From sequence record NC_019929.1: a DNA stretch of 64,000 bases; one strand, written 5' to 3'. How positions within the stretch are numbered: position 1 is the first letter of the stretch; the number at the start of each line of letters is the position of its first letter. The translations under genes were made by a program, and so were the position numbers. Of the stretch, positions 1 to 64,000 are shown one piece after another. Under the pieces are notes generated by a model. That model was not told the origin of the DNA. It did no database searches and saw nothing but the letters and a program-made list of their open reading frames with translations.

Positions 1-589
1 ATCTCGTCATTACTAAGCATTCAGATTCTCCTGCTAACCCGAGGTCCATCAGCAGGCCGAAGTCAACCATCTGGAAGTGTTCGGATAATTCCTCACCCCA
101 GATAAATTTCATCTTCTCTGCTAAGTCCCCGTTCTGTTCCTGGAAGATAAAGATTTGGTGCATTTCCTCACCAAACGAGTCGAACTGATGGTTAGAACGC
201 AGCGCGCGTACGCGCACACCGATCAAATCCGCAGCTTCCGGATTCTCCGGGTCGGCCCAGTTTAATGCCAGGCCAATCAGGTTATCGGTATCCAGGTTCT
301 GCGTAGAGCGACGCAGGATTTCGATTTTGTGGCGCGGGAATTCCGCAACACGCTGTTCGAAGCCCGGATTACGGATGGCCACCTGCTCCACAGAGTTGTG
401 TGTTTTCTCAACCCCGTCCAGCGGCAGAATGACGTTCAGTCCGAAGCGCACACACAGACGACGAATCTCATCAGTAAACGTGTCCGGTTCCACAATCGCG
501 TGGATGTTGTACATGCCGTGCTTTTGCATAAACGCGGCAACAAGGTGAAGATTACGCTTCGTAAAATTGTGTATCAGCAACGACTTCAT
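1..589 (-). CDS. Hypothetical protein, 3'-truncated by window edge; last visible gene of the radical SAM cluster
   Basis: Hand-translated, not in ORF track: MKSLLIHNFTKRNLHLVAAFMQKHGMYNIHAIVEPD... Open to position 1; GGAG upstream; overlaps the end of the SPASM gene. Confidence 0.75.
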   Translation of the reverse strand, partial: MKSLLIHNFTKRNLHLVAAFMQKHGMYNIHAIVEPDTFTDEIRRLCVRFGLNVILPLDGVEKTHNSVEQVAIRNPGFEQRVAEFPRHKIEILRRSTQNLDTDNLIGLALNWADPENPEAADLIGVRVRALRSNHQFDSFGEEMHQIFIFQEQNGDLAEKMKFIWGEELSEHFQMVDFGLLMDLGLAGESECLVMTR

Positions 590-1895
590 TCGCTGGTGCT
601 CCTAATTGGTTTTTCTTCTCGGCTGCTAATTTGCGATCGCGCACACAAGACACACAGTAGCACTGGGTCTTATCGTTCAGATCGGTATAACGGGTAGTAC
701 CGGTTTTCTGGTAGAAGTATTCTGCTACCAACAGTTTGGCGGTAGTCCAGCCACACTGACGACGCTCAGCGTGATACGCTTTACGGTCTTCCATTTCCCC
801 GTCACCGTTCTCGTATGATGCCGCGGCACAACTACCACACGCGTGCTTCATCGGACAACCCAGGCACGTTTCTGGATAGTTGGTGTACTGCGTTTGAATT
901 TCGTTCAACAGCTTATTGTCATCGATATTGACAATCTCACGGCCACGCAGTTCTGCGATAGCCTGACGTGTCGTTACCGTGGACATAAAGCGGTTACAGC
1001 CGTAAATCTTGCGGTCGAAGCCCAGGCAGGTCATGTGGGTTACGGTACCGCAGAACGGACGCACACGCTCCGGGTTCAGACGCGTTGCTTCGTCGTCCAG
1101 GAGCTTCTGACGCCAATCCGGGTCCCAGGTTGCCATGAAGTCCAGGCCATCCGGGAAGATGTGGGTCAGGCGGTTACGTGGGTCTTTCTCAAACCCTTTG
1201 TCGAACCAGTAGTCAATCACGTCCATCATCTGCAACGCAATCGACATTGCCATGGTGCGCGGCAGAATGTCTTCGTACGTGACGTTACCGGAAATGGTAC
1301 CGCCGCCGGTGACGTCCATCAGGTGCTTCATGGACTCGGCGTATTTCGGCAGGGTCTCAGAGGTAAAGGTGGCTTTGATACCCAGTTCCAGGATACCGAC
1401 CGATTTCAGGTAGTTGTAACCACGCATCGCTTTTTCGTACGACCCTTCACGGGTAGTCGTAAAGATACGATAACGGTCATGCACTTCCGGCAGACCATCG
1501 ATAGACACGCCGATGGACAGTTTGTCACGCCAGCGTTCGATAATCTCGCGGTTCAGCGGCTTGTCGAATAACGTGCCGTTCGTCGAGATGGAGAAGATAA
1601 CGTCACGGTTATCACGCTTCGCCAGTTCTTCGGCCGTTTCAAATACGGCTTTCAGAATCTTCGGCTGCATCATGGGTTCACCACCGATGATATCGATGAT
1701 AACTTCCACGTTCTTCAAATGACGGTCACGGTCGAAACACGCATGAATGAAGTCCACTGCATCATCGGCTTTATTGTTACGCGGGTATTTACGCTCGTAG
1801 CAATATTCACAGTCGAGGTTACAGGAGAGGTTGGTCACCACCTGATAGGTTTTGGTGATTTTGGGCTCTTGGGCCGGTGCTTTGGTATCACGCAT
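552..1895 (-). CDS. Radical SAM/SPASM-domain peptide maturase (CXXX-repeat-target type)
   Basis: CNLDCEYC (CxxxCxxC), GGEP, ISTNG, VSIDG; C-terminal Cys cluster FCG..TC..YGC..CLGC-x5-CGSC..QC typical of SPASM. Confidence 0.92.
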   Translation of the reverse strand: MRDTKAPAQEPKITKTYQVVTNLSCNLDCEYCYERKYPRNNKADDAVDFIHACFDRDRHLKNVEVIIDIIGGEPMMQPKILKAVFETAEELAKRDNRDVIFSISTNGTLFDKPLNREIIERWRDKLSIGVSIDGLPEVHDRYRIFTTTREGSYEKAMRGYNYLKSVGILELGIKATFTSETLPKYAESMKHLMDVTGGGTISGNVTYEDILPRTMAMSIALQMMDVIDYWFDKGFEKDPRNRLTHIFPDGLDFMATWDPDWRQKLLDDEATRLNPERVRPFCGTVTHMTCLGFDRKIYGCNRFMSTVTTRQAIAELRGREIVNIDDNKLLNEIQTQYTNYPETCLGCPMKHACGSCAAASYENGDGEMEDRKAYHAERRQCGWTTAKLLVAEYFYQKTGTTRYTDLNDKTQCYCVSCVRDRKLAAEKKNQLGAPANEVVADTQFYEA

Positions 1896-2793
1896 TGCGA
1901 TTTAACCCCGCTTGTATTACACGATTCATGTACTGGTAAGCGTCATAGCCAATGACTTCGGCCAGACGGTTACAGCCCGAGTTCAACACATCTATGGCAT
2001 TGTCAGACTGGTCAAACGTGGCATCGGATTTTACCCACACCAGATTGCTACAGTCGTCACAGTGCTGCCTGAAGAACTTGTTGATGCTGAGCGTTTGGTG
2101 GAAACCGTTCAGCGTGTTCAGCTCGGTCAACTGATCGTGCATTTTGTTGTACCCGTACATGAAGTTCATGACGAGATCCTGGTTAAGCGGCTTAGGCATG
2201 AAGTTATCAAACATCACACGGTAACCGTTTAAGCGGTAATGGTACAACGACTCGTGGAGTTTCAACAGGTCGTAGAACCAGTGCTTCGGTGCTAACTGGG
2301 CACGGGTAATCACCGACCATAACGTGATGTTGTCCAGCGCGTCAAACACCTCGAAAGCATCGTAGCGACGCTCCTCAGCGATACGCAGCAACGGACGTTC
2401 GGATTCTGCATAGCCGTCAAAGGAGACGAAGATGCGATCCATTTGCTCAAGCACCGGCAGCTGGGCCGGGGTCAGTCGCAGACCGTTGGTGTACATTTCA
2501 TGCTGTAGGTGCGGATAACGTTCCTTCAACTCAGCCATAAAGTCCTGGATTTTATTGAACGCCAACAGGGGTTCACCGCCCGTCCAGTTAATTTGCTGAA
2601 TAGTAGGATGCGCTTCCAGCGTTTCAAACAGCTTCTCTCTTTGGATGTCGCGCGCACTGTCTTTGACATCCATATACCCAACACCGCCACAGAAGCTACA
2701 ATCGAGATTGCACTTCGAGGTGGTGACAATCGACAGCTCCATCGGAGTTGACGAAGGGTCGCGACGAATAGCCGACACAGCTTCTTCACTCAT
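1888..2793 (-). CDS. Second radical SAM protein (short, incomplete SPASM)
   Basis: CNLDCSFC, TGGEPLL, YTNG, VSFDG; only CDDC plus one later Cys at the C-terminus. Confidence 0.88.
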   Translation of the reverse strand: MSEEAVSAIRRDPSSTPMELSIVTTSKCNLDCSFCGGVGYMDVKDSARDIQREKLFETLEAHPTIQQINWTGGEPLLAFNKIQDFMAELKERYPHLQHEMYTNGLRLTPAQLPVLEQMDRIFVSFDGYAESERPLLRIAEERRYDAFEVFDALDNITLWSVITRAQLAPKHWFYDLLKLHESLYHYRLNGYRVMFDNFMPKPLNQDLVMNFMYGYNKMHDQLTELNTLNGFHQTLSINKFFRQHCDDCSNLVWVKSDATFDQSDNAIDVLNSGCNRLAEVIGYDAYQYMNRVIQAGLNRNA

Positions 2794-2809
2794 TGCAGAT
2801 TTACTCCAG

Positions 2810-3697
2810 TTATTCGAAAGTCAGCTTGAACAGCGGGTCATCTTTGATGTCCACACCCGTCTTTAACACGAACGGGTCGTTATAAGCATCAAGGATCTGG
2901 TTCAGAATAGCCTGACGGTCATTCACACGCCGTAAGTCATCTAACGTGACCGTGCGAGCATGGAAGGCAGACACTGCGGTTTTCTCTTCAGCCGTCAGTT
3001 CTACTTTCGTCAGCAGGAACGCTACCAGTTTGTTCAGGTCTGCTTCGGTTGCAGGTGCTTCACCGAACTGCGTCTGCACCAGGTACTGCATCCACGGTTT
3101 GCGGATACGCTTGGTGATGTCGTGTTCGTCAAAGATTGCTTCGAATTGTTTCTCAGCCGGGTTCCAGACAAACTTGTAGCTGTAGGCCAGCAGGTCAAGC
3201 ATGTTGGTGATGCCGTGCTTTTCAAAGCCAACGATAGGGTAATACTCTTCGACACCGGTATACTGCTCAGTGTCTTGCGTTACCTGCGTAAACCAGCCAG
3301 GCATAGACCCCATGTAGTCCCAGCTCCATTCACGACGTGCCATTGGTTTCAGGCCACTTTCGCTAAACGGAATCAGGAACATTTCCAGGTCAACCACCTG
3401 GTTCAATACCGCATCGCTCAGGAAATATTTCCCATCCACTAAGCGACCTTTCACATCTTGCTCACCGGCCGTGATGTGAATGTGCTGCACGCTACGACCC
3501 GCTAACGTATAATCGGCTTCCACCGTATAGTTCTTCGGGTTAGCCAGCTCACGTCCACGAACCTTTGGCCACTCCCCTGGCAACTGACTGATCAGTCGCA
3601 CCTGGTCTAACAAGTGAAATTTCACACTGTCGTACAGGCTGATATGCAGTGGGAAGTTTTGCGTTGTCTTAAACGCAAGGTGTAGATCGTTCTTCAT
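2810..3697 (-). CDS. Hypothetical protein in radical SAM cluster (possible accessory/chaperone)
   Basis: 295-aa ORF tightly packed between the Cys-rich ORFs and the radical SAM genes; no motif recognised. Confidence 0.75.
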   Translation of the reverse strand: MKNDLHLAFKTTQNFPLHISLYDSVKFHLLDQVRLISQLPGEWPKVRGRELANPKNYTVEADYTLAGRSVQHIHITAGEQDVKGRLVDGKYFLSDAVLNQVVDLEMFLIPFSESGLKPMARREWSWDYMGSMPGWFTQVTQDTEQYTGVEEYYPIVGFEKHGITNMLDLLAYSYKFVWNPAEKQFEAIFDEHDITKRIRKPWMQYLVQTQFGEAPATEADLNKLVAFLLTKVELTAEEKTAVSAFHARTVTLDDLRRVNDRQAILNQILDAYNDPFVLKTGVDIKDDPLFKLTFE

Positions 3698-3707
3698 TTA
3701 AGTCCCC

Positions 3708-3914
3708 TTATCGGTTCCCCGCTCCGTGACTACAACCACCGCTACATGTCCAGCTACAAGACCCGCCGCAGTTATAGTGCGATAACGGTAACCCAGAAAG
3801 GTTGTTAGTCGTGCTAACCGTCCCCTGGGTTGCGATGAACGAGTTAGCGTCCGCCGTCTTGATATAGCCTTCCACTTGCACCATTTTGTCACGGATGTTT
3901 TTGAGTGAAATCAC
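3708..3914 (-). CDS. Short Cys-repeat precursor-like peptide C (68 aa, 4 Cys)
   Basis: GTG start with GGGGG upstream gives MISLKNIRD..., matching the two paralogs; core HYNCGGSCSWTCSGGCS. Confidence 0.85.
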   Translation of the reverse strand: MISLKNIRDKMVQVEGYIKTADANSFIATQGTVSTTNNLSGLPLSHYNCGGSCSWTCSGGCSHGAGNR

Positions 3915-3958
3915 ACTAACCCCCAAATTTGTAAAAAGTTAACTGGGAGACGAGGGCG

Positions 3959-4357
3959 TTACCGCGTTGGCCCGGAACAACCGGAACAACCAGAGCAGCT
4001 TGAGGAACATGAAGAAGAACAACCTGTTGAACACGTTCCTGAACAGCCGTTTGCACAGCCTCCTGAACATGCACCCGAACAGCCCGTACAGGTCGAAGAA
4101 CAACCCGAAGTACAGCTGGACGAACAACTTGCCCCACACGTTCCCGACGCAGAACCTGAGCACCCACCGGAACACGATGAACATGTCCAACTACAGGTAC
4201 CACCACAATCATAATGCGCACGCGGCTGGCCGCCAAACAACGTCGAGTTGTTCGTGGCTTTATTGCGAATATAGGTCTGCACCCCTGCCGCGTTTTTCAA
4301 TGCGGTATTATCAATACTATTCAGACGGTTCTGAATATCTTTTAGGTTGATAGCCAT
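3959..4357 (-). CDS. CXXX-repeat precursor-like peptide B (132 aa, 20 Cys)
   Basis: ATG at 4357 with GGAGACATC upstream; MAINLKDIQNRL leader; core HYDCGGTCSWTCS followed by Cys/Ser/Gly/Thr repeats. Confidence 0.9.
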   Translation of the reverse strand: MAINLKDIQNRLNSIDNTALKNAAGVQTYIRNKATNNSTLFGGQPRAHYDCGGTCSWTCSSCSGGCSGSASGTCGASCSSSCTSGCSSTCTGCSGACSGGCANGCSGTCSTGCSSSCSSSCSGCSGCSGPTR

Positions 4358-4368
4358 GATGTCTCCTA

Positions 4369-4752
4369 CTACGGCCCAGAGCAGCCAGAACAGCCTGTAC
4401 AGCTCGATGAGCACGACCCCGAGCACCCGCTACATTTACCGGAGCACCCGCCGGAGCAACTGCCTGAACAACCTGAGCAACCCGAACACCCGGTAGAACA
4501 ACCGCCCGTACAGCTGCCGGTACACGTCGATGTACACGTTCCCGAACAACTGGTACAACTTGCCGAACACCCGTTAGAGCACGACCAGCTACACGTACCA
4601 CCACAATCTAATTGACCCGGTGTCCAACCCGCAAAGCGCTCTTGCGCGTTATACGCTTGCGAGGCAACTTGCGCATCAACGCGAGGTCCGGTGGCGACAT
4701 TGGCTTCCACTATTTGCAGGCGGTCGCGTATGTTTTTAAGTGAGATTGCCAT
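4369..4752 (-). CDS. CXXX-repeat precursor-like peptide A (127 aa, 21 Cys)
   Basis: AAGGA upstream; MAISLKNIRDRL leader; core LDCGGTCSWSCS followed by Cys/Ser/Gly/Thr repeats. Confidence 0.9.
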   Translation of the reverse strand: MAISLKNIRDRLQIVEANVATGPRVDAQVASQAYNAQERFAGWTPGQLDCGGTCSWSCSNGCSASCTSCSGTCTSTCTGSCTGGCSTGCSGCSGCSGSCSGGCSGKCSGCSGSCSSSCTGCSGCSGP

Positions 4753-4769
4753 ACGTTTCCTTTAAGAAT

Positions 4770-4803
4770 AAAAAAGAGGACACTGCCATAAAGACAGGTC
4801 CTC
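4770..4803 (-). terminator. Intrinsic terminator between fibre genes and the Cys-repeat cluster
   Basis: Minus strand GAGGAC-CTGTC-TTTATG-GCAGT-GTCCTC then TTTTTT. Confidence 0.65.
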
Positions 4804-4818
4804 GTGTTTTTAAAAAGT

Positions 4819-6018
4819 TTAGCGTGTACCAGCTTCTGCTTGTACGTCGTCGCGAGTCGTGAGACTGTTGTTGACGTGAACCGCAGCTTGCACCACACCA
4901 CCGTACGTCTTGTGGAGGTAGTTCGGGTGTGGGTTGTCCGCTGCAACGTGGTTCGCCAGGTTCTGGTTTGCCTGCGAGATAGCGTTGGTATTGTTCGTGA
5001 TGCGAGTGTTCTGTGCGGTAATCTGGGCTTGCAGGTTATCAATCTTCTGTTGGAAGTCTTGACCTTGCGATTCCAAATCACCGACACGCTGCGTTAACGC
5101 GTTCAGGGCAGACTGCAAATCATTGACAGCTTTCTGCAATTGCAACACCAGGGAGTTGAGGTTCGCCAAGGCGAGCGACATCTTCTGGTAGTTCTGCGCC
5201 ACGGTGTTCAGCTGGTCATTCCATGCCACCAGAGATTGCACCACCGCATCGATACGGGCACCCAGTGCGGTATCGGCGGTTTTCAGTGAGGCAATTTCTT
5301 TTAAGGTGTCATCAATCTGCGTTTGAACCGCGGCAATCAGTGCACGAATCTCAGTTTCCGTCAGACCGTTGATCTGGTGAATATTGAGACTGTGGACGTT
5401 GCCTTGTGCATTAACGTGCGCATTCAACGCATCAAGGAAATCTTGTTTCAGACCGTCGATGATGCCTTTGATTTGTTCGAGCTGTACCGCCGACCCGGAG
5501 TTAATCGCGTCTTTGATGCCCGACAGTACCGTGATGATAAACTCGAACCCGTAGATATCACCCACGTCTTTAAACGTAGGTGCTGACGGGAACGTATCCG
5601 GTACGTTACGCAAGTCTTTGAAATCAACCGTACGGTCTTCCAATTTCAGCTCTGCAATCGCCTGAGTAATGGCAACAACGTTTGCTGACTGTGGACCGCC
5701 GATGACCTGAGCCGAGATAGTGATGTCGGTTGGAATAGCAGAGTTGGTGACCACCACCCCCATCAGGATTTCTTGGTTCTTGGTAAGCTTCTCGTACGCC
5801 GGGTGAGCGAAGATCAGCTCATAGTCCGTCCCACGTTTATAGAAGGTACCGGGTTTGTTCGTTGCAGCCAGACGAAACGACTCCGCGTAAAACGGCCCGT
5901 CTGGGAATGCAAAGGCCCGGTTAACCTTACCGGAACCTAACGTGACTCGCCGAGTGACAGCGTTCGACGTCAGTGTCCCCTTTAGGTCAAACGGGTACTG
6001 ATATACAATAGCGGCCAT
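4819..6018 (-). CDS. Virion fibre-family protein with C-terminal coiled coil (399 aa)
   Basis: ATG 6018 with AAGGAG; N-terminal YPFD..G..PFY domain shared with the three long fibres; heptad-rich C-terminal half. Confidence 0.75.
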   Translation of the reverse strand: MAAIVYQYPFDLKGTLTSNAVTRRVTLGSGKVNRAFAFPDGPFYAESFRLAATNKPGTFYKRGTDYELIFAHPAYEKLTKNQEILMGVVVTNSAIPTDITISAQVIGGPQSANVVAITQAIAELKLEDRTVDFKDLRNVPDTFPSAPTFKDVGDIYGFEFIITVLSGIKDAINSGSAVQLEQIKGIIDGLKQDFLDALNAHVNAQGNVHSLNIHQINGLTETEIRALIAAVQTQIDDTLKEIASLKTADTALGARIDAVVQSLVAWNDQLNTVAQNYQKMSLALANLNSLVLQLQKAVNDLQSALNALTQRVGDLESQGQDFQQKIDNLQAQITAQNTRITNNTNAISQANQNLANHVAADNPHPNYLHKTYGGVVQAAVHVNNSLTTRDDVQAEAGTR

Positions 6019-6061
6019 AGCCAAACTCCTTTGATTGGGGCGTCCGTGCCCCACAGCGCTG

Positions 6062-9000
6062 TTAAGACTTGAACATAAGATTGACCTGAATCTCGTCCAA
6101 GTCAACCAGCGAGTTACCTCCAGCGTATTCGCAGGCCACTGTCAGAGTCAGCGTTCCGGAATTGTAACTGGCAACAAACGGAGGGTTCAGAGCATCTTTC
6201 CCGGTGTTGAGTACCACCGCCGGTTCAGAAGGCAGATTCGGGATGACCAGCTCACGCGCTACCCGCACCACACCAAAGCTCGACGTCAAATCGCTCAATG
6301 CGTACAGCATGAACGGGGTATCAACATCAGTCTGACGGAACACGGTACCGGTAGTGGTGTCCACCACCTGTATCGCCAACATCTTTGTCTTCAGTGTTTG
6401 ATACTGCGCCGCAGTCAGTTCCGCAGACAAGGTGGCGACAAACTCCACCCCAGCTGGAAGACCCGAACCGGTGACGTTCACGAGGTCTGGGCCGGTGGCA
6501 AACAGTATCTCCGCAGCAGATGGATTCACCCCAGACGTCAGGCAATATTTGAACATCGGAATGCCGTTCGGTACCGCGTAACGCAGAGTAATCTGGCGGG
6601 CCGGATCACCAATATTCCCCGGCACCGTAAAGCGTAGCCTTGCCACAGCCACGTAGGTTTCCCCAGCGACATGTGGCACAGACTCAGCACCGATCCACTT
6701 CATGTTAAAACTGGCCGCGCGTGCGTTGTCTGCTGTTACAGCAGCCGTCTCAACCGGAGGTTTCAACCAAAAGCGTTCAGAGACATTCACCAGATCTTGC
6801 CAACGCGTGGCACCAAATCCGCTGTAGCGTTTCTGGATAGGCAGCGCAGGGCGGGTTTGGCGTGTAATCCCTTTGGACAGCTCTTGTCCATCGGCATACC
6901 CGGCCGTGCCCGAGCCCGGTGTCGCTAACGGCACTTTGCTCAATTGCGCCATTGACCCGATACGGGCTTCACGGGCAGCAGACACATCGTGACGGTTGGC
7001 GACCGCGGCGTGCTCTACCAACTGCTTGACGTTACCGAAACGTTTCACCTTATCAAACGTCGACAGGGTAATGCGTTCACTGTCCGTCACTACCGTACCG
7101 ATATACAGCTGGGTATCGCTGTCCGGTTCCTGTTGCTCCAGCAGACGGTATTGCGGAACACCGTTGACCAACGCAGCGTGCATGTAGAACGTGCGGTTCT
7201 GGTAGTTGGTTGGGTACAAGTCACGGATATCAGAACTGTATTCGCCCAACGTGTAGTACGCCGAACCGAATCGCAGTAACTCTTGTTCCGTGATGTACAA
7301 CGCCCACCCCTCCGCAGTCTTCGTACCGGCAAGGATGTTATCCTCAGGTGTCCCGGTACGGAAATTACGGACGGTGTTCTTGTAGACACTGGCGGCAAAG
7401 TACAACCCATTAAACAGCCATTTCGTCATCCCGATATAACCGGTCTCGGGCATCACCACAATGTCGACTTCATTCGAAGACGGGTTCATGGAAATGAGCG
7501 AGTTCGTCCAGCCCCCGAAAGTCGTATCACACGACAACAGGAAAGAACGCCAGCGACTGTCTCCAACCACCCCCATTCGGTACAACGCCCCCAGGAACAA
7601 CACATATCCATCGTCACGCTGAATCAACTTCGAGTTCGTGTACTGGTCGTGTGCCAAAGAGATACCGGCATCCGGGTCGCGATAGTTCTCGACAACCGGT
7701 GTCAACATCGTGGTACCCAACTGCACGTTCCCGTTGGTCACCGACATCGGTAGTTTCCACACCCAGGTAAAGGTGTGGGTTACCAGCCGACTGGTGTTGT
7801 CCCACATGCGCACAGAGGCCATGGCGAATGCCGCATTTAACCCACCGACATCAAACACTTGCAGCTTGGTTAATGTTTGCACGACTAACTCATCGTTCCA
7901 CACCGGCACCGCTGCCGCGATTGCGGCATTCAATGCAGCCCAAGTTGCATCTGTTACCGTGATACGATCTGCGGTAAAGGTGGACGTCCCAGTCACGGTC
8001 TTGTACGGGAAAGACCCTGCCTCGGTAATGACACGCCCGTTGATGTACAGCTGGCCATCTTTCCAGATATTCGGCGAAGACAGCAAGGTTCGGTAGTCAG
8101 GGTCGGTCACCGCGATACGCGCATTGTCTGGCCCCCAACCCGGATAGTCCGGGAAGTAGCGAGACGACTGGGTATAACGGAGCTGGATAACCTCTGCGGC
8201 CACATTGAGGTGTCGCATCAATACCGTGTTGGCAGTCCCACCGAGGTGGATAAGCCCACGCATGTATTGCTGATACACCGACCCTACTGCACCCCCCACG
8301 GTAGCGTTTGCGGTTTCGATAAGCGTTGTGCTGCTACCGAGTAAATCGTACAAACTCGTGTTCGGTGCAGGGCTGATACCGATACGTGGCGGGTTGTTTG
8401 AATAAACATCACAGAAGGAGTTCATCAACAAACCTGAGGACAGGAAGACCCTGTTCGTCAGCGCCACACCTTTGTTACGGTTGGTCACCGAGGGCAGAGG
8501 CTGGGCATTTGGGAACTCAATCTTGTTCTCGGTTAATGCGATCGGGAAGATTTTGTTCTCAAGCGTCAATAACCAGTTCTCCGTGTTAAGGGAGAGTGAT
8601 ACCGACCAGGCATCTGTCCACTGTGCTGAGGTATTATCGGAGAAGTACCCGTGCATCTCTGCACGCAACCGCACCATGTTCACCTGTGAGGCTGAATAAA
8701 ACGAAGGGAGGTAGTTAACCGCATTCCCGTTCGGCCAACGGGCTTTCCCCTCCGCGGTACGGTAGGCCAGGAACTTGGTTGTGGCATCATCGCCATAACC
8801 GCCTTCTTGTACAATCAGCGCCACGTCGCCGTCTTTGTCTGGGTAATTGAAATTAATTACCGGGATAGTCGAACTGTTTTTACTGCGCAGTTCGCTTAGA
8901 CTGATACTCCAACCGCCAACGGTAAAGCGGGTGTTGTTGACAATAGACATCAACACAACCACACGACCTTTGGTCACCGTCACTGTCGAATACTGACGAT

Positions 9001-11092
9001 AATCTTTAAAGGCGAGGGTACTGCCGTTCGACCGGACACAATCGGGCAATGTGATCTGGTACACGTCGTTGTGGGTCGCGTAGTTCATCGTCCCGTTGAA
9101 CAACACCAGATAGAACAGCCCATCGCTCGCCTCAAAGATAGCGGCGTCAGAATCCCCAACCACTACACGCGTCAATACCACACCAGGGAATTTACTCATC
9201 CCAGCTGGATGGTACGGGAACGTCGTGGGGTAGTTCTTCAGGAAATTATTAGACCCCCCAATAGACGCATACCAGTAATAGACCCGTCGGGTGTCTTCTG
9301 GCCCATCGCTGCCGTTACGCAGTACATAGACGTTACCGCCTTCGTAACGGGCAACCGCCCAGTTATTGGAACGGTCGTAGCCAAAGCCCGCGTAGTTACT
9401 GACGGTAGGAATAGGCAGGAAACTCGGGTTACCGTATTCCGCACCCCCGACTGTCCAGGATGGCAGTAAGGTGTTCACCTTCTCATTCAGCGACTTGATA
9501 GACTGGTCGATAGCGTACCCCTGTTTCGAGGTCACCATCTTATCATCGGTCGAGTCAATCGCATCCCACAGCTTCACCAGACCACTGACAGACGTTGACC
9601 CGTACGGGACGTTGTCCAAATCAGCGAGGGTATGCGTGTGGTCTGTTTTTGCCTTACTCGCCAATGCCGCAGTTAGTGCTTTGGTAACCGGCTTCTCTAA
9701 CGGGGCAGTGTTGTCCATTTTGTCGATACCGAAATCGGTTTTCGTCAAGGTCAACACTTGTTTCCCATCAGACCCTTTCACAAACTTCTTGCCGTTGATG
9801 CTGTAAGTGTCATCAACGTACAAGTCCAGTTTGTTTTTCAGGTCATTCACCGCTTTCTGCGAAATAGCAGCACCGGTGGCTACTGAGTTCGAGATATTGG
9901 TAATAGAGAACAGACCCGCCACCGCCGTCGTTGCGGTAGGCAGTTCCACGTTCATGTACACCCGGTTGGTGTCTTTCCCGCTACCGTAAATCTTGAGCGT
10001 ATCGCTCGATTTAAAGTAGGCGTTCGCCGGTAACAGTTTCACCGAGGTCAGATACATCCCGACCATCTCCGGCGTCACCAGATACACAGAGTTAAACACC
10101 GGGGCCAAGACATCGGCTGCTGCACCGGAGTGTACCCAGAGGGTATTCAGGCCCGCAGAGAACTCTACCCCGATGCCAGGGTCGTTGTTGTCCTGGTCAG
10201 CTTTCAAGACCAGCGGTTTCGGCGAGGTAATAATGAACTTCTCGCCCTTCATGCTGATCAGGTGACCTGCGGTGGTCTGGAAAGTAATCGCATCGTTGTT
10301 CAGAACACGCAGACGTCCCAGTAAATCCCCCAGGGTGTTATCCATCAGCAGGTCAACGTGGGCTTGTGAAATGCCCGAGGTGGACATCAACGTCACCAGC
10401 TCTGCCAAGGTACGGCCGAAGGCTTTCGTCGCGTCTACGGCCTTCCCAACGACCGGGAGCGCCCCTACGTCAGTGGTGGTGTAACCGTGGGCATTACTTT
10501 TCAGGTGGTGCTGGTACATCTCCTGCTCGAACACGGTGTTACCGTTCTGGTAAATCATGTCGGTCAGTTCAGTAAAGGCACCGTCCAGCTCACTGGCACG
10601 CTCGAGAATACCCAGACGAATATCTTCCAGCGCTTTCACCACTTCATCACGCAGAATCGCCTCATCCAGATTCTCTGGCGGGTCGATAGGTGAGATAACC
10701 GGGGCGTACTTCATTAACTCTGACCAATCCACGTTACGCGGATCGGGCAAGTCGGTTTTGACCAGGTACTTACCAATCTCTGACTGAGGTAGGCGATATT
10801 GACGCCCCACGGCCAGGAACTCGTAATCCACTTCGGAGGCAGTCAGTAGGATGAAGCCCCCGTAGATTTGGTCTTGCTCAGCTTCGGCCAGCTCTTTGAA
10901 ATAGTAACCGAGATAGTAATCCAGACCCTCAATCAGGGTGCGTTTACCGCCGGGTGCTGTTGCATCCTTAACGGTGAGTTTCAGACCAATACGGTAGAAA
11001 GGCCCTTCGGCAGGAATCACCGCATTGTATTTGTTCGGGTACGTTGCGGTCTTAAGCGTACCGTTAAACTGCGCCGCATCTTCTCTCGGCAT
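6062..11092 (-). CDS. Long tail-fibre-like protein (1676 aa)
   Basis: ATG 11092 with GGAG; shared N-terminal GPFY domain; fibre motifs ATTAVAGLFSI, LTKTDFGIDKMDNTAPLEKPV, DHTH; beta-rich distal part. Confidence 0.8.
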   Translation of the reverse strand: MPREDAAQFNGTLKTATYPNKYNAVIPAEGPFYRIGLKLTVKDATAPGGKRTLIEGLDYYLGYYFKELAEAEQDQIYGGFILLTASEVDYEFLAVGRQYRLPQSEIGKYLVKTDLPDPRNVDWSELMKYAPVISPIDPPENLDEAILRDEVVKALEDIRLGILERASELDGAFTELTDMIYQNGNTVFEQEMYQHHLKSNAHGYTTTDVGALPVVGKAVDATKAFGRTLAELVTLMSTSGISQAHVDLLMDNTLGDLLGRLRVLNNDAITFQTTAGHLISMKGEKFIITSPKPLVLKADQDNNDPGIGVEFSAGLNTLWVHSGAAADVLAPVFNSVYLVTPEMVGMYLTSVKLLPANAYFKSSDTLKIYGSGKDTNRVYMNVELPTATTAVAGLFSITNISNSVATGAAISQKAVNDLKNKLDLYVDDTYSINGKKFVKGSDGKQVLTLTKTDFGIDKMDNTAPLEKPVTKALTAALASKAKTDHTHTLADLDNVPYGSTSVSGLVKLWDAIDSTDDKMVTSKQGYAIDQSIKSLNEKVNTLLPSWTVGGAEYGNPSFLPIPTVSNYAGFGYDRSNNWAVARYEGGNVYVLRNGSDGPEDTRRVYYWYASIGGSNNFLKNYPTTFPYHPAGMSKFPGVVLTRVVVGDSDAAIFEASDGLFYLVLFNGTMNYATHNDVYQITLPDCVRSNGSTLAFKDYRQYSTVTVTKGRVVVLMSIVNNTRFTVGGWSISLSELRSKNSSTIPVINFNYPDKDGDVALIVQEGGYGDDATTKFLAYRTAEGKARWPNGNAVNYLPSFYSASQVNMVRLRAEMHGYFSDNTSAQWTDAWSVSLSLNTENWLLTLENKIFPIALTENKIEFPNAQPLPSVTNRNKGVALTNRVFLSSGLLMNSFCDVYSNNPPRIGISPAPNTSLYDLLGSSTTLIETANATVGGAVGSVYQQYMRGLIHLGGTANTVLMRHLNVAAEVIQLRYTQSSRYFPDYPGWGPDNARIAVTDPDYRTLLSSPNIWKDGQLYINGRVITEAGSFPYKTVTGTSTFTADRITVTDATWAALNAAIAAAVPVWNDELVVQTLTKLQVFDVGGLNAAFAMASVRMWDNTSRLVTHTFTWVWKLPMSVTNGNVQLGTTMLTPVVENYRDPDAGISLAHDQYTNSKLIQRDDGYVLFLGALYRMGVVGDSRWRSFLLSCDTTFGGWTNSLISMNPSSNEVDIVVMPETGYIGMTKWLFNGLYFAASVYKNTVRNFRTGTPEDNILAGTKTAEGWALYITEQELLRFGSAYYTLGEYSSDIRDLYPTNYQNRTFYMHAALVNGVPQYRLLEQQEPDSDTQLYIGTVVTDSERITLSTFDKVKRFGNVKQLVEHAAVANRHDVSAAREARIGSMAQLSKVPLATPGSGTAGYADGQELSKGITRQTRPALPIQKRYSGFGATRWQDLVNVSERFWLKPPVETAAVTADNARAASFNMKWIGAESVPHVAGETYVAVARLRFTVPGNIGDPARQITLRYAVPNGIPMFKYCLTSGVNPSAAEILFATGPDLVNVTGSGLPAGVEFVATLSAELTAAQYQTLKTKMLAIQVVDTTTGTVFRQTDVDTPFMLYALSDLTSSFGVVRVARELVIPNLPSEPAVVLNTGKDALNPPFVASYNSGTLTLTVACEYAGGNSLVDLDEIQVNLMFKS

Positions 11093-11111
11093 TGCAAAGA
11101 CTCCTACTTTG

Positions 11112-11146
11112 AAATAAAACGGATACCCCACCCCGGAGGGTGGGGT
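11112..11146 (-). terminator. Intrinsic terminator
   Basis: CCCCACCC-TCCG-GGGTGGGG stem-loop followed by a T-rich tract on the minus strand. Confidence 0.65.
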
Positions 11147-11182
11147 TACCTACGGACGCAAAACGTCCGCAGACGTTCCGTC

Positions 11183-14100
11183 CTAAGAGGACCACTCACC
11201 TAATGCGTTACCTGCCGCAGTCTGCTCACGCTTCAGCTCAGACAACACCCACAGCCAGGCTGTAGAAGTGAGATGGAAGGGGTTACGCTTCTCAGCCACG
11301 TACTGCGGGCTGGCGCTACGTAACTCCCACGCAGAGTCCTGTGTCAGTGTGGTGATGGTCGCCCCACTGCTGTCCAGCACGTTCAGACTGAACGACAAGT
11401 TCAATGTCTCACCATTTACGGTGTCCGCAGGTTTAAACCACAGGTACACCGCTTGTCCGGCACAGATAACCGTTGCATCAATTGCCGCAGACGGAGAACC
11501 TGCCCCGGCAGCCCAGCTTCGACCACTACCCCCATCTACGATACGAGACCCCAGAATAATCCCACCGGCCATAACCGGCCCGGTGATACTCCCGGTAATC
11601 TTCGCAATCGCTTTCGCCGTTGCCTTATCAGGACGCCAGCACAACATCACCGGTTCGCGGAACCGCATCGGGGTTTTACCGGCTGCCGTCGCTTTCGCCA
11701 CTGTCCAGTTAACCGGAAGTTTCCCTGCCGGGTACAGTAATGAACCGCGCTCGGCCCGTGAGGCATGGAACGGTAACCCCAGCTGCCCACGGTGTGAGAT
11801 TTCGGCATTACCTTGCCCACACGGCACGGACACCCATTCAGTCAATTCCCAGTTCACTGGTTCCCCATACGTTGTCGGGTCAACGACCTTTAACACATAC
11901 TCGGAATCACGAGTGTTGTCTGTACGCCGTTCGATATTGGTATCGACGTAGGCTTCAAACAAGGGGCGCAGGAACTGGTATTTGTCCAAATCGATTGCAG
12001 GGACGTTCGGGTTCATTAAGGCATGACCCACACGCAAACGCTCACTCGGGGCAAGACCATTGAACAGCACACCCACACCGTCACCCAGGAAGTACGAGAG
12101 TAAATCAAACGGCAGTTTAATCTCGACTTGCTGTTCACGCACCCCAGTAAAGCCAGGCTGACCACACAGGACAGACATACGCAAGATACCGGTAGTGACG
12201 TTATAACGGTAACGTACGGCCCAACGTGGGGAATACGTGCCGGTGAACGGCGCATTGGTTCCCAGGTCGACGTAATCCAGACAGTCGCCGGTTGCAATGG
12301 TGGTATCGGAAAGTTTGGTCACGGTAATCCCGCGTGTCACTTCCGTCAACCCAATGACTGGGATGTTGCCACTGTTACGCACATCAGGCGCTTCTTGCGC
12401 CGTACGACTCAAATACCCGTAATGGCACTTGAAGTCTTTCAACGAAATGCGCAACAGCTTACTGCTGCCCGGCATAGCGTTCTTTGCCGCGATCAGCACC
12501 AGGTACGGTTCTTCGGCATGAGCAACTGCCGCGGCGTTGTTCCCCACGTCAATGGTCAGTGTCCCTTCAAACGTCGGAGCGTTATTCTCTTTCGGGTTGA
12601 ACTGGGTGAACCAACACATCGGGTGATTACCAACGGTTTCGAACCAGGCCAAAATATCCGATGAACCGTTACCGGTGTGGTACCAGTCAATCATTCCGCG
12701 GGTACCGAAGTAAAGGTTCCCGTAAGAGTTGTTGGAGTTGTTCTTCGTGATAGCATGGTTGTACGGTTCCGGCTGCACTTTACCCAACATCTTAAACCGC
12801 GGGTTATCACTGAACGCCCAGTCACTGGCTTTAGAGCCGTGGGCTTTGCGTATCGCGATATGATCGGAGATTTCATCCGACGGCCCGAAGTCGAAGGTAG
12901 TATTAAAGGTAAGCGTACTGGCGGCACCCGGACTGTTAGGCAAGTCAACATACCCGATGAGGCCACGTTCGATATCCAAGTCCTGCGAGAGGATAGGCTC
13001 AGCACGCGAATACAACGAGGTGGTCAACATGTTCACGTACAGGTAATGACGCAGCCCGCCCGGTTTGGTCACGAACTCTTGCAGGTGCTCCAGACGTGTC
13101 TCTGTCCCGGACGTATACAACGGATAGATGTCATCGTAGATGTCGAACTGCAAGGCAGCGGCTTTCGCAGGGTCGTTACACTCTGCTTTAATCGCAATGC
13201 AGTGCTCTTCAACACCCAACGGTGGTTCAGCCACGACATACAGCGGTGAGTTCCCCGTCGCAACTTGTTCCCCGTTCAGGTACACGGTGATTTTACCGCC
13301 ACCGGCGATGTACATCTTAAAGGCACCGGTTGCTGATTTCAAACGCATCTTAGCGAGCACGGACACCACGGACAGATTCCCCATCCCGGTGGTCGACTTA
13401 CCGATTTGTTTTCCCTGAATTGCAATCGGAGGCTGTTCCGTCATCCCGGTAAAGGTCAACCCCGCACCGGTATTGACAACAGCCGCACTCCAGGTGTCCT
13501 CCATCTGGTTATCCGGAGAGAACCAGTTGAACATCGGAGTCGTCTGCAAATCAATTGACCCGGATACCACACCCTCTTTGCGTGTCCCGTCTTGCAGATA
13601 GAAATATTTCAAATCTGTGACAGACATGCGATAGGTGTTGAGTGTCCAGGTAGACGCATTCACCGCCGTAAAGTCGGTAACGGTACCGGACTTCGCATTG
13701 GCGAGGGCGGCTGCCACCACCGCTAAACGGTCAGACAAGGCTTTCAACACCGACGGAGTCACGCCACGACCCGCAGCCAACCCAGCTTGGTTCTTGGAAT
13801 AACGCCCAATCCCCTGGAGCTGTTGTGAGGCTTCGTAGATGTTCAGCTCTGACCAGTCATGGTGGTGTCCTGTCGGGCTGAGGTCTGTAAGCGCTTCACT
13901 GAGGTCATCAGACAGCGGTTTGTCGACGTCGGGGGTGTTGTTCGCATTCCCCAGTCCCAGGTCGGTCTTGGTCAGCGTACGACTACCATCGTCCATTGCT
14001 TTGTTGTTCAGCAAAGTCGATTTCAGCACGTATCCGCCCATGTCCGCTTCGTACCCCGTCAGGGAGTCAGGCGTTGCCGCCACTCCCGAGGTCTCTGTCC

Positions 14101-15352
14101 CTGGCCCTTTTTTCAGTTTGACCACACCTTTAACGGTAGTGGTCGCGTTCTGCGGCGTGACGGTGCCGGTGACCGGGTCGACTTTCGACCCTTTGCCCGT
14201 AAAGTTAATCCCGTTACGTCCTTCGATGTACACCTTGGTATCATCAGGGTCAGTCGTACCTCCGCCATCGTTCGGGTCTTGTTGGTACTCCATCAGTGCC
14301 GTGGTGGTCAGCAGCGTCACCCCGTTAAGGGTGAGTTTATCCATCCCCAACGCTGAACCCGTAGATTCGATGCGTAAAGTGTTGGTGCCTGCTTTCCATT
14401 CCATAAAGCGCACGGTGCTGTCACCCGAAACATACCCAGCGGCCAGAATAATCGAGCCGTTCGATTTCAGAGTAAAAGCATCAGTGGAGAACACAATCTC
14501 AGACTCACCCCCAGGCGAACGGAACAATGCCCGCGTCCCTGAGATGGTGGCATTGAAGACACCCTTGGCATCTTTCGATACCCACTTCGAGATGTACTTA
14601 TCAATGTCAGCCTGTTGCAACCCTAACGTACGAATCTCACTGGTGAGCTGCTGGAGTTTCTTTCCGTAGGCCAGGAAGGTATCCGGCGTTTTCAACGACA
14701 CCGGGTGCGCGCCATTCTGCGCCACCGTGGTGCTGTGTGGGTTTTTGGCTGCTGTGTGTGCCGGGAAGTTAAACGTCACAATCTCGTTGGCCAGTCCCTG
14801 CACTTCGGCTTTCAATGCGGTAAGCTTATCGCGAATCAAATCGTTCGCAGCACCCGCATCGACTTCTACATCGTGAACCGCAGAAGCCAGGTACTTCTTA
14901 TTCAGCATATCCGCCCAGGAGGTGGCTGCTGGGGTGGCCGGATACAAAGAGGGACGGTTAGCCAGTAGCAGGAAGTCCGCACTGGTCGGGTTGTTGATGT
15001 ACTTAATCAATTCATCGAGAATCTCAACGAAAGCATCGTAGAACGTACCCCCGAGCATTTGCCCTTCAAAGGACACCAAACCTTTGATTGTAGGGTTAAT
15101 CAGGTGCACCCCACAAAACACTGGGGTCGTTACCGAGTCGTCCAGCGCCGTTAGCGCATACTCCAGTTCGTAATCCACCCCGCGGGTCAGCGGGTTAGAC
15201 GAACCAGGTTGGCGAACCACCAACCCGTCGAAGAACGGGGAGTGGTCTAAGACCACCACCCGGTCGTTGGAGTTATCGGACTCGATGATACGTTCCTCAG
15301 TGAAGTGATTCTCGGTATTAGTGCCCCGAGGATCGTAAGGATACGTTTTCAT
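11183..15352 (-). CDS. Long tail-fibre-like protein (1389 aa)
   Basis: YPYDPRG..SPFF N-domain; ATTTVKGVVKL, LTKTDLGLGNANNTPDVDKPL, GHHH motifs. Confidence 0.8.
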   Translation of the reverse strand: MKTYPYDPRGTNTENHFTEERIIESDNSNDRVVVLDHSPFFDGLVVRQPGSSNPLTRGVDYELEYALTALDDSVTTPVFCGVHLINPTIKGLVSFEGQMLGGTFYDAFVEILDELIKYINNPTSADFLLLANRPSLYPATPAATSWADMLNKKYLASAVHDVEVDAGAANDLIRDKLTALKAEVQGLANEIVTFNFPAHTAAKNPHSTTVAQNGAHPVSLKTPDTFLAYGKKLQQLTSEIRTLGLQQADIDKYISKWVSKDAKGVFNATISGTRALFRSPGGESEIVFSTDAFTLKSNGSIILAAGYVSGDSTVRFMEWKAGTNTLRIESTGSALGMDKLTLNGVTLLTTTALMEYQQDPNDGGGTTDPDDTKVYIEGRNGINFTGKGSKVDPVTGTVTPQNATTTVKGVVKLKKGPGTETSGVAATPDSLTGYEADMGGYVLKSTLLNNKAMDDGSRTLTKTDLGLGNANNTPDVDKPLSDDLSEALTDLSPTGHHHDWSELNIYEASQQLQGIGRYSKNQAGLAAGRGVTPSVLKALSDRLAVVAAALANAKSGTVTDFTAVNASTWTLNTYRMSVTDLKYFYLQDGTRKEGVVSGSIDLQTTPMFNWFSPDNQMEDTWSAAVVNTGAGLTFTGMTEQPPIAIQGKQIGKSTTGMGNLSVVSVLAKMRLKSATGAFKMYIAGGGKITVYLNGEQVATGNSPLYVVAEPPLGVEEHCIAIKAECNDPAKAAALQFDIYDDIYPLYTSGTETRLEHLQEFVTKPGGLRHYLYVNMLTTSLYSRAEPILSQDLDIERGLIGYVDLPNSPGAASTLTFNTTFDFGPSDEISDHIAIRKAHGSKASDWAFSDNPRFKMLGKVQPEPYNHAITKNNSNNSYGNLYFGTRGMIDWYHTGNGSSDILAWFETVGNHPMCWFTQFNPKENNAPTFEGTLTIDVGNNAAAVAHAEEPYLVLIAAKNAMPGSSKLLRISLKDFKCHYGYLSRTAQEAPDVRNSGNIPVIGLTEVTRGITVTKLSDTTIATGDCLDYVDLGTNAPFTGTYSPRWAVRYRYNVTTGILRMSVLCGQPGFTGVREQQVEIKLPFDLLSYFLGDGVGVLFNGLAPSERLRVGHALMNPNVPAIDLDKYQFLRPLFEAYVDTNIERRTDNTRDSEYVLKVVDPTTYGEPVNWELTEWVSVPCGQGNAEISHRGQLGLPFHASRAERGSLLYPAGKLPVNWTVAKATAAGKTPMRFREPVMLCWRPDKATAKAIAKITGSITGPVMAGGIILGSRIVDGGSGRSWAAGAGSPSAAIDATVICAGQAVYLWFKPADTVNGETLNLSFSLNVLDSSGATITTLTQDSAWELRSASPQYVAEKRNPFHLTSTAWLWVLSELKREQTAAGNALGEWSS

Positions 15353-15364
15353 TCAGAGTTCTCC

Positions 15365-18300
15365 TTAATCGCGGAAAATCGCCGCACGAGCTAAATTGTT
15401 TTGACAGTACGCAATCACACGTTCTTCATTAACCTGCGTCGGGATAGGCAACACGTTCACGTTCTGAACCAATGTCCGTTCCGCATCTGCGATGGTCATA
15501 GCCAGCGTTTCGAGCGTGCTGTCGCCCCCAACATAATTGAACTCCAGAAAACGGGCGCGGTTTAACACCGAGAAGTTTGCCAGGTAGTCCAGGAAGGTTG
15601 CGTTAAAGAACCGGGTGTAGGTCGTGTCAGTCGGGTGCGTCACGGTGGCGCGCGTAGACGCGTTGAACAGTCCACCCAGTCCTTGGTAAACCGGGGTCGT
15701 CGATTCTTTCCACAGCGCACTGATGTCAAGGTAATCCGGTCGGATACGGTTTGACAAATCGATGGTTTGGGTAGTTCCCGCTGCACGAGCGGTACACTTC
15801 ACCGTCTTCACCGCTTCACCCAAGGTTAACACAATGTCGTACACCAGACTTGCCATCGTCAGCACGCAAGTGATGGTCAGGGTACCGTCAATAGCCCGTG
15901 AGTTGCTAAAGGTTAATGACGGTGACAGCTCCGTCCAGGCAGGTGCGGGGGACGCAACACGCATGGGGGTAAAGCCGATGACCACGTTACGCCCTGCACC
16001 AAAGTTGATACCGAGACCGGCATAACAGAACAGGCCGTTACTGTCGGCAATACGGGTACCTCGACTCATCAGGATGGAGACACGGTTAAAGAAGTTGTCT
16101 TTATCGTGCCAGCCTGCAACGATGGATTCGAGCAGCGTGTTATAGCTCTGGTCGGCGAGTGCCCAGCTATGGGTAATCCCTGCGTTGCGATACAGCGGGA
16201 ACGTGTGGTGGATAAAGCGATAATCGTTCATCGTCACACCCGCAGGGTCAAACTCCCAACGGCTCGTCTGGCTGTCGTACAACATCCCCGACATCGGCCA
16301 ATACTGGTCAACCAACCCCATACGCCAATCGGCTTCACCACGCGAGGCATTCGGTACACCCGAAGACCAACACGGGCCCCCTTTCCCGTAACCTAACGTA
16401 TACCCGAAGTCTGCCATTGACATCGTCCGACGGATGTGGGCGTTGTCATTAGCCTTATGCTCCTCCAGTTCACGGTAATCACCGAGACGAGTCACGTTGT
16501 GAATCTCAGCAATCTCGATACCGTCCTCAGACGTATCAATCGTACCGACCTTCGTCATCGTGTCCGTTTCAGCCGTGTCTGGGTTGGCCAGGATATAGTA
16601 TTTCGCGGCCCCGTCAGCAATATCGACAAAGATACCAAAGGTGGTGTCTTCGTACGCGTCCGGGAAAGCCTCGGTTAAGTTCACGGTGGTAAGGGGGGCT
16701 TTGTATAGCTGACCCACGAAGTAGTTCTCTTCCGCAAGCGTGACCATCCAACCGGTGACCGTAGCCCCGTTTTGAATGATGTTACTGCCTGGCACCCCAA
16801 AGCGCAGGATATTGACAGAAGCGGCAGAGTCTACCCCTTTGGCCGTGGCTTCCAGCGTCCCAATACGGGTAGTCTGGTCAATCACCACCGAACCGTCGAG
16901 TGCCAGTGTCGCATTGTCGACGGCCAAGCCGTACTGAATCAACCCGAACTGGGTAGCCGTGGCGGCCTTCACACCGAAGACAGCCGCAGCGTGGGTGTGT
17001 CCGACTACCGCGTATTTCGCCATCTCAGCACTCTGGAGTGTTGAAACCGGCAAGTCCACGTCCGCGGTATTCACCACCTTATCCAAGTTAAAGGTTAACT
17101 TGTCGATAAACACAGAGCTGGTTAACGGCAGGTCATTGATGTACGCCTTCACTTTCTCGAGCTTACCGGTGAACATCGCATCCAACTTGGCAATCAACGC
17201 CGGGGTGGCTGCCAGGTCTTCCGCAGTACCGAAGTCATTGGCCAGTGAACGCATGGCCAAGATATTGACATCGGTAGAGGTCGGGGGCACGAAAGTACAG
17301 ATAAAGGGTACAGACTGTATCCCGTTCCCGTTGATGGTCACCGTTGCGGTATTCGTCCCGTAGAACAACCCATCATTACCACCGCCAGTTACACCCGGCA
17401 GGTATGGCCCTACCGTGGTTGGGTCGAGTAACTTCTTCCCGTTCCAGAGTAAGCCGCGGCTATCCGGGTAGAGAATCAGTTGGTTCGCCCCCGACTGGAA
17501 GGTGATCGGGTTGTTGCCCGCATTCACGGTCTGTGAATCACGACCCAGGAAACGAATGACTTTCGGGTCAACCGTAAACTGCGCACCAACACCACCCGTT
17601 TCTGTTGCCCCGGTAACAGACGTCACGGAGGTCAGACCCGGTTTGGTACCGAACGTACCGTTGATAGCCTGCGGGTTAGCCGAGTTACGCAACAGTTTGT
17701 TGGCGAGGTTACTGAGTTTCGGCAACAGGTTATTGATGTAATCGGCTAATTGGGTCTGTGTACGCCCATAGACGAGCGTTGCATCCGAGGCAATACCATT
17801 TAACTCCAATGCACGAATCGCGCCCCAGGAGTCGTTGTGTGGATTATCCTTGCGGGGTACGTGGGCGTGAGCTGGCGCATCATCGTAGAGTTTACGCACA
17901 ATCGCGTGATACTCTTTTAACAACGTCAGTACATCGCTACCGTCGGGCACGGTCATGCCAGGGAAAACAGCGTGACGCCAACTGTCACCTTTCACCACCG
18001 TAAACACCGTACGAACATCCGTACCGCGATGCAGAACAGCCAGCGTGTTGTTGGCCGCCATCGGTGCAACCAAGTTAGCCGGTGGGTTACGAAGGTCGAG
18101 GAGGAAGTCCATCTTCTTCGCACCGTTTGCATCGGTAACAATACAGTGCACCGTGTCGAGGTCGTAGTTACGATCCCATTGCACGCGGAACTTCCCAGCC
18201 ATAAACGATTTCGGGGCGGCGAAGCTGGCCACGGGATAGGTCGTGTTGCCAATAGACACATTCAGCGCCATTACTAACGTCGTGCTGTCCCACGCCAAGC

Positions 18301-19075
18301 CGATGTTCTGGAAAGGACTACCCCATGAAGCCAGAATCAACTGCTCCCAGGTCTTCGCGTTGGCGTTGGTGGCATAACCCGGCATGGTGTACGTGGTATC
18401 GTACTGGAAATTCTTCAGCAGATAATCGTTAGACGAATGGTACACCTGGATACCGCCAGCACTCTTGGCTTTATATCCCCCCTGCTGATCGTAATCAACC
18501 AACGACCGACCATTACTCATGAAGATGTCAGGGAACACCGGGGCATAGATGTTATTCAGATACGGGTCTGGAATCGGTGGTGGGGTACCAATCTTTTTAC
18601 CGATGGCCGTAATCGCTTCCATTAATTCCAGTTCACCCCGCCAGTTCTCACGATCGAACTGAATATCCACCGGTGGGAAGTAAACGTCACCAATAACCTC
18701 TTCCCACTGGCACTGACTTGGGAACTTGCCCGCATTCGCGGTACGCTCCGCGGTAATCTGTGCCTGGGTGGCAATGCCGTTACCGACTGCGTGGTAATCG
18801 ACTGTGAAGTCTTTGTAATACTTAGGGTTTGTTACCCAAATCATCCCGTGAGACACGTAGCCTGTGCGCAACATAGCCATCATGTACGGGTGAGTGATAA
18901 CGTAATCATCGCCTAAGGTTAAAACTTTGCCGCCGCTCTTGACCACCAGGGATGTGGTGTAAAAAGGGGCGTACGCGGGAACGAGCATCTTGTACGTCGT
19001 ACCAATCAGCGTCACCGCTTCACCGGTCTGCATGTTCCCCGGTTCTTTGAAGTGTGGGTCTAAGACGACAGCCAT
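15365..19075 (-). CDS. Long tail-fibre-like protein (1236 aa)
   Basis: LDP..APFY N-domain; NLDKVVNTADVDLPVS, GHTH, ATATQFGLIQY motifs. Confidence 0.8.
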   Translation of the reverse strand: MAVVLDPHFKEPGNMQTGEAVTLIGTTYKMLVPAYAPFYTTSLVVKSGGKVLTLGDDYVITHPYMMAMLRTGYVSHGMIWVTNPKYYKDFTVDYHAVGNGIATQAQITAERTANAGKFPSQCQWEEVIGDVYFPPVDIQFDRENWRGELELMEAITAIGKKIGTPPPIPDPYLNNIYAPVFPDIFMSNGRSLVDYDQQGGYKAKSAGGIQVYHSSNDYLLKNFQYDTTYTMPGYATNANAKTWEQLILASWGSPFQNIGLAWDSTTLVMALNVSIGNTTYPVASFAAPKSFMAGKFRVQWDRNYDLDTVHCIVTDANGAKKMDFLLDLRNPPANLVAPMAANNTLAVLHRGTDVRTVFTVVKGDSWRHAVFPGMTVPDGSDVLTLLKEYHAIVRKLYDDAPAHAHVPRKDNPHNDSWGAIRALELNGIASDATLVYGRTQTQLADYINNLLPKLSNLANKLLRNSANPQAINGTFGTKPGLTSVTSVTGATETGGVGAQFTVDPKVIRFLGRDSQTVNAGNNPITFQSGANQLILYPDSRGLLWNGKKLLDPTTVGPYLPGVTGGGNDGLFYGTNTATVTINGNGIQSVPFICTFVPPTSTDVNILAMRSLANDFGTAEDLAATPALIAKLDAMFTGKLEKVKAYINDLPLTSSVFIDKLTFNLDKVVNTADVDLPVSTLQSAEMAKYAVVGHTHAAAVFGVKAATATQFGLIQYGLAVDNATLALDGSVVIDQTTRIGTLEATAKGVDSAASVNILRFGVPGSNIIQNGATVTGWMVTLAEENYFVGQLYKAPLTTVNLTEAFPDAYEDTTFGIFVDIADGAAKYYILANPDTAETDTMTKVGTIDTSEDGIEIAEIHNVTRLGDYRELEEHKANDNAHIRRTMSMADFGYTLGYGKGGPCWSSGVPNASRGEADWRMGLVDQYWPMSGMLYDSQTSRWEFDPAGVTMNDYRFIHHTFPLYRNAGITHSWALADQSYNTLLESIVAGWHDKDNFFNRVSILMSRGTRIADSNGLFCYAGLGINFGAGRNVVIGFTPMRVASPAPAWTELSPSLTFSNSRAIDGTLTITCVLTMASLVYDIVLTLGEAVKTVKCTARAAGTTQTIDLSNRIRPDYLDISALWKESTTPVYQGLGGLFNASTRATVTHPTDTTYTRFFNATFLDYLANFSVLNRARFLEFNYVGGDSTLETLAMTIADAERTLVQNVNVLPIPTQVNEERVIAYCQNNLARAAIFRD

Positions 19076-19105
19076 GTTCTACTCCTATAATCGAGGGCGT
19101 CGAGT

Positions 19106-19116
19106 TCATACTATGA
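19106..19116. promoter_or_regulatory. Palindromic TCATACTATGA between divergent structural genes; candidate back-to-back late promoters
   Basis: Perfect inverted repeat giving TATG on both strands; phiKZ late promoters centre on TATG. Confidence 0.5.
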
Positions 19117-19141
19117 CCTGAACCCTTGGAGGAATAAGCCT

Positions 19142-20404
19142 GTGACTACTGCTTATCAAGTGCGGGCCGACAGCGCTTTTGGCTTCTCTCGAGACACCCG
19201 TACCTGGGTAGCCATTGACGTCACGCAGCCCTTAAATACCTTGTGCACGAACTACCAGTTTTTCGAAGTTGGGGTATCCGCACTCGAGAAAGATTACACC
19301 TTCTTTAGCCAGTACCATCTGGCTGACCTGCAAAACCGTACCGACACCTTGCAGGACTGGTTGAACAGCAAAGCCGGTACTGTTATCACCACCCTGAAAG
19401 CAGGCTTACCGGTGCTGGAGTTTGTCGAAGCTCATTACCAGTCGATTAATGCGGACATCGGCGTAGAGACCCATCTGTGTCCACCGGGTTATCACTATAC
19501 CCAGGACTTCGCCTTAGAAGATGCGCATGATGTGGTGATTGTGGCTGACGACCAGTGGAAAGACAAATACCGTAATGCGGTGTTGTACAACATCAACGGT
19601 CAATGGGTACCGCACCAGAACGATGCCGTGGGCGTGCGTTTAAACGGCGCAGGTAACATCGTAAGACGTGCAGGCACACCGGACATAGGTTGCCTTGTCA
19701 TGGACGGGATTGGGGCAGTCAAGACCTATCCTATCGCCAATCTGACGATGAACAAGCTCGACACCACCCGCGACTACTATTCTACGTTAATGTTATCCTT
19801 GCCGGACTCGATTACCGGCAAGACCGTGGGGTTTGTCCTGGGGGGTATTCTGCACTGGTTACCTCCGCAGGGTTATTTCAGTGACAAAGCGATTATGCTG
19901 TCACTTCCGAACTTTGACGTGGCGCAGACCGTGCTGGAAACCCGGAAGTATTACGACTGGGATGCTATTGGTGTCGGGGATTTAGCCTCACCCACCAACG
20001 TACAGCGTATCCGTAACCCAGAAACCCTGAAAGCGTTACTGACCCACGAATCCTCGTTTGTGTTTACCATCGACAACCCGTATCTCGAACGGGAAAAGGT
20101 GGGAGTAAGCCACAATGCAGTCTGGGGACGGTTCTACCTGAAAGACCCAGCCGATCCTGACGGGAAGAAGCCTTTAGGTTTCTTGCAAAACCGGTTCGGT
20201 AAGACGGTGGCCTATTGGCCGACGTGGGAAGAAGGGGAATGGGTGTTCAATACCACCGAGTATGACCGCGCTAATTATGTGTTCGTCAATGCTCGCTGGC
20301 AGAACCAGAACAAAATCAACGACGCGCAAGCTATCGTCGGGCCACAAGGTGCCTGGGTAAAAGTGTACGTTGAGATGCATCGCTTCAAAGCACGAAAAAA
20401 ATAA
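19142..20404 (+). CDS. Hypothetical protein, probable virion structural protein
   Basis: 420 aa, GTG start with GGAGG; lies in the structural region. Confidence 0.7.
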   Translation: MTTAYQVRADSAFGFSRDTRTWVAIDVTQPLNTLCTNYQFFEVGVSALEKDYTFFSQYHLADLQNRTDTLQDWLNSKAGTVITTLKAGLPVLEFVEAHYQSINADIGVETHLCPPGYHYTQDFALEDAHDVVIVADDQWKDKYRNAVLYNINGQWVPHQNDAVGVRLNGAGNIVRRAGTPDIGCLVMDGIGAVKTYPIANLTMNKLDTTRDYYSTLMLSLPDSITGKTVGFVLGGILHWLPPQGYFSDKAIMLSLPNFDVAQTVLETRKYYDWDAIGVGDLASPTNVQRIRNPETLKALLTHESSFVFTIDNPYLEREKVGVSHNAVWGRFYLKDPADPDGKKPLGFLQNRFGKTVAYWPTWEEGEWVFNTTEYDRANYVFVNARWQNQNKINDAQAIVGPQGAWVKVYVEMHRFKARKK

Positions 20405-20409
20405 GGATA

Positions 20410-20452
20410 CTCCTACTCCCGTTTCGGGGAGTAGGAGACCTGCTTTTTTTTT
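20410..20452. terminator. Bidirectional intrinsic terminator
   Basis: CTCCTACTCCC-GTTTC-GGGGAGTAGGAG with A-tract before and T-tract after, between convergent genes. Confidence 0.8.
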
Positions 20453-20455
20453 CGC

Positions 20456-20671
20456 TTACTCTGCTTTGTAAACGATGGCGCTGCCGTGCTGCTGGTTGTT
20501 ACCAGAAATACCGATCACTTTGAACGCGTCGCCGCCAGCTTTCTCAGCTTCGACAGCCAGCTTTGCAGTTACGTCGTCAACAGTGCTACCGGTTGCAGTC
20601 ACATTACCGATTTTCTTGTAGTTCGCAGGAACGTCTTCGTTGCTTGCAATTTCTTTGATGCTCATTTCCAT
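20456..20671 (-). CDS. DUF1471 (BhsA/YdgH/McbA-like) domain protein without signal peptide
   Basis: KKIGNVTATGSTVDDVTAKLAVEAEKAGGDAFKVIGISGNNQQHGSAIVYK fits the DUF1471 pattern; GGAG upstream. Confidence 0.8.
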   Translation of the reverse strand: MEMSIKEIASNEDVPANYKKIGNVTATGSTVDDVTAKLAVEAEKAGGDAFKVIGISGNNQQHGSAIVYKAE

Positions 20672-20726
20672 ATCTCCATAGCAGTGGGAGTAGAAAGACC
20701 CTATGTCTTAATACCGTACATCTGTG

Positions 20727-20733
20727 CATACTA
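20727..20733 (-). promoter_or_regulatory. Candidate late promoter TAGTATG
   Basis: Same heptamer upstream of four minus-strand genes. Confidence 0.45.
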
Positions 20734-20748
20734 ACGGGCACAAACTGT

Positions 20749-20783
20749 AAAAAAGAATACCCTCCTACCCGAAGGTAAGAGGG
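20749..20783 (-). terminator. Intrinsic terminator after the spike gene
   Basis: CCCTCTTACC-TTCG-GGTAGGAGGG followed by a T-tract on the minus strand. Confidence 0.7.
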
Positions 20784-20898
20784 TTCTTCGCAACATCTTT
20801 TTTTGCTGAAAAAAGTGGCAACGCTTAACAAACGAGGGTTTGACCTCGAGAGTGAGGCATTAGGGGGTATGTTGCTATACTCATGGTGCTTGCCGTAA

Positions 20899-21825
20899 TT
20901 AATGCGGGGCGGATACGTCTTTACCGTCACCTTGTTCGGTGTGCGTGTGCACGGTGAACGTGATACCGTTAATGATTGCATCACTGACCGTGAACTTGCC
21001 AATACCGGTACCCTCGCCTTCGTACCTGAAGTCTTTGAGCACTTTAAGGTTGCCGGTGAACTCACCTTCCGCCCCGTCCATTTTCCACTTCGGTGTTTTA
21101 AAGGTAACGGATTCCGCAGCGTCGGTAATACGGACTTTACACTTCTCATTAATCGTCTGCGTTTCCAGATTGATGGAGCGCTTCGAGAACAAGAAGATGT
21201 CTTCTTTATTGATGTTGATTTTAGACAGCATCGGGTTCTCAAACCCAAGGTCATCTTCCACCGAGTTCATGTAGAACTTGTTACCCTTCTGGTCAACGCA
21301 CTGCCATGTCCCGTTGGCGTTGTCGAACTGGAACAAGAACGCAGCTTTCTCGCCGTTCAACATAGTGGTACGTAAAGTGATGTGTTTGTCGATACTCGAG
21401 ACGTTTAACACGTACGCATTCGACAGGTCATCCGCCATCTGGTTCTCAGGGTCAGCTGACCACGCATACACTGCATCTTCCAGACGCTTCACGTTGGCAA
21501 AGTTCAAATCAATCCAGAAGTAAATGTCGGTCTTCCCTAAACGGAGAATCAACACGTAATCTTCTTTCTTTACATCGGGGGGATTCACCCGGTTCGAGTT
21601 GAACTTCCACCACTTCGCGGTAATCGCGTTACCGGTCGTGACTTCTAAGTTGTCCATCGCGTTTTCGGATGCGTGCTGCTTTTCGTTCGGGGACTCAATC
21701 GATTGTACTTGAGTCGGGTTTACAAAATTGGTTTCGATAGGAATTATCTTGCATCGTTCGTTACCGCGGGGTTTATCTTCTGCCACGATACCGATCGAGA
21801 AGAAATCCACACTGGACTTTTCCAT
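20899..21825 (-). CDS. Baseplate central spike (gpV/gp138-like; phiKZ gp164-like)
   Basis: OB-fold-like N-terminus (GIVAEDK..W..PPDV..V..LRLG..YFW), beta-strand repeats, terminal HTH metal-binding apex motif. Confidence 0.75.
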   Translation of the reverse strand: MEKSSVDFFSIGIVAEDKPRGNERCKIIPIETNFVNPTQVQSIESPNEKQHASENAMDNLEVTTGNAITAKWWKFNSNRVNPPDVKKEDYVLILRLGKTDIYFWIDLNFANVKRLEDAVYAWSADPENQMADDLSNAYVLNVSSIDKHITLRTTMLNGEKAAFLFQFDNANGTWQCVDQKGNKFYMNSVEDDLGFENPMLSKININKEDIFLFSKRSINLETQTINEKCKVRITDAAESVTFKTPKWKMDGAEGEFTGNLKVLKDFRYEGEGTGIGKFTVSDAIINGITFTVHTHTEQGDGKDVSAPH

Positions 21826-21842
21826 ACAGCACTCCTCTTCGT

Positions 21843-21849
21843 CATACTA
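21843..21849 (-). promoter_or_regulatory. Candidate late promoter TAGTATG
   Basis: About 18 nt upstream of the spike ATG. Confidence 0.45.
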
Positions 21850-22002
21850 TCTTCTTTTTTACGTTTTGGTTTATTCATCTGCTAGGGAGGTGTGCCTGGG
21901 GGACCGGGGGCGATCTATTAGCGGAGGTGACAACGGTCACCGACATCCTTATTCCAAGGAACGCAGTGACATCCTTATTCGTCTTTTAACAGGAAGAGAA
22001 CC

Positions 22003-22320
22003 ATGTCGTTATTTGCAGTTGTGACTGAACACTTAAAACGTCAGGAAAACGAAGCCGCCCTTACCGCTATTAAAACTGCGTCCGGGGGAAAGCTCAACGG
22101 GGTGTTAGATAACCGCCGCCGGATACGAGCCTATATGGTCGGGGAAGATGACACCTTCTATTCTGACCTCAGTAACCGGGTGGTAAGCTGTGCGGTGCTG
22201 GTCATTCCAGACGGTACCTTTGACCAGTTCGAAAACGGCAAGCAATACGGTGAGTTGATGAACAATTACTCGACGCTGAACCTGCGTATTGATGACGCGA
22301 TTATCATCGTGGCTTGCTGA
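22003..22320 (+). CDS. Hypothetical protein
   Basis: 105 aa with AGGAAG upstream. Confidence 0.7.
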   Translation: MSLFAVVTEHLKRQENEAALTAIKTASGGKLNGVLDNRRRIRAYMVGEDDTFYSDLSNRVVSCAVLVIPDGTFDQFENGKQYGELMNNYSTLNLRIDDAIIIVAC

Positions 22321-22333
22321 TTACAATTATTCA

Positions 22334-22346
22334 CAGATATATATCA
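22334..22346 (+). promoter_or_regulatory. Candidate early promoter motif AGATATATAT
   Basis: Recurs in AT-rich gaps upstream of + strand operons. Confidence 0.4.
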
Positions 22347-22438
22347 TCCTAGTGAGTGATGTTCCTTATCGCTTAAATACCGACTGTGCTTTAGTCACAG
22401 CTTTTCGGTCAATTAGTGTTATTTACAGGAAACAAAAA

Positions 22439-23110
22439 ATGAAACGTGAACAAATGATTGAAATGGCAGCAAAAGGTTTGATGATTCTGTTACGGGATAC
22501 GCTGGAAGCGGAGAAGCGTACCCCAGAATTGATGCAGCCTTTGCTGGAAGATGCGGTTGACGCGTTCCTGCAACCGAACATGGATATCCGGGTACGGACG
22601 AACTGGGTACCTACCGAGATTTCCCCGGTGATGATTGGGCAGGATGGTTGGATTGCACCGACGGATGAAATGCTCCGTATTCCGCCGGTCTCAATAATCA
22701 TGATTCGTCTGCAAGAGCTGGCGAACGTTAACGTAGTGCGCGTCGGCATTAATGCGTGGACAAAGCCCGAGAGCATTGGCCATGGCCCGCAAGCCGCGTT
22801 CGTTATCTGGGTACAGGCCGGTGATGGCCCGGTGCACTCACTGCACATTCGTACCGAGACTTTCCCGCGCGGTCTTCCAAGTCACACCAAACAATACATT
22901 CCGGATGTCGACAGCCGTTCTATCAACGAACCCTGCTACCTGATGTCCGCGAAAGACGTGCGCAACATCTTCGGTGGTCACTACCCAGAATACTGGGAGT
23001 TCGAAAAGCTCAAGAAGCTGGCCGAAGGGTTGGGTTGGTACGAAGTGGAACAGCACGGTAACCAAATCCTGTTCCGCGCCAAACTCGCTATCCGTCGGGA
23101 GGAAGCGTAA
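22439..23110 (+). CDS. Hypothetical protein (223 aa)
   Basis: ATG 22439 after AGGAAAC; coupled to the next gene (TAATG). Confidence 0.75.
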   Translation: MKREQMIEMAAKGLMILLRDTLEAEKRTPELMQPLLEDAVDAFLQPNMDIRVRTNWVPTEISPVMIGQDGWIAPTDEMLRIPPVSIIMIRLQELANVNVVRVGINAWTKPESIGHGPQAAFVIWVQAGDGPVHSLHIRTETFPRGLPSHTKQYIPDVDSRSINEPCYLMSAKDVRNIFGGHYPEYWEFEKLKKLAEGLGWYEVEQHGNQILFRAKLAIRREEA

Positions 23111-23691
23111 TGGCTAAGGTTACCATTGAACAGCGCGAGATGAATTTCGACGAGCTGAAAGAACGTTACAGTGTGAAAGCCCCACGGGTCGTTGAAAGCT
23201 GCGAGAAGTATGCCGAGGCTGAACTAGTGGTCTTCCAGCAGGATAAGCTGCCTCTGATGGTGTTCGTGAAAACGTTCATCACCGAAGGCACGATGAAGCT
23301 CTGCTGTTTGACCAATGTGATTTCTAGTACGCTTGAAGTGGACGTGACGTTGATGCGCCGTTACAAAGACGCCTACATGAAGAAGGTCAATCTCGTGACC
23401 TTTGACTTCCCGCGTTCGATTATGGTGAACGGGTGCCGTCCTGCGATTCTGCGTTTCTCCCATCTGGAAGAAGATGAGCAGCCGGTGGAGAAATTCCAGC
23501 CGTACTCCATTACGCAGGAAACGTACCAACAGCGTGGCGGGTTAGATTGGCTGGACACGGTTGCTCCCAATATCTCCCGTGGGCAGGAAGTGCATCTTAT
23601 CTGCTATAACCCGGCGATTGAGCACACCATCTCCCGTCATCTGGTTGAGCAACACGGCTTCCAGCAACACCGTGCTATTTACATTCCGTAG
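23110..23691 (+). CDS. Hypothetical protein
   Basis: 193-aa ORF, translationally coupled. Confidence 0.75.
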   Translation: MAKVTIEQREMNFDELKERYSVKAPRVVESCEKYAEAELVVFQQDKLPLMVFVKTFITEGTMKLCCLTNVISSTLEVDVTLMRRYKDAYMKKVNLVTFDFPRSIMVNGCRPAILRFSHLEEDEQPVEKFQPYSITQETYQQRGGLDWLDTVAPNISRGQEVHLICYNPAIEHTISRHLVEQHGFQQHRAIYIP

Positions 23692-23699
23692 GAGCTGCT

Positions 23700-24260
23700 A
23701 TGCGTGTTGTTGAAATTCGTAAAGATGTCTGGATGGAGTCGATTGCTGAAAGCGGTGGTTGGGAAGGGATTGAAGCAGACCTGCCTGAAACCAATGACGC
23801 CCCGTTGGTGCTATTGGTACAGGCGAAAGGCGAGCGTTTAATCCGCGGTATCTTCCACCGGGTAAATCTGGTTAACCCGCTGCTACGCGCCACCGCAGTG
23901 GGGTTATCTGAAATTGACCCAGATTGGTTTAAAGACTACATCAAACGCAAATCACCGAACAACGTGATTAACATTGAGCTGTGCGATGAAACCCGCATGG
24001 CGAGATTACAACCAACTGCGTTGTGTATTTACGATCCTAATCTGGAACAGGATACCCCGTCTGATATCAATCTCAAACTGGGTACCATTCTGGAGAGTAA
24101 CATTGTTCGTTTGGTCACGGACACGTTAGAGCATCTACAACCCCCGATGCTGATTATCCGTAATCCGAACGGGCTGGCGTTAGACCACCTGATGAATTAC
24201 CTCGAACACAACACGACCTATCTGGTTAACTCCAGAACTTACACCCTTAAAGGAGAATGA
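23700..24260 (+). CDS. Hypothetical protein
   Basis: 186 aa, AGGAG upstream. Confidence 0.75.
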   Translation: MRVVEIRKDVWMESIAESGGWEGIEADLPETNDAPLVLLVQAKGERLIRGIFHRVNLVNPLLRATAVGLSEIDPDWFKDYIKRKSPNNVINIELCDETRMARLQPTALCIYDPNLEQDTPSDINLKLGTILESNIVRLVTDTLEHLQPPMLIIRNPNGLALDHLMNYLEHNTTYLVNSRTYTLKGE

Positions 24261-24793
24261 AAATGCAATACGAAGGCTACGTTGTAACCCAGCAACCGTT
24301 TGTTGACACTAACCTGATGCGTTCTCAGGTCGTCTACGCTGATAAAGGTGCAGCGGTAGAAATCGCCCGCAGCCGACCTACTGGTCAACATATTAGCAAG
24401 GTGTCTATCGACATCACCAACCCGTTCATCACCGACAAGACCGACCCGTTCGTGGACATTGGCAAAATCAAACCATACGTCTCGCGTGAGCAGTTCCAAC
24501 AAATCGCGCAGGGTAATCCGGTCGAGCTGACCGAAACCAACGAATGGGAACGGATTCAGGAACGTCATCCGGGCTTAGGTCTGATGGAAGTGTTCCACGA
24601 ATTCCCGGACGAGTTCGATAAGCTGCCGATGTGGGCTGAGCAGCTTTATAACAGCACCACTGTTCACGATATGTTAGTCATGAACAATTTCGACGGGGCA
24701 ATCCATGCCGTTCATGGGCCGTATCCGGGTGCCGTTGCCTACCACACTTTCCACCCCGCACGCATTACCTTCATTAAAAAGGTAAGCCTGTAA
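24257..24793 (+). CDS. Hypothetical protein with possible divergent ADP-ribosyltransferase-like (ART-PolyVal) fold
   Basis: Motif order VYADKGAAVEIA..KVSIDITNP..NFDGAIH..YHTFHPARI resembles YF..A..YA..vyl.ikNP..gyDGii..yvvf.p.qi; N-terminal HG motif absent. Confidence 0.4.
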   Translation: MKMQYEGYVVTQQPFVDTNLMRSQVVYADKGAAVEIARSRPTGQHISKVSIDITNPFITDKTDPFVDIGKIKPYVSREQFQQIAQGNPVELTETNEWERIQERHPGLGLMEVFHEFPDEFDKLPMWAEQLYNSTTVHDMLVMNNFDGAIHAVHGPYPGAVAYHTFHPARITFIKKVSL

Positions 24794-24800
24794 GTTGTAC

Positions 24801-24837
24801 GGTAGAGACCTCCGGGTCTCTACCTTTCTCTTTTTTT
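24801..24837 (+). terminator. Intrinsic terminator
   Basis: GGTAGAGACC-TCCG-GGTCTCTACC plus T-tract. Confidence 0.85.
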
Positions 24838-24868
24838 ACACTTAAGCCTAATATTAGTAGGGGCATCG

Positions 24869-25441
24869 ATGTTACAACTCCAATTGCACGAAAACGCCAC
24901 CCAGTTAAAGAACTGGGCCAAAGGTGATCACCTACCGAAAGGTGCGACATTATCCAGCGTGTCTATCCTGTTTAACGATGACACTAATCGGGTATTGACC
25001 CTGAACGACCCCGCGACGAATCTGCCTCTGGGTATCTTTGTTGACGAGTGTCATGGGCTGTTGCACACCATCCGCCCGGTCTTCTGGGACGCCTCCCTGC
25101 AAGGTGAGGTTAAGCTGGACGCATTCAAAGAGTACAGCAAAGACCGCTGCTACTTAGAAGCGTTCCTCTTATTACCGCCGGGACTGGTGAAAGCGGTGTA
25201 CGGAAAAATCCGCTACCGCATCTGGGTACCTGAGAAGGCACCACTGGGTCGGACGCTCACGAATTTCAATCTCTACATCGACGGGATGTGGAAAATGAAA
25301 CTGGATCTGGTCGAAGGGCACCCGGATTTAAATCTGATGCTGATTCGTACCTATGGCTTTGCCGGGACGGAATACAATATGGTCTCGGCACGGTTAAAGC
25401 AACTCGGTTTTAAGCGTACCGCTACAGCATTCGTAATATAA
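24869..25441 (+). CDS. Hypothetical protein
   Basis: 190-aa ORF, GGGG upstream. Confidence 0.7.
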   Translation: MLQLQLHENATQLKNWAKGDHLPKGATLSSVSILFNDDTNRVLTLNDPATNLPLGIFVDECHGLLHTIRPVFWDASLQGEVKLDAFKEYSKDRCYLEAFLLLPPGLVKAVYGKIRYRIWVPEKAPLGRTLTNFNLYIDGMWKMKLDLVEGHPDLNLMLIRTYGFAGTEYNMVSARLKQLGFKRTATAFVI

Positions 25442-25448
25442 ATCATTT

Positions 25449-25462
25449 CAGATATATATTAC
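25449..25462 (+). promoter_or_regulatory. Candidate early promoter CAGATATATATTAC
   Basis: Matches the 22334 motif and contains TATTAC, the phiKZ early-promoter core as recalled. Confidence 0.45.
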
Positions 25463-25573
25463 TTAGGTGAGCATTGAATGTCTCAATGCTTTTATAACCC
25501 GGTAGACTACCTGTATCTAACCCTGTCCCAAATACGTTGGACAGCCAGAGTCAGTCCGCCAAAGGAGAGTATC

Positions 25574-26878
25574 ATGGTTTGGAACGTAGACGTTTTCGTT
25601 AAGTCATTAAACATCCCCGGTTTTCAGGTGTTTGTTGAAAGTATCGACATCCCTAAAGTAGGGGACTTCACCGGGGTAGATTACCGGAAGCGCCAGAAAT
25701 TCATTGACGGTCTGGTCTCTTGGTTACAGTTGAAAAACCTGCACCTGCCGGAAATCGCCTGGGAAGTATCTGACATGCAGTACGGTGTCGTGGTGCGTAC
25801 CCAGGACGAACACCCGGAATTGAAAAAGACCGTGGTCGAGTTTGTGAACGATCAGATTTCCTACATGCTAACCCACGGCACGTTTGCTGAGTTTGCCTAT
25901 GATAAGTATTTCTGGGTGGATGCTGACGTAATGCCTAAGCAGGACACCCCTGACGTGAGCGAGGTGGGTAAAGCGCTTTACGAAGCAGCCCCCAATACCG
26001 TCAGGAAAAAGTTAGAGGAGTCTCCGTTCCCGCACAAACTACTTGAGCGTATCAACGATATGCTTCCTCCGGCAGTTAACGAGCGTGTGGTACGTGACTT
26101 CAATATCATGCTGCCACGCGAACAGGTGCTGCGGTCGTTGAATGGTTATCTGCGGGGACTGACGAAGTATTTCAGTAACGAGGTAGAAAACCTTCGCTAC
26201 AAGTGGCTCGAGTTGAAAGAGTGCCCGGCCACAAGCGTTCAGCACCTGACGCGCATTCCGTGCACCCGTGAAGAAGCGAGTCACATCGTGCTGGGTGTTG
26301 AAATACGCGGCCACAGCTTCGAGCACCTGGTTGCGGTAAGCGATATATTGGCGGCAACGCGTTTCCACCAGATGAACTCGGTGGATTTCGAATACCCGTT
26401 CTGGTTACCGGCACCGCAAGAGTGGGCACAGCCGTTGAAAGAGAGCGCTGGGTTAGATCCGTACTATACCCACGCAATCGACAACATGGATGCGAAAGAG
26501 AAACTGGATTTGGAGTTCCACCGCTTCCAGGAAAACCTGTCGCAGTTAATGGCCACGACACTGTATCGGGCGACTGATAATAAGCTGCCCCAACAAAACG
26601 ATGGGTTCATTCCACTACGTGCCGTTGAAACGTTGCTGGAAGATTTCGAGAAGTGGCTTGGATGGAACTTCTCCAACCTTCTTTATCCGGAGTTGGGCGA
26701 GTGGTCATTAAAGACCCACAAGTCAGACACCACTACGGTGACGGCGGAGATTGTCGACACGGTATCCTTTAAACGGTATATCGTGGCGTTCAACTACGAC
26801 GATTACTTCAAAGGGCATATTGCCGCAGGGCTAGATTGGCACCCTGAAGCGCGCACCTTCTGGCGCTTACCAAGCTAA
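25574..26878 (+). CDS. Hypothetical protein (434 aa)
   Basis: ATG 25574 with AAGGAG; long open frame. Confidence 0.75.
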   Translation: MVWNVDVFVKSLNIPGFQVFVESIDIPKVGDFTGVDYRKRQKFIDGLVSWLQLKNLHLPEIAWEVSDMQYGVVVRTQDEHPELKKTVVEFVNDQISYMLTHGTFAEFAYDKYFWVDADVMPKQDTPDVSEVGKALYEAAPNTVRKKLEESPFPHKLLERINDMLPPAVNERVVRDFNIMLPREQVLRSLNGYLRGLTKYFSNEVENLRYKWLELKECPATSVQHLTRIPCTREEASHIVLGVEIRGHSFEHLVAVSDILAATRFHQMNSVDFEYPFWLPAPQEWAQPLKESAGLDPYYTHAIDNMDAKEKLDLEFHRFQENLSQLMATTLYRATDNKLPQQNDGFIPLRAVETLLEDFEKWLGWNFSNLLYPELGEWSLKTHKSDTTTVTAEIVDTVSFKRYIVAFNYDDYFKGHIAAGLDWHPEARTFWRLPS

Positions 26879-26882
26879 TTGT

Positions 26883-26918
26883 TAGGCGACCTTCGGGTCG
26901 CCTACTTTCTATTTATTT
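26883..26918 (+). terminator. Intrinsic terminator
   Basis: TAGGCGACC-TTCG-GGTCGCCTA plus T-rich tract. Confidence 0.75.
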
Positions 26919-26932
26919 CACCGGGGACCATC

Positions 26933-27172
26933 ATGGAACTTATCATCGCCGATCGTGCTGGTAAGACTGTGGAGCGTTACAGAGTTATTTACTGTAGCCA
27001 AGCTTTGGATGATGTCATGCACTTTGTGGCCTATCCAGACGGGTATGTTATACCCATTAGTCGCGAAATTAGAGAATGCAAAGTTCCACTTACCGCGACT
27101 ATCCTCGCTTTAAACATCGCCACTCAAGAATCACGACGGTTCGAGATTGGCCAATATAAACTGTTAAATTAA
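26933..27172 (+). CDS. Hypothetical protein (79 aa)
   Basis: ATG 26933 after GGGGA. Confidence 0.6.
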   Translation: MELIIADRAGKTVERYRVIYCSQALDDVMHFVAYPDGYVIPISREIRECKVPLTATILALNIATQESRRFEIGQYKLLN

Positions 27173-27191
27173 TTCGACTATTGAGAAGAAT

Positions 27192-27626
27192 ATGAAAATC
27201 AAAACTTTCCTGAAAGTGGTTATTGCTGTTTGCGTTATCGGTGTGTTTCTGACGTATCTCGTGCCTGAGAAAGCGTTGGCGGATTCTATCCCTGCCGACG
27301 AAGCCTCTATGTTAAACCCGGACGAAGAACCGGTGTTAATGAAGAAGGTCGAGACGCTCAACATCTATAAGCTCATGGCAGCAGGTAAGTGTACGGGATT
27401 GGTCATTGAAGACGCAGACAAACGCCGCGGACATAAAGTCTATCAGCGGTTATACGACATCAGCTGTACCCAACCGGATATTTCGTCCGTGAGCGTACAG
27501 CCTCTCGAGCTGCCCAATCTCGTCGCCATTGATTTCTTTCACAATGCGACCATGGTTGGGAGAGTCACCCTCAATCGTGGAGATATAAAGGATGAAATCG
27601 TATCGCACAAACGCACACGCCATTAA
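27192..27626 (+). CDS. Secreted or membrane-anchored hypothetical protein
   Basis: Basic N-terminus, hydrophobic stretch, ALA-type cleavage site; two Cys in the mature part. Confidence 0.7.
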   Translation: MKIKTFLKVVIAVCVIGVFLTYLVPEKALADSIPADEASMLNPDEEPVLMKKVETLNIYKLMAAGKCTGLVIEDADKRRGHKVYQRLYDISCTQPDISSVSVQPLELPNLVAIDFFHNATMVGRVTLNRGDIKDEIVSHKRTRH

Positions 27627-28077
27627 AGTTATCCTGTTCACCGTGTTCCTGATGGGTATCGTGTTGTTCGCCCATCAGGCAAACGCTAACATTGAAAACG
27701 GGTGGTCTGGGAGTGTCTCTGGCGGTATCCCGGCCATCACCAAAGAATCCAGCTCAGGTAAACCATTCTGGTGCAATCAGTATGGTTTACTGCACAAAAC
27801 ATGTCGGGTCACTGACATCTCGCCTAGCAAGCGAATTGCAATCGTCAACCAGCCTCGTCCGGATGCCAATTGTCCGAATGGGGTCTGGGGTATCGTTGAC
27901 CGGTTGTCTGGTGTTGCTATGACGCTTTATCCAAACGATAAAGTGACTTTCGAAGAATATTGTCGTGGCAATTTCAAAGTGGGGTTTGTACATACCCGCA
28001 ATCCGAACTCCCTGGCAGATGTAGTGATGTACTTTAACAATAAGCCAGTGGAATCTTTAGAATACGTTACGGAGTAG
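27592..28077 (+). CDS. Secreted Cys-containing protein (paralog family)
   Basis: Signal peptide ending ANA; FWC..TC..NCP..WG.V pattern. Confidence 0.75.
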   Translation: MKSYRTNAHAIKVILFTVFLMGIVLFAHQANANIENGWSGSVSGGIPAITKESSSGKPFWCNQYGLLHKTCRVTDISPSKRIAIVNQPRPDANCPNGVWGIVDRLSGVAMTLYPNDKVTFEEYCRGNFKVGFVHTRNPNSLADVVMYFNNKPVESLEYVTE

Positions 28078-28100
28078 TTCTCTACTTAAAGGGTGTAATC

Positions 28101-28514
28101 ATGAAACATTTCATGCTTCCATTGTTGTTTGCTGCACTGGTGAGTTTCTTCGCTAACGCTGCGGCACCGACCGTCGAATTGCCAAGGCAGGTTACGGATG
28201 TGTCGGACGGTTCGCTGTTCTGGTGTCAGAACAGCGATGTGGCGGATAAATCTTGTAACATTATCGCGCTCTCGGATAATGCCCGTTATGCGTTGGTCAA
28301 GATAGTTGGGGGTGTAGGTTGCCCCGACCCGCAATACGGCGTCATCAATCTCTCGACCGGTAAGGCGGGGATTATGATGTACAACAACAACCAAACGTGT
28401 CGCGGAGAGGCGGTGGCAGAATTTGCCCGCTCCCCCGAGGATAATACGTTGACCGTTATCCTGTACGACCCGACCAATCGCAAGAACGTCGGGGTTAACT
28501 CAATTACTTATTAA
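28101..28514 (+). CDS. Secreted Cys-containing protein (paralog family)
   Basis: Signal peptide ending ANA; FWC..SC..GCP..YGVI..TC. Confidence 0.8.
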   Translation: MKHFMLPLLFAALVSFFANAAAPTVELPRQVTDVSDGSLFWCQNSDVADKSCNIIALSDNARYALVKIVGGVGCPDPQYGVINLSTGKAGIMMYNNNQTCRGEAVAEFARSPEDNTLTVILYDPTNRKNVGVNSITY

Positions 28515-28525
28515 GGACTGTTGCC

Positions 28526-28921
28526 ATGCGTGGAGTTGTTGGTTGTTTGATGTTCGTTGTTGTTCTCGTGTCTTCTTTCGCGGTGAGCGCCTCGACGTCG
28601 GTTGGTGATTTGTTACTCACCGATTCTCAGTATCAGTATAATCCGCCGCCGTTTGAAGTTTGTACGACCAAGGCGGATGTGTGTAGCGAACTCGGACAAC
28701 ACGACCACTTCATTCTGGTAAAAGCAGACGGAGGTGCGACGTGTCCCGCAGGTTACTATTTCGTGTTGGACTCCGCAGCAAAAGAAATTATTCCGGTTGA
28801 CACGGTGACGTGTGACCCTACGCTTAAGGTCACCCTCGCCAAGAACACTAAAACGAAGAAGCACTTAGTCGTCGTAGAACAGCAAGGTAAGACAGTCGGC
28901 TCTGTGCCACTAGACAACTAA
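28526..28921 (+). CDS. Secreted Cys-containing protein (paralog family)
   Basis: Signal peptide ending VSA; FEVC..VC..TCP..YY.V..TC. Confidence 0.8.
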   Translation: MRGVVGCLMFVVVLVSSFAVSASTSVGDLLLTDSQYQYNPPPFEVCTTKADVCSELGQHDHFILVKADGGATCPAGYYFVLDSAAKEIIPVDTVTCDPTLKVTLAKNTKTKKHLVVVEQQGKTVGSVPLDN

Positions 28922-28944
28922 GCAGCCTACACACAGGTGCCAAC

Positions 28945-29012
28945 TGTAAGACGTCCACGACAACGTCTTACTTGACCTCGTAGTCTAAGTCCCCAACACT
29001 TCCGGGCTACGA
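28945..29012 (+). other. Structured intergenic region with two long hairpins
   Basis: GTAAGACGT..ACGTCTTAC and GACCTCGTAGTC..GGCTACGAGGTC followed by CTTTTT. Confidence 0.5.
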
Positions 29013-29062
29013 GGTCCTTTTTGACCCCCCACTAATCGACTATCAAACCTTAAGGATTACCC

Positions 29063-29572
29063 ATGAATACTCAAACTGCACTTGATGCTCGCGTTGGTTT
29101 CTTTGCTCAACATAACGCCCGCCCTGATTACTTACGTTCTGTGCTATCTACTGCATGGAAGATGATTCAACTCGACGACCTCACTCGCCACACCAATGCA
29201 AGTGAATGGGATGAGACCGTCTATGCTCTCGCGAACACCATTGATTACGCGTGGGTGGAAGACGTGCTGCAATGTCGTCAACTGGATGTTTACTATCGCC
29301 GTATCATCGGCGCACAGCGCGTGCTCATGGCCATCGGTGCCAATCGTCGACTCCCGTCGTATCTTCTGACCGAGCGTCAGGACGACGAGACGTTAGACCA
29401 CGTTCTTATCAGCGACTTCTGGGACAACAGTGCGGACGTTCTCGAACTGTCCAGCGGTGAACGTATCGCCGCTAACCTGGTGTTCAGCTGTAACGCAGAC
29501 ATGTACAAACCGTATGCCGTGATTAATGGGAAAGAGGTTCCTGTTATTTCGCTTATGCATATGGGACTGTAA
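29063..29572 (+). CDS. Hypothetical protein
   Basis: 169 aa, AAGGA upstream. Confidence 0.75.
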   Translation: MNTQTALDARVGFFAQHNARPDYLRSVLSTAWKMIQLDDLTRHTNASEWDETVYALANTIDYAWVEDVLQCRQLDVYYRRIIGAQRVLMAIGANRRLPSYLLTERQDDETLDHVLISDFWDNSADVLELSSGERIAANLVFSCNADMYKPYAVINGKEVPVISLMHMGL

Positions 29573-29578
29573 TCATAG

Positions 29579-29607
29579 AGGTAGCCTACGGGCTACCTTC
29601 TTTTTTT
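29579..29607 (+). terminator. Intrinsic terminator
   Basis: AGGTAGCC-TACG-GGCTACCT plus T-tract. Confidence 0.8.
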
Positions 29608-29625
29608 GATTAATAAGGATACACC

Positions 29626-30234
29626 ATGAACGAATTGACGTTGGTCCGTTTTATCCAGGCGATGCGCGTCCACGAACTGACCCCGACCAATAAACTGTAC
29701 ATCGATTTGATGGTCGAAGAAATCGAGGGCTTCCTGGAGTACCCGCGACTGGCTGCGTATTTCGAGAAGTACACACCGCAGGCATACGCGGAATTAAAAG
29801 ACGCCCTGGCAAATCAGCAGACACTTACGCTGAACACGACGCCGTTCAAGGCGTTAACCGCCATTGAACCTAACGGTTCGGTTGATGTACCACGCCGGGT
29901 ACTCTTCTTCTACGTAGACGGCGACAACATGGTCGCTGAGCGGGTTAACTGGATTGGTGAGGAACTCACAACAGAGAACTGGGTGGTGGGTGATGTGGGC
30001 AATGCCTGGAAAGAAGAAAACCACCAAACCTTCCCGTACGAAGAAATCCCGATGACCTATCTGTTCCCGGTTTATCTGGATAAAGCAGCGCCAGGCAAAA
30101 CTGCGGAACTGACAGCCTTGCTCTGTCAGCAAACAGCCGAGGTGGTAATGAGTACCGCTGGTAAAGCGTGGTGCGACCGGTCAAAAGCAGGGGACTATTG
30201 GTTACTCTGTGGCTACAAAAAGTTTAAAGAGTAA
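29626..30234 (+). CDS. Hypothetical protein
   Basis: 202 aa, AAGGA upstream. Confidence 0.75.
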   Translation: MNELTLVRFIQAMRVHELTPTNKLYIDLMVEEIEGFLEYPRLAAYFEKYTPQAYAELKDALANQQTLTLNTTPFKALTAIEPNGSVDVPRRVLFFYVDGDNMVAERVNWIGEELTTENWVVGDVGNAWKEENHQTFPYEEIPMTYLFPVYLDKAAPGKTAELTALLCQQTAEVVMSTAGKAWCDRSKAGDYWLLCGYKKFKE

Positions 30235-30248
30235 TGGTATCAAAGACT

Positions 30249-30281
30249 TGGAGACCTTCGGGTCTCCATCTCTATTTTTTT
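30249..30281 (+). terminator. Intrinsic terminator
   Basis: TGGAGACC-TTCG-GGTCTCCA plus T-tract. Confidence 0.8.
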
Positions 30282-30335
30282 ACGCTTGAAATCATGGATA
30301 TGTAGAAACTAATACTTTTTCATTAGAAGGCAACC

Positions 30336-32846
30336 ATGCTAAAGGTCGAGCGTATTATTCTGAAAGGATTTACCGGGATGGGGTTGCATGAAATCGAAAC
30401 CTTTGATTTCACGTTACAATCCACCGTGACGATTATCCTCGGCGGCAACGGCTGTGGCAAGACAAGCTTGTTGTCTGTCTTCCTTCCCTTAGCACCCTCC
30501 AAAACAGAATTTCGAGACGGGGGCTCTTACACGAATTATGCACTCGTGGGAGACCAACGTTTCAAGTTCCACGTCAAACGTAAAGGTAGCTCGCTTGTCT
30601 GTGACATCGAGAACCTGACCACCGGTGAAAAACTGATAGACAATGCCAATTCTAAAGTCTACAACTCCCGCATTGAAGAACTGACGGGTATCACCAAAGA
30701 AATCAAAGAACTCATTAACGGGGAAATGCTCCTTACAGACGCTGGTACTGATTTGCGTCGTAAGTGGCTGAATAAAATGTCCTCTTCTGACCTGACGTAC
30801 GCGCTTGGCTTCTATGCCCGTTTACGTAAGAACCTGACAGGTCTGAACGGGGCGATGGATCACACCAGTCGTAAAATCGCAGAGTTGAAGATGCGGGTTG
30901 TCGAAGATAACGACGAACGTAAACAGCTCGGTGAACGCTTGAAAGAGTTGGACGGGGATTTGCGTGAGTTGAACCGCACCATCGAACAACTGCCCGGTGT
31001 GAACAACGCGGTATCGAAACACAGCATTGAGAAGTTACTCCAGCAACTCAAGCCGATGACAGATATGATCCAGCGCCATAAAGGTGTTATCCCGTCTGAC
31101 GAAACCCTGCGTGCGACGCGGGCGAACGAATCGTGTCTGCGTGAATTTGCCGTTGCGGCTGAAACCGAAGTCACGATGCTGAATAAAGAACTGTCAGCCT
31201 TACTCGATGAGTCGACGCGTCAGGATTACCTGATGCGTAACCACGAAGGGTTGAAACAAACTTTAACCACGTTGCGCGAAGAGATTGCCAGTTGGGATAA
31301 CCAGCAGTGGCTGTTCCCGGACTTGTTCGTGGGTGACACTATCACTATTGACCAGTTACGTGGGGCACAAGACGCACGCGTGTGGGGTCAGAAGCTCGGT
31401 ACCACATTGGATGCGGTTCACTCCAACGAACGCTTAGCGGTATTGGAAGAACGGCTGTGTCGTTTTGACCAAGTCTCTGCGGGGTTGAGTGAACGCCTGC
31501 AACGCGTCAAGAACGTGCTGCATGGCCTGGAGCATGAACGTGGACATTTCCTGGACACCGCGGAAGTTGACTGTCCGAAATGTACGCACCGTTTCCGTCC
31601 GGGTGTACGCAAGTCACTGCAAACCATTGAAAAGGAAATCAATGAGAACGTAGTGTGGAAGAAACAGGTTGAGGAAGAATTGGAAACCTTGCTGGCGAAC
31701 CGCAAAGATGTGGAGAGCGATGTAGGGTACTTGCGCCAGGTACGTGAAATCGTTTTGACCTATTCCAAAGACCCGGTACTGTGTTTGTTCTTTAAAAAGT
31801 TGCAAGAGAAGGATGTGTTCACGGATAACCGTCATCAGTTCGCTGGTATTGCGAACACATTTGGCCAAGAGCTGGAACAAGCCGTGGATTGTTTGATCAG
31901 TCGTCGCAAGTTAGCGAAAGCTGAGAAGGATTGGATGGAAGCCGTGGCGGCCGTAGGAAATGTAGACGGGGCACTGCACCAGAAAATCGAACACCTGCGA
32001 AACAGGCTAGGGAATGCGACTGAGCGTCTCTCAGAGCGACGCAGAGCTGTCGAAGAGGTGTCAGATGTCCTGACGTACCAGGAAAACGTGAAACGTGCTG
32101 TAGACCAATTTAATACGCTTTACTCACGGCTCGGTTCCGACGTGCAAACGTCCATGACCAACGCCTTAGTGAACGAGTTGTTGTCTGCGCGTGAAAGTAA
32201 GCTTGATGCTTTCACCACCGCCCGCGAACGTTTCCGTCAGATGGAAAATGAAATGGTGAATCTTGACGGGTTGGAAAAAGAGTTGGCCGAGTTACAAGCC
32301 CACCACTTTAACAACAAGTTAATGATTCAAGCCTGGTCACCGGAGAAAGGTGTGCTGCGCAAATACTTCTATAACGCCATTGTGCGTATTACGGAGTTGA
32401 TGTCACGCTACATTGACAGGGTCTGGTCTTACCCGATGCGGGTAATGCCTTGTGATTTGTCTGAGGGGGATTTAGACTACACCTTCCCCGTTCAGCTCAA
32501 AACACATCCTGAACCGGTACCGGATGTTCGAAAAGGGTCAAAAGCACAACGGGCCATCTTTAACCTGATGTTTCGTTTGACAGCCTATAAGGCCCTCAAT
32601 TTACAACATTACCCCTTGGTATTGGATGAACCCTCAGAAGGCATGGATGAAGAACACAAAAATAGTTTGGTGGGCTTTATCAAAAGTATCGCGCAATCTG
32701 GCGAGTTCTCCCAACTGTTGGTGGTCTCTCATGAGGCGGAAGTACATTCCAAGCTGAACGAAGCAACCTATTGTGTCGTTGAGCCTGAGGGGGTTACGCT
32801 GCCTCCTGTTTACAATGAAGGAGTGAAGATTGTATACGCGGCGTGA
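30336..32846 (+). CDS. sbcC: SbcC/Rad50-like SMC ATPase
   Basis: Walker A GGNGCGKT, central CPKC zinc hook in a coiled coil, GSKAQ signature, LVLDEP Walker B, VVSH. Confidence 0.9.
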   Translation: MLKVERIILKGFTGMGLHEIETFDFTLQSTVTIILGGNGCGKTSLLSVFLPLAPSKTEFRDGGSYTNYALVGDQRFKFHVKRKGSSLVCDIENLTTGEKLIDNANSKVYNSRIEELTGITKEIKELINGEMLLTDAGTDLRRKWLNKMSSSDLTYALGFYARLRKNLTGLNGAMDHTSRKIAELKMRVVEDNDERKQLGERLKELDGDLRELNRTIEQLPGVNNAVSKHSIEKLLQQLKPMTDMIQRHKGVIPSDETLRATRANESCLREFAVAAETEVTMLNKELSALLDESTRQDYLMRNHEGLKQTLTTLREEIASWDNQQWLFPDLFVGDTITIDQLRGAQDARVWGQKLGTTLDAVHSNERLAVLEERLCRFDQVSAGLSERLQRVKNVLHGLEHERGHFLDTAEVDCPKCTHRFRPGVRKSLQTIEKEINENVVWKKQVEEELETLLANRKDVESDVGYLRQVREIVLTYSKDPVLCLFFKKLQEKDVFTDNRHQFAGIANTFGQELEQAVDCLISRRKLAKAEKDWMEAVAAVGNVDGALHQKIEHLRNRLGNATERLSERRRAVEEVSDVLTYQENVKRAVDQFNTLYSRLGSDVQTSMTNALVNELLSARESKLDAFTTARERFRQMENEMVNLDGLEKELAELQAHHFNNKLMIQAWSPEKGVLRKYFYNAIVRITELMSRYIDRVWSYPMRVMPCDLSEGDLDYTFPVQLKTHPEPVPDVRKGSKAQRAIFNLMFRLTAYKALNLQHYPLVLDEPSEGMDEEHKNSLVGFIKSIAQSGEFSQLLVVSHEAEVHSKLNEATYCVVEPEGVTLPPVYNEGVKIVYAA

Positions 32847-33030
32847 TTGGGGTCGTAAGCTGGCCAGTGCGGTGTTTTGGTTGTGTGCTGCATTGGTCGG
32901 CTTTTTCTATTTACTGTTCTGTGCGGTAGTGATTATCATCCATTTGGTTCCGTATCTCCTTAAGGGGTTGGAGATGATTTGGGATTGGTTGTGGTCACAA
33001 CGCGGGGCCTGTGAATGGCGGGGGAAATAA
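32830..33030 (+). CDS. Small membrane protein (66 aa)
   Basis: TTG start with AAGGAG; long hydrophobic segment. Confidence 0.6.
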   Translation: MYTRRDWGRKLASAVFWLCAALVGFFYLLFCAVVIIIHLVPYLLKGLEMIWDWLWSQRGACEWRGK

Positions 33031-33140
33031 TGGAAGTAGGCATTTTACTGGTACTGGGTTCCCTGTGGCTGATTGGTAAAGCCTGGGACTGGATTATCAA
33101 ACATAAGGGATGGGCGTTCGATGGCAAAACGTCGCATTAA
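33030..33140 (+). CDS. Small membrane peptide (36 aa)
   Basis: Hand-translated MEVGILLVLGSLWLIGKAWDWIIKHKGWAFDGKTSH; TAATG coupling to the previous ORF. Confidence 0.55.
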   Translation: MEVGILLVLGSLWLIGKAWDWIIKHKGWAFDGKTSH

Positions 33141-33333
33141 GTCTAAGCTGAAGATGGGTGTATTGTTGTCTTTGCATGTATTGGTGGTAGCCGGTGTTTT
33201 GTTTGCGGACGCTACCCCTATCATGTGGCTGTTTATTTTCCTCATCTTCATCGAAGGAATTTATGTCGGCCGCTTGACAACACGACCACCCTTATTGCGT
33301 GACCCGGCTTACGATAACCGGGAGACAGCATGA
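33121..33333 (+). CDS. Small membrane protein (70 aa, two TM segments)
   Basis: MAKRRIKSKLKMGVLLSLHVLVVAGVLFADATPIMWLFIFLIFIEG... Confidence 0.6.
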   Translation: MAKRRIKSKLKMGVLLSLHVLVVAGVLFADATPIMWLFIFLIFIEGIYVGRLTTRPPLLRDPAYDNRETA

Positions 33334-33437
33334 TCCGTGTACTCGGGCTGTTGTTTAAAGCGGCGTTCCTCACGGGCGTCGCCATCGTGTGTGGTGTAGT
33401 TGGGGCAGTCACTGCACTTACGCAGGGCTGGTTTTAG
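33330..33437 (+). CDS. Small membrane peptide (35 aa)
   Basis: Hand-translated MIRVLGLLFKAAFLTGVAIVCGVVGAVTALTQGWF; GGAG upstream; ATGA overlap. Confidence 0.6.
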   Translation: MIRVLGLLFKAAFLTGVAIVCGVVGAVTALTQGWF

Positions 33438-33921
33438 CGAAAGGGGTTTTAAATGCGAGGTGTAACATGTAATACCCGGAAATTGTGCAGCTTAACGATT
33501 TCGATGGCAAGCGGGGTGCGATAATGGGAGAACCCAAACGGACACTAACTGCTTGTATTATTGCAGTGCTTCAGCGGAACTTCGAGGGTTCCACATCACA
33601 GTTTGCGGATGAAGCTGCTGAATGTGGTCTTGATGATGAACCTGAGGTTTCACGTCCAGTAGAAGAGAATTGGCGTGGTAGCCGCGTGCGGCAGGCGAAT
33701 CTCGCGCGCACTAAGGCTACAACCAAACGACTTTGGCGACCCCAACGTCGTTGAGATACTATCCCAGTAGAGGAAGATCTCACACCTGCACTAAAAGTAT
33801 TAAAGTTATCTGCGTTATACCCAGAGTACACTTTGACTAATTACACAACTTTTCTTTCGTTATCATACTCCGTTTAATCCGCGTGGTGGATTTAAACGAG
33901 AATACTTAGGAACCGAAATCC

Positions 33922-34413
33922 ATGACCGAAATCGTAATTCTTTCATCCTCCTCCGATTTTTCGGAAGCCGCTAAAAAGCAGTTGTTGGCACTGCACTACA
34001 AGTTCCTGAATCATCAGCGCAACACTTTACATATCGACAAAGCCGTCGTTCCGGAATTGTCAATTGAAAAGCTGATGGCAGGTAACCGTGTAGCGGTGGC
34101 AATGGAGTCAGGCAGCCCGGTGGGTTACTGTCTCTACCGTATCATCGGTGGGGTGTTAAAGATTCGTACGATGTTTGTCAGTGAAGCCTATCGTCGTCGT
34201 GGCTTCATGACGCAAATCCTCGATGCCCTGGGCAGCAAAGAGACGTTCCACCGCATTCATGCGGGCGTGTTTGCCAAAGAAGAACCAGCGGTCACGTTCT
34301 TCAAAGCACGCGACTTCAACTGCGTACCCAGTCGTGACGGGGATTGGTTAGAAGTAGATAAATTCATCATCTCTGATGAAATTAAAGCTGAAGGCACTTT
34401 AGCCGTGGCTTGA
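33922..34413 (+). CDS. GNAT-family acetyltransferase
   Basis: VAVAMESGSPVGYC..IRTMFVSEAYRRRGFMT motif A, A..FF..RDF motif B. Confidence 0.85.
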   Translation: MTEIVILSSSSDFSEAAKKQLLALHYKFLNHQRNTLHIDKAVVPELSIEKLMAGNRVAVAMESGSPVGYCLYRIIGGVLKIRTMFVSEAYRRRGFMTQILDALGSKETFHRIHAGVFAKEEPAVTFFKARDFNCVPSRDGDWLEVDKFIISDEIKAEGTLAVA

Positions 34414-34482
34414 TAACACAGCTCTCCTTTCGTATAGATATCCCCCGATAATCGTGGGAATTTTACGTTAGGAGAGCTATTT

Positions 34483-34812
34483 ATGTTAAACCGTCCTCAT
34501 GTACCTGGCATCGACTCTAACGTTTGTTGGTCGGAATATGCGCGGGTCGTTCCGTTCCTTCAAGAGGCTAAAATGAAAGAGCCTGTTCACGTTAACGTCG
34601 GTACCATTGGTCACGTTGACCATTCCCGTTCTGCGGTCTCTGCTTGTGTCGGTGGGGCTTTGGGTACACTCCCAACGGCTAACCCGTTTGAGTTCCGCCC
34701 ATTACACAGCCAACCGCTTGTGCTGATTCATGCCAGTGAAATGGATAACTTGCTCTCCATGCTGGAAAACGGAATGTCCCTGCACGTCGAGGTACATCAC
34801 CCCGTAGAGTAA
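34483..34812 (+). CDS. Small protein containing the EF-Tu N-terminal motif HVNVGTIGHVDH
   Basis: 109 aa with GGAG upstream (alternative start 34573); motif at 34588-34623. Confidence 0.7.
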   Translation: MLNRPHVPGIDSNVCWSEYARVVPFLQEAKMKEPVHVNVGTIGHVDHSRSAVSACVGGALGTLPTANPFEFRPLHSQPLVLIHASEMDNLLSMLENGMSLHVEVHHPVE

Positions 34813-34837
34813 CAGAAATACCCTAAAGGATAATGTA

Positions 34838-35356
34838 ATGGATAAGTTAGTTATTAGTAACAAGTTGCGTACCACCGTGGGTGTAACTGGTGAGCGTCAT
34901 TTGGAGGGGAACGAGTGTGGTGTCCGTTTCTCTTACAAGCGATTATGGGCAATGAAAGAGGCCGATATGTTACCCGATACACTGCCCGCCATTCAGACGG
35001 TGTATGATGAGGAAAGCGAAATCATGCGCAGCGTCGTGTGGTATCAACAACTGCTCAATCGTGACCGTGTAGGGGAAACCTGCATGAATATCGTGGGGCA
35101 CTTCTTAGACCTCACGCCATCGATTCAGATTGCCCTTATCAAGCCCCGCTACTGGCGGCCTGCGTTGATTCGTGAAGCGTATTTGTTAGAACGCTGCGGT
35201 GTTGACCCAGAGAAAGTGTGGCGCAAAATGGACGACCACACCTACCGCGAAGAAATTACACATTCACTCAATCTTTTGTTAGCCCTCCGTCGTCAAGGTA
35301 TCCATCACGAGGGTTTCGAATCCGCGTTGAATACCTGGCTGAGGAAACACAAATGA
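34838..35356 (+). CDS. Hypothetical protein
   Basis: 172 aa, AAGGA upstream. Confidence 0.75.
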   Translation: MDKLVISNKLRTTVGVTGERHLEGNECGVRFSYKRLWAMKEADMLPDTLPAIQTVYDEESEIMRSVVWYQQLLNRDRVGETCMNIVGHFLDLTPSIQIALIKPRYWRPALIREAYLLERCGVDPEKVWRKMDDHTYREEITHSLNLLLALRRQGIHHEGFESALNTWLRKHK

Positions 35357-35544
35357 GTGTTGAAAATGAAGTGGTTGAATTAATCGAAGACGGTCGTTTG
35401 GTGGGGTTTTACTTCCCACCGACCGAAGAAGAGAAGCGTGTCCATCAAGCGTGGCAGGTTCAGAACATGAAACCTAACCCGGCCATGGACTGCATTGGCG
35501 TGACACTGCCAGGGAACAGTCCCTGGGGTTGGGGGAAGTGGTAA
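35353..35544 (+). CDS. Hypothetical protein (63 aa)
   Basis: ATG 35353 with GAGG upstream, overlaps the previous stop. Confidence 0.6.
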   Translation: MSVENEVVELIEDGRLVGFYFPPTEEEKRVHQAWQVQNMKPNPAMDCIGVTLPGNSPWGWGKW

Positions 35545-35984
35545 TGAGTGAGAAGCCTTATACGGGTACGGTCGTGCGTATCGGTGAAACGATTTCAGTT
35601 GTTGATGCCTATGGTAATCCTGTGGCGGAATTGGTTGTCCCTACGTTGGACGAATTCCGTAATTCGGAACCCATCGGGGGTCGGGTGGTCATCTTCTTTA
35701 AAGGATTAATCCGCAAAGCCGGTTTACGTCCAGATGGTGTGCCTGGTGAAGTGTTGGCCGAGTTTCGGCAGCGTTATAAGGAGTTGGGGTTGACGTTGGG
35801 TGAAGTTACCCAATACCGTCCTAATCCTCACGACTTGGCCATGATTGGCTGGAAAGTGGGCGAGTACCGTGCAACGTTGCCTCGCGTTGCCGATGGTCTT
35901 CGCCGTGACATCTATTTTGCGAAACCTACCGGTGCACCCTACACCACGCTGTTCACCCACCGTGATGTGGAGTACGAAAAATGA
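35544..35984 (+). CDS. Hypothetical protein (146 aa)
   Basis: TAATG coupling. Confidence 0.7.
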   Translation: MSEKPYTGTVVRIGETISVVDAYGNPVAELVVPTLDEFRNSEPIGGRVVIFFKGLIRKAGLRPDGVPGEVLAEFRQRYKELGLTLGEVTQYRPNPHDLAMIGWKVGEYRATLPRVADGLRRDIYFAKPTGAPYTTLFTHRDVEYEK

Positions 35985-36283
35985 CAGTGAGTTACCTGCG
36001 CTTAAAAGGCGGGTACGTTGAAGCACCACGTACCTGGAATCGACGGACCACGCTGTCGAATCTGGTCCACATGGCCTGCGGGTATCCTAAACGGACACCG
36101 ACTGAACCGGAGTTTATTCCGAATGTGCCGGAAGAGGTTTCAGCCTTACGTCAGGTCGTATTAGACCGTATCTGTGAAACGGTTGAGCACATCGCCCAAT
36201 CCGCATGGGCCCGCATCGCTCAGGAGAGCATTGATGTCACTCGAACTGATAGACGAGGCCGTTATCTCCGCAGACCTGTTTAA
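35981..36283 (+). CDS. Hypothetical protein
   Basis: 100 aa, ATGA overlap, GGAG upstream. Confidence 0.6.
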   Translation: MTVSYLRLKGGYVEAPRTWNRRTTLSNLVHMACGYPKRTPTEPEFIPNVPEEVSALRQVVLDRICETVEHIAQSAWARIAQESIDVTRTDRRGRYLRRPV

Positions 36284-36734
36284 CGCGCCTGAGCGCTTCA
36301 AGGTCGTCACGGTAAACTGTGTGGGTGCAATGGGTGCGGGGATAGCGTTGGCCTGTAAGGAACGCTTCCCTGACCTTTACCAGCACTACCGTAAGCGGTG
36401 CTATGCAGGTGAAGTTGTGGTCGGTAAGGTGTACCTTTATTCCGATGAAGGAATCATACTCCTGCCGACCAAGACCCACTTTAAGTACAAATCCCAGGTT
36501 TCTTATGTTACTACCGGCGTTACGGCGTTGGCAGAACAAGGCGATGACTTAGAAGGTGGCATTGCAGTCCCTCCTTTGGGGATGGCGCACGGCTGGCTAA
36601 GCTTTAATGAACGGTGGGGTATTTACCAACACCTTCACAAAAGACTACACACAACGGAGCAACACTATCGATTATACCTACCAGCAAAACTATTAGCGGA
36701 AGCCGCAAGAGCTATCCCAAACGCTTTGAAATAG
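36234..36734 (+). CDS. Macrodomain ADP-ribose hydrolase (DarG/TARG1-like)
   Basis: DLF..VTVNCVGAMGAGIALACKERFP, LPTKTHF, IAVPPLGMAHG; ATG 36234 with AGGAG. Confidence 0.88.
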   Translation: MSLELIDEAVISADLFNAPERFKVVTVNCVGAMGAGIALACKERFPDLYQHYRKRCYAGEVVVGKVYLYSDEGIILLPTKTHFKYKSQVSYVTTGVTALAEQGDDLEGGIAVPPLGMAHGWLSFNERWGIYQHLHKRLHTTEQHYRLYLPAKLLAEAARAIPNALK

Positions 36735-36744
36735 ATATTATTAA
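36732..36744 (+). promoter_or_regulatory. Candidate early promoter AGATATTAT
   Basis: Recurrent motif; overlaps the upstream stop codon. Confidence 0.35.
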
Positions 36745-36835
36745 TTGGGCACTAAACAAAGGAGACTGAGCTGTCCGCGCCGTGATTCTAATTCGAGAAT
36801 ACGGAAAAGTAATATAATTCCAACGGAGAACCGTC

Positions 36836-37552
36836 ATGTTTCGTCTTATTCTAACTTTGCTGGTAGTAGCTGTGTCGTTCAACACCCACGCATCTTATCA
36901 GTCTTCGAGTACCAAGCAGCAAAAGGAATTCAAACTCATCGAGCAGCGCTTTGAGAAAGTCAGGCCGCTCATCGTTAAGGTAGCCAAAGAGCAGGGTGTC
37001 CACGCAGGCACACTGACCACGACCATCTACCGTGAATCCAAGTTCGACGTCAATGTCGGCAAAAACAAAAAGAGTAGCGCCCACAGCCTCGTGCAGATGA
37101 CCATGCCGACGAAGCGTTACGTGCTTAAACTTTACGGGAACCAACTGGGTATTCCGAAGAATGCGGATTTGAATAATCCGAAGTATGCGGTGATGTTAGC
37201 TGCTGCTTACTTTAACCACATCGAGGATCATCTGACCAAACAACTCAAACGCAAGCCGACTAATGCCGAAGTTGCCCTCGGCTATCGTTTCGGTGAAGGT
37301 GCCGCAGTCGCGATGATTAAAAAGAAATCATCTTCGGGTAAACGCTGGATGGCCAGCTTCCGTAAAGACGCCGCCTTCTATGGAGCCAAAGTGACTCCAC
37401 CGAAAGTTATCGAAACACATCAGCTTGCTTTTGCGGAGAAGAAACCTGCTGTCGATGTAACAGAGTTACAGAGTATCTGGAACAACTTATACAAACCCGC
37501 CGTTAACACACTCGTGGCGTTTAACGGCAACCTTAAAGGAGCATCGCTTTGA
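36836..37552 (+). CDS. Lytic transglycosylase (phiKZ gp144-like catalytic domain) with signal peptide
   Basis: Signal peptide ending THA; IYRES catalytic Glu, SSAHSLVQM, LNNP..AVMLAAAY, LKRKPTNAEVALGYRFGEGAA. Confidence 0.82.
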   Translation: MFRLILTLLVVAVSFNTHASYQSSSTKQQKEFKLIEQRFEKVRPLIVKVAKEQGVHAGTLTTTIYRESKFDVNVGKNKKSSAHSLVQMTMPTKRYVLKLYGNQLGIPKNADLNNPKYAVMLAAAYFNHIEDHLTKQLKRKPTNAEVALGYRFGEGAAVAMIKKKSSSGKRWMASFRKDAAFYGAKVTPPKVIETHQLAFAEKKPAVDVTELQSIWNNLYKPAVNTLVAFNGNLKGASL

Positions 37553-38127
37553 CAATTGTTACGCGCCCGTGGTACGACGGTTTCAAACGTGCTGCACAAC
37601 TTACCGCCGAAGACGCCTTCACGTTGCTGAAAGCCGGTGCGGAGAGCGTGCAGACCAATCCTGATTACGTTGAGCCGCCAGAAGGTGAAGAACCTGCGGT
37701 GCAGCCAACGTACGTGGATTACAATGAGTGGTTCGCGACCAACCATGAATTCTACGACGCCCTGAACTCGGCGTTCGGTGATGATGAAGACGAAGGTCTG
37801 GAGTTCGACTGGAACATCAACCTGGCGTTGCTGTGGATTCTGGGCTTACGTCCACACATCGACGACACCGAAGCGGGCCACGTACTGACCTGGCGTCCGG
37901 TAGCCGGTTACAACCGTGAGCAGACGTTTAAAGAAGCGTATATGGCTGTCACGGTTGAACTGCAAACGATGTGGTTCGGCGACAGCGAATACTGCCAACG
38001 CTCTTTCCTGACCATTCTGGAAAAGCTTGGTCGTTGTCACAAACTGTGGCGCTCGGAAACTGCACCGGAGCACCTGTTTGTTCTGGAATACGCCGTGATT
38101 CCAAACGAGCCGTTCTTCGATAAGTAA
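37549..38127 (+). CDS. Hypothetical protein
   Basis: 192 aa, TTG start with AAGGAG. Confidence 0.75.
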   Translation: MTIVTRPWYDGFKRAAQLTAEDAFTLLKAGAESVQTNPDYVEPPEGEEPAVQPTYVDYNEWFATNHEFYDALNSAFGDDEDEGLEFDWNINLALLWILGLRPHIDDTEAGHVLTWRPVAGYNREQTFKEAYMAVTVELQTMWFGDSEYCQRSFLTILEKLGRCHKLWRSETAPEHLFVLEYAVIPNEPFFDK

Positions 38128-38133
38128 TACCCA

Positions 38134-38166
38134 CCCCTACCCATGTGGTAGGGGCTCTCTTATTTT
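38134..38166 (+). terminator. Probable intrinsic terminator
   Basis: CCCCTACC-CATGT-GGTAGGGG plus T-rich tract. Confidence 0.6.
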
Positions 38167-38238
38167 AATCGCATCAACAGCTTAATATTTACAAACCAAC
38201 CACTTAATCTGAATAAACCAATCCCACTTAAGGATAAT

Positions 38239-39468
38239 GTGATGAAATTCCCAATTACCGTACTGAACGATTTAGCCAAGAAACTGCGTAGCCGTGAAGT
38301 GTCCGCACGCAACCCGGAACTGACTGCCTACACCAACGCACTGATTCATCAGAATCATGCAGGTGACAACCCGCTGGTATCCTCTGACTTCACCCAGGAG
38401 CAGTTCGCGTTACTGGCGGGCGAAGGTGATTTCGAATATTATTTCCCACTGCCGTATGCGCGTACGCATGTCTGCGAGCCTTCAAATTCACTCCAGTTCA
38501 ACGATCTGCCGCCGATTGTGTTGGGGTCGTTCGCCGATTTCTTCGGCCTGGGTGGTTATACCGGCCCACGCTGGTCTATCGTAGCGCAGGGCGACGACGG
38601 TAAATATTACCTGCTGGCGTCAGAAGACGAACACGCCTTTGAGCCAGGTGTACTGATCCGTGAAGCAGCAACACCTAACGCAGCTGTGCGTGTGGGACAT
38701 GCACACATTTACGGTGCCCACGTTGTTTACGAAGTGAAAAACTGGAACGCCGCGGCGCTCATCCTGGGTGACAACCAGAACCCTGGTGTGGAAATCACCC
38801 GCCATCGCGCGCCTTTGGCCATGATGGGGATGAATCTGTCTGATGCCGGTGGTGACGACACCGCCGATGCGGCGGGCACTGACGACACGCGTGAATACGC
38901 ACCGCGTGAAGAGTGTGAGCGTATCGCGAACATCGACTTCACTAAACTCTTCTCGGTGGGTCAGTCAGGTAACGCTAAACTGCTGCCGTTTACCATCAGT
39001 GGCGAAACCTCTTGGCAGGACTTTGTTCAGTATTGCGAACAGAACCTGCTGAACCACTGGGACTTCACGCTGAAACTTCCGTTCCCGGAAGACGACGGTG
39101 ATGCTCCCGATTTCGGTGTAAACGCTAACGGTAGTTTCACTAGCGCCGAGTCAAAACGTGACCAGCCACTGATTCTGGAAACGTTGCACGACATCGAACG
39201 CACCTTCGTGGCTGACGAAGTGTTCGAAGCACTGAACCTGAAAATCGATGCAGCAACCCCACCGATCTCTGTGGCGGGTATTATTGGTCGTCTGATGACT
39301 ATTGAAGACGAAACGGTCGAAGTTCACCTGAACGAAGACGAGATGCAGGCTCAGGCGAAGGTCATGAAAGTGCTGAACGTTGAAGCGATTGTGAAAGAAG
39401 TGCTCGCACTGCCGAAGTCTAAGCGTACGCCTAAGAACATCAAGGCCATCGCTGTAAACTACGCGTAA
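38239..39468 (+). CDS. Hypothetical acidic protein
   Basis: 409-aa ORF, AAGGA upstream. Confidence 0.8.
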   Translation: MMKFPITVLNDLAKKLRSREVSARNPELTAYTNALIHQNHAGDNPLVSSDFTQEQFALLAGEGDFEYYFPLPYARTHVCEPSNSLQFNDLPPIVLGSFADFFGLGGYTGPRWSIVAQGDDGKYYLLASEDEHAFEPGVLIREAATPNAAVRVGHAHIYGAHVVYEVKNWNAAALILGDNQNPGVEITRHRAPLAMMGMNLSDAGGDDTADAAGTDDTREYAPREECERIANIDFTKLFSVGQSGNAKLLPFTISGETSWQDFVQYCEQNLLNHWDFTLKLPFPEDDGDAPDFGVNANGSFTSAESKRDQPLILETLHDIERTFVADEVFEALNLKIDAATPPISVAGIIGRLMTIEDETVEVHLNEDEMQAQAKVMKVLNVEAIVKEVLALPKSKRTPKNIKAIAVNYA

Positions 39469-39484
39469 GCAAATAAAATAAAGG

Positions 39485-39520
39485 CTACCTACTCCTTCGG
39501 GAGTAGGTAGTTCTTTTTTT
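39485..39520. terminator. Bidirectional intrinsic terminator
   Basis: CTACCTACTCC-TTCG-GGAGTAGGTAG with flanking A and T tracts, between convergent genes. Confidence 0.85.
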
Positions 39521-39523
39521 CTT

Positions 39524-40147
39524 TTAATTCGCTAACCCGTTGGCTTGCAGAATTTCCAACATCGCCGCATTGAGTGCTTTGAGTTTGGCGTTCTCCTGCT
39601 GTGCGGAAACCAACTGCTCAGAAACCGGTGTGGTATTACGAATCTTCGCTTTCCGCACCGCCTCCATTTGCAAGTGATTCTCCTCGGTCACTGTCCCTTC
39701 ATAATCCATTGACGTGATATCAATAATTGGGTCAATGCCTAAGCCTGCGGTGATGATGTTCTTCACATCTTCCGAGATGGTCGTTGGGTCGACATAACTC
39801 GGAATGAACGCCAGGTCAATCACCATGACATTACGCTTGTACTCTAAGCCATTAATCCCTGGATACGACTCGATATACGTATCCGGAATATAGACGACTT
39901 GACCGTCACGCGATTTCAGGGTAAGGATAGACCCGCCAACATTTGCATCCGCCAGGTATGCTTCACGTCCTAAACCAACAGGCAAGTAATACTTGTTGTA
40001 GACGTCTTCTTTCCGGTCAACCAGTTCAGGGAAGGTGCGCACCGCTTCGACAGTATAGATAACGTCTTCAGCAATCGCGAACGGTTCCTTAACTTTGAAC
40101 AGACCGGTAGTGTTAACGGTAACGACAACCGGTAATAACGTGGCCAT
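39524..40147 (-). CDS. Hypothetical protein, probable virion protein
   Basis: 207 aa, AAGGAG upstream; minus strand like the structural genes. Confidence 0.65.
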   Translation of the reverse strand: MATLLPVVVTVNTTGLFKVKEPFAIAEDVIYTVEAVRTFPELVDRKEDVYNKYYLPVGLGREAYLADANVGGSILTLKSRDGQVVYIPDTYIESYPGINGLEYKRNVMVIDLAFIPSYVDPTTISEDVKNIITAGLGIDPIIDITSMDYEGTVTEENHLQMEAVRKAKIRNTTPVSEQLVSAQQENAKLKALNAAMLEILQANGLAN

Positions 40148-40156
40148 TTAATCTCC

Positions 40157-41536
40157 TTACGGTGTTGTGTCTTCCCACACCGCTTTACGGGCAAGCACAC
40201 GGTACTCAACGTTGTCGTACTCGAACACGTAGAAGTAAATCTCCGGGTTCGCGTCATCGACCAGTTTCACGATGTCCAAATCCGTCTGATACGGATGGTA
40301 CTCTTCGGCCGCGATTAACGCTTTGAAGAACAACTCGTACCATTCGGTGGTTGCTTTTGACATCCGGGCAATGTCCGGGTTAGTCGTGGCAATCAACGCG
40401 TAGTCAGGAATGGTTTCGTGCAACGTGGCTTTGCGCGTGTCGTTTTCAGGGCCAGAAATAACCACACCATTTAACGACTTATAGATGCTCGGCAAGTCCG
40501 TCACGTCAGTGGTGGGCTTCGGAATCACACCACTATTTTTGTCGGAAACCGTCAGTGCCTCCCACTCCCCAAACTTGCTGATTGCTTTGACCCAGAAATC
40601 ATATGGGAGGATGGGGGAGTATTGCGCTGCGATATCTTCCTCGTTCGGGATACCGCGGATTTTCCAGCCCGGCACGATAGTGAATTTCGTGGTGGTGAAA
40701 ATCTCGGGAAACACTTTAACGCCGAGTGGCACTGTAAAACTGGAGTTCGCTAAAATGTAATCACGTAACGCTTGTTTAATGCGGCTAGGGTTCTTCCCAG
40801 CGCGACCATAGATGATGACCGACATCGGAATAATCAGTGTCGCTTCATAATCTTCCTGGTCATGCCACGTATAATAATTCGTCTGAATATTGGTATACGG
40901 GAAGCCGTCCATAAGCTCATTAATCTTCTTATGGTGATCGGAAAGGTTAAAACTTTCCATCGCTTTTTCGACTACTGACTTCACAGCTAAAAACGTATCG
41001 ACCGGTAAAATCGGCATTTGGACTTCAATCTCAAAGCCGGTATAGTTCTGATCGAAATCTTCATCAGCAAACCAAACAATGATTTGGTTACTAACGTCGG
41101 TTGGGTCTTGCAGTTTACCTGCCGTCGTTTCCAGTTTCCAACTGACCCAGCGTGGGAACCAGTTGCTATTCGTCTGGACCATCGCCCCAGACTGAACACC
41201 GCTGATGGTGTTTTGGAACTGTCCAACCAGCAGTCGCTGGAATTCGATTTCATCGTTCTTCAAATTACCCAGGATGGCTTGATTGTAAATCCACTGAGTA
41301 ACGGTAAGAATATGGTCGGAAAACTCGGACGGCACCACAACCGTCGCTTCATCTCGCTTAGATGTAAACGTGACCAACTCCACCTGCAAATTGGATTTCG
41401 CAAACGTTTGTTTACTCTTAGCGTAGGATTTTGTCAGTTCGGACAGCTCACCCACCGGAGCGGTGACGCCGTCCACGTTGTCAAACAGAGCCGGTATCTG
41501 AATAAAGCCTTGTAAATCTAACATAATTAAAAACAC
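40157..41536 (-). CDS. Hypothetical protein, probable virion structural protein
   Basis: 459-aa ORF coupled to the 207-aa gene; start 41536 or 41524. Confidence 0.7.
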   Translation of the reverse strand: MFLIMLDLQGFIQIPALFDNVDGVTAPVGELSELTKSYAKSKQTFAKSNLQVELVTFTSKRDEATVVVPSEFSDHILTVTQWIYNQAILGNLKNDEIEFQRLLVGQFQNTISGVQSGAMVQTNSNWFPRWVSWKLETTAGKLQDPTDVSNQIIVWFADEDFDQNYTGFEIEVQMPILPVDTFLAVKSVVEKAMESFNLSDHHKKINELMDGFPYTNIQTNYYTWHDQEDYEATLIIPMSVIIYGRAGKNPSRIKQALRDYILANSSFTVPLGVKVFPEIFTTTKFTIVPGWKIRGIPNEEDIAAQYSPILPYDFWVKAISKFGEWEALTVSDKNSGVIPKPTTDVTDLPSIYKSLNGVVISGPENDTRKATLHETIPDYALIATTNPDIARMSKATTEWYELFFKALIAAEEYHPYQTDLDIVKLVDDANPEIYFYVFEYDNVEYRVLARKAVWEDTTP

Positions 41537-41542
41537 TCCGAG

Positions 41543-42046
41543 GTGAGCATGATAGCATCGTTTATCAAACTGCTTCCATTCTTGCAGATGCTATTGGAAG
41601 CTTTTAAACCGGGAGAAGGAGAGCAGGTCACCCGAGCTGGCAAAATTCTGACACTTGTTATCGTGGCACTTATTGCTTTTTCAGGCTTTGTCTCCTATGC
41701 CTATGTGGTTCAGTACCATGCACTAATCAGTGTGCAATCACATGATCAATACCTGGATTTGTCGTATAAAGAGTTAAAAGAGAAAGCGGACAAGCTCGGT
41801 GAGGAAAATGCCAAGCTGTACGACAGACTCTTTACCTGTCTTGGGCAAAGGCCGCCATATGAAGGCGACCATGCCAAGGATGAACCTGAGAAAAAACCAG
41901 AAGTGCCCGTAGCACCGACGGTTCCGGAAACGCCGGTCCACGCGGCTACACCTCCGGTTAAGAAGCAACAGGCGGCACAGCGTCCCGTGGGAGTACAAGA
42001 CGCGAACGAGTTCCGCCAAGAGATTCTTAGAACCCTCAATCAGTAG
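41543..42046 (+). CDS. Inner-membrane-anchored coiled-coil protein; candidate i-spanin
   Basis: Single TM near the N-terminus, coiled coil, Pro-rich linker; followed by a lipoprotein gene. Confidence 0.45.
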   Translation: MSMIASFIKLLPFLQMLLEAFKPGEGEQVTRAGKILTLVIVALIAFSGFVSYAYVVQYHALISVQSHDQYLDLSYKELKEKADKLGEENAKLYDRLFTCLGQRPPYEGDHAKDEPEKKPEVPVAPTVPETPVHAATPPVKKQQAAQRPVGVQDANEFRQEILRTLNQ

Positions 42047-42055
42047 GAGTCAACG

Positions 42056-42526
42056 ATGAAAGTTTTGCTGTTGGTTGGTGTGATGTTGCTTGTTGGGTGT
42101 AACATCGCACAACGTAACAGCGCTACGGTGCAAACCTCAACCGGCTGGCCTTTCCGGCAGCTGGATGAGCCACCTAAAGCACCGACGAATGTGTCTGGGG
42201 CAGCGGGGGATTTGGCCAAGAAACTTTATGTGGCCGATGTAAACGCGTACGCTTATTACGTTTACTTATATGCTAAGTCCTTGAACAACTACGCGGAGAC
42301 TCAAGGATGGCATCCGCCGATGGTTGCGCCTTTGTGCGAAGAGTTTATTTATCCCGAGGTACACGATATTCCGATGTCCATTGTTTTGGACGAACGTGCA
42401 CGTACGCCTCAAGCCATCAGCCGTGATTTGTCACGTCAGCTGAAGGTGTTGCTGATTAATTACCGTAACGATCGTAAAGCGGTTAAAGAAGCAGCATTGG
42501 CCCATAAAGCCACCTGTCTGAACTGA
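42056..42526 (+). CDS. Lipoprotein; candidate o-spanin
   Basis: MKVLLLVGVMLLVGC lipobox; Pro-rich mature region. Confidence 0.55.
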   Translation: MKVLLLVGVMLLVGCNIAQRNSATVQTSTGWPFRQLDEPPKAPTNVSGAAGDLAKKLYVADVNAYAYYVYLYAKSLNNYAETQGWHPPMVAPLCEEFIYPEVHDIPMSIVLDERARTPQAISRDLSRQLKVLLINYRNDRKAVKEAALAHKATCLN

Positions 42527-42530
42527 GTCA

Positions 42531-42570
42531 GTCCTCCTATGCCTTCGGGTGTAGGAGGACGCTCTTTTTT
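42531..42570 (+). terminator. Intrinsic terminator
   Basis: GTCCTCCTATGCC-TTCG-GGTGTAGGAGGAC plus T-tract. Confidence 0.8.
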
Positions 42571-42609
42571 AACGTTTTTAGCCATCCTAATGTAACCCCT
42601 TATAAGGAA

Positions 42610-43356
42610 TTGAAAATCATGCTGCCAATCTATCCCAAGCCATATATGCCGACCATGCCCTCGATTGTTGTGGGGGCGGATGTTGAAACCCAATCCTTGC
42701 GTGACGATGCGTATATCATCGCCATGGGCCTTGTAGGCTTTGATATTCCGACCATGAAAATGGTAGGGTCGTTCTACAAGACGATTGACCCGAAAGATCC
42801 AAAGGCGATGGAAATCTTTCATATCGACCCATCAACGTTAGGTTGGTGGGAAGGTAAAGATAACCCGGATTACGCCCCGACTGAGCAGGCCCGTATTGAA
42901 GCCTTCTCAGGTACGGAAAAAATCGACCAGGTATTGTGGGAAGCGAAAAAGTGGCTGGACACCATTTCGGCCAACCACGAAATCGTCATTACCATGCGCG
43001 GGCCGGAATTCGACAGCCCGAAAATCATGAACGCGTTCCAGCAGTGCGATGTGCCTGCGGGCAAGTTCCGGAAGTTCTCTATTCTGGATTCTGACCGTAC
43101 CACTGAGCGACTGGCTCACGCGTTTGGCCTGGTGCCGAATCACACCGCAGAAGCCCATCACTGGACACGCGGTAAAGACGCCTACGAACACAATGCCGGT
43201 TTCGATGCAGCAAAAGAAGCGTACTGTACCGCTCGCATGTATCACCTCGCGCTCGTGGCGAAAACTTACGGCTTCGAAAGAATGCTGGAATGCCACAACG
43301 AGATGTGCAGCGGCGAATACGTTGCTCCGCAGTTGAGAAACCAGTTACAAGCTTAA
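42610..43356 (+). CDS. DEDDh 3'-5' exonuclease (DUF5051/Rv2179c-like)
   Basis: ADVETQSL (ExoI), TLGWW, RGPEFD (ExoII), HNAGFDA (ExoIII). Confidence 0.82.
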   Translation: MKIMLPIYPKPYMPTMPSIVVGADVETQSLRDDAYIIAMGLVGFDIPTMKMVGSFYKTIDPKDPKAMEIFHIDPSTLGWWEGKDNPDYAPTEQARIEAFSGTEKIDQVLWEAKKWLDTISANHEIVITMRGPEFDSPKIMNAFQQCDVPAGKFRKFSILDSDRTTERLAHAFGLVPNHTAEAHHWTRGKDAYEHNAGFDAAKEAYCTARMYHLALVAKTYGFERMLECHNEMCSGEYVAPQLRNQLQA

Positions 43357-43366
43357 GAGAATAAGA

Positions 43367-44878
43367 ATGAGAGACGTCGATGTAGCTGTTATCTACACAG
43401 ACGGTAGCCACACATCTGCCCCGGTTGGTACCGGGGCAGGTATTCACGGTTACCTGTTTAACCACGGAGACTTGGAGCCGGATCACGGTTATCGTCACCC
43501 AAGTATCTCGGAAGCCATCACAACAGGAGGTTATAAGCAAGTTCCGAAAGACACCAAACTTCCGGACGTGCCTGAGTCTGTACAGTTCGTCGACGCTGTG
43601 GTACCGGTACCCAAAGAATTCTATTCTGACGTGGGTGAGTTAATTGCTTTCCTGACGTTGTTCGAGAGCGCACCGTTTCAGGCGCGCAATTACGTCATCT
43701 TCGTGGACGCCACGTATGTACTGAACACGTACAACGATTGGATTGACGGTTGGGCCAGGAACGGTTGGCGTCGTGCAGACGGCACCCCGATTGCTAACGT
43801 CGAGCTTATCAAACGTATCTGGGAAGTGAAGCAACGCCTTAAAAAGGAAGGTCGTGGTGTTAAGCTTCTTAAAATCAAAGGTCACTCTGGACGATACGGG
43901 AATGACCGTGCTGATGAAATGGCGCGTAAAGGCTCTGCAATCTCTGCAACCGGTGAAGGGGTCATGTACCAAGCCTATTGGTCACAAGACGAACTGCCGC
44001 AGTGTGCGGAACCGGAAGTCGTAGGCGCGGGTAACAACATGGCGGCGTATTCGCCGATTTGCACCATGAAGTATTGCTATCCGGTTGTTGAGGAAACACC
44101 ACCGACGGCCGAGGTCAAGGGTGAGACGTTCCACTATATGTTCGGGGGCAACCACGCAAAGAACAAAGACGACTTGGTGTTTATTGGGAAGATGATTCCC
44201 GAAGCCCACTTCGCGGTGCTCTTTACGAAAGAACCCTGGGACAACGTGTACACCATTGTGAACGCGCACAATCAGGAAGCCTGGGATAACGTACCGGTTC
44301 AACGACGTTATCAACCGGTCGCGGTACTGAACAACGAATTCGTCAAGCGTAAGAAGTTTGCCGAAGCGGCGAAAGACGGTATTCCGGTTTCGCAAATGCG
44401 GTTCAGTGAAGACAAGAACGTCTGGTTCTTTGATGACCTGGCCATTTCGCGAATGCTGCGTCCGCCGTTGTTGTCGTATCGGGCGTTGAAGATTCGTGAC
44501 GAGTTGGCGGGGTGGTTAAACGACTGTCTGACCGAACAGCCACGGGTGGTGATGAACGACATTACCGATATGCTGTATGACGAAAACGGCAAGCCACGCA
44601 AAGACTTCTACCGCTCGGTTGACCGTAGTTTCGACGTGCAGTTGAAAATCCCAGCGGGCAAAGTTGAGATTCCGATTATCCTCACGCGTTCAATCGACAT
44701 CCCTTCGCGTACGGAGCTGAACCGTATCAAAGAACCGGAAGGGCGTTTCTACGTGGCCGTAACGCGTCCACAGGAACGCTACATCGAGTATGCGATTGTG
44801 TATGTTGGGAAAGAGTATCATGGGTTGTGGTGTGCGTACTACGCCAACAAACGCATCCTGAACGACAAAGAGGTGTAA
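43367..44878 (+). CDS. rnhA: Ribonuclease HI with long C-terminal extension
   Basis: IYTDGS, FVDATYV..W..NGW, KIKGHSG..GNDRADEMARKG. Confidence 0.88.
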   Translation: MRDVDVAVIYTDGSHTSAPVGTGAGIHGYLFNHGDLEPDHGYRHPSISEAITTGGYKQVPKDTKLPDVPESVQFVDAVVPVPKEFYSDVGELIAFLTLFESAPFQARNYVIFVDATYVLNTYNDWIDGWARNGWRRADGTPIANVELIKRIWEVKQRLKKEGRGVKLLKIKGHSGRYGNDRADEMARKGSAISATGEGVMYQAYWSQDELPQCAEPEVVGAGNNMAAYSPICTMKYCYPVVEETPPTAEVKGETFHYMFGGNHAKNKDDLVFIGKMIPEAHFAVLFTKEPWDNVYTIVNAHNQEAWDNVPVQRRYQPVAVLNNEFVKRKKFAEAAKDGIPVSQMRFSEDKNVWFFDDLAISRMLRPPLLSYRALKIRDELAGWLNDCLTEQPRVVMNDITDMLYDENGKPRKDFYRSVDRSFDVQLKIPAGKVEIPIILTRSIDIPSRTELNRIKEPEGRFYVAVTRPQERYIEYAIVYVGKEYHGLWCAYYANKRILNDKEV

Positions 44879-44879
44879 G

Positions 44880-45614
44880 ATGAAGCGAATCGTGAGTGAG
44901 TCACTCACGCTCCACGCACAGAGCCTGATTAAGTGTGTAGAGAAGTATGGGTGGGATTCATGGTTAAGCCATTTACGCCTGATGGACGATACCGTCGAGC
45001 GTGATTGGGACAAACTGGAAGCAGTGGGTGCTGAGGCTGCTCGCGACGTTGTGGCTGAACTGGTAACGGATACCATTGCTCGATACAACGCCCGTTGCGA
45101 TGAACCCATTCCCAAAACTGTACCGCCCCAGATTCCGGCATTGCCAACCATTGACCGGCAAGCGTGCCGTATCTGGACGATGGAGGAGTTGTACGACGAG
45201 CACATCCGGATGCTTAAGCCGGACGTGTTAATCACCGGAGCATTGAACTGGTACCTCACCCGTTTCTGGTCTGAACTGTGCAATATCGGCAACGACTGGG
45301 ACAACGACCCGCAGCTTATCTGGTACGATCGCCAGCATTTCCATGAATCACTGAAAAGCGGCACAATTTGCCCGCTGTACGTCATTACCAGCCCGCAACA
45401 GCTGCACTTCATTACCGAGGCGGATACCTACGGTGGGTTGGTTGAGGCGGTTGCTGAGAAACCGATGGGGTTCTTTAAGCAGGGTGAAGCGTGGGTGCTG
45501 ACGGATGACATGGCCGGGTATCTGATTGACCCGGATGATTTGCATTCTGATGACGATGACTTTATCGAATATTGGGTGTTAACACCGGAAGCCCTTCAAA
45601 AAACTTTCAAATAG
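44880..45614 (+). CDS. Hypothetical protein
   Basis: 244 aa, GAGG upstream. Confidence 0.75.
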   Translation: MKRIVSESLTLHAQSLIKCVEKYGWDSWLSHLRLMDDTVERDWDKLEAVGAEAARDVVAELVTDTIARYNARCDEPIPKTVPPQIPALPTIDRQACRIWTMEELYDEHIRMLKPDVLITGALNWYLTRFWSELCNIGNDWDNDPQLIWYDRQHFHESLKSGTICPLYVITSPQQLHFITEADTYGGLVEAVAEKPMGFFKQGEAWVLTDDMAGYLIDPDDLHSDDDDFIEYWVLTPEALQKTFK

Positions 45615-45622
45615 ATATTATC
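45612..45622 (+). promoter_or_regulatory. Candidate early promoter AGATATTATC
   Basis: Recurrent motif; overlaps the upstream stop codon. Confidence 0.35.
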
Positions 45623-45654
45623 TGTACGACCAGCACCACCTTAAGGAGTATGTA

Positions 45655-46389
45655 ATGCTAAAGGTACAGGTGCCACAATTGCAGAAAATCAACCCCTCGT
45701 TATTCGAGGGGCTTTTCTTTAAATTTTGGCCTCACTATTTCCGTAATGAATTGCAGGGCAATCTGAACTGGGGACTGCTGCAAAGCGAGTTCTTTTATAC
45801 CGGTCAGAGTATTGCCATCGCGGTCTATTCCGGAATGCTGCGTGAGCTGTTCGACGCAGTTAATCTTGGACGGTCGCCTAACTTCCAGCGTCTGGATGTC
45901 GATTTAGCGATGCATTTCGACGCCTATGAAGCGGATGATGTCGGTACGCCATACGGGTTTGAAAACGATGTTGTAGAAAGTCAAATCTACGGGTGGTTAG
46001 ACAGCTATTCCACCTGGCTGATGTCAAATGAGATGTTAGTGAAAGTCACGCAGGTTTTCGAGGCAGTGTATAACGACTTGAAAATCATCAAAGAGCAACA
46101 CGGTCTCCTCGGCTACTGGTACGAGTTTTATACCACGGAATCTAAACTATGGGAATCCAACTCGTTTGCGATTGGGATTCAAGAAGGGGACTTTGAGGCT
46201 ATCTATTACGGTCCGTGGCAAGGTCACGCCGGTGATGAGTTTTATAACCGGATGGATGTCCATTCGTGGGAGTTCTTTTTATCCGACGGTAAGTTGTATT
46301 TGGAAGACGGGGCAACCCAGATTCCGGTCGGTCAGATGACGACAATGTGTCGACTGAATGACCTTGTAGGTAAGATGATAAACTTTTAA
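45655..46389 (+). CDS. Hypothetical protein
   Basis: 244 aa, AAGGAG upstream. Confidence 0.75.
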   Translation: MLKVQVPQLQKINPSLFEGLFFKFWPHYFRNELQGNLNWGLLQSEFFYTGQSIAIAVYSGMLRELFDAVNLGRSPNFQRLDVDLAMHFDAYEADDVGTPYGFENDVVESQIYGWLDSYSTWLMSNEMLVKVTQVFEAVYNDLKIIKEQHGLLGYWYEFYTTESKLWESNSFAIGIQEGDFEAIYYGPWQGHAGDEFYNRMDVHSWEFFLSDGKLYLEDGATQIPVGQMTTMCRLNDLVGKMINF

Positions 46390-46405
46390 CCCATTAGGAG
46401 CATGT

Positions 46406-46783
46406 ATGATTCACGCAGAAATGAAAGAACTGATTCAGAACAACCTGGACGCTGGCCTGGTACTCTACGTTGTTCATCCTGAACTGAAACAAGAATGGTT
46501 GCAGGGTCAAATGACTGACCTGCGTTGGGCCGTACTGGACACCGATGGTCGCACTTCCATTACCGACATGGGGCGGATGCTACGCCAAACCGCACTTGAA
46601 GCAAATAAGTTGGTACAAGTGCGCACCACACAAAACGAACCACATATCCGCTTTGCCAATGAAGCCGATGTAGTGGTTTTAGTTGGCTTCGCGGAAGAGA
46701 ACGTACCGTTCTTCGGTGAGAACGTCATTATCTCGAAGTTCCGTACTGTTCAAGAAATTCCCCGTAAAGTGTTCCCGATTTGA
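46406..46783 (+). CDS. Hypothetical protein
   Basis: 125 aa, AGGAG upstream. Confidence 0.75.
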   Translation: MIHAEMKELIQNNLDAGLVLYVVHPELKQEWLQGQMTDLRWAVLDTDGRTSITDMGRMLRQTALEANKLVQVRTTQNEPHIRFANEADVVVLVGFAEENVPFFGENVIISKFRTVQEIPRKVFPI

Positions 46784-47601
46784 AACGGGTCAAGATGTAC
46801 GCGTTGTTGATGCTGGATGATTGGTTCCAGCACCAAACGACGAACAAGAAAGCGGCGAAAATCGCGTACTTCGTCATGGGCAAAGTTATTAGTGAACTGC
46901 GTTGGGATCACTCGTCTTTCTTCGAGCAGTTACTGCGGGGATTGTGCCACGATTTCGACAACTGGGACTACAGCATTAAACGTAGCCTGTTGTTTGATGC
47001 TTGGTGGGAGGTCTCCGAAGAAAACGAATCGTGGTTTAAGCGCGATACCGAAGAAGCGAGTCGCATTATCACCAAAATGTTGTTCGACCCGTCTGACCCT
47101 CGGCAGTTGCGGATTCATAACCGCATGTACCAGATGGGTGAGAACTGGTTGTGGGCCACGCAGGAAGTCGCTGCGGCTTTAGACAGTCCGGTTTCGCTTG
47201 CCTCCTACGAAGACCTACAAGCACACAACTTGTGGTTCGGAGGGGAGGAAGAAGAGTACGGCGATGCTGTTGTGGAGCTGTATCTCTATCCTGAGGATGA
47301 AGATTGGCCTGCACTCATTGCCAAGTACCCCACCGAAGACTACGTCTGGTTGGTACGGGGTGTATTCTGGGAACCGGTGCTCGATGTGGTGTGCCACAAA
47401 GGGGTGACGATTCTCGACCGGTCAGTGATAGTGCAGCAGATGATTAGGAATATCGGTTATGATGACGGTTTACAGTCAGTCTTTGCTCGAAGTTCAGAAA
47501 TGGTTCGAGACCTGCGAGACAACATCGAGACGGGGAACTCTCTATCTCCTGATAGCGGAACTGATGATCAACAGCACGCTGACGATAATCAGCAAAGTTG
47601 A
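46780..47601 (+). CDS. Hypothetical acidic Trp-rich protein
   Basis: 273 aa, overlapping start/stop. Confidence 0.7.
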   Translation: MKRVKMYALLMLDDWFQHQTTNKKAAKIAYFVMGKVISELRWDHSSFFEQLLRGLCHDFDNWDYSIKRSLLFDAWWEVSEENESWFKRDTEEASRIITKMLFDPSDPRQLRIHNRMYQMGENWLWATQEVAAALDSPVSLASYEDLQAHNLWFGGEEEEYGDAVVELYLYPEDEDWPALIAKYPTEDYVWLVRGVFWEPVLDVVCHKGVTILDRSVIVQQMIRNIGYDDGLQSVFARSSEMVRDLRDNIETGNSLSPDSGTDDQQHADDNQQS

Positions 47602-47890
47602 TAAGCAGGTCGACTTCACGCCGGGCGAATACCGTGAGGTATTAGAGGCGTTGAAAGAGAAGTATCGGGGAATGGCAGACGCGGATATGTGGCGGGAGGC
47701 GGATAAGCATTTTACTAACCTGCTCTCCGCCCAGCCCCGTTTAATCGAGCAGTTTCTGAAAGAGCTGATTAGCACTAACCATCACGGTGTTGGCATGGTG
47801 TACAATGCTAAAGACCTGGTGAGTTGTTGTTATCGCCTGCGGCAACCGGCGGATGTTGTAATTGATAACTTGGCCTTAAGGAGTATGTAA
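47564..47890 (+). CDS. Hypothetical protein (108 aa)
   Basis: ATG 47564 after GCGGA; start uncertain. Confidence 0.6.
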   Translation: MINSTLTIISKVDKQVDFTPGEYREVLEALKEKYRGMADADMWREADKHFTNLLSAQPRLIEQFLKELISTNHHGVGMVYNAKDLVSCCYRLRQPADVVIDNLALRSM

Positions 47891-48426
47891 TGCGCCTGAT
47901 AGTTGACTTTGCGTTAAGCGCCTCGCGGAATAATTTAAACATTGCTCTAACCGCTCTGCGTAAAGAAGTTCAATTTGAGCTGCATGATAAACTGGCGGAG
48001 TATGAAAATAAGTATTCCGAGGAACAGGGCGGTGAAGAGGTTGCTATTCTTGATGTGGACGCAATGGTTAACTCATTGATCGGACAGATGGAAGACGCAC
48101 TGATGTCGGTTGTCCACTATCCGCACATCCTTCGCGTCAACGACGCCCAGTCCGAAATCGAAACGGTAATGAACGAGGCTTTCCGTCGCGCCGTTGAAAC
48201 GATTACACGTATACGTAAAACCGACGTGAAAGAACTTTACGTTTCTATTATTCGTAAAGATGGAAACATGGTAATCAACGATACTGTAACGTGGCCAGAC
48301 GTATTAGATGATGAAGTGATTCTCCGTCTGAATAACATATTCAGGCAGGCACAGACGAAAGTTATCGATATTTGCCAAAGCGAACTACATTACTTAGCGG
48401 TTATGTACGATAAGGAGTTGGAATGA
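47890..48426 (+). CDS. Hypothetical helical protein
   Basis: 178 aa, AAGGAG and TAATG coupling. Confidence 0.75.
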   Translation: MRLIVDFALSASRNNLNIALTALRKEVQFELHDKLAEYENKYSEEQGGEEVAILDVDAMVNSLIGQMEDALMSVVHYPHILRVNDAQSEIETVMNEAFRRAVETITRIRKTDVKELYVSIIRKDGNMVINDTVTWPDVLDDEVILRLNNIFRQAQTKVIDICQSELHYLAVMYDKELE

Positions 48427-48941
48427 AAATTTACTTTAACCTGACGGACGACAGTCTGAGAGAGCTGTGGCCTAAAGCCATGAATAACTTGCGTAATGTT
48501 GTTCATGACATGGTCAAAGCCCACATGGAGCCGGAGCTGGAATACTACAGCATGACGGTCACCAATACCGTGTTGGGTGAAGTCTACTGGCGGGCGGGTG
48601 AGCTGTCGCGTAACATCGGCATGTTCGAATACGACAGTTCCGATTTGGTTGACGGGAACATGGAGAAGCAGATCAGCCGATTTACCATGGAGCTGAAAGT
48701 CGATGAAGTAATCGATAACATCGGTAAACACTTCAATGACAAAGAGGCGCGGGAGAAGTGGCTCAATGAGCAGACTTCCGAAGACCGTTCTATCGAAGCG
48801 CTGCGTACCTTTAAGTGGGATGAATTCTACCCGCTGTATATCGGTGCGGTGTCCAGCGCGTTACGCAGTATCGAAGAGGAAATCTGGAAGAGTATCGTGG
48901 ATACGGTCAATCGCCTGGTTATCCAAATCGAGAAAAAGTAA
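48423..48941 (+). CDS. Hypothetical helical protein
   Basis: 172 aa, AAGGAG and ATGA overlap. Confidence 0.75.
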   Translation: MKIYFNLTDDSLRELWPKAMNNLRNVVHDMVKAHMEPELEYYSMTVTNTVLGEVYWRAGELSRNIGMFEYDSSDLVDGNMEKQISRFTMELKVDEVIDNIGKHFNDKEAREKWLNEQTSEDRSIEALRTFKWDEFYPLYIGAVSSALRSIEEEIWKSIVDTVNRLVIQIEKK

Positions 48942-49435
48942 TGCGTATTTTCGTGGACATCAACACGACCAATGTTTACGATGCGTTCTCGCTGGGGTTC
49001 GAAGGTATATTAGAGCGAACCCTGGCACACCATCGTACATTAGTTGCTAACCACCACAACGAACGCGTGAGGGTAAATGCAGAGTATTACCGCTCGGTTG
49101 TGTACGAGAATCATCTGTCCTCGATTCTCTACAAAGCCTTTGGTAATTTTAATTCTCTCATCTCCTATCAACTACTCTGCATCAATACCGAACAACAGAT
49201 GGTGAAAGACGATGACATTGTTGAACGTTTAACAAACATGGCGCTGTCTGATACTGTCCGGGAACTGGTGAAGTTCGATGAGCAGGATAAGCTGGAGTAT
49301 CATCTGTTTGATGAGGACGTCATGGATTTACTTTACGGCGAACTCGACGAATTCCGTGATGAGTTAATTCGTGTTATTCGTGCAGAGGTCAATGACGCTC
49401 TGACCGCCGCGATTGTCTGGGTGAAAAATAAATAA
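48941..49435 (+). CDS. Hypothetical helical protein
   Basis: 164 aa, TAATG coupling. Confidence 0.75.
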   Translation: MRIFVDINTTNVYDAFSLGFEGILERTLAHHRTLVANHHNERVRVNAEYYRSVVYENHLSSILYKAFGNFNSLISYQLLCINTEQQMVKDDDIVERLTNMALSDTVRELVKFDEQDKLEYHLFDEDVMDLLYGELDEFRDELIRVIRAEVNDALTAAIVWVKNK

Positions 49436-49438
49436 AGG

Positions 49439-49479
49439 CTACCCACTCCGCAGGGAGTGGGTAGTACCTTTCTTTTTTT
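49439..49479. terminator. Bidirectional intrinsic terminator
   Basis: CTACCCACTCC-GCAG-GGAGTGGGTAG with A and T tracts, between convergent genes. Confidence 0.8.
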
Positions 49480-49481
49480 GT

Positions 49482-50237
49482 TTATTTTTTGTTTGATTTC
49501 AGCTCTTTCAAGCGCTCACCGGTGGTGTTCAAACATTCAATCATTTCGTTAACCTGTTTCATGAACAGGCCAAACAGTTCAACCCAGTCGCTACCACAGT
49601 CAACCATCAGCACCAACTCTTTCGCGACGTTCGGGTGCACCGTTGCATTTGCAATGATGTCCACAGAAGCGTGGATAGATTCGATGGTGTTATCGACGTT
49701 GGTGCGCAGCTTTTTAGTCAGTTCCAGGTTCAGGGCTTTCGCGCGGTTAAACGCAATGTCAATTTCGCCTGCACTGTGGAACGTCTTTTCAATCGCCCGT
49801 TGGTCGATGACGTTATTGGTATAGGACTTGGAAAGCTTTTCGACCAGGTCTTTGGGGTTGATGTTTTTCAGTGGGAACTTCACGTCTTTATAACGGAAAC
49901 CCACAGGTAAAGACAACATTCCCACTTCGTGTGTAAGGGCCGATAATTGTTTGTCGATAGGACGCAGAACGCCGTCATGGATTTTCTGCAATGTGTCCCA
50001 GACGGATTCCAGTCTTTCAATATGATCCATGGCGTACGTATTGAAGCCTGGTGGTACAGAGACCAACATGCCGGTGAAGTTCAGGAACTTCTCTTGCTGC
50101 ATCCACTTGGAGACATCAGACATGTCGTCATACGTGGTCAGTGCCAGTTCCTGTTGCGGGCCGGTAAAGCCTTTCGGCAGAATCGCTGCGGCTTTGGAGA
50201 CAAAGCCTGACAACGCCTCAAGTGGATTAACATTCAT
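49482..50237 (-). CDS. Hypothetical protein, possible virion protein
   Basis: 251 aa; TAGTATG motif upstream. Confidence 0.65.
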   Translation of the reverse strand: MNVNPLEALSGFVSKAAAILPKGFTGPQQELALTTYDDMSDVSKWMQQEKFLNFTGMLVSVPPGFNTYAMDHIERLESVWDTLQKIHDGVLRPIDKQLSALTHEVGMLSLPVGFRYKDVKFPLKNINPKDLVEKLSKSYTNNVIDQRAIEKTFHSAGEIDIAFNRAKALNLELTKKLRTNVDNTIESIHASVDIIANATVHPNVAKELVLMVDCGSDWVELFGLFMKQVNEMIECLNTTGERLKELKSNKK

Positions 50238-50269
50238 ACTCTTAACCTCGGAAATAGGGGATTGGGCTA

Positions 50270-50276
50270 CATACTA
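50270..50276 (-). promoter_or_regulatory. Candidate late promoter TAGTATG
   Basis: About 33 nt upstream of the ATG at 50237. Confidence 0.45.
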
Positions 50277-50337
50277 AAGTCTTTTTACGTATTACCCAAA
50301 CCTTATGAACGAGCCTAACCTATAAGGTAACAACTCG

Positions 50338-50637
50338 ATGAAAATCAAATTACTGACTCGTGAACTCGGCACCAAAGTTGATCTGGAAATCTATTTGACT
50401 CCGGCCAAGCTGGACGAGAACAAGAAACCGACCACGGTAGGTAAAATCCTCAGCATCACGTCGTTGCCGTCAGGTAAGCGCGTTGTTGAGATTGAAATCG
50501 ATGACCGGAACAAAAACCGTTTCAAAGATGTCAAGAACCCGAATCCTAAAGATTTGGACGAGGTTACCGACTGGGTAGAAACTTACTTTGAAGTCTGGCA
50601 CAAACGTCGTCTGCTTCTTTCGACTAAAAAACGCTAA
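50338..50637 (+). CDS. Hypothetical protein
   Basis: 99 aa, AAGGT upstream. Confidence 0.7.
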   Translation: MKIKLLTRELGTKVDLEIYLTPAKLDENKKPTTVGKILSITSLPSGKRVVEIEIDDRNKNRFKDVKNPNPKDLDEVTDWVETYFEVWHKRRLLLSTKKR

Positions 50638-50652
50638 TTGACGGAGCGCTAA

Positions 50653-52137
50653 ATGGCAGGTCCAGCTAAACAAGTCATGGGTGAAGTGATTCGCCCTCGT
50701 TTTAACGTCTATACCATCATGGACCACGCTCTCGGTAACTACGAGAAGGGGGAAGATGGTTTATACTACCTCAACGGTGGTTTTGCCCACATCATGGGTT
50801 TCGCAGGTCGTGGTAATACCTTTAAGTCCACACTGATGGACTTTTGTATCTTCATGATTCTGCAACGTTACGCGGCTGCCTGGGGGTCGAAGTATGACAC
50901 CGAAGTTACAGCTGCTTTGAACCGACTCGAAACTGGATTTATCTCTGCCGCGAAAGCGAACGGGATTGAAGGTGGCAGTGTGTTGGATATGATCCATGAA
51001 GGCAAGTACAATATGGTCGGCTCTGACATCATGCCGGGTGAAGAATATTACTCTTCTTACATTCGTGACGAAATTGAAAACCGTTTCAAAGAGTACATGA
51101 AAGGTAAGACGCGTGAGACGCCGTTCCTCGATCCTGTTCGTCGCGCTGCCAAGCGTCTCCTCGATCCGTGGTTGTACTCGATTGACTCCCTGTCTGAGTG
51201 GCACTCGTCGAAGATTGAAGACAAGCACGCTGAAACCAACGTCGGTGACTCCGAGCAGAACGCCTTAAACATGCGTGACTCGCTGGAGAAATCCAACATG
51301 ATGAGTCGTTGGCCGTCTGCCTTTGCTCGTGGTGGTTTCTACATGGGCTTCGTGGCACAGCTGGCGGACGATTCTGGTAAAGCAATGTCGAGCGGTGGGC
51401 GTGGTGCTAAACCTGCTAACGCCAAACTGCTGGATGATGCAGGCGACGATCTGAAGTTTGCGGGTATCCCTCGTCGTCAGCTGTCGTTCCTGACCAACTC
51501 CCTGCTGGTTGCGACCAAGTCCGGTGAGCTGAAACACGACGGCAGCTACAACGCCAAGACCGGTGTGAACGAAGAGAAATACCCAACTGCACGTTCGAAG
51601 GCAATGAATGCTTCCGTGAACGATTTGAAAGAAATCGTCTTCACGCAGTACCGTGCAAAGGGTGGTCACACTGGCGTTAAATTCCGTATGGTGTTCTCGC
51701 AAGAGATGGGTCTGCTGTATCACCTCTCTCTGTGGCATTACCTGGCGGAAGTGTTGAAAGACGAATGGGGTTATACCCGCAGCGGTGCAAACTATGAACT
51801 GCACCTCCTGCCGGGGACAAAGTTCATGCGTACCACCGTGCGTGATATGTGTGACGACGATCAACGTCTGCGCCGTGCACTGGAAATCACCGCAGCACTG
51901 GCGTACATGCAGAACAACTACCACCGTCTGGAAATGAAGTACCACATCACACCGGAACAGCTGTGGAAGCTTATCGATGAGAAGTGGGACTGGAACGAGA
52001 TTCTGGACAACACGGTTGAATACTGGATGTTCAAAGACCAGGAAGTCAAAGGGGGCAAACGTTGCTTGACCGCAATGTCGCTGCTGGCGATGGCAGTTGA
52101 TGGTCTGGAACCGAAGTTCTTAACCAAAAAGAAATAA
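50653..52137 (+). CDS. uvsX: RecA/UvsX-like recombinase (phiKZ-type)
   Basis: Walker A GRGNTFKST, Walker B YSIDSLS, RecA-like layout; syntenic with RNase H and the RNAP subunit. Confidence 0.75.
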   Translation: MAGPAKQVMGEVIRPRFNVYTIMDHALGNYEKGEDGLYYLNGGFAHIMGFAGRGNTFKSTLMDFCIFMILQRYAAAWGSKYDTEVTAALNRLETGFISAAKANGIEGGSVLDMIHEGKYNMVGSDIMPGEEYYSSYIRDEIENRFKEYMKGKTRETPFLDPVRRAAKRLLDPWLYSIDSLSEWHSSKIEDKHAETNVGDSEQNALNMRDSLEKSNMMSRWPSAFARGGFYMGFVAQLADDSGKAMSSGGRGAKPANAKLLDDAGDDLKFAGIPRRQLSFLTNSLLVATKSGELKHDGSYNAKTGVNEEKYPTARSKAMNASVNDLKEIVFTQYRAKGGHTGVKFRMVFSQEMGLLYHLSLWHYLAEVLKDEWGYTRSGANYELHLLPGTKFMRTTVRDMCDDDQRLRRALEITAALAYMQNNYHRLEMKYHITPEQLWKLIDEKWDWNEILDNTVEYWMFKDQEVKGGKRCLTAMSLLAMAVDGLEPKFLTKKK

Positions 52138-52143
52138 TGGCCT

Positions 52144-52168
52144 GGGCGGGGAAACCCGCCCTTTTTAT
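52144..52168 (+). terminator. Intrinsic terminator
   Basis: GGGCGGG-GAAA-CCCGCCC plus TTTTT. Confidence 0.8.
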
Positions 52169-52180
52169 TGTTGAGGAACG

Positions 52181-52468
52181 ATGATGCGTTATCAGAAAGA
52201 TATTATCGAGCGTCTTTCTCAGGGGCTGGCCGGTGTCGACCAGAACCTTAGCGCTCAATTCAGTAATGCGTTCTCGGCAAGTCGTCCTGATTTGAAAACC
52301 TTCTGCAACGAGGTTAATGAGCATTATGCAAATTTGCTCTCACCTGCCAGTAGCAGTAAAGTGATTCAAATCGGCGTACCCGAACGAGAGAGCGCGATAC
52401 CATTCTGGATTGACGACCTGGAAGCCGCGGCACTACCCACGCTCCGCAAAGCGAGGACGGTACAATGA
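52181..52468 (+). CDS. Hypothetical protein
   Basis: 95 aa, GAGG upstream. Confidence 0.7.
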   Translation: MMRYQKDIIERLSQGLAGVDQNLSAQFSNAFSASRPDLKTFCNEVNEHYANLLSPASSSKVIQIGVPERESAIPFWIDDLEAAALPTLRKARTVQ

Positions 52469-53133
52469 GACTAGACCCAGCACGACGTAAGAAGGCAGAA
52501 GCTTACGCACTTCAAGTCCTCCAGTTGGTCGACCCAACGGGGATTAACGCAGAGGCCGCTAAACGCGCTTTTGCACGCATGAACGATGACGAGTTCAATC
52601 GTTTGCGCGACGGATTACCTATCTACAATCCGACTGCTGGGAAAGTACGCATTGACCACCTTCGTAACATCAAAATCTGTTCTGCAATGGGCGTCAGCCT
52701 GGAGCAGCGACTATGGTTAACTGAATCGAAGACCGGTATCCTTCAACGCACCCGCTATCCACACCTTGTCCTACGCCTCCCTGCTCGCCGTCAAACGCAG
52801 ATGCAGGAAAAGAAAATGGCCGTAGCGAAGAACGACCGTGTCCGTGACAAACTCTCCGGGCAAGTCGTTGGGCCATCGAAAGCCTCAGGGGTATCCTTCC
52901 CAGAAGGGTATATCATGTACTCTGACGGTCACGACTGGTCCCTTAAAGAATTCCTGTGGGCGCGTGGTGGTAATGATGTCCTCCAACGCGCGTTCTATCA
53001 GTCGATCCGTAATACGGGTCAGGGGCGTATTGATTTAGAAGGGGCTGAGCGTACGAGTTCGAAAGCAACCCGTACCTGGTCATCGTATTTCAAAGCCATG
53101 CACATTGGCAACAACATAGGTCGACCGGAATGA
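52465..53133 (+). CDS. Split multisubunit RNA polymerase, beta C-terminal fragment (phiKZ gp149-like, virion RNAP)
   Basis: RRQTQMQEKK..RDKLSGQVVGPSKASGVSFPE..EFLWARGG aligns by eye with the beta C-terminal K..AR..T.QP..K..GE.E..E.L..KSD region; synteny with UvsX. Confidence 0.65.
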   Translation: MRLDPARRKKAEAYALQVLQLVDPTGINAEAAKRAFARMNDDEFNRLRDGLPIYNPTAGKVRIDHLRNIKICSAMGVSLEQRLWLTESKTGILQRTRYPHLVLRLPARRQTQMQEKKMAVAKNDRVRDKLSGQVVGPSKASGVSFPEGYIMYSDGHDWSLKEFLWARGGNDVLQRAFYQSIRNTGQGRIDLEGAERTSSKATRTWSSYFKAMHIGNNIGRPE

Positions 53134-53861
53134 GATTATCCCGACGCTTCTTAGTGGATATTGATGCTTTGTTCGATACGCGTATCGGCTGGCTCAGAAC
53201 CATTAAGCCCGAGGCCATGGAAAAGCTCGACTTGGAGGTTTATCGCCGTCGAATCACTGACACTTGGGCAGATGTCGTCGGGATAAACAACTGGGCAGAG
53301 ACTTACGCACAGCGAGATAAAAGGGCGCTGATGAACTCCGAACCAACGGAGTTACTGATGACGCTTAAAAATGAGTTTCAGGCAATGCTGATGGAAATTG
53401 AGATGCATTCGCCAATTGAACGTCCGTCGGTTACGATCAATCTTTGGCCGTATACGGATTTGACGAGTAGTGAAGTGCAGGACTTTTTGAATATGTTCCG
53501 CTATCACTTTAGTGAAGTGAGGGCTGAGGTGGTGCATTGGTCTCACAAAGACCTGACACCAGGGAGGTTGGCTGCGGCGTGGGATGGGTGGATAATGTAC
53601 GACTGGTATCCGTGGATTAAGCTACAGGCCACGAAACTGGCAAAACGGATTCCTGAGTTTACGATTACCCGTCCTAGTCTGCTGACGCCGGAGTTGACGT
53701 CAGAGACTATTGAGTACATGCAACGCGATGGGGTGAACCCGTTCAAGGAACACACCCGTTTCATGGCAGAGTACGTGACGGTCGACTGCAAAGATGCCGG
53801 ACTGTTTAGTCTTCGGCGTCCTCCGAAGTCTGCTTCGCCCGAGAATACGCCGAAGCCATGA
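53130..53861 (+). CDS. Hypothetical protein with HAD-like N-terminal motif
   Basis: FLVDIDALFDT (DxD); 243 aa. Confidence 0.55.
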   Translation: MRLSRRFLVDIDALFDTRIGWLRTIKPEAMEKLDLEVYRRRITDTWADVVGINNWAETYAQRDKRALMNSEPTELLMTLKNEFQAMLMEIEMHSPIERPSVTINLWPYTDLTSSEVQDFLNMFRYHFSEVRAEVVHWSHKDLTPGRLAAAWDGWIMYDWYPWIKLQATKLAKRIPEFTITRPSLLTPELTSETIEYMQRDGVNPFKEHTRFMAEYVTVDCKDAGLFSLRRPPKSASPENTPKP

Positions 53862-54276
53862 TGTTACCCACATCAATGGCGTCGCCAACAGGAGCCAACT
53901 GTCCCGGATTCATCTCGACGTCGTCGATTTGAGGAAGGGGTGGTTGGTACCCTGTATTTTCACTCGGTGGGGCGTCGTGACGTTTGATACCGACACCGGC
54001 ACGTTGCATCAGGAAGCCATTAAGGGCGTTGGCCACATCTTGTGTTGCCTCTGCACCTTTCTCAGCTGCCTTAATCTTACGCTTCGACATAATCTGTTTG
54101 TCGACGCTGTTAAGGAGACGATCGATACGGTCAACGGCCTTGAGGTCAGTATGGACTTTGGGTTCAGCAGCCATATCGTTGGCGAGACGAATACGGAGTT
54201 GTTGCGTCTCGCGGAGAAGTAAATCTTCGTCATCCACATTCCCGTCGAAGGCTTGGTATTTCACTTCTTCGCTCAT
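53806..54276 (-). CDS. Hypothetical protein
   Basis: 156 aa, GAGG upstream. Confidence 0.7.
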   Translation of the reverse strand: MSEEVKYQAFDGNVDDEDLLLRETQQLRIRLANDMAAEPKVHTDLKAVDRIDRLLNSVDKQIMSKRKIKAAEKGAEATQDVANALNGFLMQRAGVGIKRHDAPPSENTGYQPPLPQIDDVEMNPGQLAPVGDAIDVGNIMASAYSRAKQTSEDAED

Positions 54277-54306
54277 GTTAAAACCTCTTCTTAAAAAGAA
54301 CTCAGA

Positions 54307-54317
54307 CAGATATTATC
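54307..54317 (+). promoter_or_regulatory. Candidate early promoter CAGATATTATC
   Basis: In a divergent gap; matches the other copies and does not overlap a stop codon. Confidence 0.4.
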
Positions 54318-54352
54318 TAACTGAGACAATCTCTCACTTTAGGATTAAGCTT

Positions 54353-54877
54353 ATGTTTAATTGGCTCAACACACGTTTAAAGCGATACGCCGTAAAGCAG
54401 CGTAGAAGCTTTCTGGAGGCGGAGTTCCATAAGAATACCCGTAACCCTTTTCATCGGGTTATCGTAGGCTTAGAACTGCTTACAGAGCCTCTGGAATATA
54501 ATGGTGAGCAGTACAAGTCATTATCCGTTCGTGGGAAGTTGGAGCTGCGGGTAGCGAACTTTGATATTCTCTACGAACGACTGGAGTTTTACATCCGTGA
54601 GTACACCCGAGTAGCCAACGGGAGTTCTCAGACGTGGTTAGCGTTACCGGATGAGTTGGACAAGAAAAAGGACGAACCTACGCTCCGTTGGATTGACCAA
54701 TACTTCTCTACCACTAACCCGGAAGTAGTACGTGACAAACTGCGTAAAGCGTTTGCCTTGATTGATGTTTATCGTCCGGCTTTCACTGAACGCGATACGG
54801 CTGAACAAGATGCGCTGGCAAACATGACAGCTCACATCTTTCGCGAGTTAGAAACCGTAGTGGAACACTACCTCTAA
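54353..54877 (+). CDS. Hypothetical protein (174 aa)
   Basis: ATG 54353 after AGGA. Confidence 0.7.
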   Translation: MFNWLNTRLKRYAVKQRRSFLEAEFHKNTRNPFHRVIVGLELLTEPLEYNGEQYKSLSVRGKLELRVANFDILYERLEFYIREYTRVANGSSQTWLALPDELDKKKDEPTLRWIDQYFSTTNPEVVRDKLRKAFALIDVYRPAFTERDTAEQDALANMTAHIFRELETVVEHYL

Positions 54878-54907
54878 CTTTATCCGCTCCTTGTAACAAG
54901 GTGGTTT

Positions 54908-55732
54908 ATGGATAACAAAAACGATATCATTAAGGATCAGATCCATCACGGATCTCCCCAAGATGATCCCGCGGGTAAACCGCTACAGGATGCCTACTGG
55001 AGACTGTGGAAACAGCAAAAGTATACCCGTGAGCAATGGACAACCTTGCTTGGCGAGTATGTCAGGAATCCTAATTACGCGACCAAATCCAAAGCAACTG
55101 ACAAAGACCGTGTCCAACGGTTAACGACAGCGCTGACGGGTGGGAACAGTCGCAACATCAAAGTCGACCTTACCTGGCGACGGTTCATTGAAGGTTTGGT
55201 GGTCATGAAAGTCGATGTGCTCACTGTCACTGTGCAAGCAGTGAAAGGGAACTACGGCGACACGAAAGAGGTGAAGACCTCGACACGACCCAAAGAAGAC
55301 CTTCTGAAAACGTTAAACGGGGAAGACCGGGAGAAGCCACGATTGAGTGCAACAGAGGAATTGAATATCCTCTTTACCAATCAGCGTGGCACTGCTGGTC
55401 AGATGGAACACATCCTGGGCAGGTTACTCTGGCTGTTATTTGCCGAGTATCGGATTGACTCTGACTTTTGGGGACGTTTGTCTACCAACTATGTCAACAA
55501 CCCGAACAACTGTCCCGCGATTGCTTCGCGACGTAATGACATGCGGCACAACATGCAGCAGAACATGCGGATGCGCAAGAAGCTTTCGTGGAAGCGTTTC
55601 TTGATGGTGCTCAAAGCCGTCGACATTCGCCAGCTGGAATGTAGTTTCACCATTACGAAGGAGAACTCCAACTTCGTTTATGAGTCGACGATTGTCATCG
55701 ACCTCACGAAACTGAACTTCTGGAGACCGTGA
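54908..55732 (+). CDS. Hypothetical protein with internal tandem domain duplication
   Basis: W..W..YV.NP..(L)TWRRF..L and W..W..YV.NP..LSWKRF..L repeats. Confidence 0.7.
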   Translation: MDNKNDIIKDQIHHGSPQDDPAGKPLQDAYWRLWKQQKYTREQWTTLLGEYVRNPNYATKSKATDKDRVQRLTTALTGGNSRNIKVDLTWRRFIEGLVVMKVDVLTVTVQAVKGNYGDTKEVKTSTRPKEDLLKTLNGEDREKPRLSATEELNILFTNQRGTAGQMEHILGRLLWLLFAEYRIDSDFWGRLSTNYVNNPNNCPAIASRRNDMRHNMQQNMRMRKKLSWKRFLMVLKAVDIRQLECSFTITKENSNFVYESTIVIDLTKLNFWRP

Positions 55733-57045
55733 TGAAACTGAATAACATTGACGGCATCACTAGCCAAATCGGTAACAAGGTGAACGGTGTCCAGTCAGCG
55801 GTTGGCAATACGGTGCAACGCGGTACGGATGCAGTAAACCGCGTACAGTCTACGGTGGACAATGTCGGGAAGGGTATCGAGTCAGCTCAAAACCTGTACC
55901 AGAACACGTTCGATAAGGCGGGGGAAACCTACGATAAGGTCGTGAACGGTGCAGGGTCGCTGAAAGAAAAACTCGGTAACCTCTTTGGCGGCAGTGACAC
56001 TTCTTCGGTAGGTGGAACCAAAGCAGCCGGGTCTGCGCCCTCAGGGGCCTCACCCGGTCAGAAGATGCCCACGTTTGCCACGGATACGAAAGCTGCGCTG
56101 CCGGTACTCGATCCGCAAAAGCGTGATGTGTCAGAACCGTTTAAGCCGGTCAACAAAGCGGGCCTGTCGGCACTCAGCTACCTCAGTCCCGGTGGGGCAG
56201 GGAGTCTGTTGTCTAAAGGTTGGTCTACCTTAACGAACCTGCGCGACCAAGCGCTGAGTGCGGTAGGGACTGATTACGCTTCGGTGAAGAATCGTCTGGA
56301 ACAAACCATGAACATTGCCGGGCAACTGGCAAAGCTTCCGGGTGAGGTTCAGCGAGAAATCAGTGGCTACGTCAACGAGTTTAACTCGGCGAAATACCAA
56401 GTCACCGCCATGGTGGACGATGTAACCCACACCTTTGATTCGTTCAAAGACCTGGGGGACTACCTGGCGATTGATAACGTGTTGCAAAGTTTTGGGGTAG
56501 GGAGCAGCAGCAATGGTTACAGCAACTCTTTCTCAAACCTGGACATCAATACGTCGTCGGCACTGATTTACGGTATCTCGACCAAGCTCAACACTTACGG
56601 CTTACCTGCGAAGATTGACCCAATGGTACAGGCCATCACTGACCCGGTTGCGCAAGAAGCGTTGTACGGTGAATTGATGGTGCAAGCCTCCGCCACGGGG
56701 AACTTGGATTCGGTAGAGTATTACCTGCCGAAACTGAAACCGGGCCAGGGGCAGCAGTTGGCAGAGGATGTCATTAAGAACCTCATGGCCAATCTGCGGG
56801 TTGAACCGGGTATTGGGTTCCGCAGTTACGGTGTGCGTTTGTTGGCGTTGTTCGAAGCGTTAGACCCGAATTGGGACAAGTCCAAGATCAATCCGGGAAT
56901 GACCGAACTGCGTCTGTACACTTACGCAGGCTCTAATGCGATTCAGGCATTGCTGACCACTGACCGCCGCATCTATGTGATTGCCGGGGGTAGCGTGCAG
57001 TATCAAACTGCTGACTCTCTGGTGAATGCGTATTTCGCCGTCTAA
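55729..57045 (+). CDS. Hypothetical protein, possible virion protein
   Basis: 438 aa; Gly/Ser/Asn-rich amphipathic N-terminus. Confidence 0.7.
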   Translation: MMKLNNIDGITSQIGNKVNGVQSAVGNTVQRGTDAVNRVQSTVDNVGKGIESAQNLYQNTFDKAGETYDKVVNGAGSLKEKLGNLFGGSDTSSVGGTKAAGSAPSGASPGQKMPTFATDTKAALPVLDPQKRDVSEPFKPVNKAGLSALSYLSPGGAGSLLSKGWSTLTNLRDQALSAVGTDYASVKNRLEQTMNIAGQLAKLPGEVQREISGYVNEFNSAKYQVTAMVDDVTHTFDSFKDLGDYLAIDNVLQSFGVGSSSNGYSNSFSNLDINTSSALIYGISTKLNTYGLPAKIDPMVQAITDPVAQEALYGELMVQASATGNLDSVEYYLPKLKPGQGQQLAEDVIKNLMANLRVEPGIGFRSYGVRLLALFEALDPNWDKSKINPGMTELRLYTYAGSNAIQALLTTDRRIYVIAGGSVQYQTADSLVNAYFAV

Positions 57046-57057
57046 CAGGTACCGTTT

Positions 57058-57936
57058 ATGACCAATGATGATAATCCTATTTTGCGTGCCACGCTTGAAA
57101 CTGTACGCAAAGCAGATGTGGGTGTTAACAATGTAGCGGCAATGTTCGGCTTCTCCTTAGACGGGGTAGTGTCGAAGATTGCGCCAGTGAACCACATCGC
57201 GCTCTCGCCGGATGAGAAGGATGTGTTTATTCGCTACCTTCGCAGTCTCGGCTATCGTTGTCACCTGAAAGACTTTATCCCGTCTACGGATGGGTTGAAC
57301 CACTATAACATCTATTCCCAGGCCAGAACGCAGCTGGGTAAGATGGCGAGTAACTTTTACTCGCAACCGGAAGGGAAATACTTCGATACCACCGATGGCC
57401 GGTTTTTGACGTTAGAAGGGTACTATCATTACCTGCGCATCCTGGACTACGCGCTTCACACTTATTGCCGTGACGTTGAACCCACGAAGTTGTTGGATCG
57501 CAACGACATGGCACGGGTAGCGATGCAGGAAATGCTCAGGAAGTACCCGGACATCCGCAAACTGGCGAAGTACGAGGGTGCCGATTGTATCCGTATCGGT
57601 CGTAACCTGAAAGCAGCCATCTATGGTGGGACAGATTACCGTCCTGGCGCATTCAGTCCCCTGTCAGCTTACCGTTTTATGACAGCAATGGTATTTAAGT
57701 TGCACACTTTAACTATTGATGGCGTGAGTATCGGTAATATCCTGTCTGCGCAGGTTACACATGGCATTCCACTTCTTCACTATTACGTGATGAATGGTCG
57801 CCAGATAACCCCGCCGCATTCGGATTGGTTGCCAGGTGTGGTCGAACAAATTGTGCAGTGCATTGATCCGTACGGCACAACGTTCAACCCCTACGCCGTT
57901 ATCAGCCAGATAGGGAACGACGATGGGTCTCTTTGA
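57058..57936 (+). CDS. Hypothetical protein
   Basis: 292-aa ORF. Confidence 0.75.
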   Translation: MTNDDNPILRATLETVRKADVGVNNVAAMFGFSLDGVVSKIAPVNHIALSPDEKDVFIRYLRSLGYRCHLKDFIPSTDGLNHYNIYSQARTQLGKMASNFYSQPEGKYFDTTDGRFLTLEGYYHYLRILDYALHTYCRDVEPTKLLDRNDMARVAMQEMLRKYPDIRKLAKYEGADCIRIGRNLKAAIYGGTDYRPGAFSPLSAYRFMTAMVFKLHTLTIDGVSIGNILSAQVTHGIPLLHYYVMNGRQITPPHSDWLPGVVEQIVQCIDPYGTTFNPYAVISQIGNDDGSL

Positions 57937-58582
57937 CACCTTAGCGAAACTCGATCAGCAGCAAGAAGCCGACGTCTTAAAAGTCGCCGGTGAATCGGTG
58001 CGGGTCGAGACCGAAAAAGAATACGTGATGTGGGTGAAGCCAACCGAAGAAGGCTGGGCGTGGTTATTCGAGCAGCAAGCACAGGTCTACATGGATGTGC
58101 TGATGCCGATTGCTCGTGGGCGGCGACGGGTACGTTTGCATAGTGGCGGTAAAGCCGAACTCACTGTGAAACGTATGGCGGGTGAAGGCAAGATTGAGGA
58201 GAACTCAGACATTGGGTTCGGTGCAGGCTTGTCATTCTACGAAGACGGTCACTTAGCGCACTTGGTTCGCCGTATCCACATGGATGCCGGGGAGCTGAAA
58301 GCGCAAGGGGCTAAGCACTGGGACATCGACCTGTTCTACACCGTCACGGGTCACCCGGTGCTGGAAACCCAGGAAGACTTTGACGCACTGGTCGCTGACT
58401 TGCAAACCGCAACGTCATTCGGTCGCTGGGTGAAGGTGGAACTGGAAGTCGAACGTTTTGAAATCAACACGATTAAAGACGTTATCCCGTTCGGTGTGGC
58501 AGAAGCGATTCCTGGTGGGCCGAAAGACCCCGAGACACAGGAAATGCTTCGTCACTACTGGGACAATGAAACCCGTATCTAA
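57923..58582 (+). CDS. CYTH / triphosphate tunnel metalloenzyme-like protein
   Basis: ETEKEY (ExExK-like), RVRL..AELTVK..EE, WDIDLF..VELEV. Confidence 0.7.
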   Translation: MGLFDTLAKLDQQQEADVLKVAGESVRVETEKEYVMWVKPTEEGWAWLFEQQAQVYMDVLMPIARGRRRVRLHSGGKAELTVKRMAGEGKIEENSDIGFGAGLSFYEDGHLAHLVRRIHMDAGELKAQGAKHWDIDLFYTVTGHPVLETQEDFDALVADLQTATSFGRWVKVELEVERFEINTIKDVIPFGVAEAIPGGPKDPETQEMLRHYWDNETRI

Positions 58583-58622
58583 GTGGTTCCCTCTCCTTCG
58601 GGGGAGGGCTACTTTATTTTTA
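58583..58622 (+). terminator. Intrinsic terminator
   Basis: GTGGTTCCCTCTCC-TTCG-GGGGAGGGCTAC plus T-tract. Confidence 0.7.
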
Positions 58623-58639
58623 TCCTAAAGGAGTACAAG

Positions 58640-59017
58640 ATGGTTGTCGGACACTTTTTTAATCGCCACGGTTTAGTGTTTGTATCGGGTATCGCTGTAG
58701 AAGGTCGTCGTGTTCACACCATGAACCTGACGGACGAAGAGAAAGCGCATTGGGTAGAGGTGTTAGCGCCGTTCAAAGACAAGAAGCTGGCGCTGGGTCA
58801 ACGCATCACCTACGGTTCCAGTCCACGGGTGGCATTCCACGGCCACAATGACGAAGGAGGTCAGGATGACTTAGCCATTATGGCCGGGGAAGAGGGTCGA
58901 CGGTTGTCAGAGGTGCTGCTACAGTTTAAACCACCGATGTGCAACGGGCCATACATTAACCTCGAAGGACATCCAGACGCTGCCAGCATCGCTCACCAGG
59001 TGATGGTACTTCTATAA
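58640..59017 (+). CDS. Hypothetical protein (125 aa)
   Basis: ATG 58640 with AAGGAG. Confidence 0.7.
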   Translation: MVVGHFFNRHGLVFVSGIAVEGRRVHTMNLTDEEKAHWVEVLAPFKDKKLALGQRITYGSSPRVAFHGHNDEGGQDDLAIMAGEEGRRLSEVLLQFKPPMCNGPYINLEGHPDAASIAHQVMVLL

Positions 59018-59064
59018 TTTACAAAAGCGGGTGTAGTTATGTAAACACCCGCAAGGATACCCGA

Positions 59065-59493
59065 ATGATGAATAAGATTGCTTTTGAGAAAGGCACTGGC
59101 CTGATTGTTAATGAAGTCATTATCCCGAATACGGACAACGCTGCCTGGGAACACCTGGCGCTGCGTTTAAACGGTAAGAAGGTCTCTGTTACCTTAACCA
59201 ACGAACTCGCACTCAACGGCAATCTGGCTAACGCTGGGCCGGAGTTTGCGGCGTTCAACGTACCCCATTCGACCGGCGTTTGTTTTTTGAAGAACGCGTA
59301 CTTCGCAAGTCGCGTTTACAGCTGGAAGCTTCTGGCTGAACTGAACAAATCCGTTGGCCTGAACGCGAAGCAGGGTGTGCCGAACGACCACATTGCTAAC
59401 CACGGTATCGTTATCGTGGTCTCTCGCGTTGCCGGTGAAGAACTGGCCTTCTCTTTCTGTTACGCGTACGGAGCACAGGATGCAGCTGCCTAA
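59065..59493 (+). CDS. Hypothetical protein
   Basis: 142 aa, AAGGA upstream. Confidence 0.7.
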   Translation: MMNKIAFEKGTGLIVNEVIIPNTDNAAWEHLALRLNGKKVSVTLTNELALNGNLANAGPEFAAFNVPHSTGVCFLKNAYFASRVYSWKLLAELNKSVGLNAKQGVPNDHIANHGIVIVVSRVAGEELAFSFCYAYGAQDAAA

Positions 59494-60391
59494 TGCCGAG
59501 ATTCAAATCCACGCCGTAGACAGCTGGTATACCGACACAAAGGTGTACCAGTTCGGCAGCTACGAACAACAGCGTAGCAAACTGTATCGTTGCCTCGGTG
59601 AAATTGCCGAGGGGGTACAGAAAGACGATACCTTAAAAGTGGCAGCCGGTATCGGTCGGGTGCTGTGGACGTTCATCGGCCTTGTGCATTTCTCCAAGCA
59701 AGCTCACGATGTTCCCCTGCACAGCCAACTCGACCACTATATTCAGTTGAAGCTGAAAGCCACCAACAAACACGCCCAGCTTCATGCGCTGATGCACAAC
59801 ACCCTGGATCTGGTCTGGCAGACACCCGAAGACGGTGACTTCTGTTTGCACAGTTTCCTGAAAGCGTTTGGTGATTTCATGATGGGACTGAATACGTTGT
59901 GTAAAGCCACAGGGCTAGAGTTTGACCGGGTGGTGTACAACGGCCATTACGCACTCATTCGCACTCAGGGTGAGATGAACGAGCTGGGGATGTTTATTCC
60001 TGCGCCAGGCGATCTGGATGGTGATGTAATGGGCCAACCTCTGGTTAATGAGAAACTTCCTTCTGGTCAGCTCACCCACTTTTATATCGAAAGTGGGCTG
60101 AACGCCGCGGCTGCTAAAGCGTTCGTGCCGTACGTTCACACCCCGTTTGCTTCTCACAAGGTCGATGAGGTCAGTGATAAACTGGCGGAGGCATTGGAAG
60201 AACTGTTGGAGCGGCACATCTACAGTGATGATAAATGGCGACATCTGACTTTCGAGCGGACGCCAAAGATTAACATCATGTACGAAAACGGCACCGTGAC
60301 AGCCACGTACAACGATGACCTCAAGTTTATCATGAATACCCTAAAACAGGATAATTTGCACCATGAAACAATATCTGGACTTACTGCGTGA
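59480..60391 (+). CDS. Hypothetical protein with degenerate MazG-like helical N-terminus (303 aa)
   Basis: ATG 59480 with GGAG; [25 protein letters not shown] resembles EE.gEla.ai.k.d..ei.DalgDll, but the acidic residues are lost. Confidence 0.5.
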
Positions 60392-61391
60392 CGTTCGTGA
60401 CAACGGGCACGAAAAAGCAGACCGTACGGGCACGGGCACCCTGTCGTTATTCGGCGCACAAATGCGCTTTGACCTGCAAAAAGGTTTCCCGCTGGTCACG
60501 ACCAAAAAGGTTCACCTCCGCTCCATCATCCATGAGCTTCTGTGGTTCCTCATGGGCGATACCAACATCCAGTATCTGAAAGACAACAACGTCAGTATCT
60601 GGGATGAATGGGCAGATGAAGATGGTAATCTCGGCCCGGTGTACGGTAAGCAATGGCGTGAGTGGCCAGATATTCGTGCGGTACCTTACGAAGAATTTAA
60701 TCGTCTGACCGCTGCAGGTTACGAAGATCTCGATGCCGGTACTTGGAGCATGGATGAAAACTGCTCCATTTATTTCGTTCGGAAGAACATCGACCAAATC
60801 AGCAAGGTCATGGAACAACTGAAAAACGACCCGGACAACCGCCGTATCATCGTCAGTGCCTGGAACGTGGCTGACCTGGATGAAATGGCGTTAGCACCAT
60901 GCCATGCCTTCTTCCAGTTCTACACGCGTAAAATGACCCCAGCGGAACGTATGTCCTGGTTGAGTGAGAACAAGCCCAAAGACCGTGCAATGATTAACCG
61001 TGTCGCGTATGCTTCGCAAGACGATCGTGAAGAAGCATTGACTGAATGTTTCGGTGTACCGACGCGGGTATTGTCCTGTCAGCTGTATCAGCGCAGTGCT
61101 GACATGTTCCTAGGCGTACCGTTTAACATTGCCTCTTACGCGCTCCTGATACACATGTTTGCCCAGCAGGCCAATATGGCAGTAGGTGACTTCGTGTGGA
61201 CGGGTGGGGATGTGCATCTGTACTCCAACCACCTGGAGCAGGCAGATTTGCAGTTAACTCGCGAACCTCATCCGTTACCACAACTGCGGATTAAACGTCG
61301 TCCGGATTCTATCTTCGACTATAAGTTTGAAGATTTCGAAGTGGTCGGATACGAATCGCATGACGCTATTAAGGCACCGGTGGCGATATGA
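60363..61391 (+). CDS. thyA: Thymidylate synthase
   Basis: [63 protein letters not shown]. Confidence 0.97.
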
Positions 61392-62185
61392 AGAACAAGC
61401 TCTTTGTTTTCTCGGACGCATTCTACACCACCAACTACGATCAGTACAACCACGGCGTAGTTGCTGCGATTGATGAAGAAGATGCCCAGCGCTTAGTGCC
61501 GACTGGTATCGATTTGATCGAAGTTGGTGAGACCGATGCGTATGACGTGTTGTTGTTTGCGGAAGGTGTGCGTAACTGGCCTGAGCGCCACCGTTACACC
61601 AACCACACCATCAACTGTCCTGGCTGGAAAGTCATTGAAGGGGCAGATATCTCGGACTACGAGAAGAAGCTTGTGGAGTTAATGCAACTCCCACCGGACA
61701 TGGACATCGTGTTCAGTAACTGGGGGAAAGTGCCAGAAGACAGTGAGCACGGTAAACCGCCTGCGGCTGGGCAATGGACAATAACCGCAACCTCTGGTGA
61801 ACTCGGGGGCTCTGCACAAGTTCACTTTAACGGCTTGCCTTCTCTGGACGCTCTGCTTGAGCCTGCGGAACACACGGTCAGTTATACCTGGCAGGATACC
61901 GAAACCTTGCCGGTGACGATTGAGCATGTTCTGGCAGACGTGTTGAAGGTGGTGGGGCGAGAGTCTGAGTACCACGACTGGGCAGGAATGGCACGACAGC
62001 ACTTCTATTCAGAAACGGCAGTGCTCGGTTGGGAAGAACTGACTGAGGAAATCGGTCAGTACAAGAAAACATGGTACCGTCACCCGGACTGGCAAACGCT
62101 GGTTCCAGAGATGGTGCGTAAAGAAGCCTCCAAACTCACCGTTATCACTGATGAAAACGGCAGAATGCGGATGGCGCAATACTAA
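61388..62185 (+). CDS. Hypothetical protein
   Basis: 265 aa, ATGA overlap with thyA. Confidence 0.75.
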
Positions 62186-62201
62186 CGAAGAGGTAATCAA
62201 A

Positions 62202-62681
62202 GTGTCTATGACTCCAATTAACTATAACTTGGTAGTGAAAGAACTTTCGAACGGTCTGGTTGCATTGGACAGTGACGAAGCCCTGAGCTTGGCAATGCTC
62301 CCGCATGTGGAGCTGAGCGAATTCCGTACCATCCGCTACGGCGCTGGCCGTCAGAAAGGGGTGACCGAACACGCCATCAACATGGCGGCGCACCACAGAG
62401 GGTCGGTGCTTATCCTTGTCCATCATGAAGCGTTACGCAATGAAGCGATGCGTAAGTTCCATGCGAAGGCATCGGGAGATGGGTGGTTAACTGTGCATTG
62501 CAGTTACCTGCCTGAGAACTGGAAACAGGCTACCGGCTCTGGACTCTCTGGTTATGAGAAGTTCAGTCTGGTCATTGTCGATGAGGCCGGGTTCTTCTTC
62601 AACAAATTTAGCTTTGACAAAATCTACCGCAGTCTGGTCGATGTTGTGACGCCGGACGTGGTTATCCATCTCATCAATTAA
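62202..62681 (+). CDS. Small degenerate P-loop/helicase-like domain protein
   Basis: GAGRQKGVT (Walker A-like), VLILVH, LVIVDEA (Walker B); start 62202 or 62208. Confidence 0.45.
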   Translation: MSMTPINYNLVVKELSNGLVALDSDEALSLAMLPHVELSEFRTIRYGAGRQKGVTEHAINMAAHHRGSVLILVHHEALRNEAMRKFHAKASGDGWLTVHCSYLPENWKQATGSGLSGYEKFSLVIVDEAGFFFNKFSFDKIYRSLVDVVTPDVVIHLIN

Positions 62682-62692
62682 GAGAACACGCA

Positions 62693-62848
62693 ATGAGCAA
62701 TAAAGAGCAGGTACAGGAATCACAGCTGGCAGCTGACCCAATGGACTTTGGTGACATCCCAGGTCTTGACCCGGATGCCGGTGTTGTCGGTGGTGTTGAT
62801 GCAGCTATCGAAGACGATGGTTGTGCTGGCGGTGCCTGCAAAATTTAA
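62693..62848 (+). CDS. 51-aa acidic peptide ending in an NrdA-like redox tail DDGCAGGACKI
   Basis: Hand-translated, below ORF-track cutoff: MSNKEQVQESQLAADPMDFGDIPGLDPDAGVVGGVDAAIEDDGCAGGACKI; fills the gap exactly. Confidence 0.75.
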   Translation: MSNKEQVQESQLAADPMDFGDIPGLDPDAGVVGGVDAAIEDDGCAGGACKI

Positions 62849-62908
62849 CAAATAGGTGTGTCCATATGGACACACCACTTTATTTTTTTACCCAAAAGGA
62901 AAATTATC

Positions 62909-63814
62909 ATGGGCGATCGTTTTGTTATTCAGATTCCGTACAACGTTATTGTAAACCCGAATGCGTATTTAGAGCAGATTAACACCCTGCTGGCAGGCTT
63001 CTGTCATCGCCAGCACGCGACCCCGTGGTCGTTTGAAGCGCTGTACTCACTGAGCGTTAACAGTGAGACCGGCAGTACCCGCGTTGAAGGGAAGGTGAAA
63101 ACCGAAGACGGTCGTCTGGAAATCAACGATTTCGAAATGCCGTGGCAACTGAAAGATGTTGAGTTCAACGGCAAAGTTAACCATCCGCGTTATATCCCAC
63201 TCTTCTCTGTTGGCCAGTGTATTGACAATGTACTGGGCTGGTCTGCTGCGCGTGGTATTCTGGAAAACGGCAAATGGGACACCCAGGTGACCAAGCTGTA
63301 TGAAGAAGACGGTGAAGCGGCGACCGGTATCAGCAAATCGAAAGAGCGCCTTATCATGGACGGTCTGGGTGATGCTCTGGTGGTGCTGGTTAACGTGATG
63401 GAACTGTCGGGTATCGGTGCAGGTAAATTACGCGAGTGTTTTGTTGACGCCACGCTGGCACGCAACAACAGCAACAACAAAGTCAATAGCTACGGCCCAC
63501 ACCGCCTGTTCCACTGGATGCGTATGTGTCTGACTATCGGTAATCAGGTGCTGTACACTGCGTACGATACCTACCTCGAGAACGACGAGAACCGTGGTAA
63601 GAAGTTCTCTATTGAGCTGGGTGAAACCAACGCTTCCCGTCACGCCGAATCATTCATTGGTCACGCCACCCATGCGGTGCACGCGATGTTGCTGCTCGCC
63701 GATCACTACAACATGCCTATCGAACATTGCTTCTCCCTGGCGTGGGATGAAATCAAAGACCGTAAAGGGTTCTTGAACGCCGACGGCATCTTCATTAAAG
63801 AAGCTGACGCCTAA
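62909..63814 (+). CDS. MazG-like nucleotide pyrophosphohydrolase with N-terminal domain and internal insertion (301 aa)
   Basis: QVTKLYEEDGE..IMDGLGDALVVL..CFSLAWDEIKDRKG...GIFIKE; ATG 62909 with AAGGA. Confidence 0.85.
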   Translation: MGDRFVIQIPYNVIVNPNAYLEQINTLLAGFCHRQHATPWSFEALYSLSVNSETGSTRVEGKVKTEDGRLEINDFEMPWQLKDVEFNGKVNHPRYIPLFSVGQCIDNVLGWSAARGILENGKWDTQVTKLYEEDGEAATGISKSKERLIMDGLGDALVVLVNVMELSGIGAGKLRECFVDATLARNNSNNKVNSYGPHRLFHWMRMCLTIGNQVLYTAYDTYLENDENRGKKFSIELGETNASRHAESFIGHATHAVHAMLLLADHYNMPIEHCFSLAWDEIKDRKGFLNADGIFIKEADA

Positions 63815-63841
63815 TATAAAAAAGACAGAGGTACTATTCGC

Positions 63842-64000
63842 ATGAAAATCTTCTTAGTCACTGATGAGTTCATTGCAGGAACGGTTAATCCGTCGTTTCG
63901 CGCGGTCGTTATTGCGGCGGATGAATCCGGTGCCCGTTGGGTGGTAGCCCGGCAGAAGGCGGGGCCGGGGATGGAAAATGTCCGGCAAGCCTGCGCCATC
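63842..64000 (+). CDS. Hypothetical protein, 3'-truncated
   Basis: GAGG upstream; MKIFLVTDEFIAG... open to the window edge. Confidence 0.55.
   Translation, partial: MKIFLVTDEFIAGTVNPSFRAVVIAADESGARWVVARQKAGPGMENVRQACAI

Follow-up and report, generated by a model that had tools for sequence, protein, structure and literature searches.

The region described here belongs to the genome of Erwinia phage phiEaH2, a giant (jumbo) phage. The whole stretch analyzed, 64,000 nucleotides of record NC_019929.1, is referred to as the window. A set of seven genes, all on the minus strand, occupies its beginning. The three Cys-rich peptides, the 295-aa protein, the two radical SAM proteins and the 196-aa protein that an earlier note had read from the DNA were all confirmed in place. 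The features are, with the upstream neighbors:

4369..4752, minus strand: pepA, 127 aa with 21 Cys; an open reading frame without annotation in the deposited record
3959..4357, minus strand: pepB, 132 aa with 20 Cys, from ATG; the mechanical open reading frame reaches a GTG at 4426
3708..3914, minus strand: pepC (deposited as gp086), 68 aa with 4 Cys, from GTG; the mechanical open reading frame runs from a TTG at 3926
2810..3697, minus strand: gp085, partner protein, 295 aa; phrog_8030
1888..2793, minus strand: rSAM2 (gp084), 301-aa radical SAM protein; PF04055
552..1895, minus strand: rSAM1 (gp083), 447-aa radical SAM/SPASM protein; PF04055, TIGR04085
1..589, minus strand: gp082, 196 aa, start at 589, with a stop codon that straddles the window start; phrog_7988
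4769..4812, minus strand: terminator-like hairpin with U-tract, between the gp089 stop and the pepA start
4819..6018, minus strand: gp089, virion structural protein with coiled coil, the next gene upstream of pepA; SPN3US homologue gp167
6062..11131, minus strand: gp090, 1689 aa; SPN3US homologue gp168

The genes of the module are separated by gaps of 10-44 nt or overlap by 8-38 nt, the 38-nt overlap being that of gp082 with the end of rSAM1. A Shine-Dalgarno-like motif precedes each peptide start by 5-6 nt (AAGGAAA for pepA, TAGGAGA and TGGGGG for the other two). The hairpin has a predicted energy of -18.7 kcal/mol (z = -6.1) and is kept in five phages; in SPAsTU, both arms are altered yet still complementary. 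The synteny survey of jumbo phages that the earlier note had proposed was carried out, and found the order gp089-pepA-pepB-pepC-gp085-rSAM2-rSAM1-gp082-gp081 fixed in 18 loci from five genera. The genes are inherited together. The last gene in this order, gp081, encodes a DUF4376 protein.

The cysteine-rich reading frames

PepA consists of about 49 ordinary N-terminal residues, with a predicted helix at residues 5-19, a junction D-C-G-G-T-C-S-W-S-C-S, and a run of C-(S/T)-x-(x) repeats that ends in CSGCSGP. PepB is a paralogue with the same layout. PepC, also a paralogue, has the same N-terminal segment and a junction C-G-G-S-C-S-W-T-C-S, and lacks the repeat tail. It was found in all jumbo-phage loci, with 4 Cys in phiEaH2 and 2-3 in Derbicusvirus and Wellingtonvirus. 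All three peptides match phrog_6085 (E 1e-48 for pepA, 1e-53 for pepB, 7e-27 for pepC) and no other PHROG, and no fibre domain was recognizable in them. PepB scored 18.5 bits against TIGR04114, just below the cut-off of 20, while pepA and pepC gave no match to this model and pepA matched no curated target model at all. After the junction, the pepA and pepB cores are free of Asp and Glu and nearly free of Lys and Arg, and have only Ser, Gly and Thr between the cysteines. AlphaFold2 did not yield a fold for pepA (pLDDT 42.8), an observation that sits less easily with a structural role.

About 27% of the residues in the pepA core are cysteine, compared with 1.1% in the long open reading frames of the window, and successive cysteines are spaced by four residues (14 times) or three. 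The count of 21 Cys in pepA is exactly the same in 18 of 18 related jumbo-phage loci, and the number and positions of the cysteines are kept across five genera. This pattern is far beyond chance. A long tandem repeat at the DNA level was not found in the Cys-repeat genes, indicating that the periodicity is maintained at the protein level.

In comparisons with four other genera, dN/dS in the Cys frames was 0.02-0.10 (pepA 0.05-0.10, pepB 0.02-0.06, pepC 0.03-0.06). Relative to phage Asesino, differences at codon positions 1, 2 and 3 of the Cys frame numbered 3, 7 and 64 for pepB (64 of 74 at the third position) and 4, 4 and 40 for pepA (40 of 48). The Cys frames are therefore the coding frames, and they are under purifying selection. 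The notion that they are chance frames in GC-rich repetitive DNA, with gp087 and gp088 as the true genes, draws on the fact that other frames are called in deposited records, among them those of phiEaH2 and SPN3US, but is refuted by the low dN/dS and the 83-86% of substitutions at third codon positions, and is further contradicted by the conserved cysteines, the strong phrog_6085 matches and the Shine-Dalgarno motif ahead of each start. Deposited phiEaH2 gp087 (3939-4184) is an out-of-frame open reading frame over pepB; gp087 and gp088, like SPN3US_0166, cover pepB/pepA out of frame, and the public record needs correction.

Radical SAM enzymes and partner proteins

Both enzymes belong to the radical SAM superfamily, with PF04055 scores of 54.9 bits for rSAM1 and 52.6 bits for rSAM2 (cut-off 29.5) and a CX3CX2C motif that is invariant in the alignments of rSAM1 (A2) and rSAM2 (A6). 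In rSAM1, this motif is formed by C25, C29 and C32. A SPASM domain was assigned on the basis of a domain model above cut-off together with about seven conserved cysteines for two auxiliary 4Fe-4S clusters. The C-terminus of rSAM1 scored 33.6 bits against TIGR04085 (cut-off 27, E 4e-8), a check that the earlier note had suggested, and contains eight invariant cysteines in alignment A2 (C282, C290, C300, C344, C347, C353, C356 and C381), including a CX2CX5CX2C motif. The Pfam SPASM model PF13186 gave no match in rSAM1.

The families named in the earlier note are indeed related to these proteins. The kinship is apparent from the TIGR04085 hit, from the near-match of pepB to TIGR04114, and from the alignment of rSAM1 to TIGR04115 from end to end (profile positions 5-345 of 359). 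Membership in TIGR04115 did not hold up: the score was 121.2 bits with a cut-off of 350, and rSAM1 falls in a clade separate from true TIGR04115 proteins with 100/100 support. The best-scoring curated model was that of PapB (NF047865), but assignment as a PapB-family ranthipeptide maturase was also rejected, as the score was 133.4 bits with a cut-off of 340 and the peptide cores lack C-X3-D/E motifs. Judged by sequence, rSAM1 represents a clade that is sister to PapB and to the CXXX-repeat maturases of TIGR04115. Its best solved relative is CteB (5wgg, E 9e-14). The alignment begins at CteB residue 103, so that rSAM1 lacks the N-terminal peptide-recognition extension of CteB. These relationships make rSAM1 a probable thioether-forming maturase.

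In addition to CX3CX2C, rSAM2 has a GGEPLL motif and three near-invariant C-terminal cysteines (C245, C248 and C274, alignment A6), which are probably the ligands of one auxiliary cluster. The SPASM models TIGR04085 and PF13186 did not match rSAM2, and no NCBIfam model reached its cut-off. The best of these, at about 40 bits, were a tungsten-cofactor maturase, PapB and HxsC. MoaA and viperin were also among the top matches at about 40 bits, a mixture of cofactor and peptide enzymes that does not favor a peptide substrate in particular. The gene for rSAM2 is fused to that for rSAM1 in locus L059 of our survey, and is duplicated in L055 and, beside the peptides, in L026 and L033, which ties both enzymes to the peptides.

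The predicted structure of gp085 (AlphaFold2, pLDDT 87.8, pTM 0.83) comprises an N-terminal beta-sheet and a C-terminal helical domain. Foldseek searches of PDB and BFVD returned no match except its own orthologue, and thus no known fold. The protein has no conserved Cys/His motif, and only G212 and D220 are invariant. In a set of 1.84 billion proteins, its family has 100 cluster representatives, and gp085 is specific to the module, co-occurring with a Cys-repeat protein and both radical SAM enzymes in distant phages and prophages. It is probably a substrate-recognition or scaffold component, and may take the peptide-recognition role that CteB carries in its N-terminal extension. For gp082, no Pfam or NCBIfam family was matched. 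Since it is limited to the jumbo-phage clade and one further locus (L012), it is accessory to the module rather than part of its core.

The module in tail-fibre loci of other phages and prophages

In jumbo phages, the module lies directly downstream of homologues of SPN3US gp167-170, candidate proteins of the virion tail or of baseplate fibres. SPN3US gp168, the homologue of gp090, is a candidate for the baseplate periphery or tail fibre related to phiKZ gp131 (PMC5694885 Table 1; PMC5105663). SPN3US gp167, the homologue of gp089, was detected in purified virions and carries no assignment to the head. SPN3US gp161-166 are unlisted in the virion proteome. The annotation used there contained neither pepA nor pepC and had pepB out of frame (gp166), so the peptides could not be identified in that dataset.

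Contrary to the picture of a system peculiar to one jumbo phage, the genes of phiEaH2 represent one branch of a portable module that occupies tail-fibre loci in widely differing phages and prophages. A four-part core, consisting of a Cys-repeat domain, a gp085-like partner, a short radical SAM protein and a SPASM radical SAM protein, is found again in T7-like and lambda-like phages, in phages of other kinds and in prophages. Outside the jumbo phages, a tail-fibre-like protein usually ends in the Cys-repeat domain at its C-terminus, or the domain is encoded 3' of the tail-fibre gene, and the gp085-like, rSAM2-like and rSAM1-like genes come after it. In distant relatives of the peptides, this C-terminal domain (phrog_6085; Pfam PF27846 'tSAM_targ_Cxxx_rpt', with precomputed matches that are weak or faint) is part of longer proteins, in many phages fibre-like carriers of 200-600 aa. 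In their N-terminal parts, the longer relatives match tail-fibre PHROGs or show coiled coils or repeats of the collagen-like or HxH fibre type. Tail-fibre domains were detected in L036 (phrog_11011 at 1.8e-10), L040, P0052 and L035, and weakly in L055 and L059.

The gene neighborhoods agree with these fusions. Cys-repeat proteins come after a T7-type tail fibre (L013), after a lambda J-like central fibre (L038, E 3e-143), after tail-collar and tail-fibre-assembly genes (L036), and after the tail genes of Desulfoluna, Thalassospiraceae and Synergistaceae prophages (L055, L056 and L058). Altogether, the module is in or beside tail-fibre or baseplate genes in the jumbo phages and in these six loci. 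True TIGR04115/TIGR04114 pairs in viral contigs also come after a Phage_tail_fib gene. L012 is an exception, with the module away from recognizable tail genes, and the Thalassospiraceae prophage peptides, of about 75 aa and with a short N-terminal part only, resemble ordinary RiPP precursors. Like the lack of a fibre domain in pepA, pepB and pepC, these cases fit less well with a function in fibres.

Among other explanations, a diffusible RiPP is the first to consider. The N-terminal 50 residues would then be a leader cut by a host protease, and the core would be released at lysis and target competitors or the host, or serve as a signal. Such a product would suit the small size of the precursors, whose N-terminal part is conserved and whose core is repetitive, as well as the presence of several paralogues, the RiPP-type maturases and the small Thalassospiraceae peptides. 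As the earlier note had already remarked for transporters and proteases, however, the module genes include none, nor was an immunity gene found, and profile searches detected no protease, transporter or RRE (PqqD-like) family in any module protein. Together with the missing N-terminal extension of rSAM1 and the lack of a known fold in gp085, this led us to reject a RiPP cluster in the usual sense, which would comprise a removable leader, a protease and/or exporter and an RRE. The occurrence of the same domain at the C-terminus of tail-fibre-like proteins, the position within tail-fibre loci, and a strictly kept Cys count with low-complexity Ser/Gly/Thr spacers instead of a diversified bioactive core also make a diffusible RiPP unlikely.

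Alternatively, the cross-linked Cys domain could serve in assembly only, as a trimerization clamp or chaperone of the fibre that is absent from the mature particle. It would then resemble C-terminal intramolecular chaperone domains or the proteins of tail-fibre assembly. In favor are its C-terminal place in fibre proteins, neighbors such as gp081, with its DUF4376 domain, and genes for tail-fibre assembly, and the fact that gp161-166 were not seen in SPN3US virions. This last point is uninformative on the peptides for the reason given above, no self-cleaving peptidase domain was detected, and covalent modification of about 20 sites by two enzymes would be costly for a discarded part. A role confined to assembly is therefore quite unlikely.

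The very high content and regular spacing of cysteines could also point to an unmodified, metallothionein-like polymer that binds metal or iron-sulfur clusters, with radical SAM enzymes acting on a cofactor, nucleotide or sugar, as the matches of rSAM2 to MoaA, viperin and the tungsten-cofactor maturase might suggest. Yet the nearest families of rSAM1 are all peptide maturases for Cys-rich targets, enzymes and Cys proteins are strictly adjacent across very different genomes, with fusions and duplications, and no other module gene suggests a small-molecule pathway. We regard such a polymer as very unlikely.

Proposed function and comparison with known systems

As this gene set adjoins tail-fibre genes, or is fused to them, in many phages that are not related to one another, phages probably cross-link part of their host-attachment fibres by chemistry of the peptide-antibiotic type. 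We therefore favor, at slightly better than even odds (about 55%), a tail-fibre accessory module that cross-links a fibre tip or accessory, and not a secreted peptide. Of the three fates that the earlier note had offered, this places a modified virion component ahead of a metal-binding polymer or a host-acting effector; its label 'RiPP-like' would then fit the chemistry rather than the product. Overall, its interpretation is partly supported. A literature search found no paper on this phage system.

According to the proposed mechanism, pepA, pepB and pepC would be translated late, beside baseplate and fibre genes. Their shared N-terminal part, a short helix followed by a '...N-x-x-x-(L/F)-x-G...Y-x-C-x-G-x-C-S-W' junction, resembles the last shaft segment of tail-fibre proteins of other phages, and might serve for docking or trimerization rather than as a removable leader. 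The partner gp085 would present the Cys-repeat tail to both radical SAM enzymes, of which we infer the peptides to be the substrates. rSAM1 would convert the cysteines, at their regular spacing, to sulfur-to-carbon thioether bridges within a chain and possibly between chains, and rSAM2, with its single auxiliary-cluster site, may add a second type of modification or serve a subset of sites. PapB uses Asp/Glu as acceptor, which the repeats do not offer, so that another residue must take this part, and the sequence does not fix the bond type. The product could be a stiff rod or knot, resistant to reduction and proteases and made in the cytoplasm, whose reducing conditions preclude disulfides. 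In the virion, it would form a distal part or decoration of the fibres that gp089 and gp090-092 make up.

A close parallel is the CXXX-repeat maturase/target system (TIGR04115/TIGR04114, PF27846), which is defined bioinformatically and for which we know of no biochemical characterization. In both systems, a SPASM radical SAM enzyme adjoins proteins with long runs of cysteines at every third or fourth residue. True TIGR04115 members in our survey (372-401 bits) are accompanied by no other radical SAM enzyme, and their targets have N-terminal repeats and a C-terminal globular domain, whereas the phage module has a second radical SAM enzyme, a gp085-like partner and the C-x-G-x-C-S-W junction. 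In the ranthipeptide pair PapB/PapA (freyrasin), the bridges in the C-X3-D/E motifs run from the Cys sulfur to an Asp/Glu carbon, either beta or gamma. Like PapB, rSAM1 is a SPASM enzyme of compact build that has no long N-terminal recognition domain and appears to have a periodic Cys motif as its target, but the phage repeats contain no Asp/Glu, and PapA is a short precursor of the secreted type with no link to fibres. With the SCIFF maturase CteB, rSAM1 shares the radical SAM core and a SPASM region for two auxiliary clusters, although not the N-terminal extension.

The His-Xaa-Ser system (HxsB/HxsC, HxsA, HxsD) likewise combines a short-period repeat target, a long SPASM and a short non-SPASM radical SAM protein, and an extra family-specific protein. 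HxsB and HxsC were among the top models for rSAM1 and rSAM2, respectively. Membership was rejected, as rSAM1 scored 87 bits against HxsB (cut-off 370) and rSAM2 40 bits against HxsC (cut-off 268; TIGR03978/TIGR03977) and the peptides have no HXS repeats. With a different repeat residue and no phage or fibre link on the His-Xaa-Ser side, the likeness is an analogy only. Finally, in the 'chainmail' of the HK97 capsid, isopeptide cross-links form autocatalytically between capsid subunits. The phage module would similarly stabilize a phage structural protein covalently after translation, but dedicated radical SAM enzymes would do so, acting on a fibre-associated Cys-repeat domain.

Cys-repeat peptides and their gene block

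Erwinia phage phiEaH2 (genus Erskinevirus) is a jumbo myovirus of 243 kb that belongs to the SPN3US-like phages, and window positions 1-6200 are 100% identical to positions 62001-68200 of its genome (NC_019929). All seven ORFs described in the earlier note were recovered in place and on the minus strand. They are listed here together with a hairpin preceding them.

4769-4812, minus: conserved hairpin with U-tract, between the stop of gp089 (a coiled-coil virion protein) and the start codon of pepA; folding energy -18.7 kcal/mol, z = -6.1
4369-4752, minus: pepA, Cys-repeat peptide, 127 aa, 21 Cys
3959-4357 (counted from the ATG), minus: pepB, Cys-repeat peptide, 132 aa, 20 Cys
3708-3914, minus: pepC, Cys-repeat peptide, GTG start, 68 aa, 4 Cys
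2810-3697, minus: gp085, partner protein, 295 aa
1888-2793, minus: rSAM2, radical SAM enzyme, 301 aa
552-1895, minus: rSAM1, radical SAM/SPASM enzyme, 447 aa
start at 589, minus: gp082, accessory protein, 196 aa; the stop codon lies across the window edge

The genes are separated by 10-44 nt or overlap, and a Shine-Dalgarno-like motif lies 5' of every peptide start. The order gp089-pepA-pepB-pepC-gp085-rSAM2-rSAM1-gp082-gp081 was kept in 18/18 jumbo-phage loci examined. A scan for sigma-70 promoters and terminators gave counts not above those of shuffled sequences, and only the hairpin after gp089 held up on folding and comparison. In SPAsTU both arms of this hairpin are altered and the pairing is kept. 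Possibly it acts as an intrinsic terminator or attenuator that sets the modification genes apart from the fibre gene. For gp082 no family was found in Pfam or NCBIfam. The product of gp081, just outside the window (L001, the phiEaH2 locus, 5353-6021, minus), matches DUF4376 (E 5e-9) and is a homologue of SPN3US gp161.

The dN/dS of the Cys frame was 0.02-0.10 in comparisons with Asesino, Caitlin, Huxley and SPAsTU, and its third codon position holds 64 of the 74 differences from Asesino in pepB and 40 of 48 in pepA, which together rule out a noncoding or wrong-frame reading of the Cys ORFs. The annotated phiEaH2 genes gp087 and gp088 (window 3939-4184 and 4436-4570, minus) are out-of-frame ORFs over pepB and pepA, as is SPN3US_0166 (4425-4760 in the SPN3US locus L011). 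Several SPN3US-like reference annotations lack pepA and pepB and call differing spurious ORFs in that interval.

All three peptides match phrog_6085, one phage family of unknown function. Their N-terminal ~49 residues ('MAISLKNIRDRLQ..') have an ordinary sequence, in which a helix is weakly predicted at residues 5-19. Next comes a shared junction, '..N-x-x-x-(L/F)-x-G-x5-(Y/L)-x-C-(G/N)-G-(S/T)-C-S-(W/F)-(S/T)-C-S'. The tails of pepA and pepB after this junction consist almost entirely of C, S, G and T and end in 'CSGCSGP'. Their cysteines are spaced by 4 residues (14 times) or 3, and the residue following Cys is S or T in 20/21 cases in pepA and 17/20 in pepB. A recent tandem-repeat expansion was rejected, as repeats at the DNA level are trivial. 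The number of cysteines in pepA was 21 in 18/18 jumbo-phage loci from five genera. Across these loci pepB has 20 and pepC 4, except in Derbicusvirus and Wellingtonvirus, with 21-23 and 2-3, respectively. The AlphaFold2 model of pepA (27-sequence alignment; pLDDT 42.8, pTM 0.17) predicts an N-terminal helix only and is uninformative on the fold of the repeat.

The two radical SAM enzymes and gp085

Both rSAM1 and rSAM2 pass the radical SAM model. The best curated match of rSAM1 is PapB (133 bits, cut-off 340). Against TIGR04115, the CXXX-repeat maturase, it scores 121 bits (cut-off 350), with profile positions 5-345 of 359 aligned, and its C-terminus passes the TIGR04085 SPASM domain model (33.6 bits vs 27). 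The assignment to CXXX/SPASM chemistry made in the earlier note is thus upheld as a relationship, but not as family membership. With Pfam, the SPASM domain of rSAM1 went undetected. Eight C-terminal cysteines of rSAM1 are invariant in relatives down to 33% identity. rSAM2 has no SPASM match and carries three near-invariant C-terminal cysteines. Its low similarity to rSAM1 (23% identity, E 6e-4) led us to reject a truncated recent copy of that enzyme. The annotated starts of SPN3US gp164 (L006 6030-6824) and CR5_154 (L007 6022-6801) lie 3' of CX3CX2C and cut the cluster motif off; both genes probably extend further 5', as the SPAsTU and phiEaH2 annotations have it.

gp085 is present in 62 phage records, every one SPN3US-like. 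Its AlphaFold2 model is confident (pLDDT 87.8). A Foldseek search with this model returned no match in the PDB (best E 0.11) and in BFVD its own orthologue alone, so that no function could be transferred, and no conserved Cys or His motif was found in the wider family. We infer that gp085 is a recognition or scaffold partner. Searching 1.84 billion proteins with a gp085-like profile recovered 100 cluster representatives, indicating a rare but diversified family.

Recurrence of the module in tail-fibre loci

A search with pepB identified proteins of 119-226 aa that have longer N-termini and the same C-terminal junction and repeat domain. On their contigs, the Cys protein is followed by two radical SAM genes, usually also by a gp085-like gene. 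In T7-like contigs (L013-L016) the Cys protein comes after a collagen-repeat tail fibre, and in L017 three Cys proteins stand in tandem. The unclassified phage contig L012 carries the pepA/pepB/pepC trio, gp085, rSAM2, rSAM1 and gp082, with no recognisable tail genes adjoining. About 200 bp upstream of its trio lies a gene for a 73-aa protein of the Acb2/Tad1-hairpin family (9220-9441, precomputed Pfam match), a family of anti-defence nucleotide sponges.

Scans with an rSAM1 alignment yielded 37 viral and 15 genomic loci. Where the relative has 34-38% identity, its neighbours are gp085-like and rSAM2-like genes and genes for proteins of 256-600 aa with a C-terminal Cys domain. The latter sit after a lambda J-like fibre in L038 and downstream of tail-collar, fibre and tail-fibre-assembly genes in L036; in Desulfoluna, Thalassospiraceae and Synergistaceae genomes they are preceded by prophage tail genes. 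The C-termini of these fused proteins match phrog_6085 and their N-termini tail-fibre PHROGs; the N-terminal match is strong in L036 and L040, moderate in P0052 and L035, and weak in L055 and L059. Low-complexity candidates dominated a profile search with the Cys-domain alignment, which yielded little more.

Several loci depart from the usual arrangement. In a Thalassospiraceae prophage (L056) the stop codon of a tail-fibre gene (577 aa; 2285-4018) is overlapped by the ATG of a ~75-aa Cys-repeat peptide (about 4012-4245), suggesting translational coupling of fibre and peptide. In a bacterial genome bin (L059 5089-7119) one ORF matches both the rSAM2 and the rSAM1 profile and so joins the two enzymes in a natural fusion; it adjoins a 257-aa Cys-repeat fibre-like protein. 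Two IMG/VR jumbo contigs (L026 2542-3453; L033, about 2531-3454) have, besides the usual rSAM2, an extra 303-aa paralogue between pepA and pepB, and the Desulfoluna prophage L055 has two rSAM2-like genes. An Omnitrophota bin and an identical viral contig (L051 / L066 5435-6001) encode a 188-aa protein with HYH/HTH motifs and the C-terminus 'CCECECTCTCTCECTCACTCTCECRC', a different target with Cys at every second residue, directly 5' of a PapB-like radical SAM enzyme (171 bits). A Candidatus Sulfotelmatobacter contig (L064 231-6952) has five consecutive radical SAM genes, each a weak match to the rSAM1 profile.

A proposed tail-fibre role and relation to known systems

The broad distribution in tail-fibre loci changed the interpretation. 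Among the fates that the earlier note had offered (modified virion component, metal-binding polymer, host-acting effector), the comparative evidence from tail-fibre loci and fused fibre-like proteins favours the first. We consider it somewhat better than even (about 55%) that the genes form a tail-fibre accessory module. The three peptides would be detached fibre-tip segments, and rSAM1 would cross-link their Cys repeats in the cytoplasm, probably as thioethers, jointly with rSAM2, gp085 serving as adaptor. The product would be a rod resisting reduction and proteases, on the fibres or at their end. Three paralogues recur in the window, L012, L017 and L045, which suggests, speculatively, a heterotrimer. 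More tentatively, the four genes may be a portable module of many unrelated tailed phages, whose two radical SAM enzymes and novel-fold partner introduce a ladder-like series of cross-links, thioether or otherwise radical-derived, into a Cys-repeat domain; this domain would be the distal tail-fibre end or, in jumbo phages, the separate trio, possibly a heterotrimer.

Purified SPN3US virions contained gp167-173, none of which is a head protein, and gp168-170 were regarded by the authors as baseplate or tail-fibre candidates (PMC5694885). gp168 resembles phiKZ gp131, located at the baseplate periphery (PMC5105663). None of gp161-166 was detected in purified virions, which is compatible with enzymes and helpers being non-virion proteins. 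For the peptides this result is uninformative, because they were absent from the database and their cores are nearly devoid of tryptic sites. As reference annotations of a whole group of jumbo phages omit or mis-frame two conserved genes, published virion proteomes were blind to them.

A diffusible RiPP is unlikely here. It is improbable that the product is a clamp used in assembly only, and we see little chance that the peptides are a metal-binding polymer and the enzymes act on something else. A wrong-frame artefact, against which the Cys-frame dN/dS and third-position differences speak, is virtually excluded.

Full-text literature searches returned no paper on this system. The portable-module reading, if true, would provide the first case of radical cross-linking installed by enzymes in a virion structural protein. 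Proteolysis, autocatalytic isopeptide bonds and glycosylation would be joined by a new kind of virion maturation. A tail-fibre role would also explain two 'radical SAM' genes long unexplained in SPN3US-like genomes and give orphan CXXX-repeat systems (TIGR04114/TIGR04115) a biological role. Radical SAM/SPASM maturases are known as makers of small secreted peptides, and their presence in host-recognition structures of phages with all types of tail would carry this chemistry into structural virology. Cross-linked, reduction-proof fibre tips could be of use in building robust phage particles or peptide scaffolds. Since SPN3US amber mutants already exist, the module is a genetically tractable test system.

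The nearest solved relative of rSAM1 is the thioether maturase CteB, whose first 100 residues rSAM1 lacks. The CXXX families were reportedly defined by Haft and Basu in 2011. In the survey of rSAM1 relatives, loci L041-L046 (25-27% identity) encode true TIGR04115 members (372-401 bits) with targets that pass TIGR04114, and these enzymes and those of the module form separate clades with 100/100 support. A true TIGR04115/TIGR04114 locus, too, comes after a Phage_tail_fib gene. The TIGR04115 loci have one radical SAM enzyme and targets with N-terminal repeats, whereas the phage module has two such enzymes and its repeats are C-terminal.

What the first reader, a model, noticed from the sequence alone, without database searches (positions are those of the whole stretch)
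3708..4752. Precursors share a helical leader and an invariant CGGxCSWxCS start-of-core motif
All three begin (M)(A)I(S/N)LK(N/D)I(R/Q)(D/N) and resume identity at (Y/L)(D/N)CGG(T/S)CSW(T/S)CS after a variable linker. The one conserved Trp between two Cys in an otherwise Cys/Ser/Gly/Thr core suggests a specific Cys-Trp or aromatic crosslink or a register-setting site. Peptide C keeps only this motif, so it may be the minimal substrate or a cap. The leader looks like a short coiled coil and could be an enzyme-recognition or trimerisation element.
Basis: partly seen in the sequence, partly recalled or inferred. Interest (0 to 1): 0.75.

Follow-up and report, generated by a model that had tools for sequence, protein, structure and literature searches.

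The report
Radical-SAM-partnered cysteine-rich phage fibre proteins
Three small, mostly unannotated genes in the tail-fibre region of the jumbo Erwinia phage phiEaH2 encode related proteins with a shared helical head, a fixed Cys-Gly-Cys-Ser-Trp junction and a cysteine/serine/glycine-rich tail; they always sit next to radical-SAM enzymes, so they are probably enzyme-crosslinked fibre parts rather than a secreted peptide antibiotic.

Summary
The window is Erwinia phage phiEaH2. On the minus strand, 4369-4752 (A, 127 aa), 3959-4357 (B, 132 aa) and 3708-3914 (C, 68 aa) are true coding paralogs. They share an N-terminal amphipathic helix and a CGGxCSWxCS junction. RefSeq annotates only C correctly.

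The trio A-B-C keeps its order in every SPN3US-like jumbo phage examined. It is always followed by a 295-aa protein with no detectable fold relative, a small radical-SAM enzyme and a large radical-SAM/SPASM enzyme. Across 51 peptides the invariant core is C-x-G-x-C-S. Trp is kept in 48 and is Phe in 3. The third Cys is lost in five C-type peptides.

In divergent metagenomic phages the same head-plus-junction module follows longer N-terminal regions, one of them tail-fibre-like (L030). In two syntenic jumbo-phage relatives the C-type carries an extra C-terminal domain. No protease, exporter or RRE was found.

So the "leader" is more likely a docking or assembly module of a structural protein than a cleaved RiPP leader. 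The Cys-rich tail is the likely radical-SAM substrate. The nearest families are the CXXX-repeat and PapB-type maturases. The chemistry, including any Trp crosslink, is untested.

The parts
4369..4752 (-). Gene A: 127-aa Cys-rich protein. Head is residues 1-49, junction CGGTCSWSCS is at 4576-4605, followed by 21-Cys CxxxC/CxxC repeats. Not annotated in RefSeq; gp088 is a wrong-frame call.
   Evidence: (phrog_6085, 1e-48)
3959..4357 (-). Gene B: 132-aa Cys-rich paralog with junction CGGTCSWTCS at 4178-4207. Not annotated in RefSeq; gp087 is a wrong-frame call.
   Evidence: (TIGR04114 18.4 bits, cutoff 20)
3708..3914 (-). Gene C: 68-aa short paralog (RefSeq gp086, GTG start). It has the head plus junction CGGSCSWTCS at 3741-3770 and only 4 Cys.
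   Evidence: (63 phage records)
2810..3697 (-). 295-aa accessory protein (phrog_8030). The AF2 model is confident and has no structural relative. Its C-terminal helical domain recurs beside the Cys-rich genes in distant phages.
1888..2793 (-). Small radical-SAM enzyme, 301 aa. CX3CX2C is at C28/C32/C35, and three more Cys (C245, C248, C274) are invariant. It overlaps the next gene by 8 nt.
552..1895 (-). Large radical-SAM/SPASM-like enzyme, 447 aa. The radical-SAM Cys are C25/C29/C32. Invariant C282, C290, C300, C344, C347, C353, C356 and C381 form a SPASM-like pattern, and there is an extra triad C412/C414/C417.
   Evidence: PapB 1e-38; TIGR04115 7e-35, residues 16-375; CteB 5wgg 9e-14
4769..4803 (-). 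Terminator-like hairpin (4776-4803) followed by a U-run (4769-4775), between the virion structural gene and gene A.
   Evidence: z = -3.4
4819..6018 (-). Context: 399-aa virion structural protein with a C-terminal coiled coil (RefSeq gp089), immediately upstream of the trio.
   Evidence: phrog_2163
6062..15352 (-). Context: two giant tail-fibre/baseplate-type paralogs (RefSeq gp090 and gp091). The SPN3US counterpart of gp090 is gp168, a tail protein.
   Evidence: PMC5105663

Best explanation
A, B and C are three paralogous small proteins of the phage tail-fibre module, not diffusible peptides.

Each has a head module of about 55 residues: an amphipathic helix, a type-specific conserved stretch, an NAxxLxG....Y segment and the C-x-G-x-C-S-[W/F] junction. 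A tail of CxxxC/CxxC repeats follows. The tail is long in A and B and minimal in C.

Proposed mechanism. The two downstream radical-SAM enzymes, helped by the 295-aa accessory protein, modify the Cys-rich tail in the cytoplasm. The most likely chemistry is thioether crosslinks from Cys sulfur to a carbon of neighbouring Ser, Gly or Thr residues. This would give a redox-insensitive, covalently stapled rod or knot. The head module serves for docking to the accessory protein or enzymes and for assembly or oligomerisation on the fibre or baseplate. It stays on the product. The junction aromatic residue sets the register or packs at the start of the stapled region.

Shown: the genes are real, the trio and its synteny are conserved, the genes always sit next to radical-SAM genes, and in other phages the module follows longer N-terminal regions (one tail-fibre-like) or carries an added C-terminal domain.

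Inferred: the enzyme-substrate relation, the thioether chemistry, retention of the head, and virion location.
For: Real, strongly constrained genes.

The trio A-B-C, the 295-aa gene and the two radical-SAM genes are syntenic in all 11 GenBank loci and all 17 IMG/VR loci examined, covering 5 genera. tblastn finds C in 63 phage records and the 295-aa protein in 62.

A profile of the head alone finds only 31 proteins among 1.84 billion representatives. The divergent members P0145, P0147 and P0140 lie directly upstream of radical-SAM genes. L037 has its own trio.

In L030 the module 'NASKLAGQTSGYYRCSGCSWTC' plus CxxxC repeats ends a 258-aa protein. That protein has a weak, sub-threshold match to Pfam 'Phage tail repeat like' (PF12789, 21.2 bits against 27) and matches phrog_6085. 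It sits next to a GpJ-like tail protein. It is followed by a phrog_8030 homolog and three radical-SAM genes.

In L038 and L039/L040 the C-type carries 145-aa and 80-aa C-terminal extensions in the same synteny.

The large enzyme is closest to PapB and to the CXXX-repeat maturase TIGR04115. Its nearest solved structure is CteB. SPASM-like Cys are invariant. Among the relatives whose context was read, the cellular one is P0104 (29% identity, TIGR04115 at 273 bits). It sits beside a 668-aa CxxxC-repeat ORF.

Precedent: CrpC installs thioethers on the Cys-rich protein CrpA, whose N-terminal 47 residues are shared with a paralog (PMC13692751).

Context: tail-fibre/baseplate genes lie upstream, and a DUF4376 protein, the endolysin and a tail assembly chaperone lie downstream.
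Against: There is no direct evidence that A, B or C are in the virion. In SPN3US the A, B and C genes are unannotated and gp166 lies in a different frame over B, so any proteomics search limited to annotated ORFs could not have found them.

No modification has been measured.

The core has no Asp or Glu, so the best-characterised PapB-type Cys-Asp/Glu link cannot apply.

AlphaFold gives no confident structure for the core, with pLDDT 31-43.

The 295-aa protein has no recognisable fold or function.

The enzyme scores are far below the curated family cut-offs: 121 against 350 for TIGR04115 and 133 against 340 for PapB.

A terminator-like hairpin separates the trio from the structural gene upstream.
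Confidence: 0.5

Rival explanations
1. Classical RiPP. The head is a leader recognised by the maturases and then cleaved. The modified Cys-rich core is released as a bioactive peptide, for example against competing bacteria or phages, or as a metal chelator.
For: The layout is leader-like head plus Cys-rich core next to peptide-maturase-like radical-SAM/SPASM enzymes. Multiple precursor paralogs are typical of RiPP clusters. B nearly reaches the TIGR04114 cut-off.
Against: No protease, transporter or RRE was found in the operon. The pre-core 'linker' is conserved within each paralog type. In distant relatives the module is internal, following longer N-terminal regions, one of them tail-fibre-like. 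C-type peptides can carry a C-terminal extension. The operon lies in the tail-fibre module of a lytic, nucleus-forming phage lineage.
Confidence: 0.15
2. The conserved Trp (or Phe) is itself a crosslink site. One of the two enzymes would make a single aromatic link at C-S-W-x-C, either a cyclophane-type W-x-x link or a Cys-Trp link. The other enzyme would process the repeats. This can coexist with the best explanation.
For: An aromatic residue is kept in 51 of 51 peptides (W 48, F 3) and in all distant phage members. There are two or three distinct radical-SAM enzymes per locus. The large enzyme also matches the cyclophane formers YhhB, GrrM/OscB and DynA at 1e-16 to 1e-18. C-type peptides of Wellington and Derbicus keep C-x-G-x-C-S-W although they have lost all later Cys.
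Against: Matches to thioether maturases are much stronger than matches to cyclophane formers: PapB 1e-38 against 1e-17. An aromatic residue at a domain boundary is equally well explained by packing. The bacterial CXXX-repeat cousin has no Trp at the junction. Nothing here tests the chemistry.
Confidence: 0.2
3. Metal-binding proteins. The Cys-rich tails chelate Fe, Zn or Fe-S clusters in the manner of metallothionein or of fibre-axis metal sites. The radical-SAM genes would act on something else.
For: The core is 25% Cys with regular CxxxC spacing. The L030 fused protein also carries HxH repeats. My own knowledge, not tested here: HxH motifs bind metal in some phage fibres.
Against: The strict co-occurrence with radical-SAM genes across very divergent phages, and with a CXXX-repeat maturase in a bacterium, argues for an enzyme-substrate pair.
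Confidence: 0.1

Closest known systems
CXXX-repeat radical-SAM target system (NCBIfam TIGR04114 repeat, TIGR04115 maturase, TIGR04116 accessory; Pfam PF27846)
   Same: A Cys-Xaa-Xaa-Xaa repeat protein sits next to a SPASM-type radical-SAM enzyme. The large enzyme aligns over nearly the whole TIGR04115 model. Among the relatives whose context was read, the cellular one is a near-member that sits beside a 112-Cys CxxxC ORF and a TIGR04116-like gene.
   Different: All scores are below the curated cut-offs. There is no TIGR04116 homolog. Instead there is a second, small radical-SAM enzyme and a 295-aa accessory with no detectable fold relative. The head module and the CSW junction are specific to phages, and the context is a tail-fibre module. 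I found no published chemistry for this family in the library.
Ranthipeptide/SCIFF maturases PapB (freyrasin) and CteB
   Same: PapB is the best-scoring characterised family and CteB the best solved structure. Both act on Cys-rich repeat substrates.
   Different: The Asp/Glu acceptors that PapB uses (abstracts) are absent from the core. CteB has about 100 residues N-terminal to the aligned radical-SAM domain; the phage enzymes have none.
CrpA/CrpB/CrpC of Methanococcus voltae (PMC13692751)
   Same: A radical-SAM/SPASM enzyme installs thioethers on a Cys-rich protein rather than a peptide. Paralogous substrates share an N-terminal region of about 47 residues and carry C-terminal Cys repeats. 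A possible chaperone-like partner is discussed.
   Different: The enzyme family differs: TIGR04463 scores only 1e-14 here. CrpC has an RRE. Its motif is C-X-X-Q/D. It is archaeal and not viral.
Quinohemoprotein amine dehydrogenase gamma subunit with QhpD (my own knowledge)
   Same: A small Cys-rich protein subunit is stapled by a radical-SAM/SPASM enzyme and also carries a Cys-Trp-derived cofactor. TIGR03906 matches at 3e-18.
   Different: The acceptors there are Asp and Glu, the protein is an enzyme subunit, and there is no sequence relation of the substrates.
Three-residue cyclophane (triceptide) maturases such as YhhB, GrrM/OscB and FxsB
   Same: An aromatic-x-x motif lies next to a radical-SAM/SPASM enzyme. 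Weak matches were seen.
   Different: Similarity is much weaker than to the thioether formers. The rest of the core is Cys repeats.

Membership tests
Classical RiPP precursor (leader/core) | Short ribosomal precursor encoded next to its modifying enzyme(s) | tested here: met
   A, B and C (68-132 aa) lie directly upstream of two radical-SAM genes in all loci
Classical RiPP precursor (leader/core) | Leader bound by an RRE (PqqD-like) domain in an enzyme or partner | tested here: not met
   The CX3CX2C motif starts at residue 25 or 28, so there is no N-terminal domain. The 295-aa model has no PDB or BFVD fold match. No Pfam or NCBIfam hit
Classical RiPP precursor (leader/core) | Leader protease and/or exporter in the cluster; N-terminal position of the leader | tested here: not met
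   None among the neighbouring genes. The head module is internal in L030, L033 and L035
CXXX-repeat radical-SAM system (TIGR04114/04115/04116) | Maturase scores above the TIGR04115 cut-off (350 bits) | tested here: not met
   121.2 bits, E 7e-35, residues 16-375 against model positions 5-345 of 359
CXXX-repeat radical-SAM system (TIGR04114/04115/04116) | Substrate matches the TIGR04114 repeat (cut-off 20 bits) | tested here: not met
   B scores 18.4 bits. A and C have no hit. PF27846 is not hit even at E 10
CXXX-repeat radical-SAM system (TIGR04114/04115/04116) | TIGR04116 accessory protein present | tested here: not met
   No hit for any operon protein. The 295-aa profile against the TIGR04116-like L032 protein gives hhalign probability 0.2%
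PapB-type ranthipeptide | Cys-X3-Asp/Glu acceptor motifs in the core | tested here: not met
   The core is S 29%, C 25%, G 25%, T 9%. Asp and Glu are not among the 12 commonest residues
SPASM-type radical-SAM enzyme | CX3CX2C plus a C-terminal seven-Cys auxiliary-cluster pattern | tested here: met
   C25/29/32 and invariant C282, 290, 300, 344, 347, 353, 356 and 381 in 17 orthologs. Pfam SPASM itself was not hit
SPASM-type radical-SAM enzyme | Thioether (or other) crosslink actually formed on A, B or C | not testable with these tools
   Needs co-expression and mass spectrometry
Phage tail-fibre/baseplate accessory protein | Encoded in the tail-fibre module; homologous module fused to fibre-type proteins | tested here: met
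   PF12789, sub-threshold at 21.2 of 27 bits; phrog_6085 hit on the L030 258-aa protein
Phage tail-fibre/baseplate accessory protein | Present in purified virions | not testable with these tools
   A, B and C are unannotated in SPN3US and gp166 is in a different frame over B. No paper in the library addresses it

The most novel reading that the evidence does not exclude
Jumbo phages of the SPN3US group, and some unrelated metagenomic phages, build part of their tail-fibre apparatus from ribosomal proteins that phage-encoded radical-SAM enzymes staple covalently. The staples could be thioethers, possibly with an aromatic crosslink at the CSW junction. This would be the first RiPP-like enzymatic crosslinking of a phage virion protein, aided by an accessory protein with no detectable fold relative.
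Probability: 0.35. Interest if true: 0.85.

Novelty: new variant of a known kind. Interest (0 to 1): 0.68.

Why it matters
If correct, phages use radical-SAM peptide chemistry to make structural parts, not only metabolites. That would be a new class of virion post-translational modification, made in the reducing cytoplasm where disulfides cannot form. It also gives a testable substrate set for an uncharacterised branch of SPASM enzymes: a 68-aa minimal substrate C with 2-4 Cys, and long substrates A and B. It points to a 295-aa partner protein with no detectable fold relative. Finally, it exposes a systematic annotation error. In many of these jumbo-phage genomes, including the model phage SPN3US, one or more of the three genes are missing or called in the wrong frame or on the wrong strand, so proteomic searches limited to the annotated ORFs would miss them.

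Tried and rejected
1. The annotated alternative ORFs over A and B (RefSeq gp087 and gp088; the 106-aa, 83-aa, 95-aa and 44-aa ORFs). Rejected: only the peptide frame is open in all genomes checked, and substitutions fall at codon position 3.

2. The 295-aa protein as an RRE, a TIGR04116-type partner or any known fold. No Pfam, NCBIfam or PDB sequence hit. No Foldseek match despite pLDDT 86.5. hhalign against the TIGR04116-like protein gives 0.2%.

3. Similarity of the head to other proteins of the window, such as the tail fibres or the coiled coil of gp089. Nothing significant.

4. Head-profile hits P0139 and P0148 are repeat-protein artefacts. P0143, a phage structural protein with helical repeats, matches profile positions 6-34 at E 2e-6, but its family hits are mixed. 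I treat it as a weak lead only.

5. Cellular genomes. The scan of 185,579 species representatives found 96 pattern matches, none confirmed. My own estimate: a degenerate 27-nt pattern coding for a close variant of the motif (last residue fixed as Cys, Ser as WSN) has probability about 6e-11 per position, so about 70 chance matches are expected on 1.2e12 positions.

6. AlphaFold of B. The core is not modelled, with pLDDT 31-43, so there is no structural inference for the repeats.

7. Literature. Searches on the phage names, radical SAM, CXXX repeat, tail fiber and thioether found no description of this system.

It was repeated with IMG/VR loci.

9. Sigma-70 promoter scan: at background level.
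Full report
**Identity of the window and the operon**

Megablast places the window at 100% identity in Erwinia phage phiEaH2 (NC_019929; window position 1 is record position 62000). It is a 243-kb jumbo phage of the genus Erskinevirus, related to Salmonella phage SPN3US.

The finding lies in a long minus-strand gene run:
- two giant tail-fibre/baseplate-type paralogs (11183-15352 and 6062-11092);
- a 399-aa virion structural protein with a C-terminal coiled coil (4819-6018);
- the three small genes;
- a 295-aa protein (2810-3697);
- a 301-aa radical-SAM protein (1888-2793);
- a 447-aa radical-SAM protein (552-1895);
- two small proteins, one with DUF4376;
- beyond these, on the opposite strand, the endolysin and a tail assembly chaperone.

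The SPN3US homolog of the 1689-aa protein, gp168, is reported as a tail protein resembling the phiKZ baseplate-periphery protein gp131 (PMC5105663).

**The observation**

The three ORFs are A 4369-4752 (127 aa), B 3959-4357 (132 aa) and C 3708-3914 (68 aa, GTG start).

The genes are real. Against six orthologs, differences fall mainly at third codon positions, for example 3/7/64 for B against Asesino. The peptide frame is the only one of six that stays open in all seven genomes checked for this. RefSeq annotates only C correctly. Its gp087 and gp088 are wrong-frame calls over B and A. In SPN3US, gp166 lies in a different frame over B. In Phobos and pEa_SNUABM_29 ORFs are called on the opposite strand.

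**Conservation**

All 11 GenBank loci fetched carry exactly three paralogs in the order A, B, C between the 399-aa gene and the 295-aa gene. These loci cover Erskinevirus, Machinavirus, Seoulvirus, Wellingtonvirus and Derbicusvirus. All 17 IMG/VR loci do the same. tblastn finds C in 63 phage records and the 295-aa protein in 62. All are SPN3US-like phages of Erwinia, Salmonella, Escherichia, Cronobacter and Proteus.

Over 51 peptides:
- The invariant junction residues are C..G.CS.
- Trp is present in 48 and Phe in 3 (B-type of SPN3US and two metagenomic relatives).
- GG may be NG or AG.
- The Cys after W-x is Ser or Ala in the five C-type peptides of the Wellington and Derbicus groups. Two of these five have only two Cys in all; the three Wellington-group ones carry a third Cys in the head.
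- In the helix, hydrophobic residues at positions 3, 5, 8, 12 and 15 and Arg11 are kept.
- The stretch between helix and junction differs between A, B and C but is conserved within each type. It ends in a shared NAxxLxG....[Y/L] segment.
- The pre-junction regions alone still detect each other: the A profile hits B at 3e-6 over its full length.

The core of A and B is 29% Ser, 25% Cys, 25% Gly and 9% Thr. Cys-Cys spacing is 4 in 82% of cases and 3 in 16%. The residue after Cys is Ser in 353 of the 552 CxxxC repeats, about 64%. Asp and Glu are essentially absent.

**The enzymes and the partner**

The 447-aa protein has CX3CX2C at residues 25-32 and invariant Cys at 282, 290, 300, 344, 347, 353, 356 and 381. 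This is a SPASM-like pattern. There is also an invariant C412/C414/C417 triad.

Its best family matches are PapB (1e-38) and the CXXX-repeat maturase TIGR04115 (7e-35, nearly full length). Both are far below the curated cut-offs. Weaker matches follow to SCIFF, CcpM, QhpD, anSME and cyclophane formers. The nearest solved structure is CteB. There the alignment starts at CteB residue 103 and at phage residue 21, so the phage enzyme lacks an N-terminal domain of the RRE kind.

The 301-aa protein is a paralog in the same PHROG. It has CX3CX2C and three further invariant Cys.

The 295-aa protein gives a confident AlphaFold model (pLDDT 86.5, pTM 0.81). It has no match in PDB or BFVD other than its own ortholog, and no family hit.

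**Relatives outside the SPN3US group: the decisive evidence**

A profile of the head alone finds only 31 proteins (E up to 0.001) among 1.84 billion representatives. No relative was found in 185,579 species-representative cellular genomes. The divergent members are informative.

- P0145 (211 aa) and P0147 (185 aa) carry the helix-NAxxLxG-Y-CxGCSW module after longer N-terminal regions of about 90 and 65 residues. P0140 (76 aa) is a short C-like form. All three lie directly upstream of radical-SAM genes.
- Locus L037 has its own A/B/C trio, again miscalled by gene finders.
- Starting from the enzyme, a 36%-identical relative (P0094) lies in a different phage, L030, next to a GpJ-like tail protein. 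There a 258-aa protein with HxH repeats ends in '...NASKLAGQTSGYYRCSGCSWTC...' plus CxxxC repeats. It has a weak, sub-threshold match to Pfam 'Phage tail repeat like' (E 3e-4, 21.2 bits against a cut-off of 27) and matches phrog_6085. A 277-aa protein follows whose C-terminal helical domain is homologous to the 295-aa protein (hhalign 97%; phrog_8030 at 5e-12). Three radical-SAM genes come next.
- L033 has a 234-aa protein with the same domain between its two radical-SAM genes.
- Within the SPN3US-like synteny, L038 encodes a C-type protein of 210 aa and L039/L040 one of 147 aa. Each has a C-terminal extension after the short Cys motif.
- L022 and L023 carry an extra copy of the small enzyme between A and B.
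- Among the relatives whose context was read, the cellular one is a Margulisbacteria protein (29% identity, TIGR04115 at 273 bits). It sits beside a 668-aa open frame with 112 Cys in CxxxC repeats and beside a TIGR04116-like gene. Its junction reads NNARCYGGCTSTC, with no Trp.

**Interpretation**

The conserved unit has four parts:
- a head-plus-junction module followed by Cys repeats;
- a phrog_8030-type partner;
- a small radical-SAM enzyme;
- a large SPASM-type radical-SAM enzyme.

This unit lives in phage tail-fibre modules. The head is therefore not a free N-terminal leader in all members. It can be internal, and the product can carry further domains on either side. No protease or exporter accompanies it.

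I conclude that A, B and C are small structural proteins whose Cys-rich tails are the enzymes' substrates. The head most probably docks the substrate to the partner or enzymes and mediates assembly.

Thioether formation is the best guess for the chemistry. The reasons are the enzyme relatives and the precedent of CrpC acting on the protein CrpA, whose first 47 residues are shared with a paralog (PMC13692751). Without Asp or Glu, the acceptors would have to be Ser, Gly, Thr, Ala or Asn carbons. From general knowledge of sactipeptides, sactionine-type links to alpha carbons are chemically plausible.

AlphaFold supports an N-terminal helix (residues 3-17, pLDDT about 76 for the first ten residues) and a second helix (residues 21-34). 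It gives no structure for the core. Two heptads are short for a stand-alone coiled coil, so 'coiled coil' remains a hypothesis.

**The Trp**

An aromatic residue is kept in every phage member examined, including those that have lost all later Cys. That marks it as functionally important. Trp to Phe is tolerated, and the bacterial cousin lacks it. Packing or register-setting at the start of the stapled region explains this as well as a crosslink does. Because there are two or three different radical-SAM enzymes per locus, a dedicated aromatic crosslink cannot be excluded.

**Novelty**

The general kind, a Cys-repeat substrate with a SPASM maturase, is known. The closest curated family is the uncharacterised CXXX-repeat system. 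The new features are:
- the phage tail-fibre setting;
- the conserved trio;
- the head and CSW junction;
- the second enzyme;
- the partner with no detectable fold relative.

My ten searches of the paper library found no description of the system, and a 2026 jumbo-phage review read separately does not mention radical SAM, cysteine or thioether.

Noticed in passing
window 3939-4184 and 4436-4570 (minus): RefSeq genes gp087 and gp088 of phiEaH2 are wrong-frame calls laid over the real genes B and A. Related problems occur elsewhere: in SPN3US gp166 lies in a different frame over B, and in Phobos and pEa_SNUABM_29 ORFs are called on the opposite strand.
   Followed up: yes
L022:4392-5303 and the same place in L023: Two metagenomic SPN3US-like phages carry a third radical-SAM gene (303 aa), a paralog of the small enzyme, inserted between genes A and B. 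L030 also has three radical-SAM genes.
   Followed up: partly
window 552-1895 (minus), residues 412-417: The large radical-SAM enzyme has an invariant extra CxCxxC triad after the SPASM-like region, conserved in 17 of 17 orthologs. Its role is unknown.
   Followed up: no
window 2810-3697 (minus): The 295-aa protein folds confidently in AlphaFold (pLDDT 86.5) but has no structural relative in PDB or BFVD. Only its C-terminal helical domain (about residues 135-270) is shared with the partners in distant phages.
   Followed up: partly
window 4769-4803 (minus): A stable hairpin followed by a U-run lies between the 399-aa structural gene and gene A. It looks like an intrinsic terminator (z = -3.4), so the small genes may be transcribed or dosed separately from the fibre genes.
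   Followed up: partly
L032:3117-5120: In a Margulisbacteria contig, a 668-aa open frame with 112 Cys in CxxxC repeats lies next to a near-TIGR04115 enzyme. The public gene call there (297 aa) is in another frame.
   Followed up: partly
window 1888-1895 and 552-589 (minus): The small and large radical-SAM genes overlap by 8 nt. The large one overlaps the next gene (RefSeq gp082) by 38 nt. This suggests translational coupling along the operon.
   Followed up: no
L038:5001-5633; L039:5001-5444: C-type proteins with 145-aa and 80-aa C-terminal extensions of unknown fold, with no PHROG hit beyond the head. They are candidates for distal or receptor-binding parts.
   Followed up: partly

Follow-up and report, generated by a model that had tools for sequence, protein, structure and literature searches.

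The DNA analysed here, a 64,000-nucleotide window of record NC_019929.1, derives from the 243-kb genome of the Erwinia amylovora jumbo phage phiEaH2 (genus Erskinevirus), and all positions are given in window coordinates, i.e., genome position minus 62000. Towards the end of the window, a short gene (gp153) is located between genes for thymidylate synthase and a MazG-like nucleotide pyrophosphohydrolase (Table 1), which is the neighbourhood recognised in the initial annotation of this DNA. The predicted frame of 51 residues, ending in DDGCAGGACKI directly before a TAA stop, is present as described. The gene had been considered unannotated, but RefSeq already carries it as the hypothetical protein G173_gp153. 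The product is acidic, as proposed, with 11 Asp and Glu residues against two Lys and Arg, and contains exactly two cysteines. The suggestion that it is disordered is borderline by charge-hydropathy, and applies to most of the orthologs, whereas the phiEaH2 protein itself falls just on the folded side; disorder-promoting residues account for 58–75% across gp153 and its orthologs. Searches of Pfam and NCBIfam at E≤1 returned no matches for gp153, Sml1-type small inhibitor families of ribonucleotide reductase (RNR) included, and a search of the locus against Rfam gave no credible RNA family. The protein does match PHROG 14561 (E 5.9e-31).

Table 1. Features of the phiEaH2 window considered in the text, and the chromosomal counterparts of gp153 in Rheinheimera.
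Feature	Position	Strand	Remarks
RiPP-like cluster	552-4752	-	Two radical-SAM genes and three paralogous ORFs
gp083, radical-SAM/SPASM	552-1895	-	Best matches PapB ranthipeptide, CXXX-repeat and SCIFF maturases, below cut-offs
gp084, radical-SAM	1888-2793	-	
Three paralogous ORFs	3708-3926, 3959-4426, 4369-4752	-	N-terminal leader in common
Thymidylate synthase (thyA)	60363-61391	+	Annotation; ORF coordinates
gp151	61388-62185	+	No known fold; fused to mini-protein module in contig L156
gp152	62208-62681	+	157 aa; ends 11 nt upstream of gp153
Shine-Dalgarno-like AAGAGA	62680-62685	+	7 nt upstream of gp153 ATG; overlaps gp152 stop
gp153 mini-ORF	62693-62848	+	51 codons and TAA; ORF list, RefSeq CDS G173_gp153
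gp153 residues 18-36	62744-62800	+	Acidic/aromatic stretch, then Pro-Gly-Leu-Asp type motif; alignments
NrdA-type tail of gp153	62813-62845	+	Last 11 codons; identity to bacterial NrdA C-termini
Tail Cys codons	62822-62824, 62837-62839	+	Stop immediately after tail at 62846-62848
Intrinsic terminator	62855-62889	+	9-bp GC-rich hairpin (62855-62876), then T-run; terminator scan
MazG-like nucleotide pyrophosphohydrolase	62909-63814	+	PHROG 7855, E 1.9e-129; directly downstream of terminator
Rheinheimera mini-ORFs	L004 828-986; L114 2638-2796		Chromosomal

In its last residues, gp153 closely resembles the redox tail at the C-terminus of class Ia NrdA. A search of solved structures with gp153 gave a sole match, the class Ia NrdA chain 7mdi_A, which aligns C-terminus to C-terminus and is identical over the last 12 residues. 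A scan with the last 11 codons, back-translated and followed by a stop, against one genome per bacterial species yielded at least 120 loci. Among the 120 listed, the exact 11-residue tail with its stop forms the C-terminus of an NrdA in 117 (thus in at least 117), and 83 of these contain a full ORF of 740 aa or more; of the other three, two are free-standing and one is too short to tell. Judged by sequence, the match of the gp153 tail to NrdA is far beyond chance. The initial annotation had given nine of 11 residues as identical to the E. coli NrdA tail, and the E. coli protein in NZ_CP027437.1 indeed differs at two of the last 11 positions. Variation among the 120 listed Enterobacterales-type NrdAs is almost confined to two positions, namely the residue after the first cysteine and the Gly/Ser that follows it. 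The same pattern is seen in 16 members of the gp153 family, where the last eight positions are Cys (16/16), a variable residue (five Ala, four Thr, four Pro, three Glu), Gly or Ser (12 and four, respectively), followed by Gly, Ala, Cys, and Lys (16 each) and a terminal Ile (15) or Leu (one). The mini-protein tail is accordingly variable at the two positions where the Enterobacterales enzyme varies, and fixed where NrdA is fixed.

The NrdA of E. amylovora is not among the listed homologs, and two other Erwinia species were therefore used as proxies. Their NrdA tails have the E. coli form, which departs from the phiEaH2 tail in two core residues, and the phages of E. amylovora carry at least five variants of the mini-protein tail. 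Because of these two core differences and the number of variants in phages of one host, we see no tight matching between tail and host. A departure in the spacing of the cysteines is found in Wellingtonvirus (Kwan and pEa_SNUABM_11), which is not represented in the listed tblastn matches. Since tblastn recovers orthologs partly through the tail, the syntenic slot was inspected in these genomes, and it contains a mini-ORF that keeps the acidic leader, the Pro-Gly-Leu-Asp motif, both cysteines, and the terminal Lys-Ile. The coordinates are L182 1846-2073 in Kwan and L183 2339-2530 in pEa_SNUABM_11; in Kwan, the gp152 homolog follows the mini-ORF instead of preceding it. The tail in Wellingtonvirus has two residues between the cysteines (CX2C) instead of four (CX4C), and so departs from the tabulated Enterobacterales NrdA tails. 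CXXC and CXXXXC are, however, the two tail types of class I RNR (PMC9669993). Both phage spacings thus correspond to natural RNR tail types, with the Cys pair as the invariant core, and this pair is conserved in all 16 family members as well as in the CX2C form.

Upstream of the tail, no significant resemblance of gp153 to either NrdA or NrdB was found, and a faint similarity in composition to the C-terminal end of NrdB was discarded as unsupported. Residues 18–36 contain a motif that is common to the phage lineages, Wellingtonvirus included, and absent from NrdA. This acidic/aromatic motif may give the protein a further contact site for docking to NrdA or to a redoxin. The free-standing proteins can be described as a family of 47–97 residues with net acidic charge and two cysteines in the last six to eight residues, followed by Lys-Ile or Lys-Leu and a stop. 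All of this applies to gp153, which is also located in a dNTP/thymidylate cluster. The core proposal of the initial annotation, that the class Ia NrdA redox tail exists here as a separate small protein in a nucleotide-metabolism neighbourhood, is borne out, and extends to a conserved family.

By tblastn, orthologs of gp153 are present in about 70 phage records, all of them SPN3US-like jumbo phages, spanning at least six genera with hosts in Erwinia, Salmonella, Cronobacter, Escherichia, and Proteus. Identity to the phiEaH2 protein amounts to 100% for Stratton and 82% for Asesino. A word-indexed protein search returned four near-identical proteins only, and tblastn, pattern scans, and synteny were therefore used to put the family together. 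Eleven orthologs, drawn from the tblastn matches without selection on the tail motif, were used for composition and signal checks. These are 48–97 residues long and all net acidic (10–18 Asp and Glu against 2–10 Lys and Arg), and each has exactly two cysteines, except that of Phobos, which has three. Purine-rich Shine-Dalgarno-like sites precede all eleven. In phiEaH2 the terminator begins 7 nt past the gp153 stop; Erskine-, Seoul-, Machina-, and Alexandravirus all retain its GC-rich hairpin (about -16 to -19 kcal/mol) and T-run, and the stem shows compensatory changes. Whole-ORF dN/dS values are 0.20 (phiEaH2/Asesino), 0.12 (ChrisDB/SNUABM_9), and 0.08 (SPN3US/SNUABM_29), and for the last eight codons pS is 0.69 compared with a pN of 0.12. 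By these comparative measures, gp153 is shown to be a real gene under purifying selection. The protein and its orthologs are contained in PHROGs 14561, 38753, 24014, and 20277, which are automatic clusters labelled as of unknown function and whose entries carry no record of the likeness to the NrdA tail.

These observations bear on the possibility that gp153 is a non-functional leftover, in decay, of an nrdA that the phage once carried. The tail could derive from the 3' end of such a gene, phage NrdAs with this very tail exist, and many other jumbo phages encode RNR (PMC13282480). A remnant would, however, hardly be expected to show dN/dS values of 0.08–0.20 and to possess its own start, Shine-Dalgarno-like site, and terminator, or to be conserved in at least six genera as well as in a bacterium and an unrelated lineage of phages; similarity to NrdA is missing upstream of the tail. 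A remnant is for these reasons highly improbable.

Another reading of the initial annotation took gp153 for the tail portion of a phage NrdA that has been split. Split enzymes do exist, as in the NrdJa/NrdJb subclade (PMC9669993), and this arrangement would require the remainder of the enzyme to be encoded by the phage. When full-length NrdA sequences from Rosenbergiella, Rheinheimera, and Neisseria were compared with the whole phiEaH2 genome by tblastn, nothing was detected beyond the last 12–17 codons of gp153, and NrdB queries from Rosenbergiella and Neisseria gave no credible match. The ten largest unannotated phiEaH2 proteins contain no RNR domain in Pfam. The phiEaH2 annotation lists genes for thymidylate synthase, dihydrofolate reductase (DHFR), thymidylate kinase, and MazG-like and HD-domain proteins, but no RNR, thioredoxin, or glutaredoxin, and none of these three is found in the whole SPN3US genome either. 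A scan of both genomes for small redoxin-like ORFs, which used generic active-site motifs and carries low weight, also gave none; the conclusion relies on the annotation and the homology searches. The initially proposed comparison with the Cys pair of the phage's own nrdA has no object, as phiEaH2 encodes no nrdA at all. With neither NrdA nor NrdB identified by tblastn or annotation in phiEaH2 and SPN3US, a split phage enzyme of class I is refuted. Nor does gp153 itself match any Pfam family, and it is thus without the catalytic barrel (PF02867), the ATP-cone (PF03477), and the all-alpha domain (PF00317), all three of which are present in the true NrdAs compared; what it shares with them is an acidic C-terminus with the Cys pair at the extreme end. 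Since the RNR beta gene is reported to be among those conserved in more than half of jumbo phages (PMC13282480), the SPN3US-like group, judged by phiEaH2 and SPN3US, is notable for lacking RNR. Contigs of 237–250 kb that do bear nrdA are unrelated to phiEaH2.

The stop of thyA overlaps the start of gp151, and thyA is therefore probably the first gene of the tightly packed unit to which gp153 belongs. The thyA gene measures 1029 nt in phiEaH2 and 918 nt in the 98%-identical Stratton (L003 1864-2781), where the DNA match falls into two pieces, which indicates an insertion or deletion of 111 nt inside the gene. Two proteins, gp151 and gp152, are encoded between thyA and gp153. For gp151, Pfam and NCBIfam gave no match, there is no invariant cysteine, a structural model of moderate quality found no structural match (best TM about 0.15), and only five representatives of the family are present among 1.8 billion proteins. 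The gp152 protein, which is 76% identical between phiEaH2 and SPN3US as compared with 33% for gp151, likewise has no Pfam or NCBIfam match. It is modelled as a lone RecA-like domain (pLDDT 66) for which Foldseek indicates domain 1 of SF2 helicases (TM about 0.5), and it has a Walker-B-like Asp-Glu pair, while an atypical glycine-rich loop replaces the canonical Walker A motif.

A looser version of the tail pattern, applied to IMG/VR viral contigs, gave 36 loci, of which 20 are phage NrdAs, 15 are free-standing, and one is a fusion. In six of these contigs (L139, L140, L141, L144, L146, and L150) the C-terminal part of NrdA with the tail forms a separate ORF of about 342–468 aa, compared with about 760 aa at full length, which suggests that nrdA is split or interrupted by mobile elements there. 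Seven of the 36 loci are free-standing copies on contigs of about 60 kb that belong to a lineage unrelated to phiEaH2, and for which no isolated, annotated relative was found. In this lineage, the mini-ORF start and the stop of an unrelated gene of 277 aa overlap, the neighbours encode RdgC, a dNMP kinase, ThyX, dUTPase, and a dCMP-deaminase-like protein, and there is no RNR within the 20 kb examined. The fusion is located at 79-1146 of L156, a contig of 237 kb that represents a true relative of phiEaH2. Here a gp151 homolog (27% identity, E 1e-23) runs on in frame into the mini-protein module, with no gp152 homolog between the fused parts. As this is a single metagenomic contig, the arrangement could be either a real deletion-fusion or an assembly artefact.

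The mini-ORF is also found outside phages. Two Rheinheimera genomes contain an acidic, free-standing ORF of about 50 residues with the NrdA tail and a terminator of its own; its chromosomal position, directly 3' of a ubiK/BMFP-family gene, is shared by the two. The pair differs by 20 synonymous and five nonsynonymous codons, as expected under purifying selection, and the NrdA of Rheinheimera itself ends in the same tail. In the public sources, the mini-proteins are hypothetical throughout, and the only families to which they are assigned are unnamed PHROGs.

The genomic surroundings allow an assessment of whether the tail serves a phage partner such as gp151, rather than the host RNR. The natural fusion in L156 would agree with such a pairing, as would the order gp151-gp152-mini-ORF, which is kept in Erskine-, Seoul-, and Machinavirus. 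On the other hand, gp151 offers neither an invariant cysteine nor a recognisable fold, gp152 models as a RecA-like domain with no redox link, and the fusion is known from one metagenomic contig only. Profile comparison detected no relationship between gp151 or gp152 and the genes upstream of the mini-ORF in Derbicusvirus, Alexandravirus, and the 60-kb lineage, and Rheinheimera has neither gp151 nor gp152. We consider a phage partner of this kind improbable. What persists in phages, even where the flanking genes are non-homologous, is a context of dNTP and thymidylate metabolism, i.e., thyA and mazG in phiEaH2, a dCMP deaminase gene two genes upstream of the mini-ORF in Alexandravirus, and genes for ThyX, dUTPase, and dNMP kinase in the 60-kb lineage. 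Because nucleotide metabolism is the only constant companion of the mini-ORF, a host partner is indicated.

The start of the window contains a RiPP-like cluster that has to be considered in relation to gp153. Long C-terminal Cys-x3 repeat tracts are present in two of the three paralogous ORFs that accompany gp083 and gp084, and homologs of gp083 occur in 67 phage records. The RefSeq genes gp087 (3939-4184) and gp088 (4436-4570), both on the minus strand, are out of frame with the overlapping Cys-repeat ORFs; as the latter look like real genes, the two annotations are probably mis-framed. A small, acidic protein with C-terminal cysteines such as gp153 could in principle be a RiPP-like precursor or substrate of these radical-SAM/SPASM enzymes, given that the best matches of gp083 are peptide maturases, although below the curated cut-offs, and that the maturase is found across most of the same phage group. 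The maturases are, however, about 60 kb away and have adjacent precursor-like ORFs with Cys-x3 repeats of their own, while gp153 has a different leader, two cysteines only, and no Cys-rich repeat core. The Rheinheimera locus and the 20 kb examined around the mini-ORF in the 60-kb lineage contain no maturase, and the exact identity to the NrdA tail would be left unexplained. The chance that gp153 is such a substrate is very small.

Each turnover of class I RNR leaves a disulfide in the active site; the electrons for its reduction come from the C-terminal Cys pair, to which thioredoxins or glutaredoxins supply them (PMC4078304; PMC9669993). On this basis, the reading we favour, already among those of the initial annotation, with a probability of roughly 0.45, is that gp153 mimics the NrdA redox tail in trans, and acts as an extra electron shuttle on the host RNR and its thioredoxin/glutaredoxin cycle. 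A thioredoxin or glutaredoxin of the host would reduce the Cys pair of gp153, and the reduced tail would then reach the active site of the host NrdA in trans. As a diffusible, additional shuttle, gp153 would in this manner help host RNR turnover during replication of the 243-kb genome. The phage has neither RNR nor redoxin, and gp153 therefore most likely uses host partners. Recognition by both NrdA and the redoxin is to be expected, given the invariant residues of the tail, its free C-terminal position, and the retention of both cysteines. Since both cysteines are kept everywhere, a working dithiol/disulfide cycle seems more plausible than mere binding. That the disulfide in gp153 would be reversible, and reduced by thioredoxin or glutaredoxin, we infer from the identity with the NrdA tail and by analogy with 1qfn_B, a detached 25-residue NrdA tail that was solved as a separate chain. 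In that structure, the partner of the tail peptide is glutaredoxin. Host NrdA and thioredoxin or glutaredoxin are thus the probable partners of gp153, and a positive effect on RNR is the predicted outcome.

Not all observations agree with a shuttle. Judged by the two Erwinia proxies and the variants in E. amylovora phages, the tail is not tightly matched to the host, the CX2C variant departs from the Enterobacterales type, and disorder is borderline by composition. The tail of NrdA is tethered, moreover, and given the large advantage in local concentration that this provides, a free copy may not add flux. The same tail mimicry would also suit a decoy or competitive inhibitor, likewise raised in the initial annotation, where the free tail blocks the entrance to the host NrdA active site or titrates thioredoxin or glutaredoxin, and thereby slows regeneration of the host RNR or diverts reducing power, for host takeover or regulation. 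There are precedents for inhibition: for Sml1, a block of the regeneration carried out by the R1 C-terminus has been reported (work cited in PMC3618301), and the free R1 C-terminal domain UN-24 is toxic and forms a non-reducible complex with Rnr1 (PMC3618301). Because of these precedents and the concentration advantage of the tethered tail, a positive sign of the gp153 effect is proposed only tentatively. For phages such as phiEaH2 and SPN3US that have no RNR of their own, however, blocking the sole RNR available would probably be self-defeating, as their DNA requirement is likely to far exceed what can be salvaged from the host chromosome. The gene is furthermore placed amid genes for dNTP production, a protein that simply blocks would have no need to keep both cysteines in every lineage, and a bacterium retains a selected chromosomal copy, although a regulator is conceivable in that case. 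A decoy is on these grounds an unlikely reading. It is the company of dNTP genes, the full dependence on the host RNR, and the unfailing presence of both cysteines that favour the shuttle over the decoy. A further step, which we take only tentatively, is to propose that phages lacking RNR, and one bacterial genus or more, produce a diffusible substitute for the NrdA tail that enters the class I RNR cycle of the host in trans.

Compared with the class Ia NrdA tail of the E. coli and Neisseria type (CX4C), gp153 has the same last 8–12 residues at the same extreme C-terminal position, an acidic and flexible stretch before the tail, and the same two tolerant positions. It differs in being a separate gene of 51 codons, with no other NrdA sequence and in a genome without RNR. 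Like gp153, the 1qfn_B peptide is a free NrdA C-terminus apart from the enzyme, but it is a laboratory construct, whereas gp153 is a natural, selected gene with an additional conserved motif upstream. Sml1 and its relatives, as well as the UN-24 domain, are also small and act on R1 at its C-terminal tail or in competition with it (PMC3618301). These are, however, eukaryotic and inhibitory or toxic; Sml1 has no sequence relationship to gp153 at the Pfam level, and UN-24 is a 135-aa domain of the full-length R1. Rearrangements of the electron-delivery parts of RNR by fusion or splitting are known from Facklamia, where glutaredoxin is fused to NrdB (PMC6187632), and from the naturally split class II enzyme NrdJa/NrdJb (PMC9669993). 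The gp153 family is comparable in this respect, but the genomes with the fused or split parts also encode the catalytic RNR, while phiEaH2 has the tail alone. Literature searches on a free-standing tail, a phage inhibitor of RNR, or expression of the mini-protein returned nothing relevant. The mechanism that appears to be copied is textbook knowledge; a selected free-standing copy in RNR-less phages and a bacterium is undescribed in the libraries and literature searched.

No step in the turnover of class I RNR is less well understood than that of the Cys-pair tail, which is disordered and rarely seen in structures, and regeneration of the enzyme can be rate-limiting. If our reading is correct, a natural free-standing tail would be a ready probe for how the tail gains access to the active site and is recognised by redoxins. 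Were gp153 to act as a decoy or inhibitor instead, the bacterial world would have its first counterpart of the small fungal RNR regulators. In either case, a protein annotated as hypothetical in about 70 phage genomes gains a specific and checkable hypothesis. The chromosomal copy in Rheinheimera suggests that the principle is not limited to viruses. As a shuttle, gp153 would constitute the first example of a virus that tunes a host enzyme by means of a detached piece of the catalytic cycle of that enzyme, and would point to a new viral strategy, in which phages without an RNR of their own still alter the electron supply of the host enzyme.
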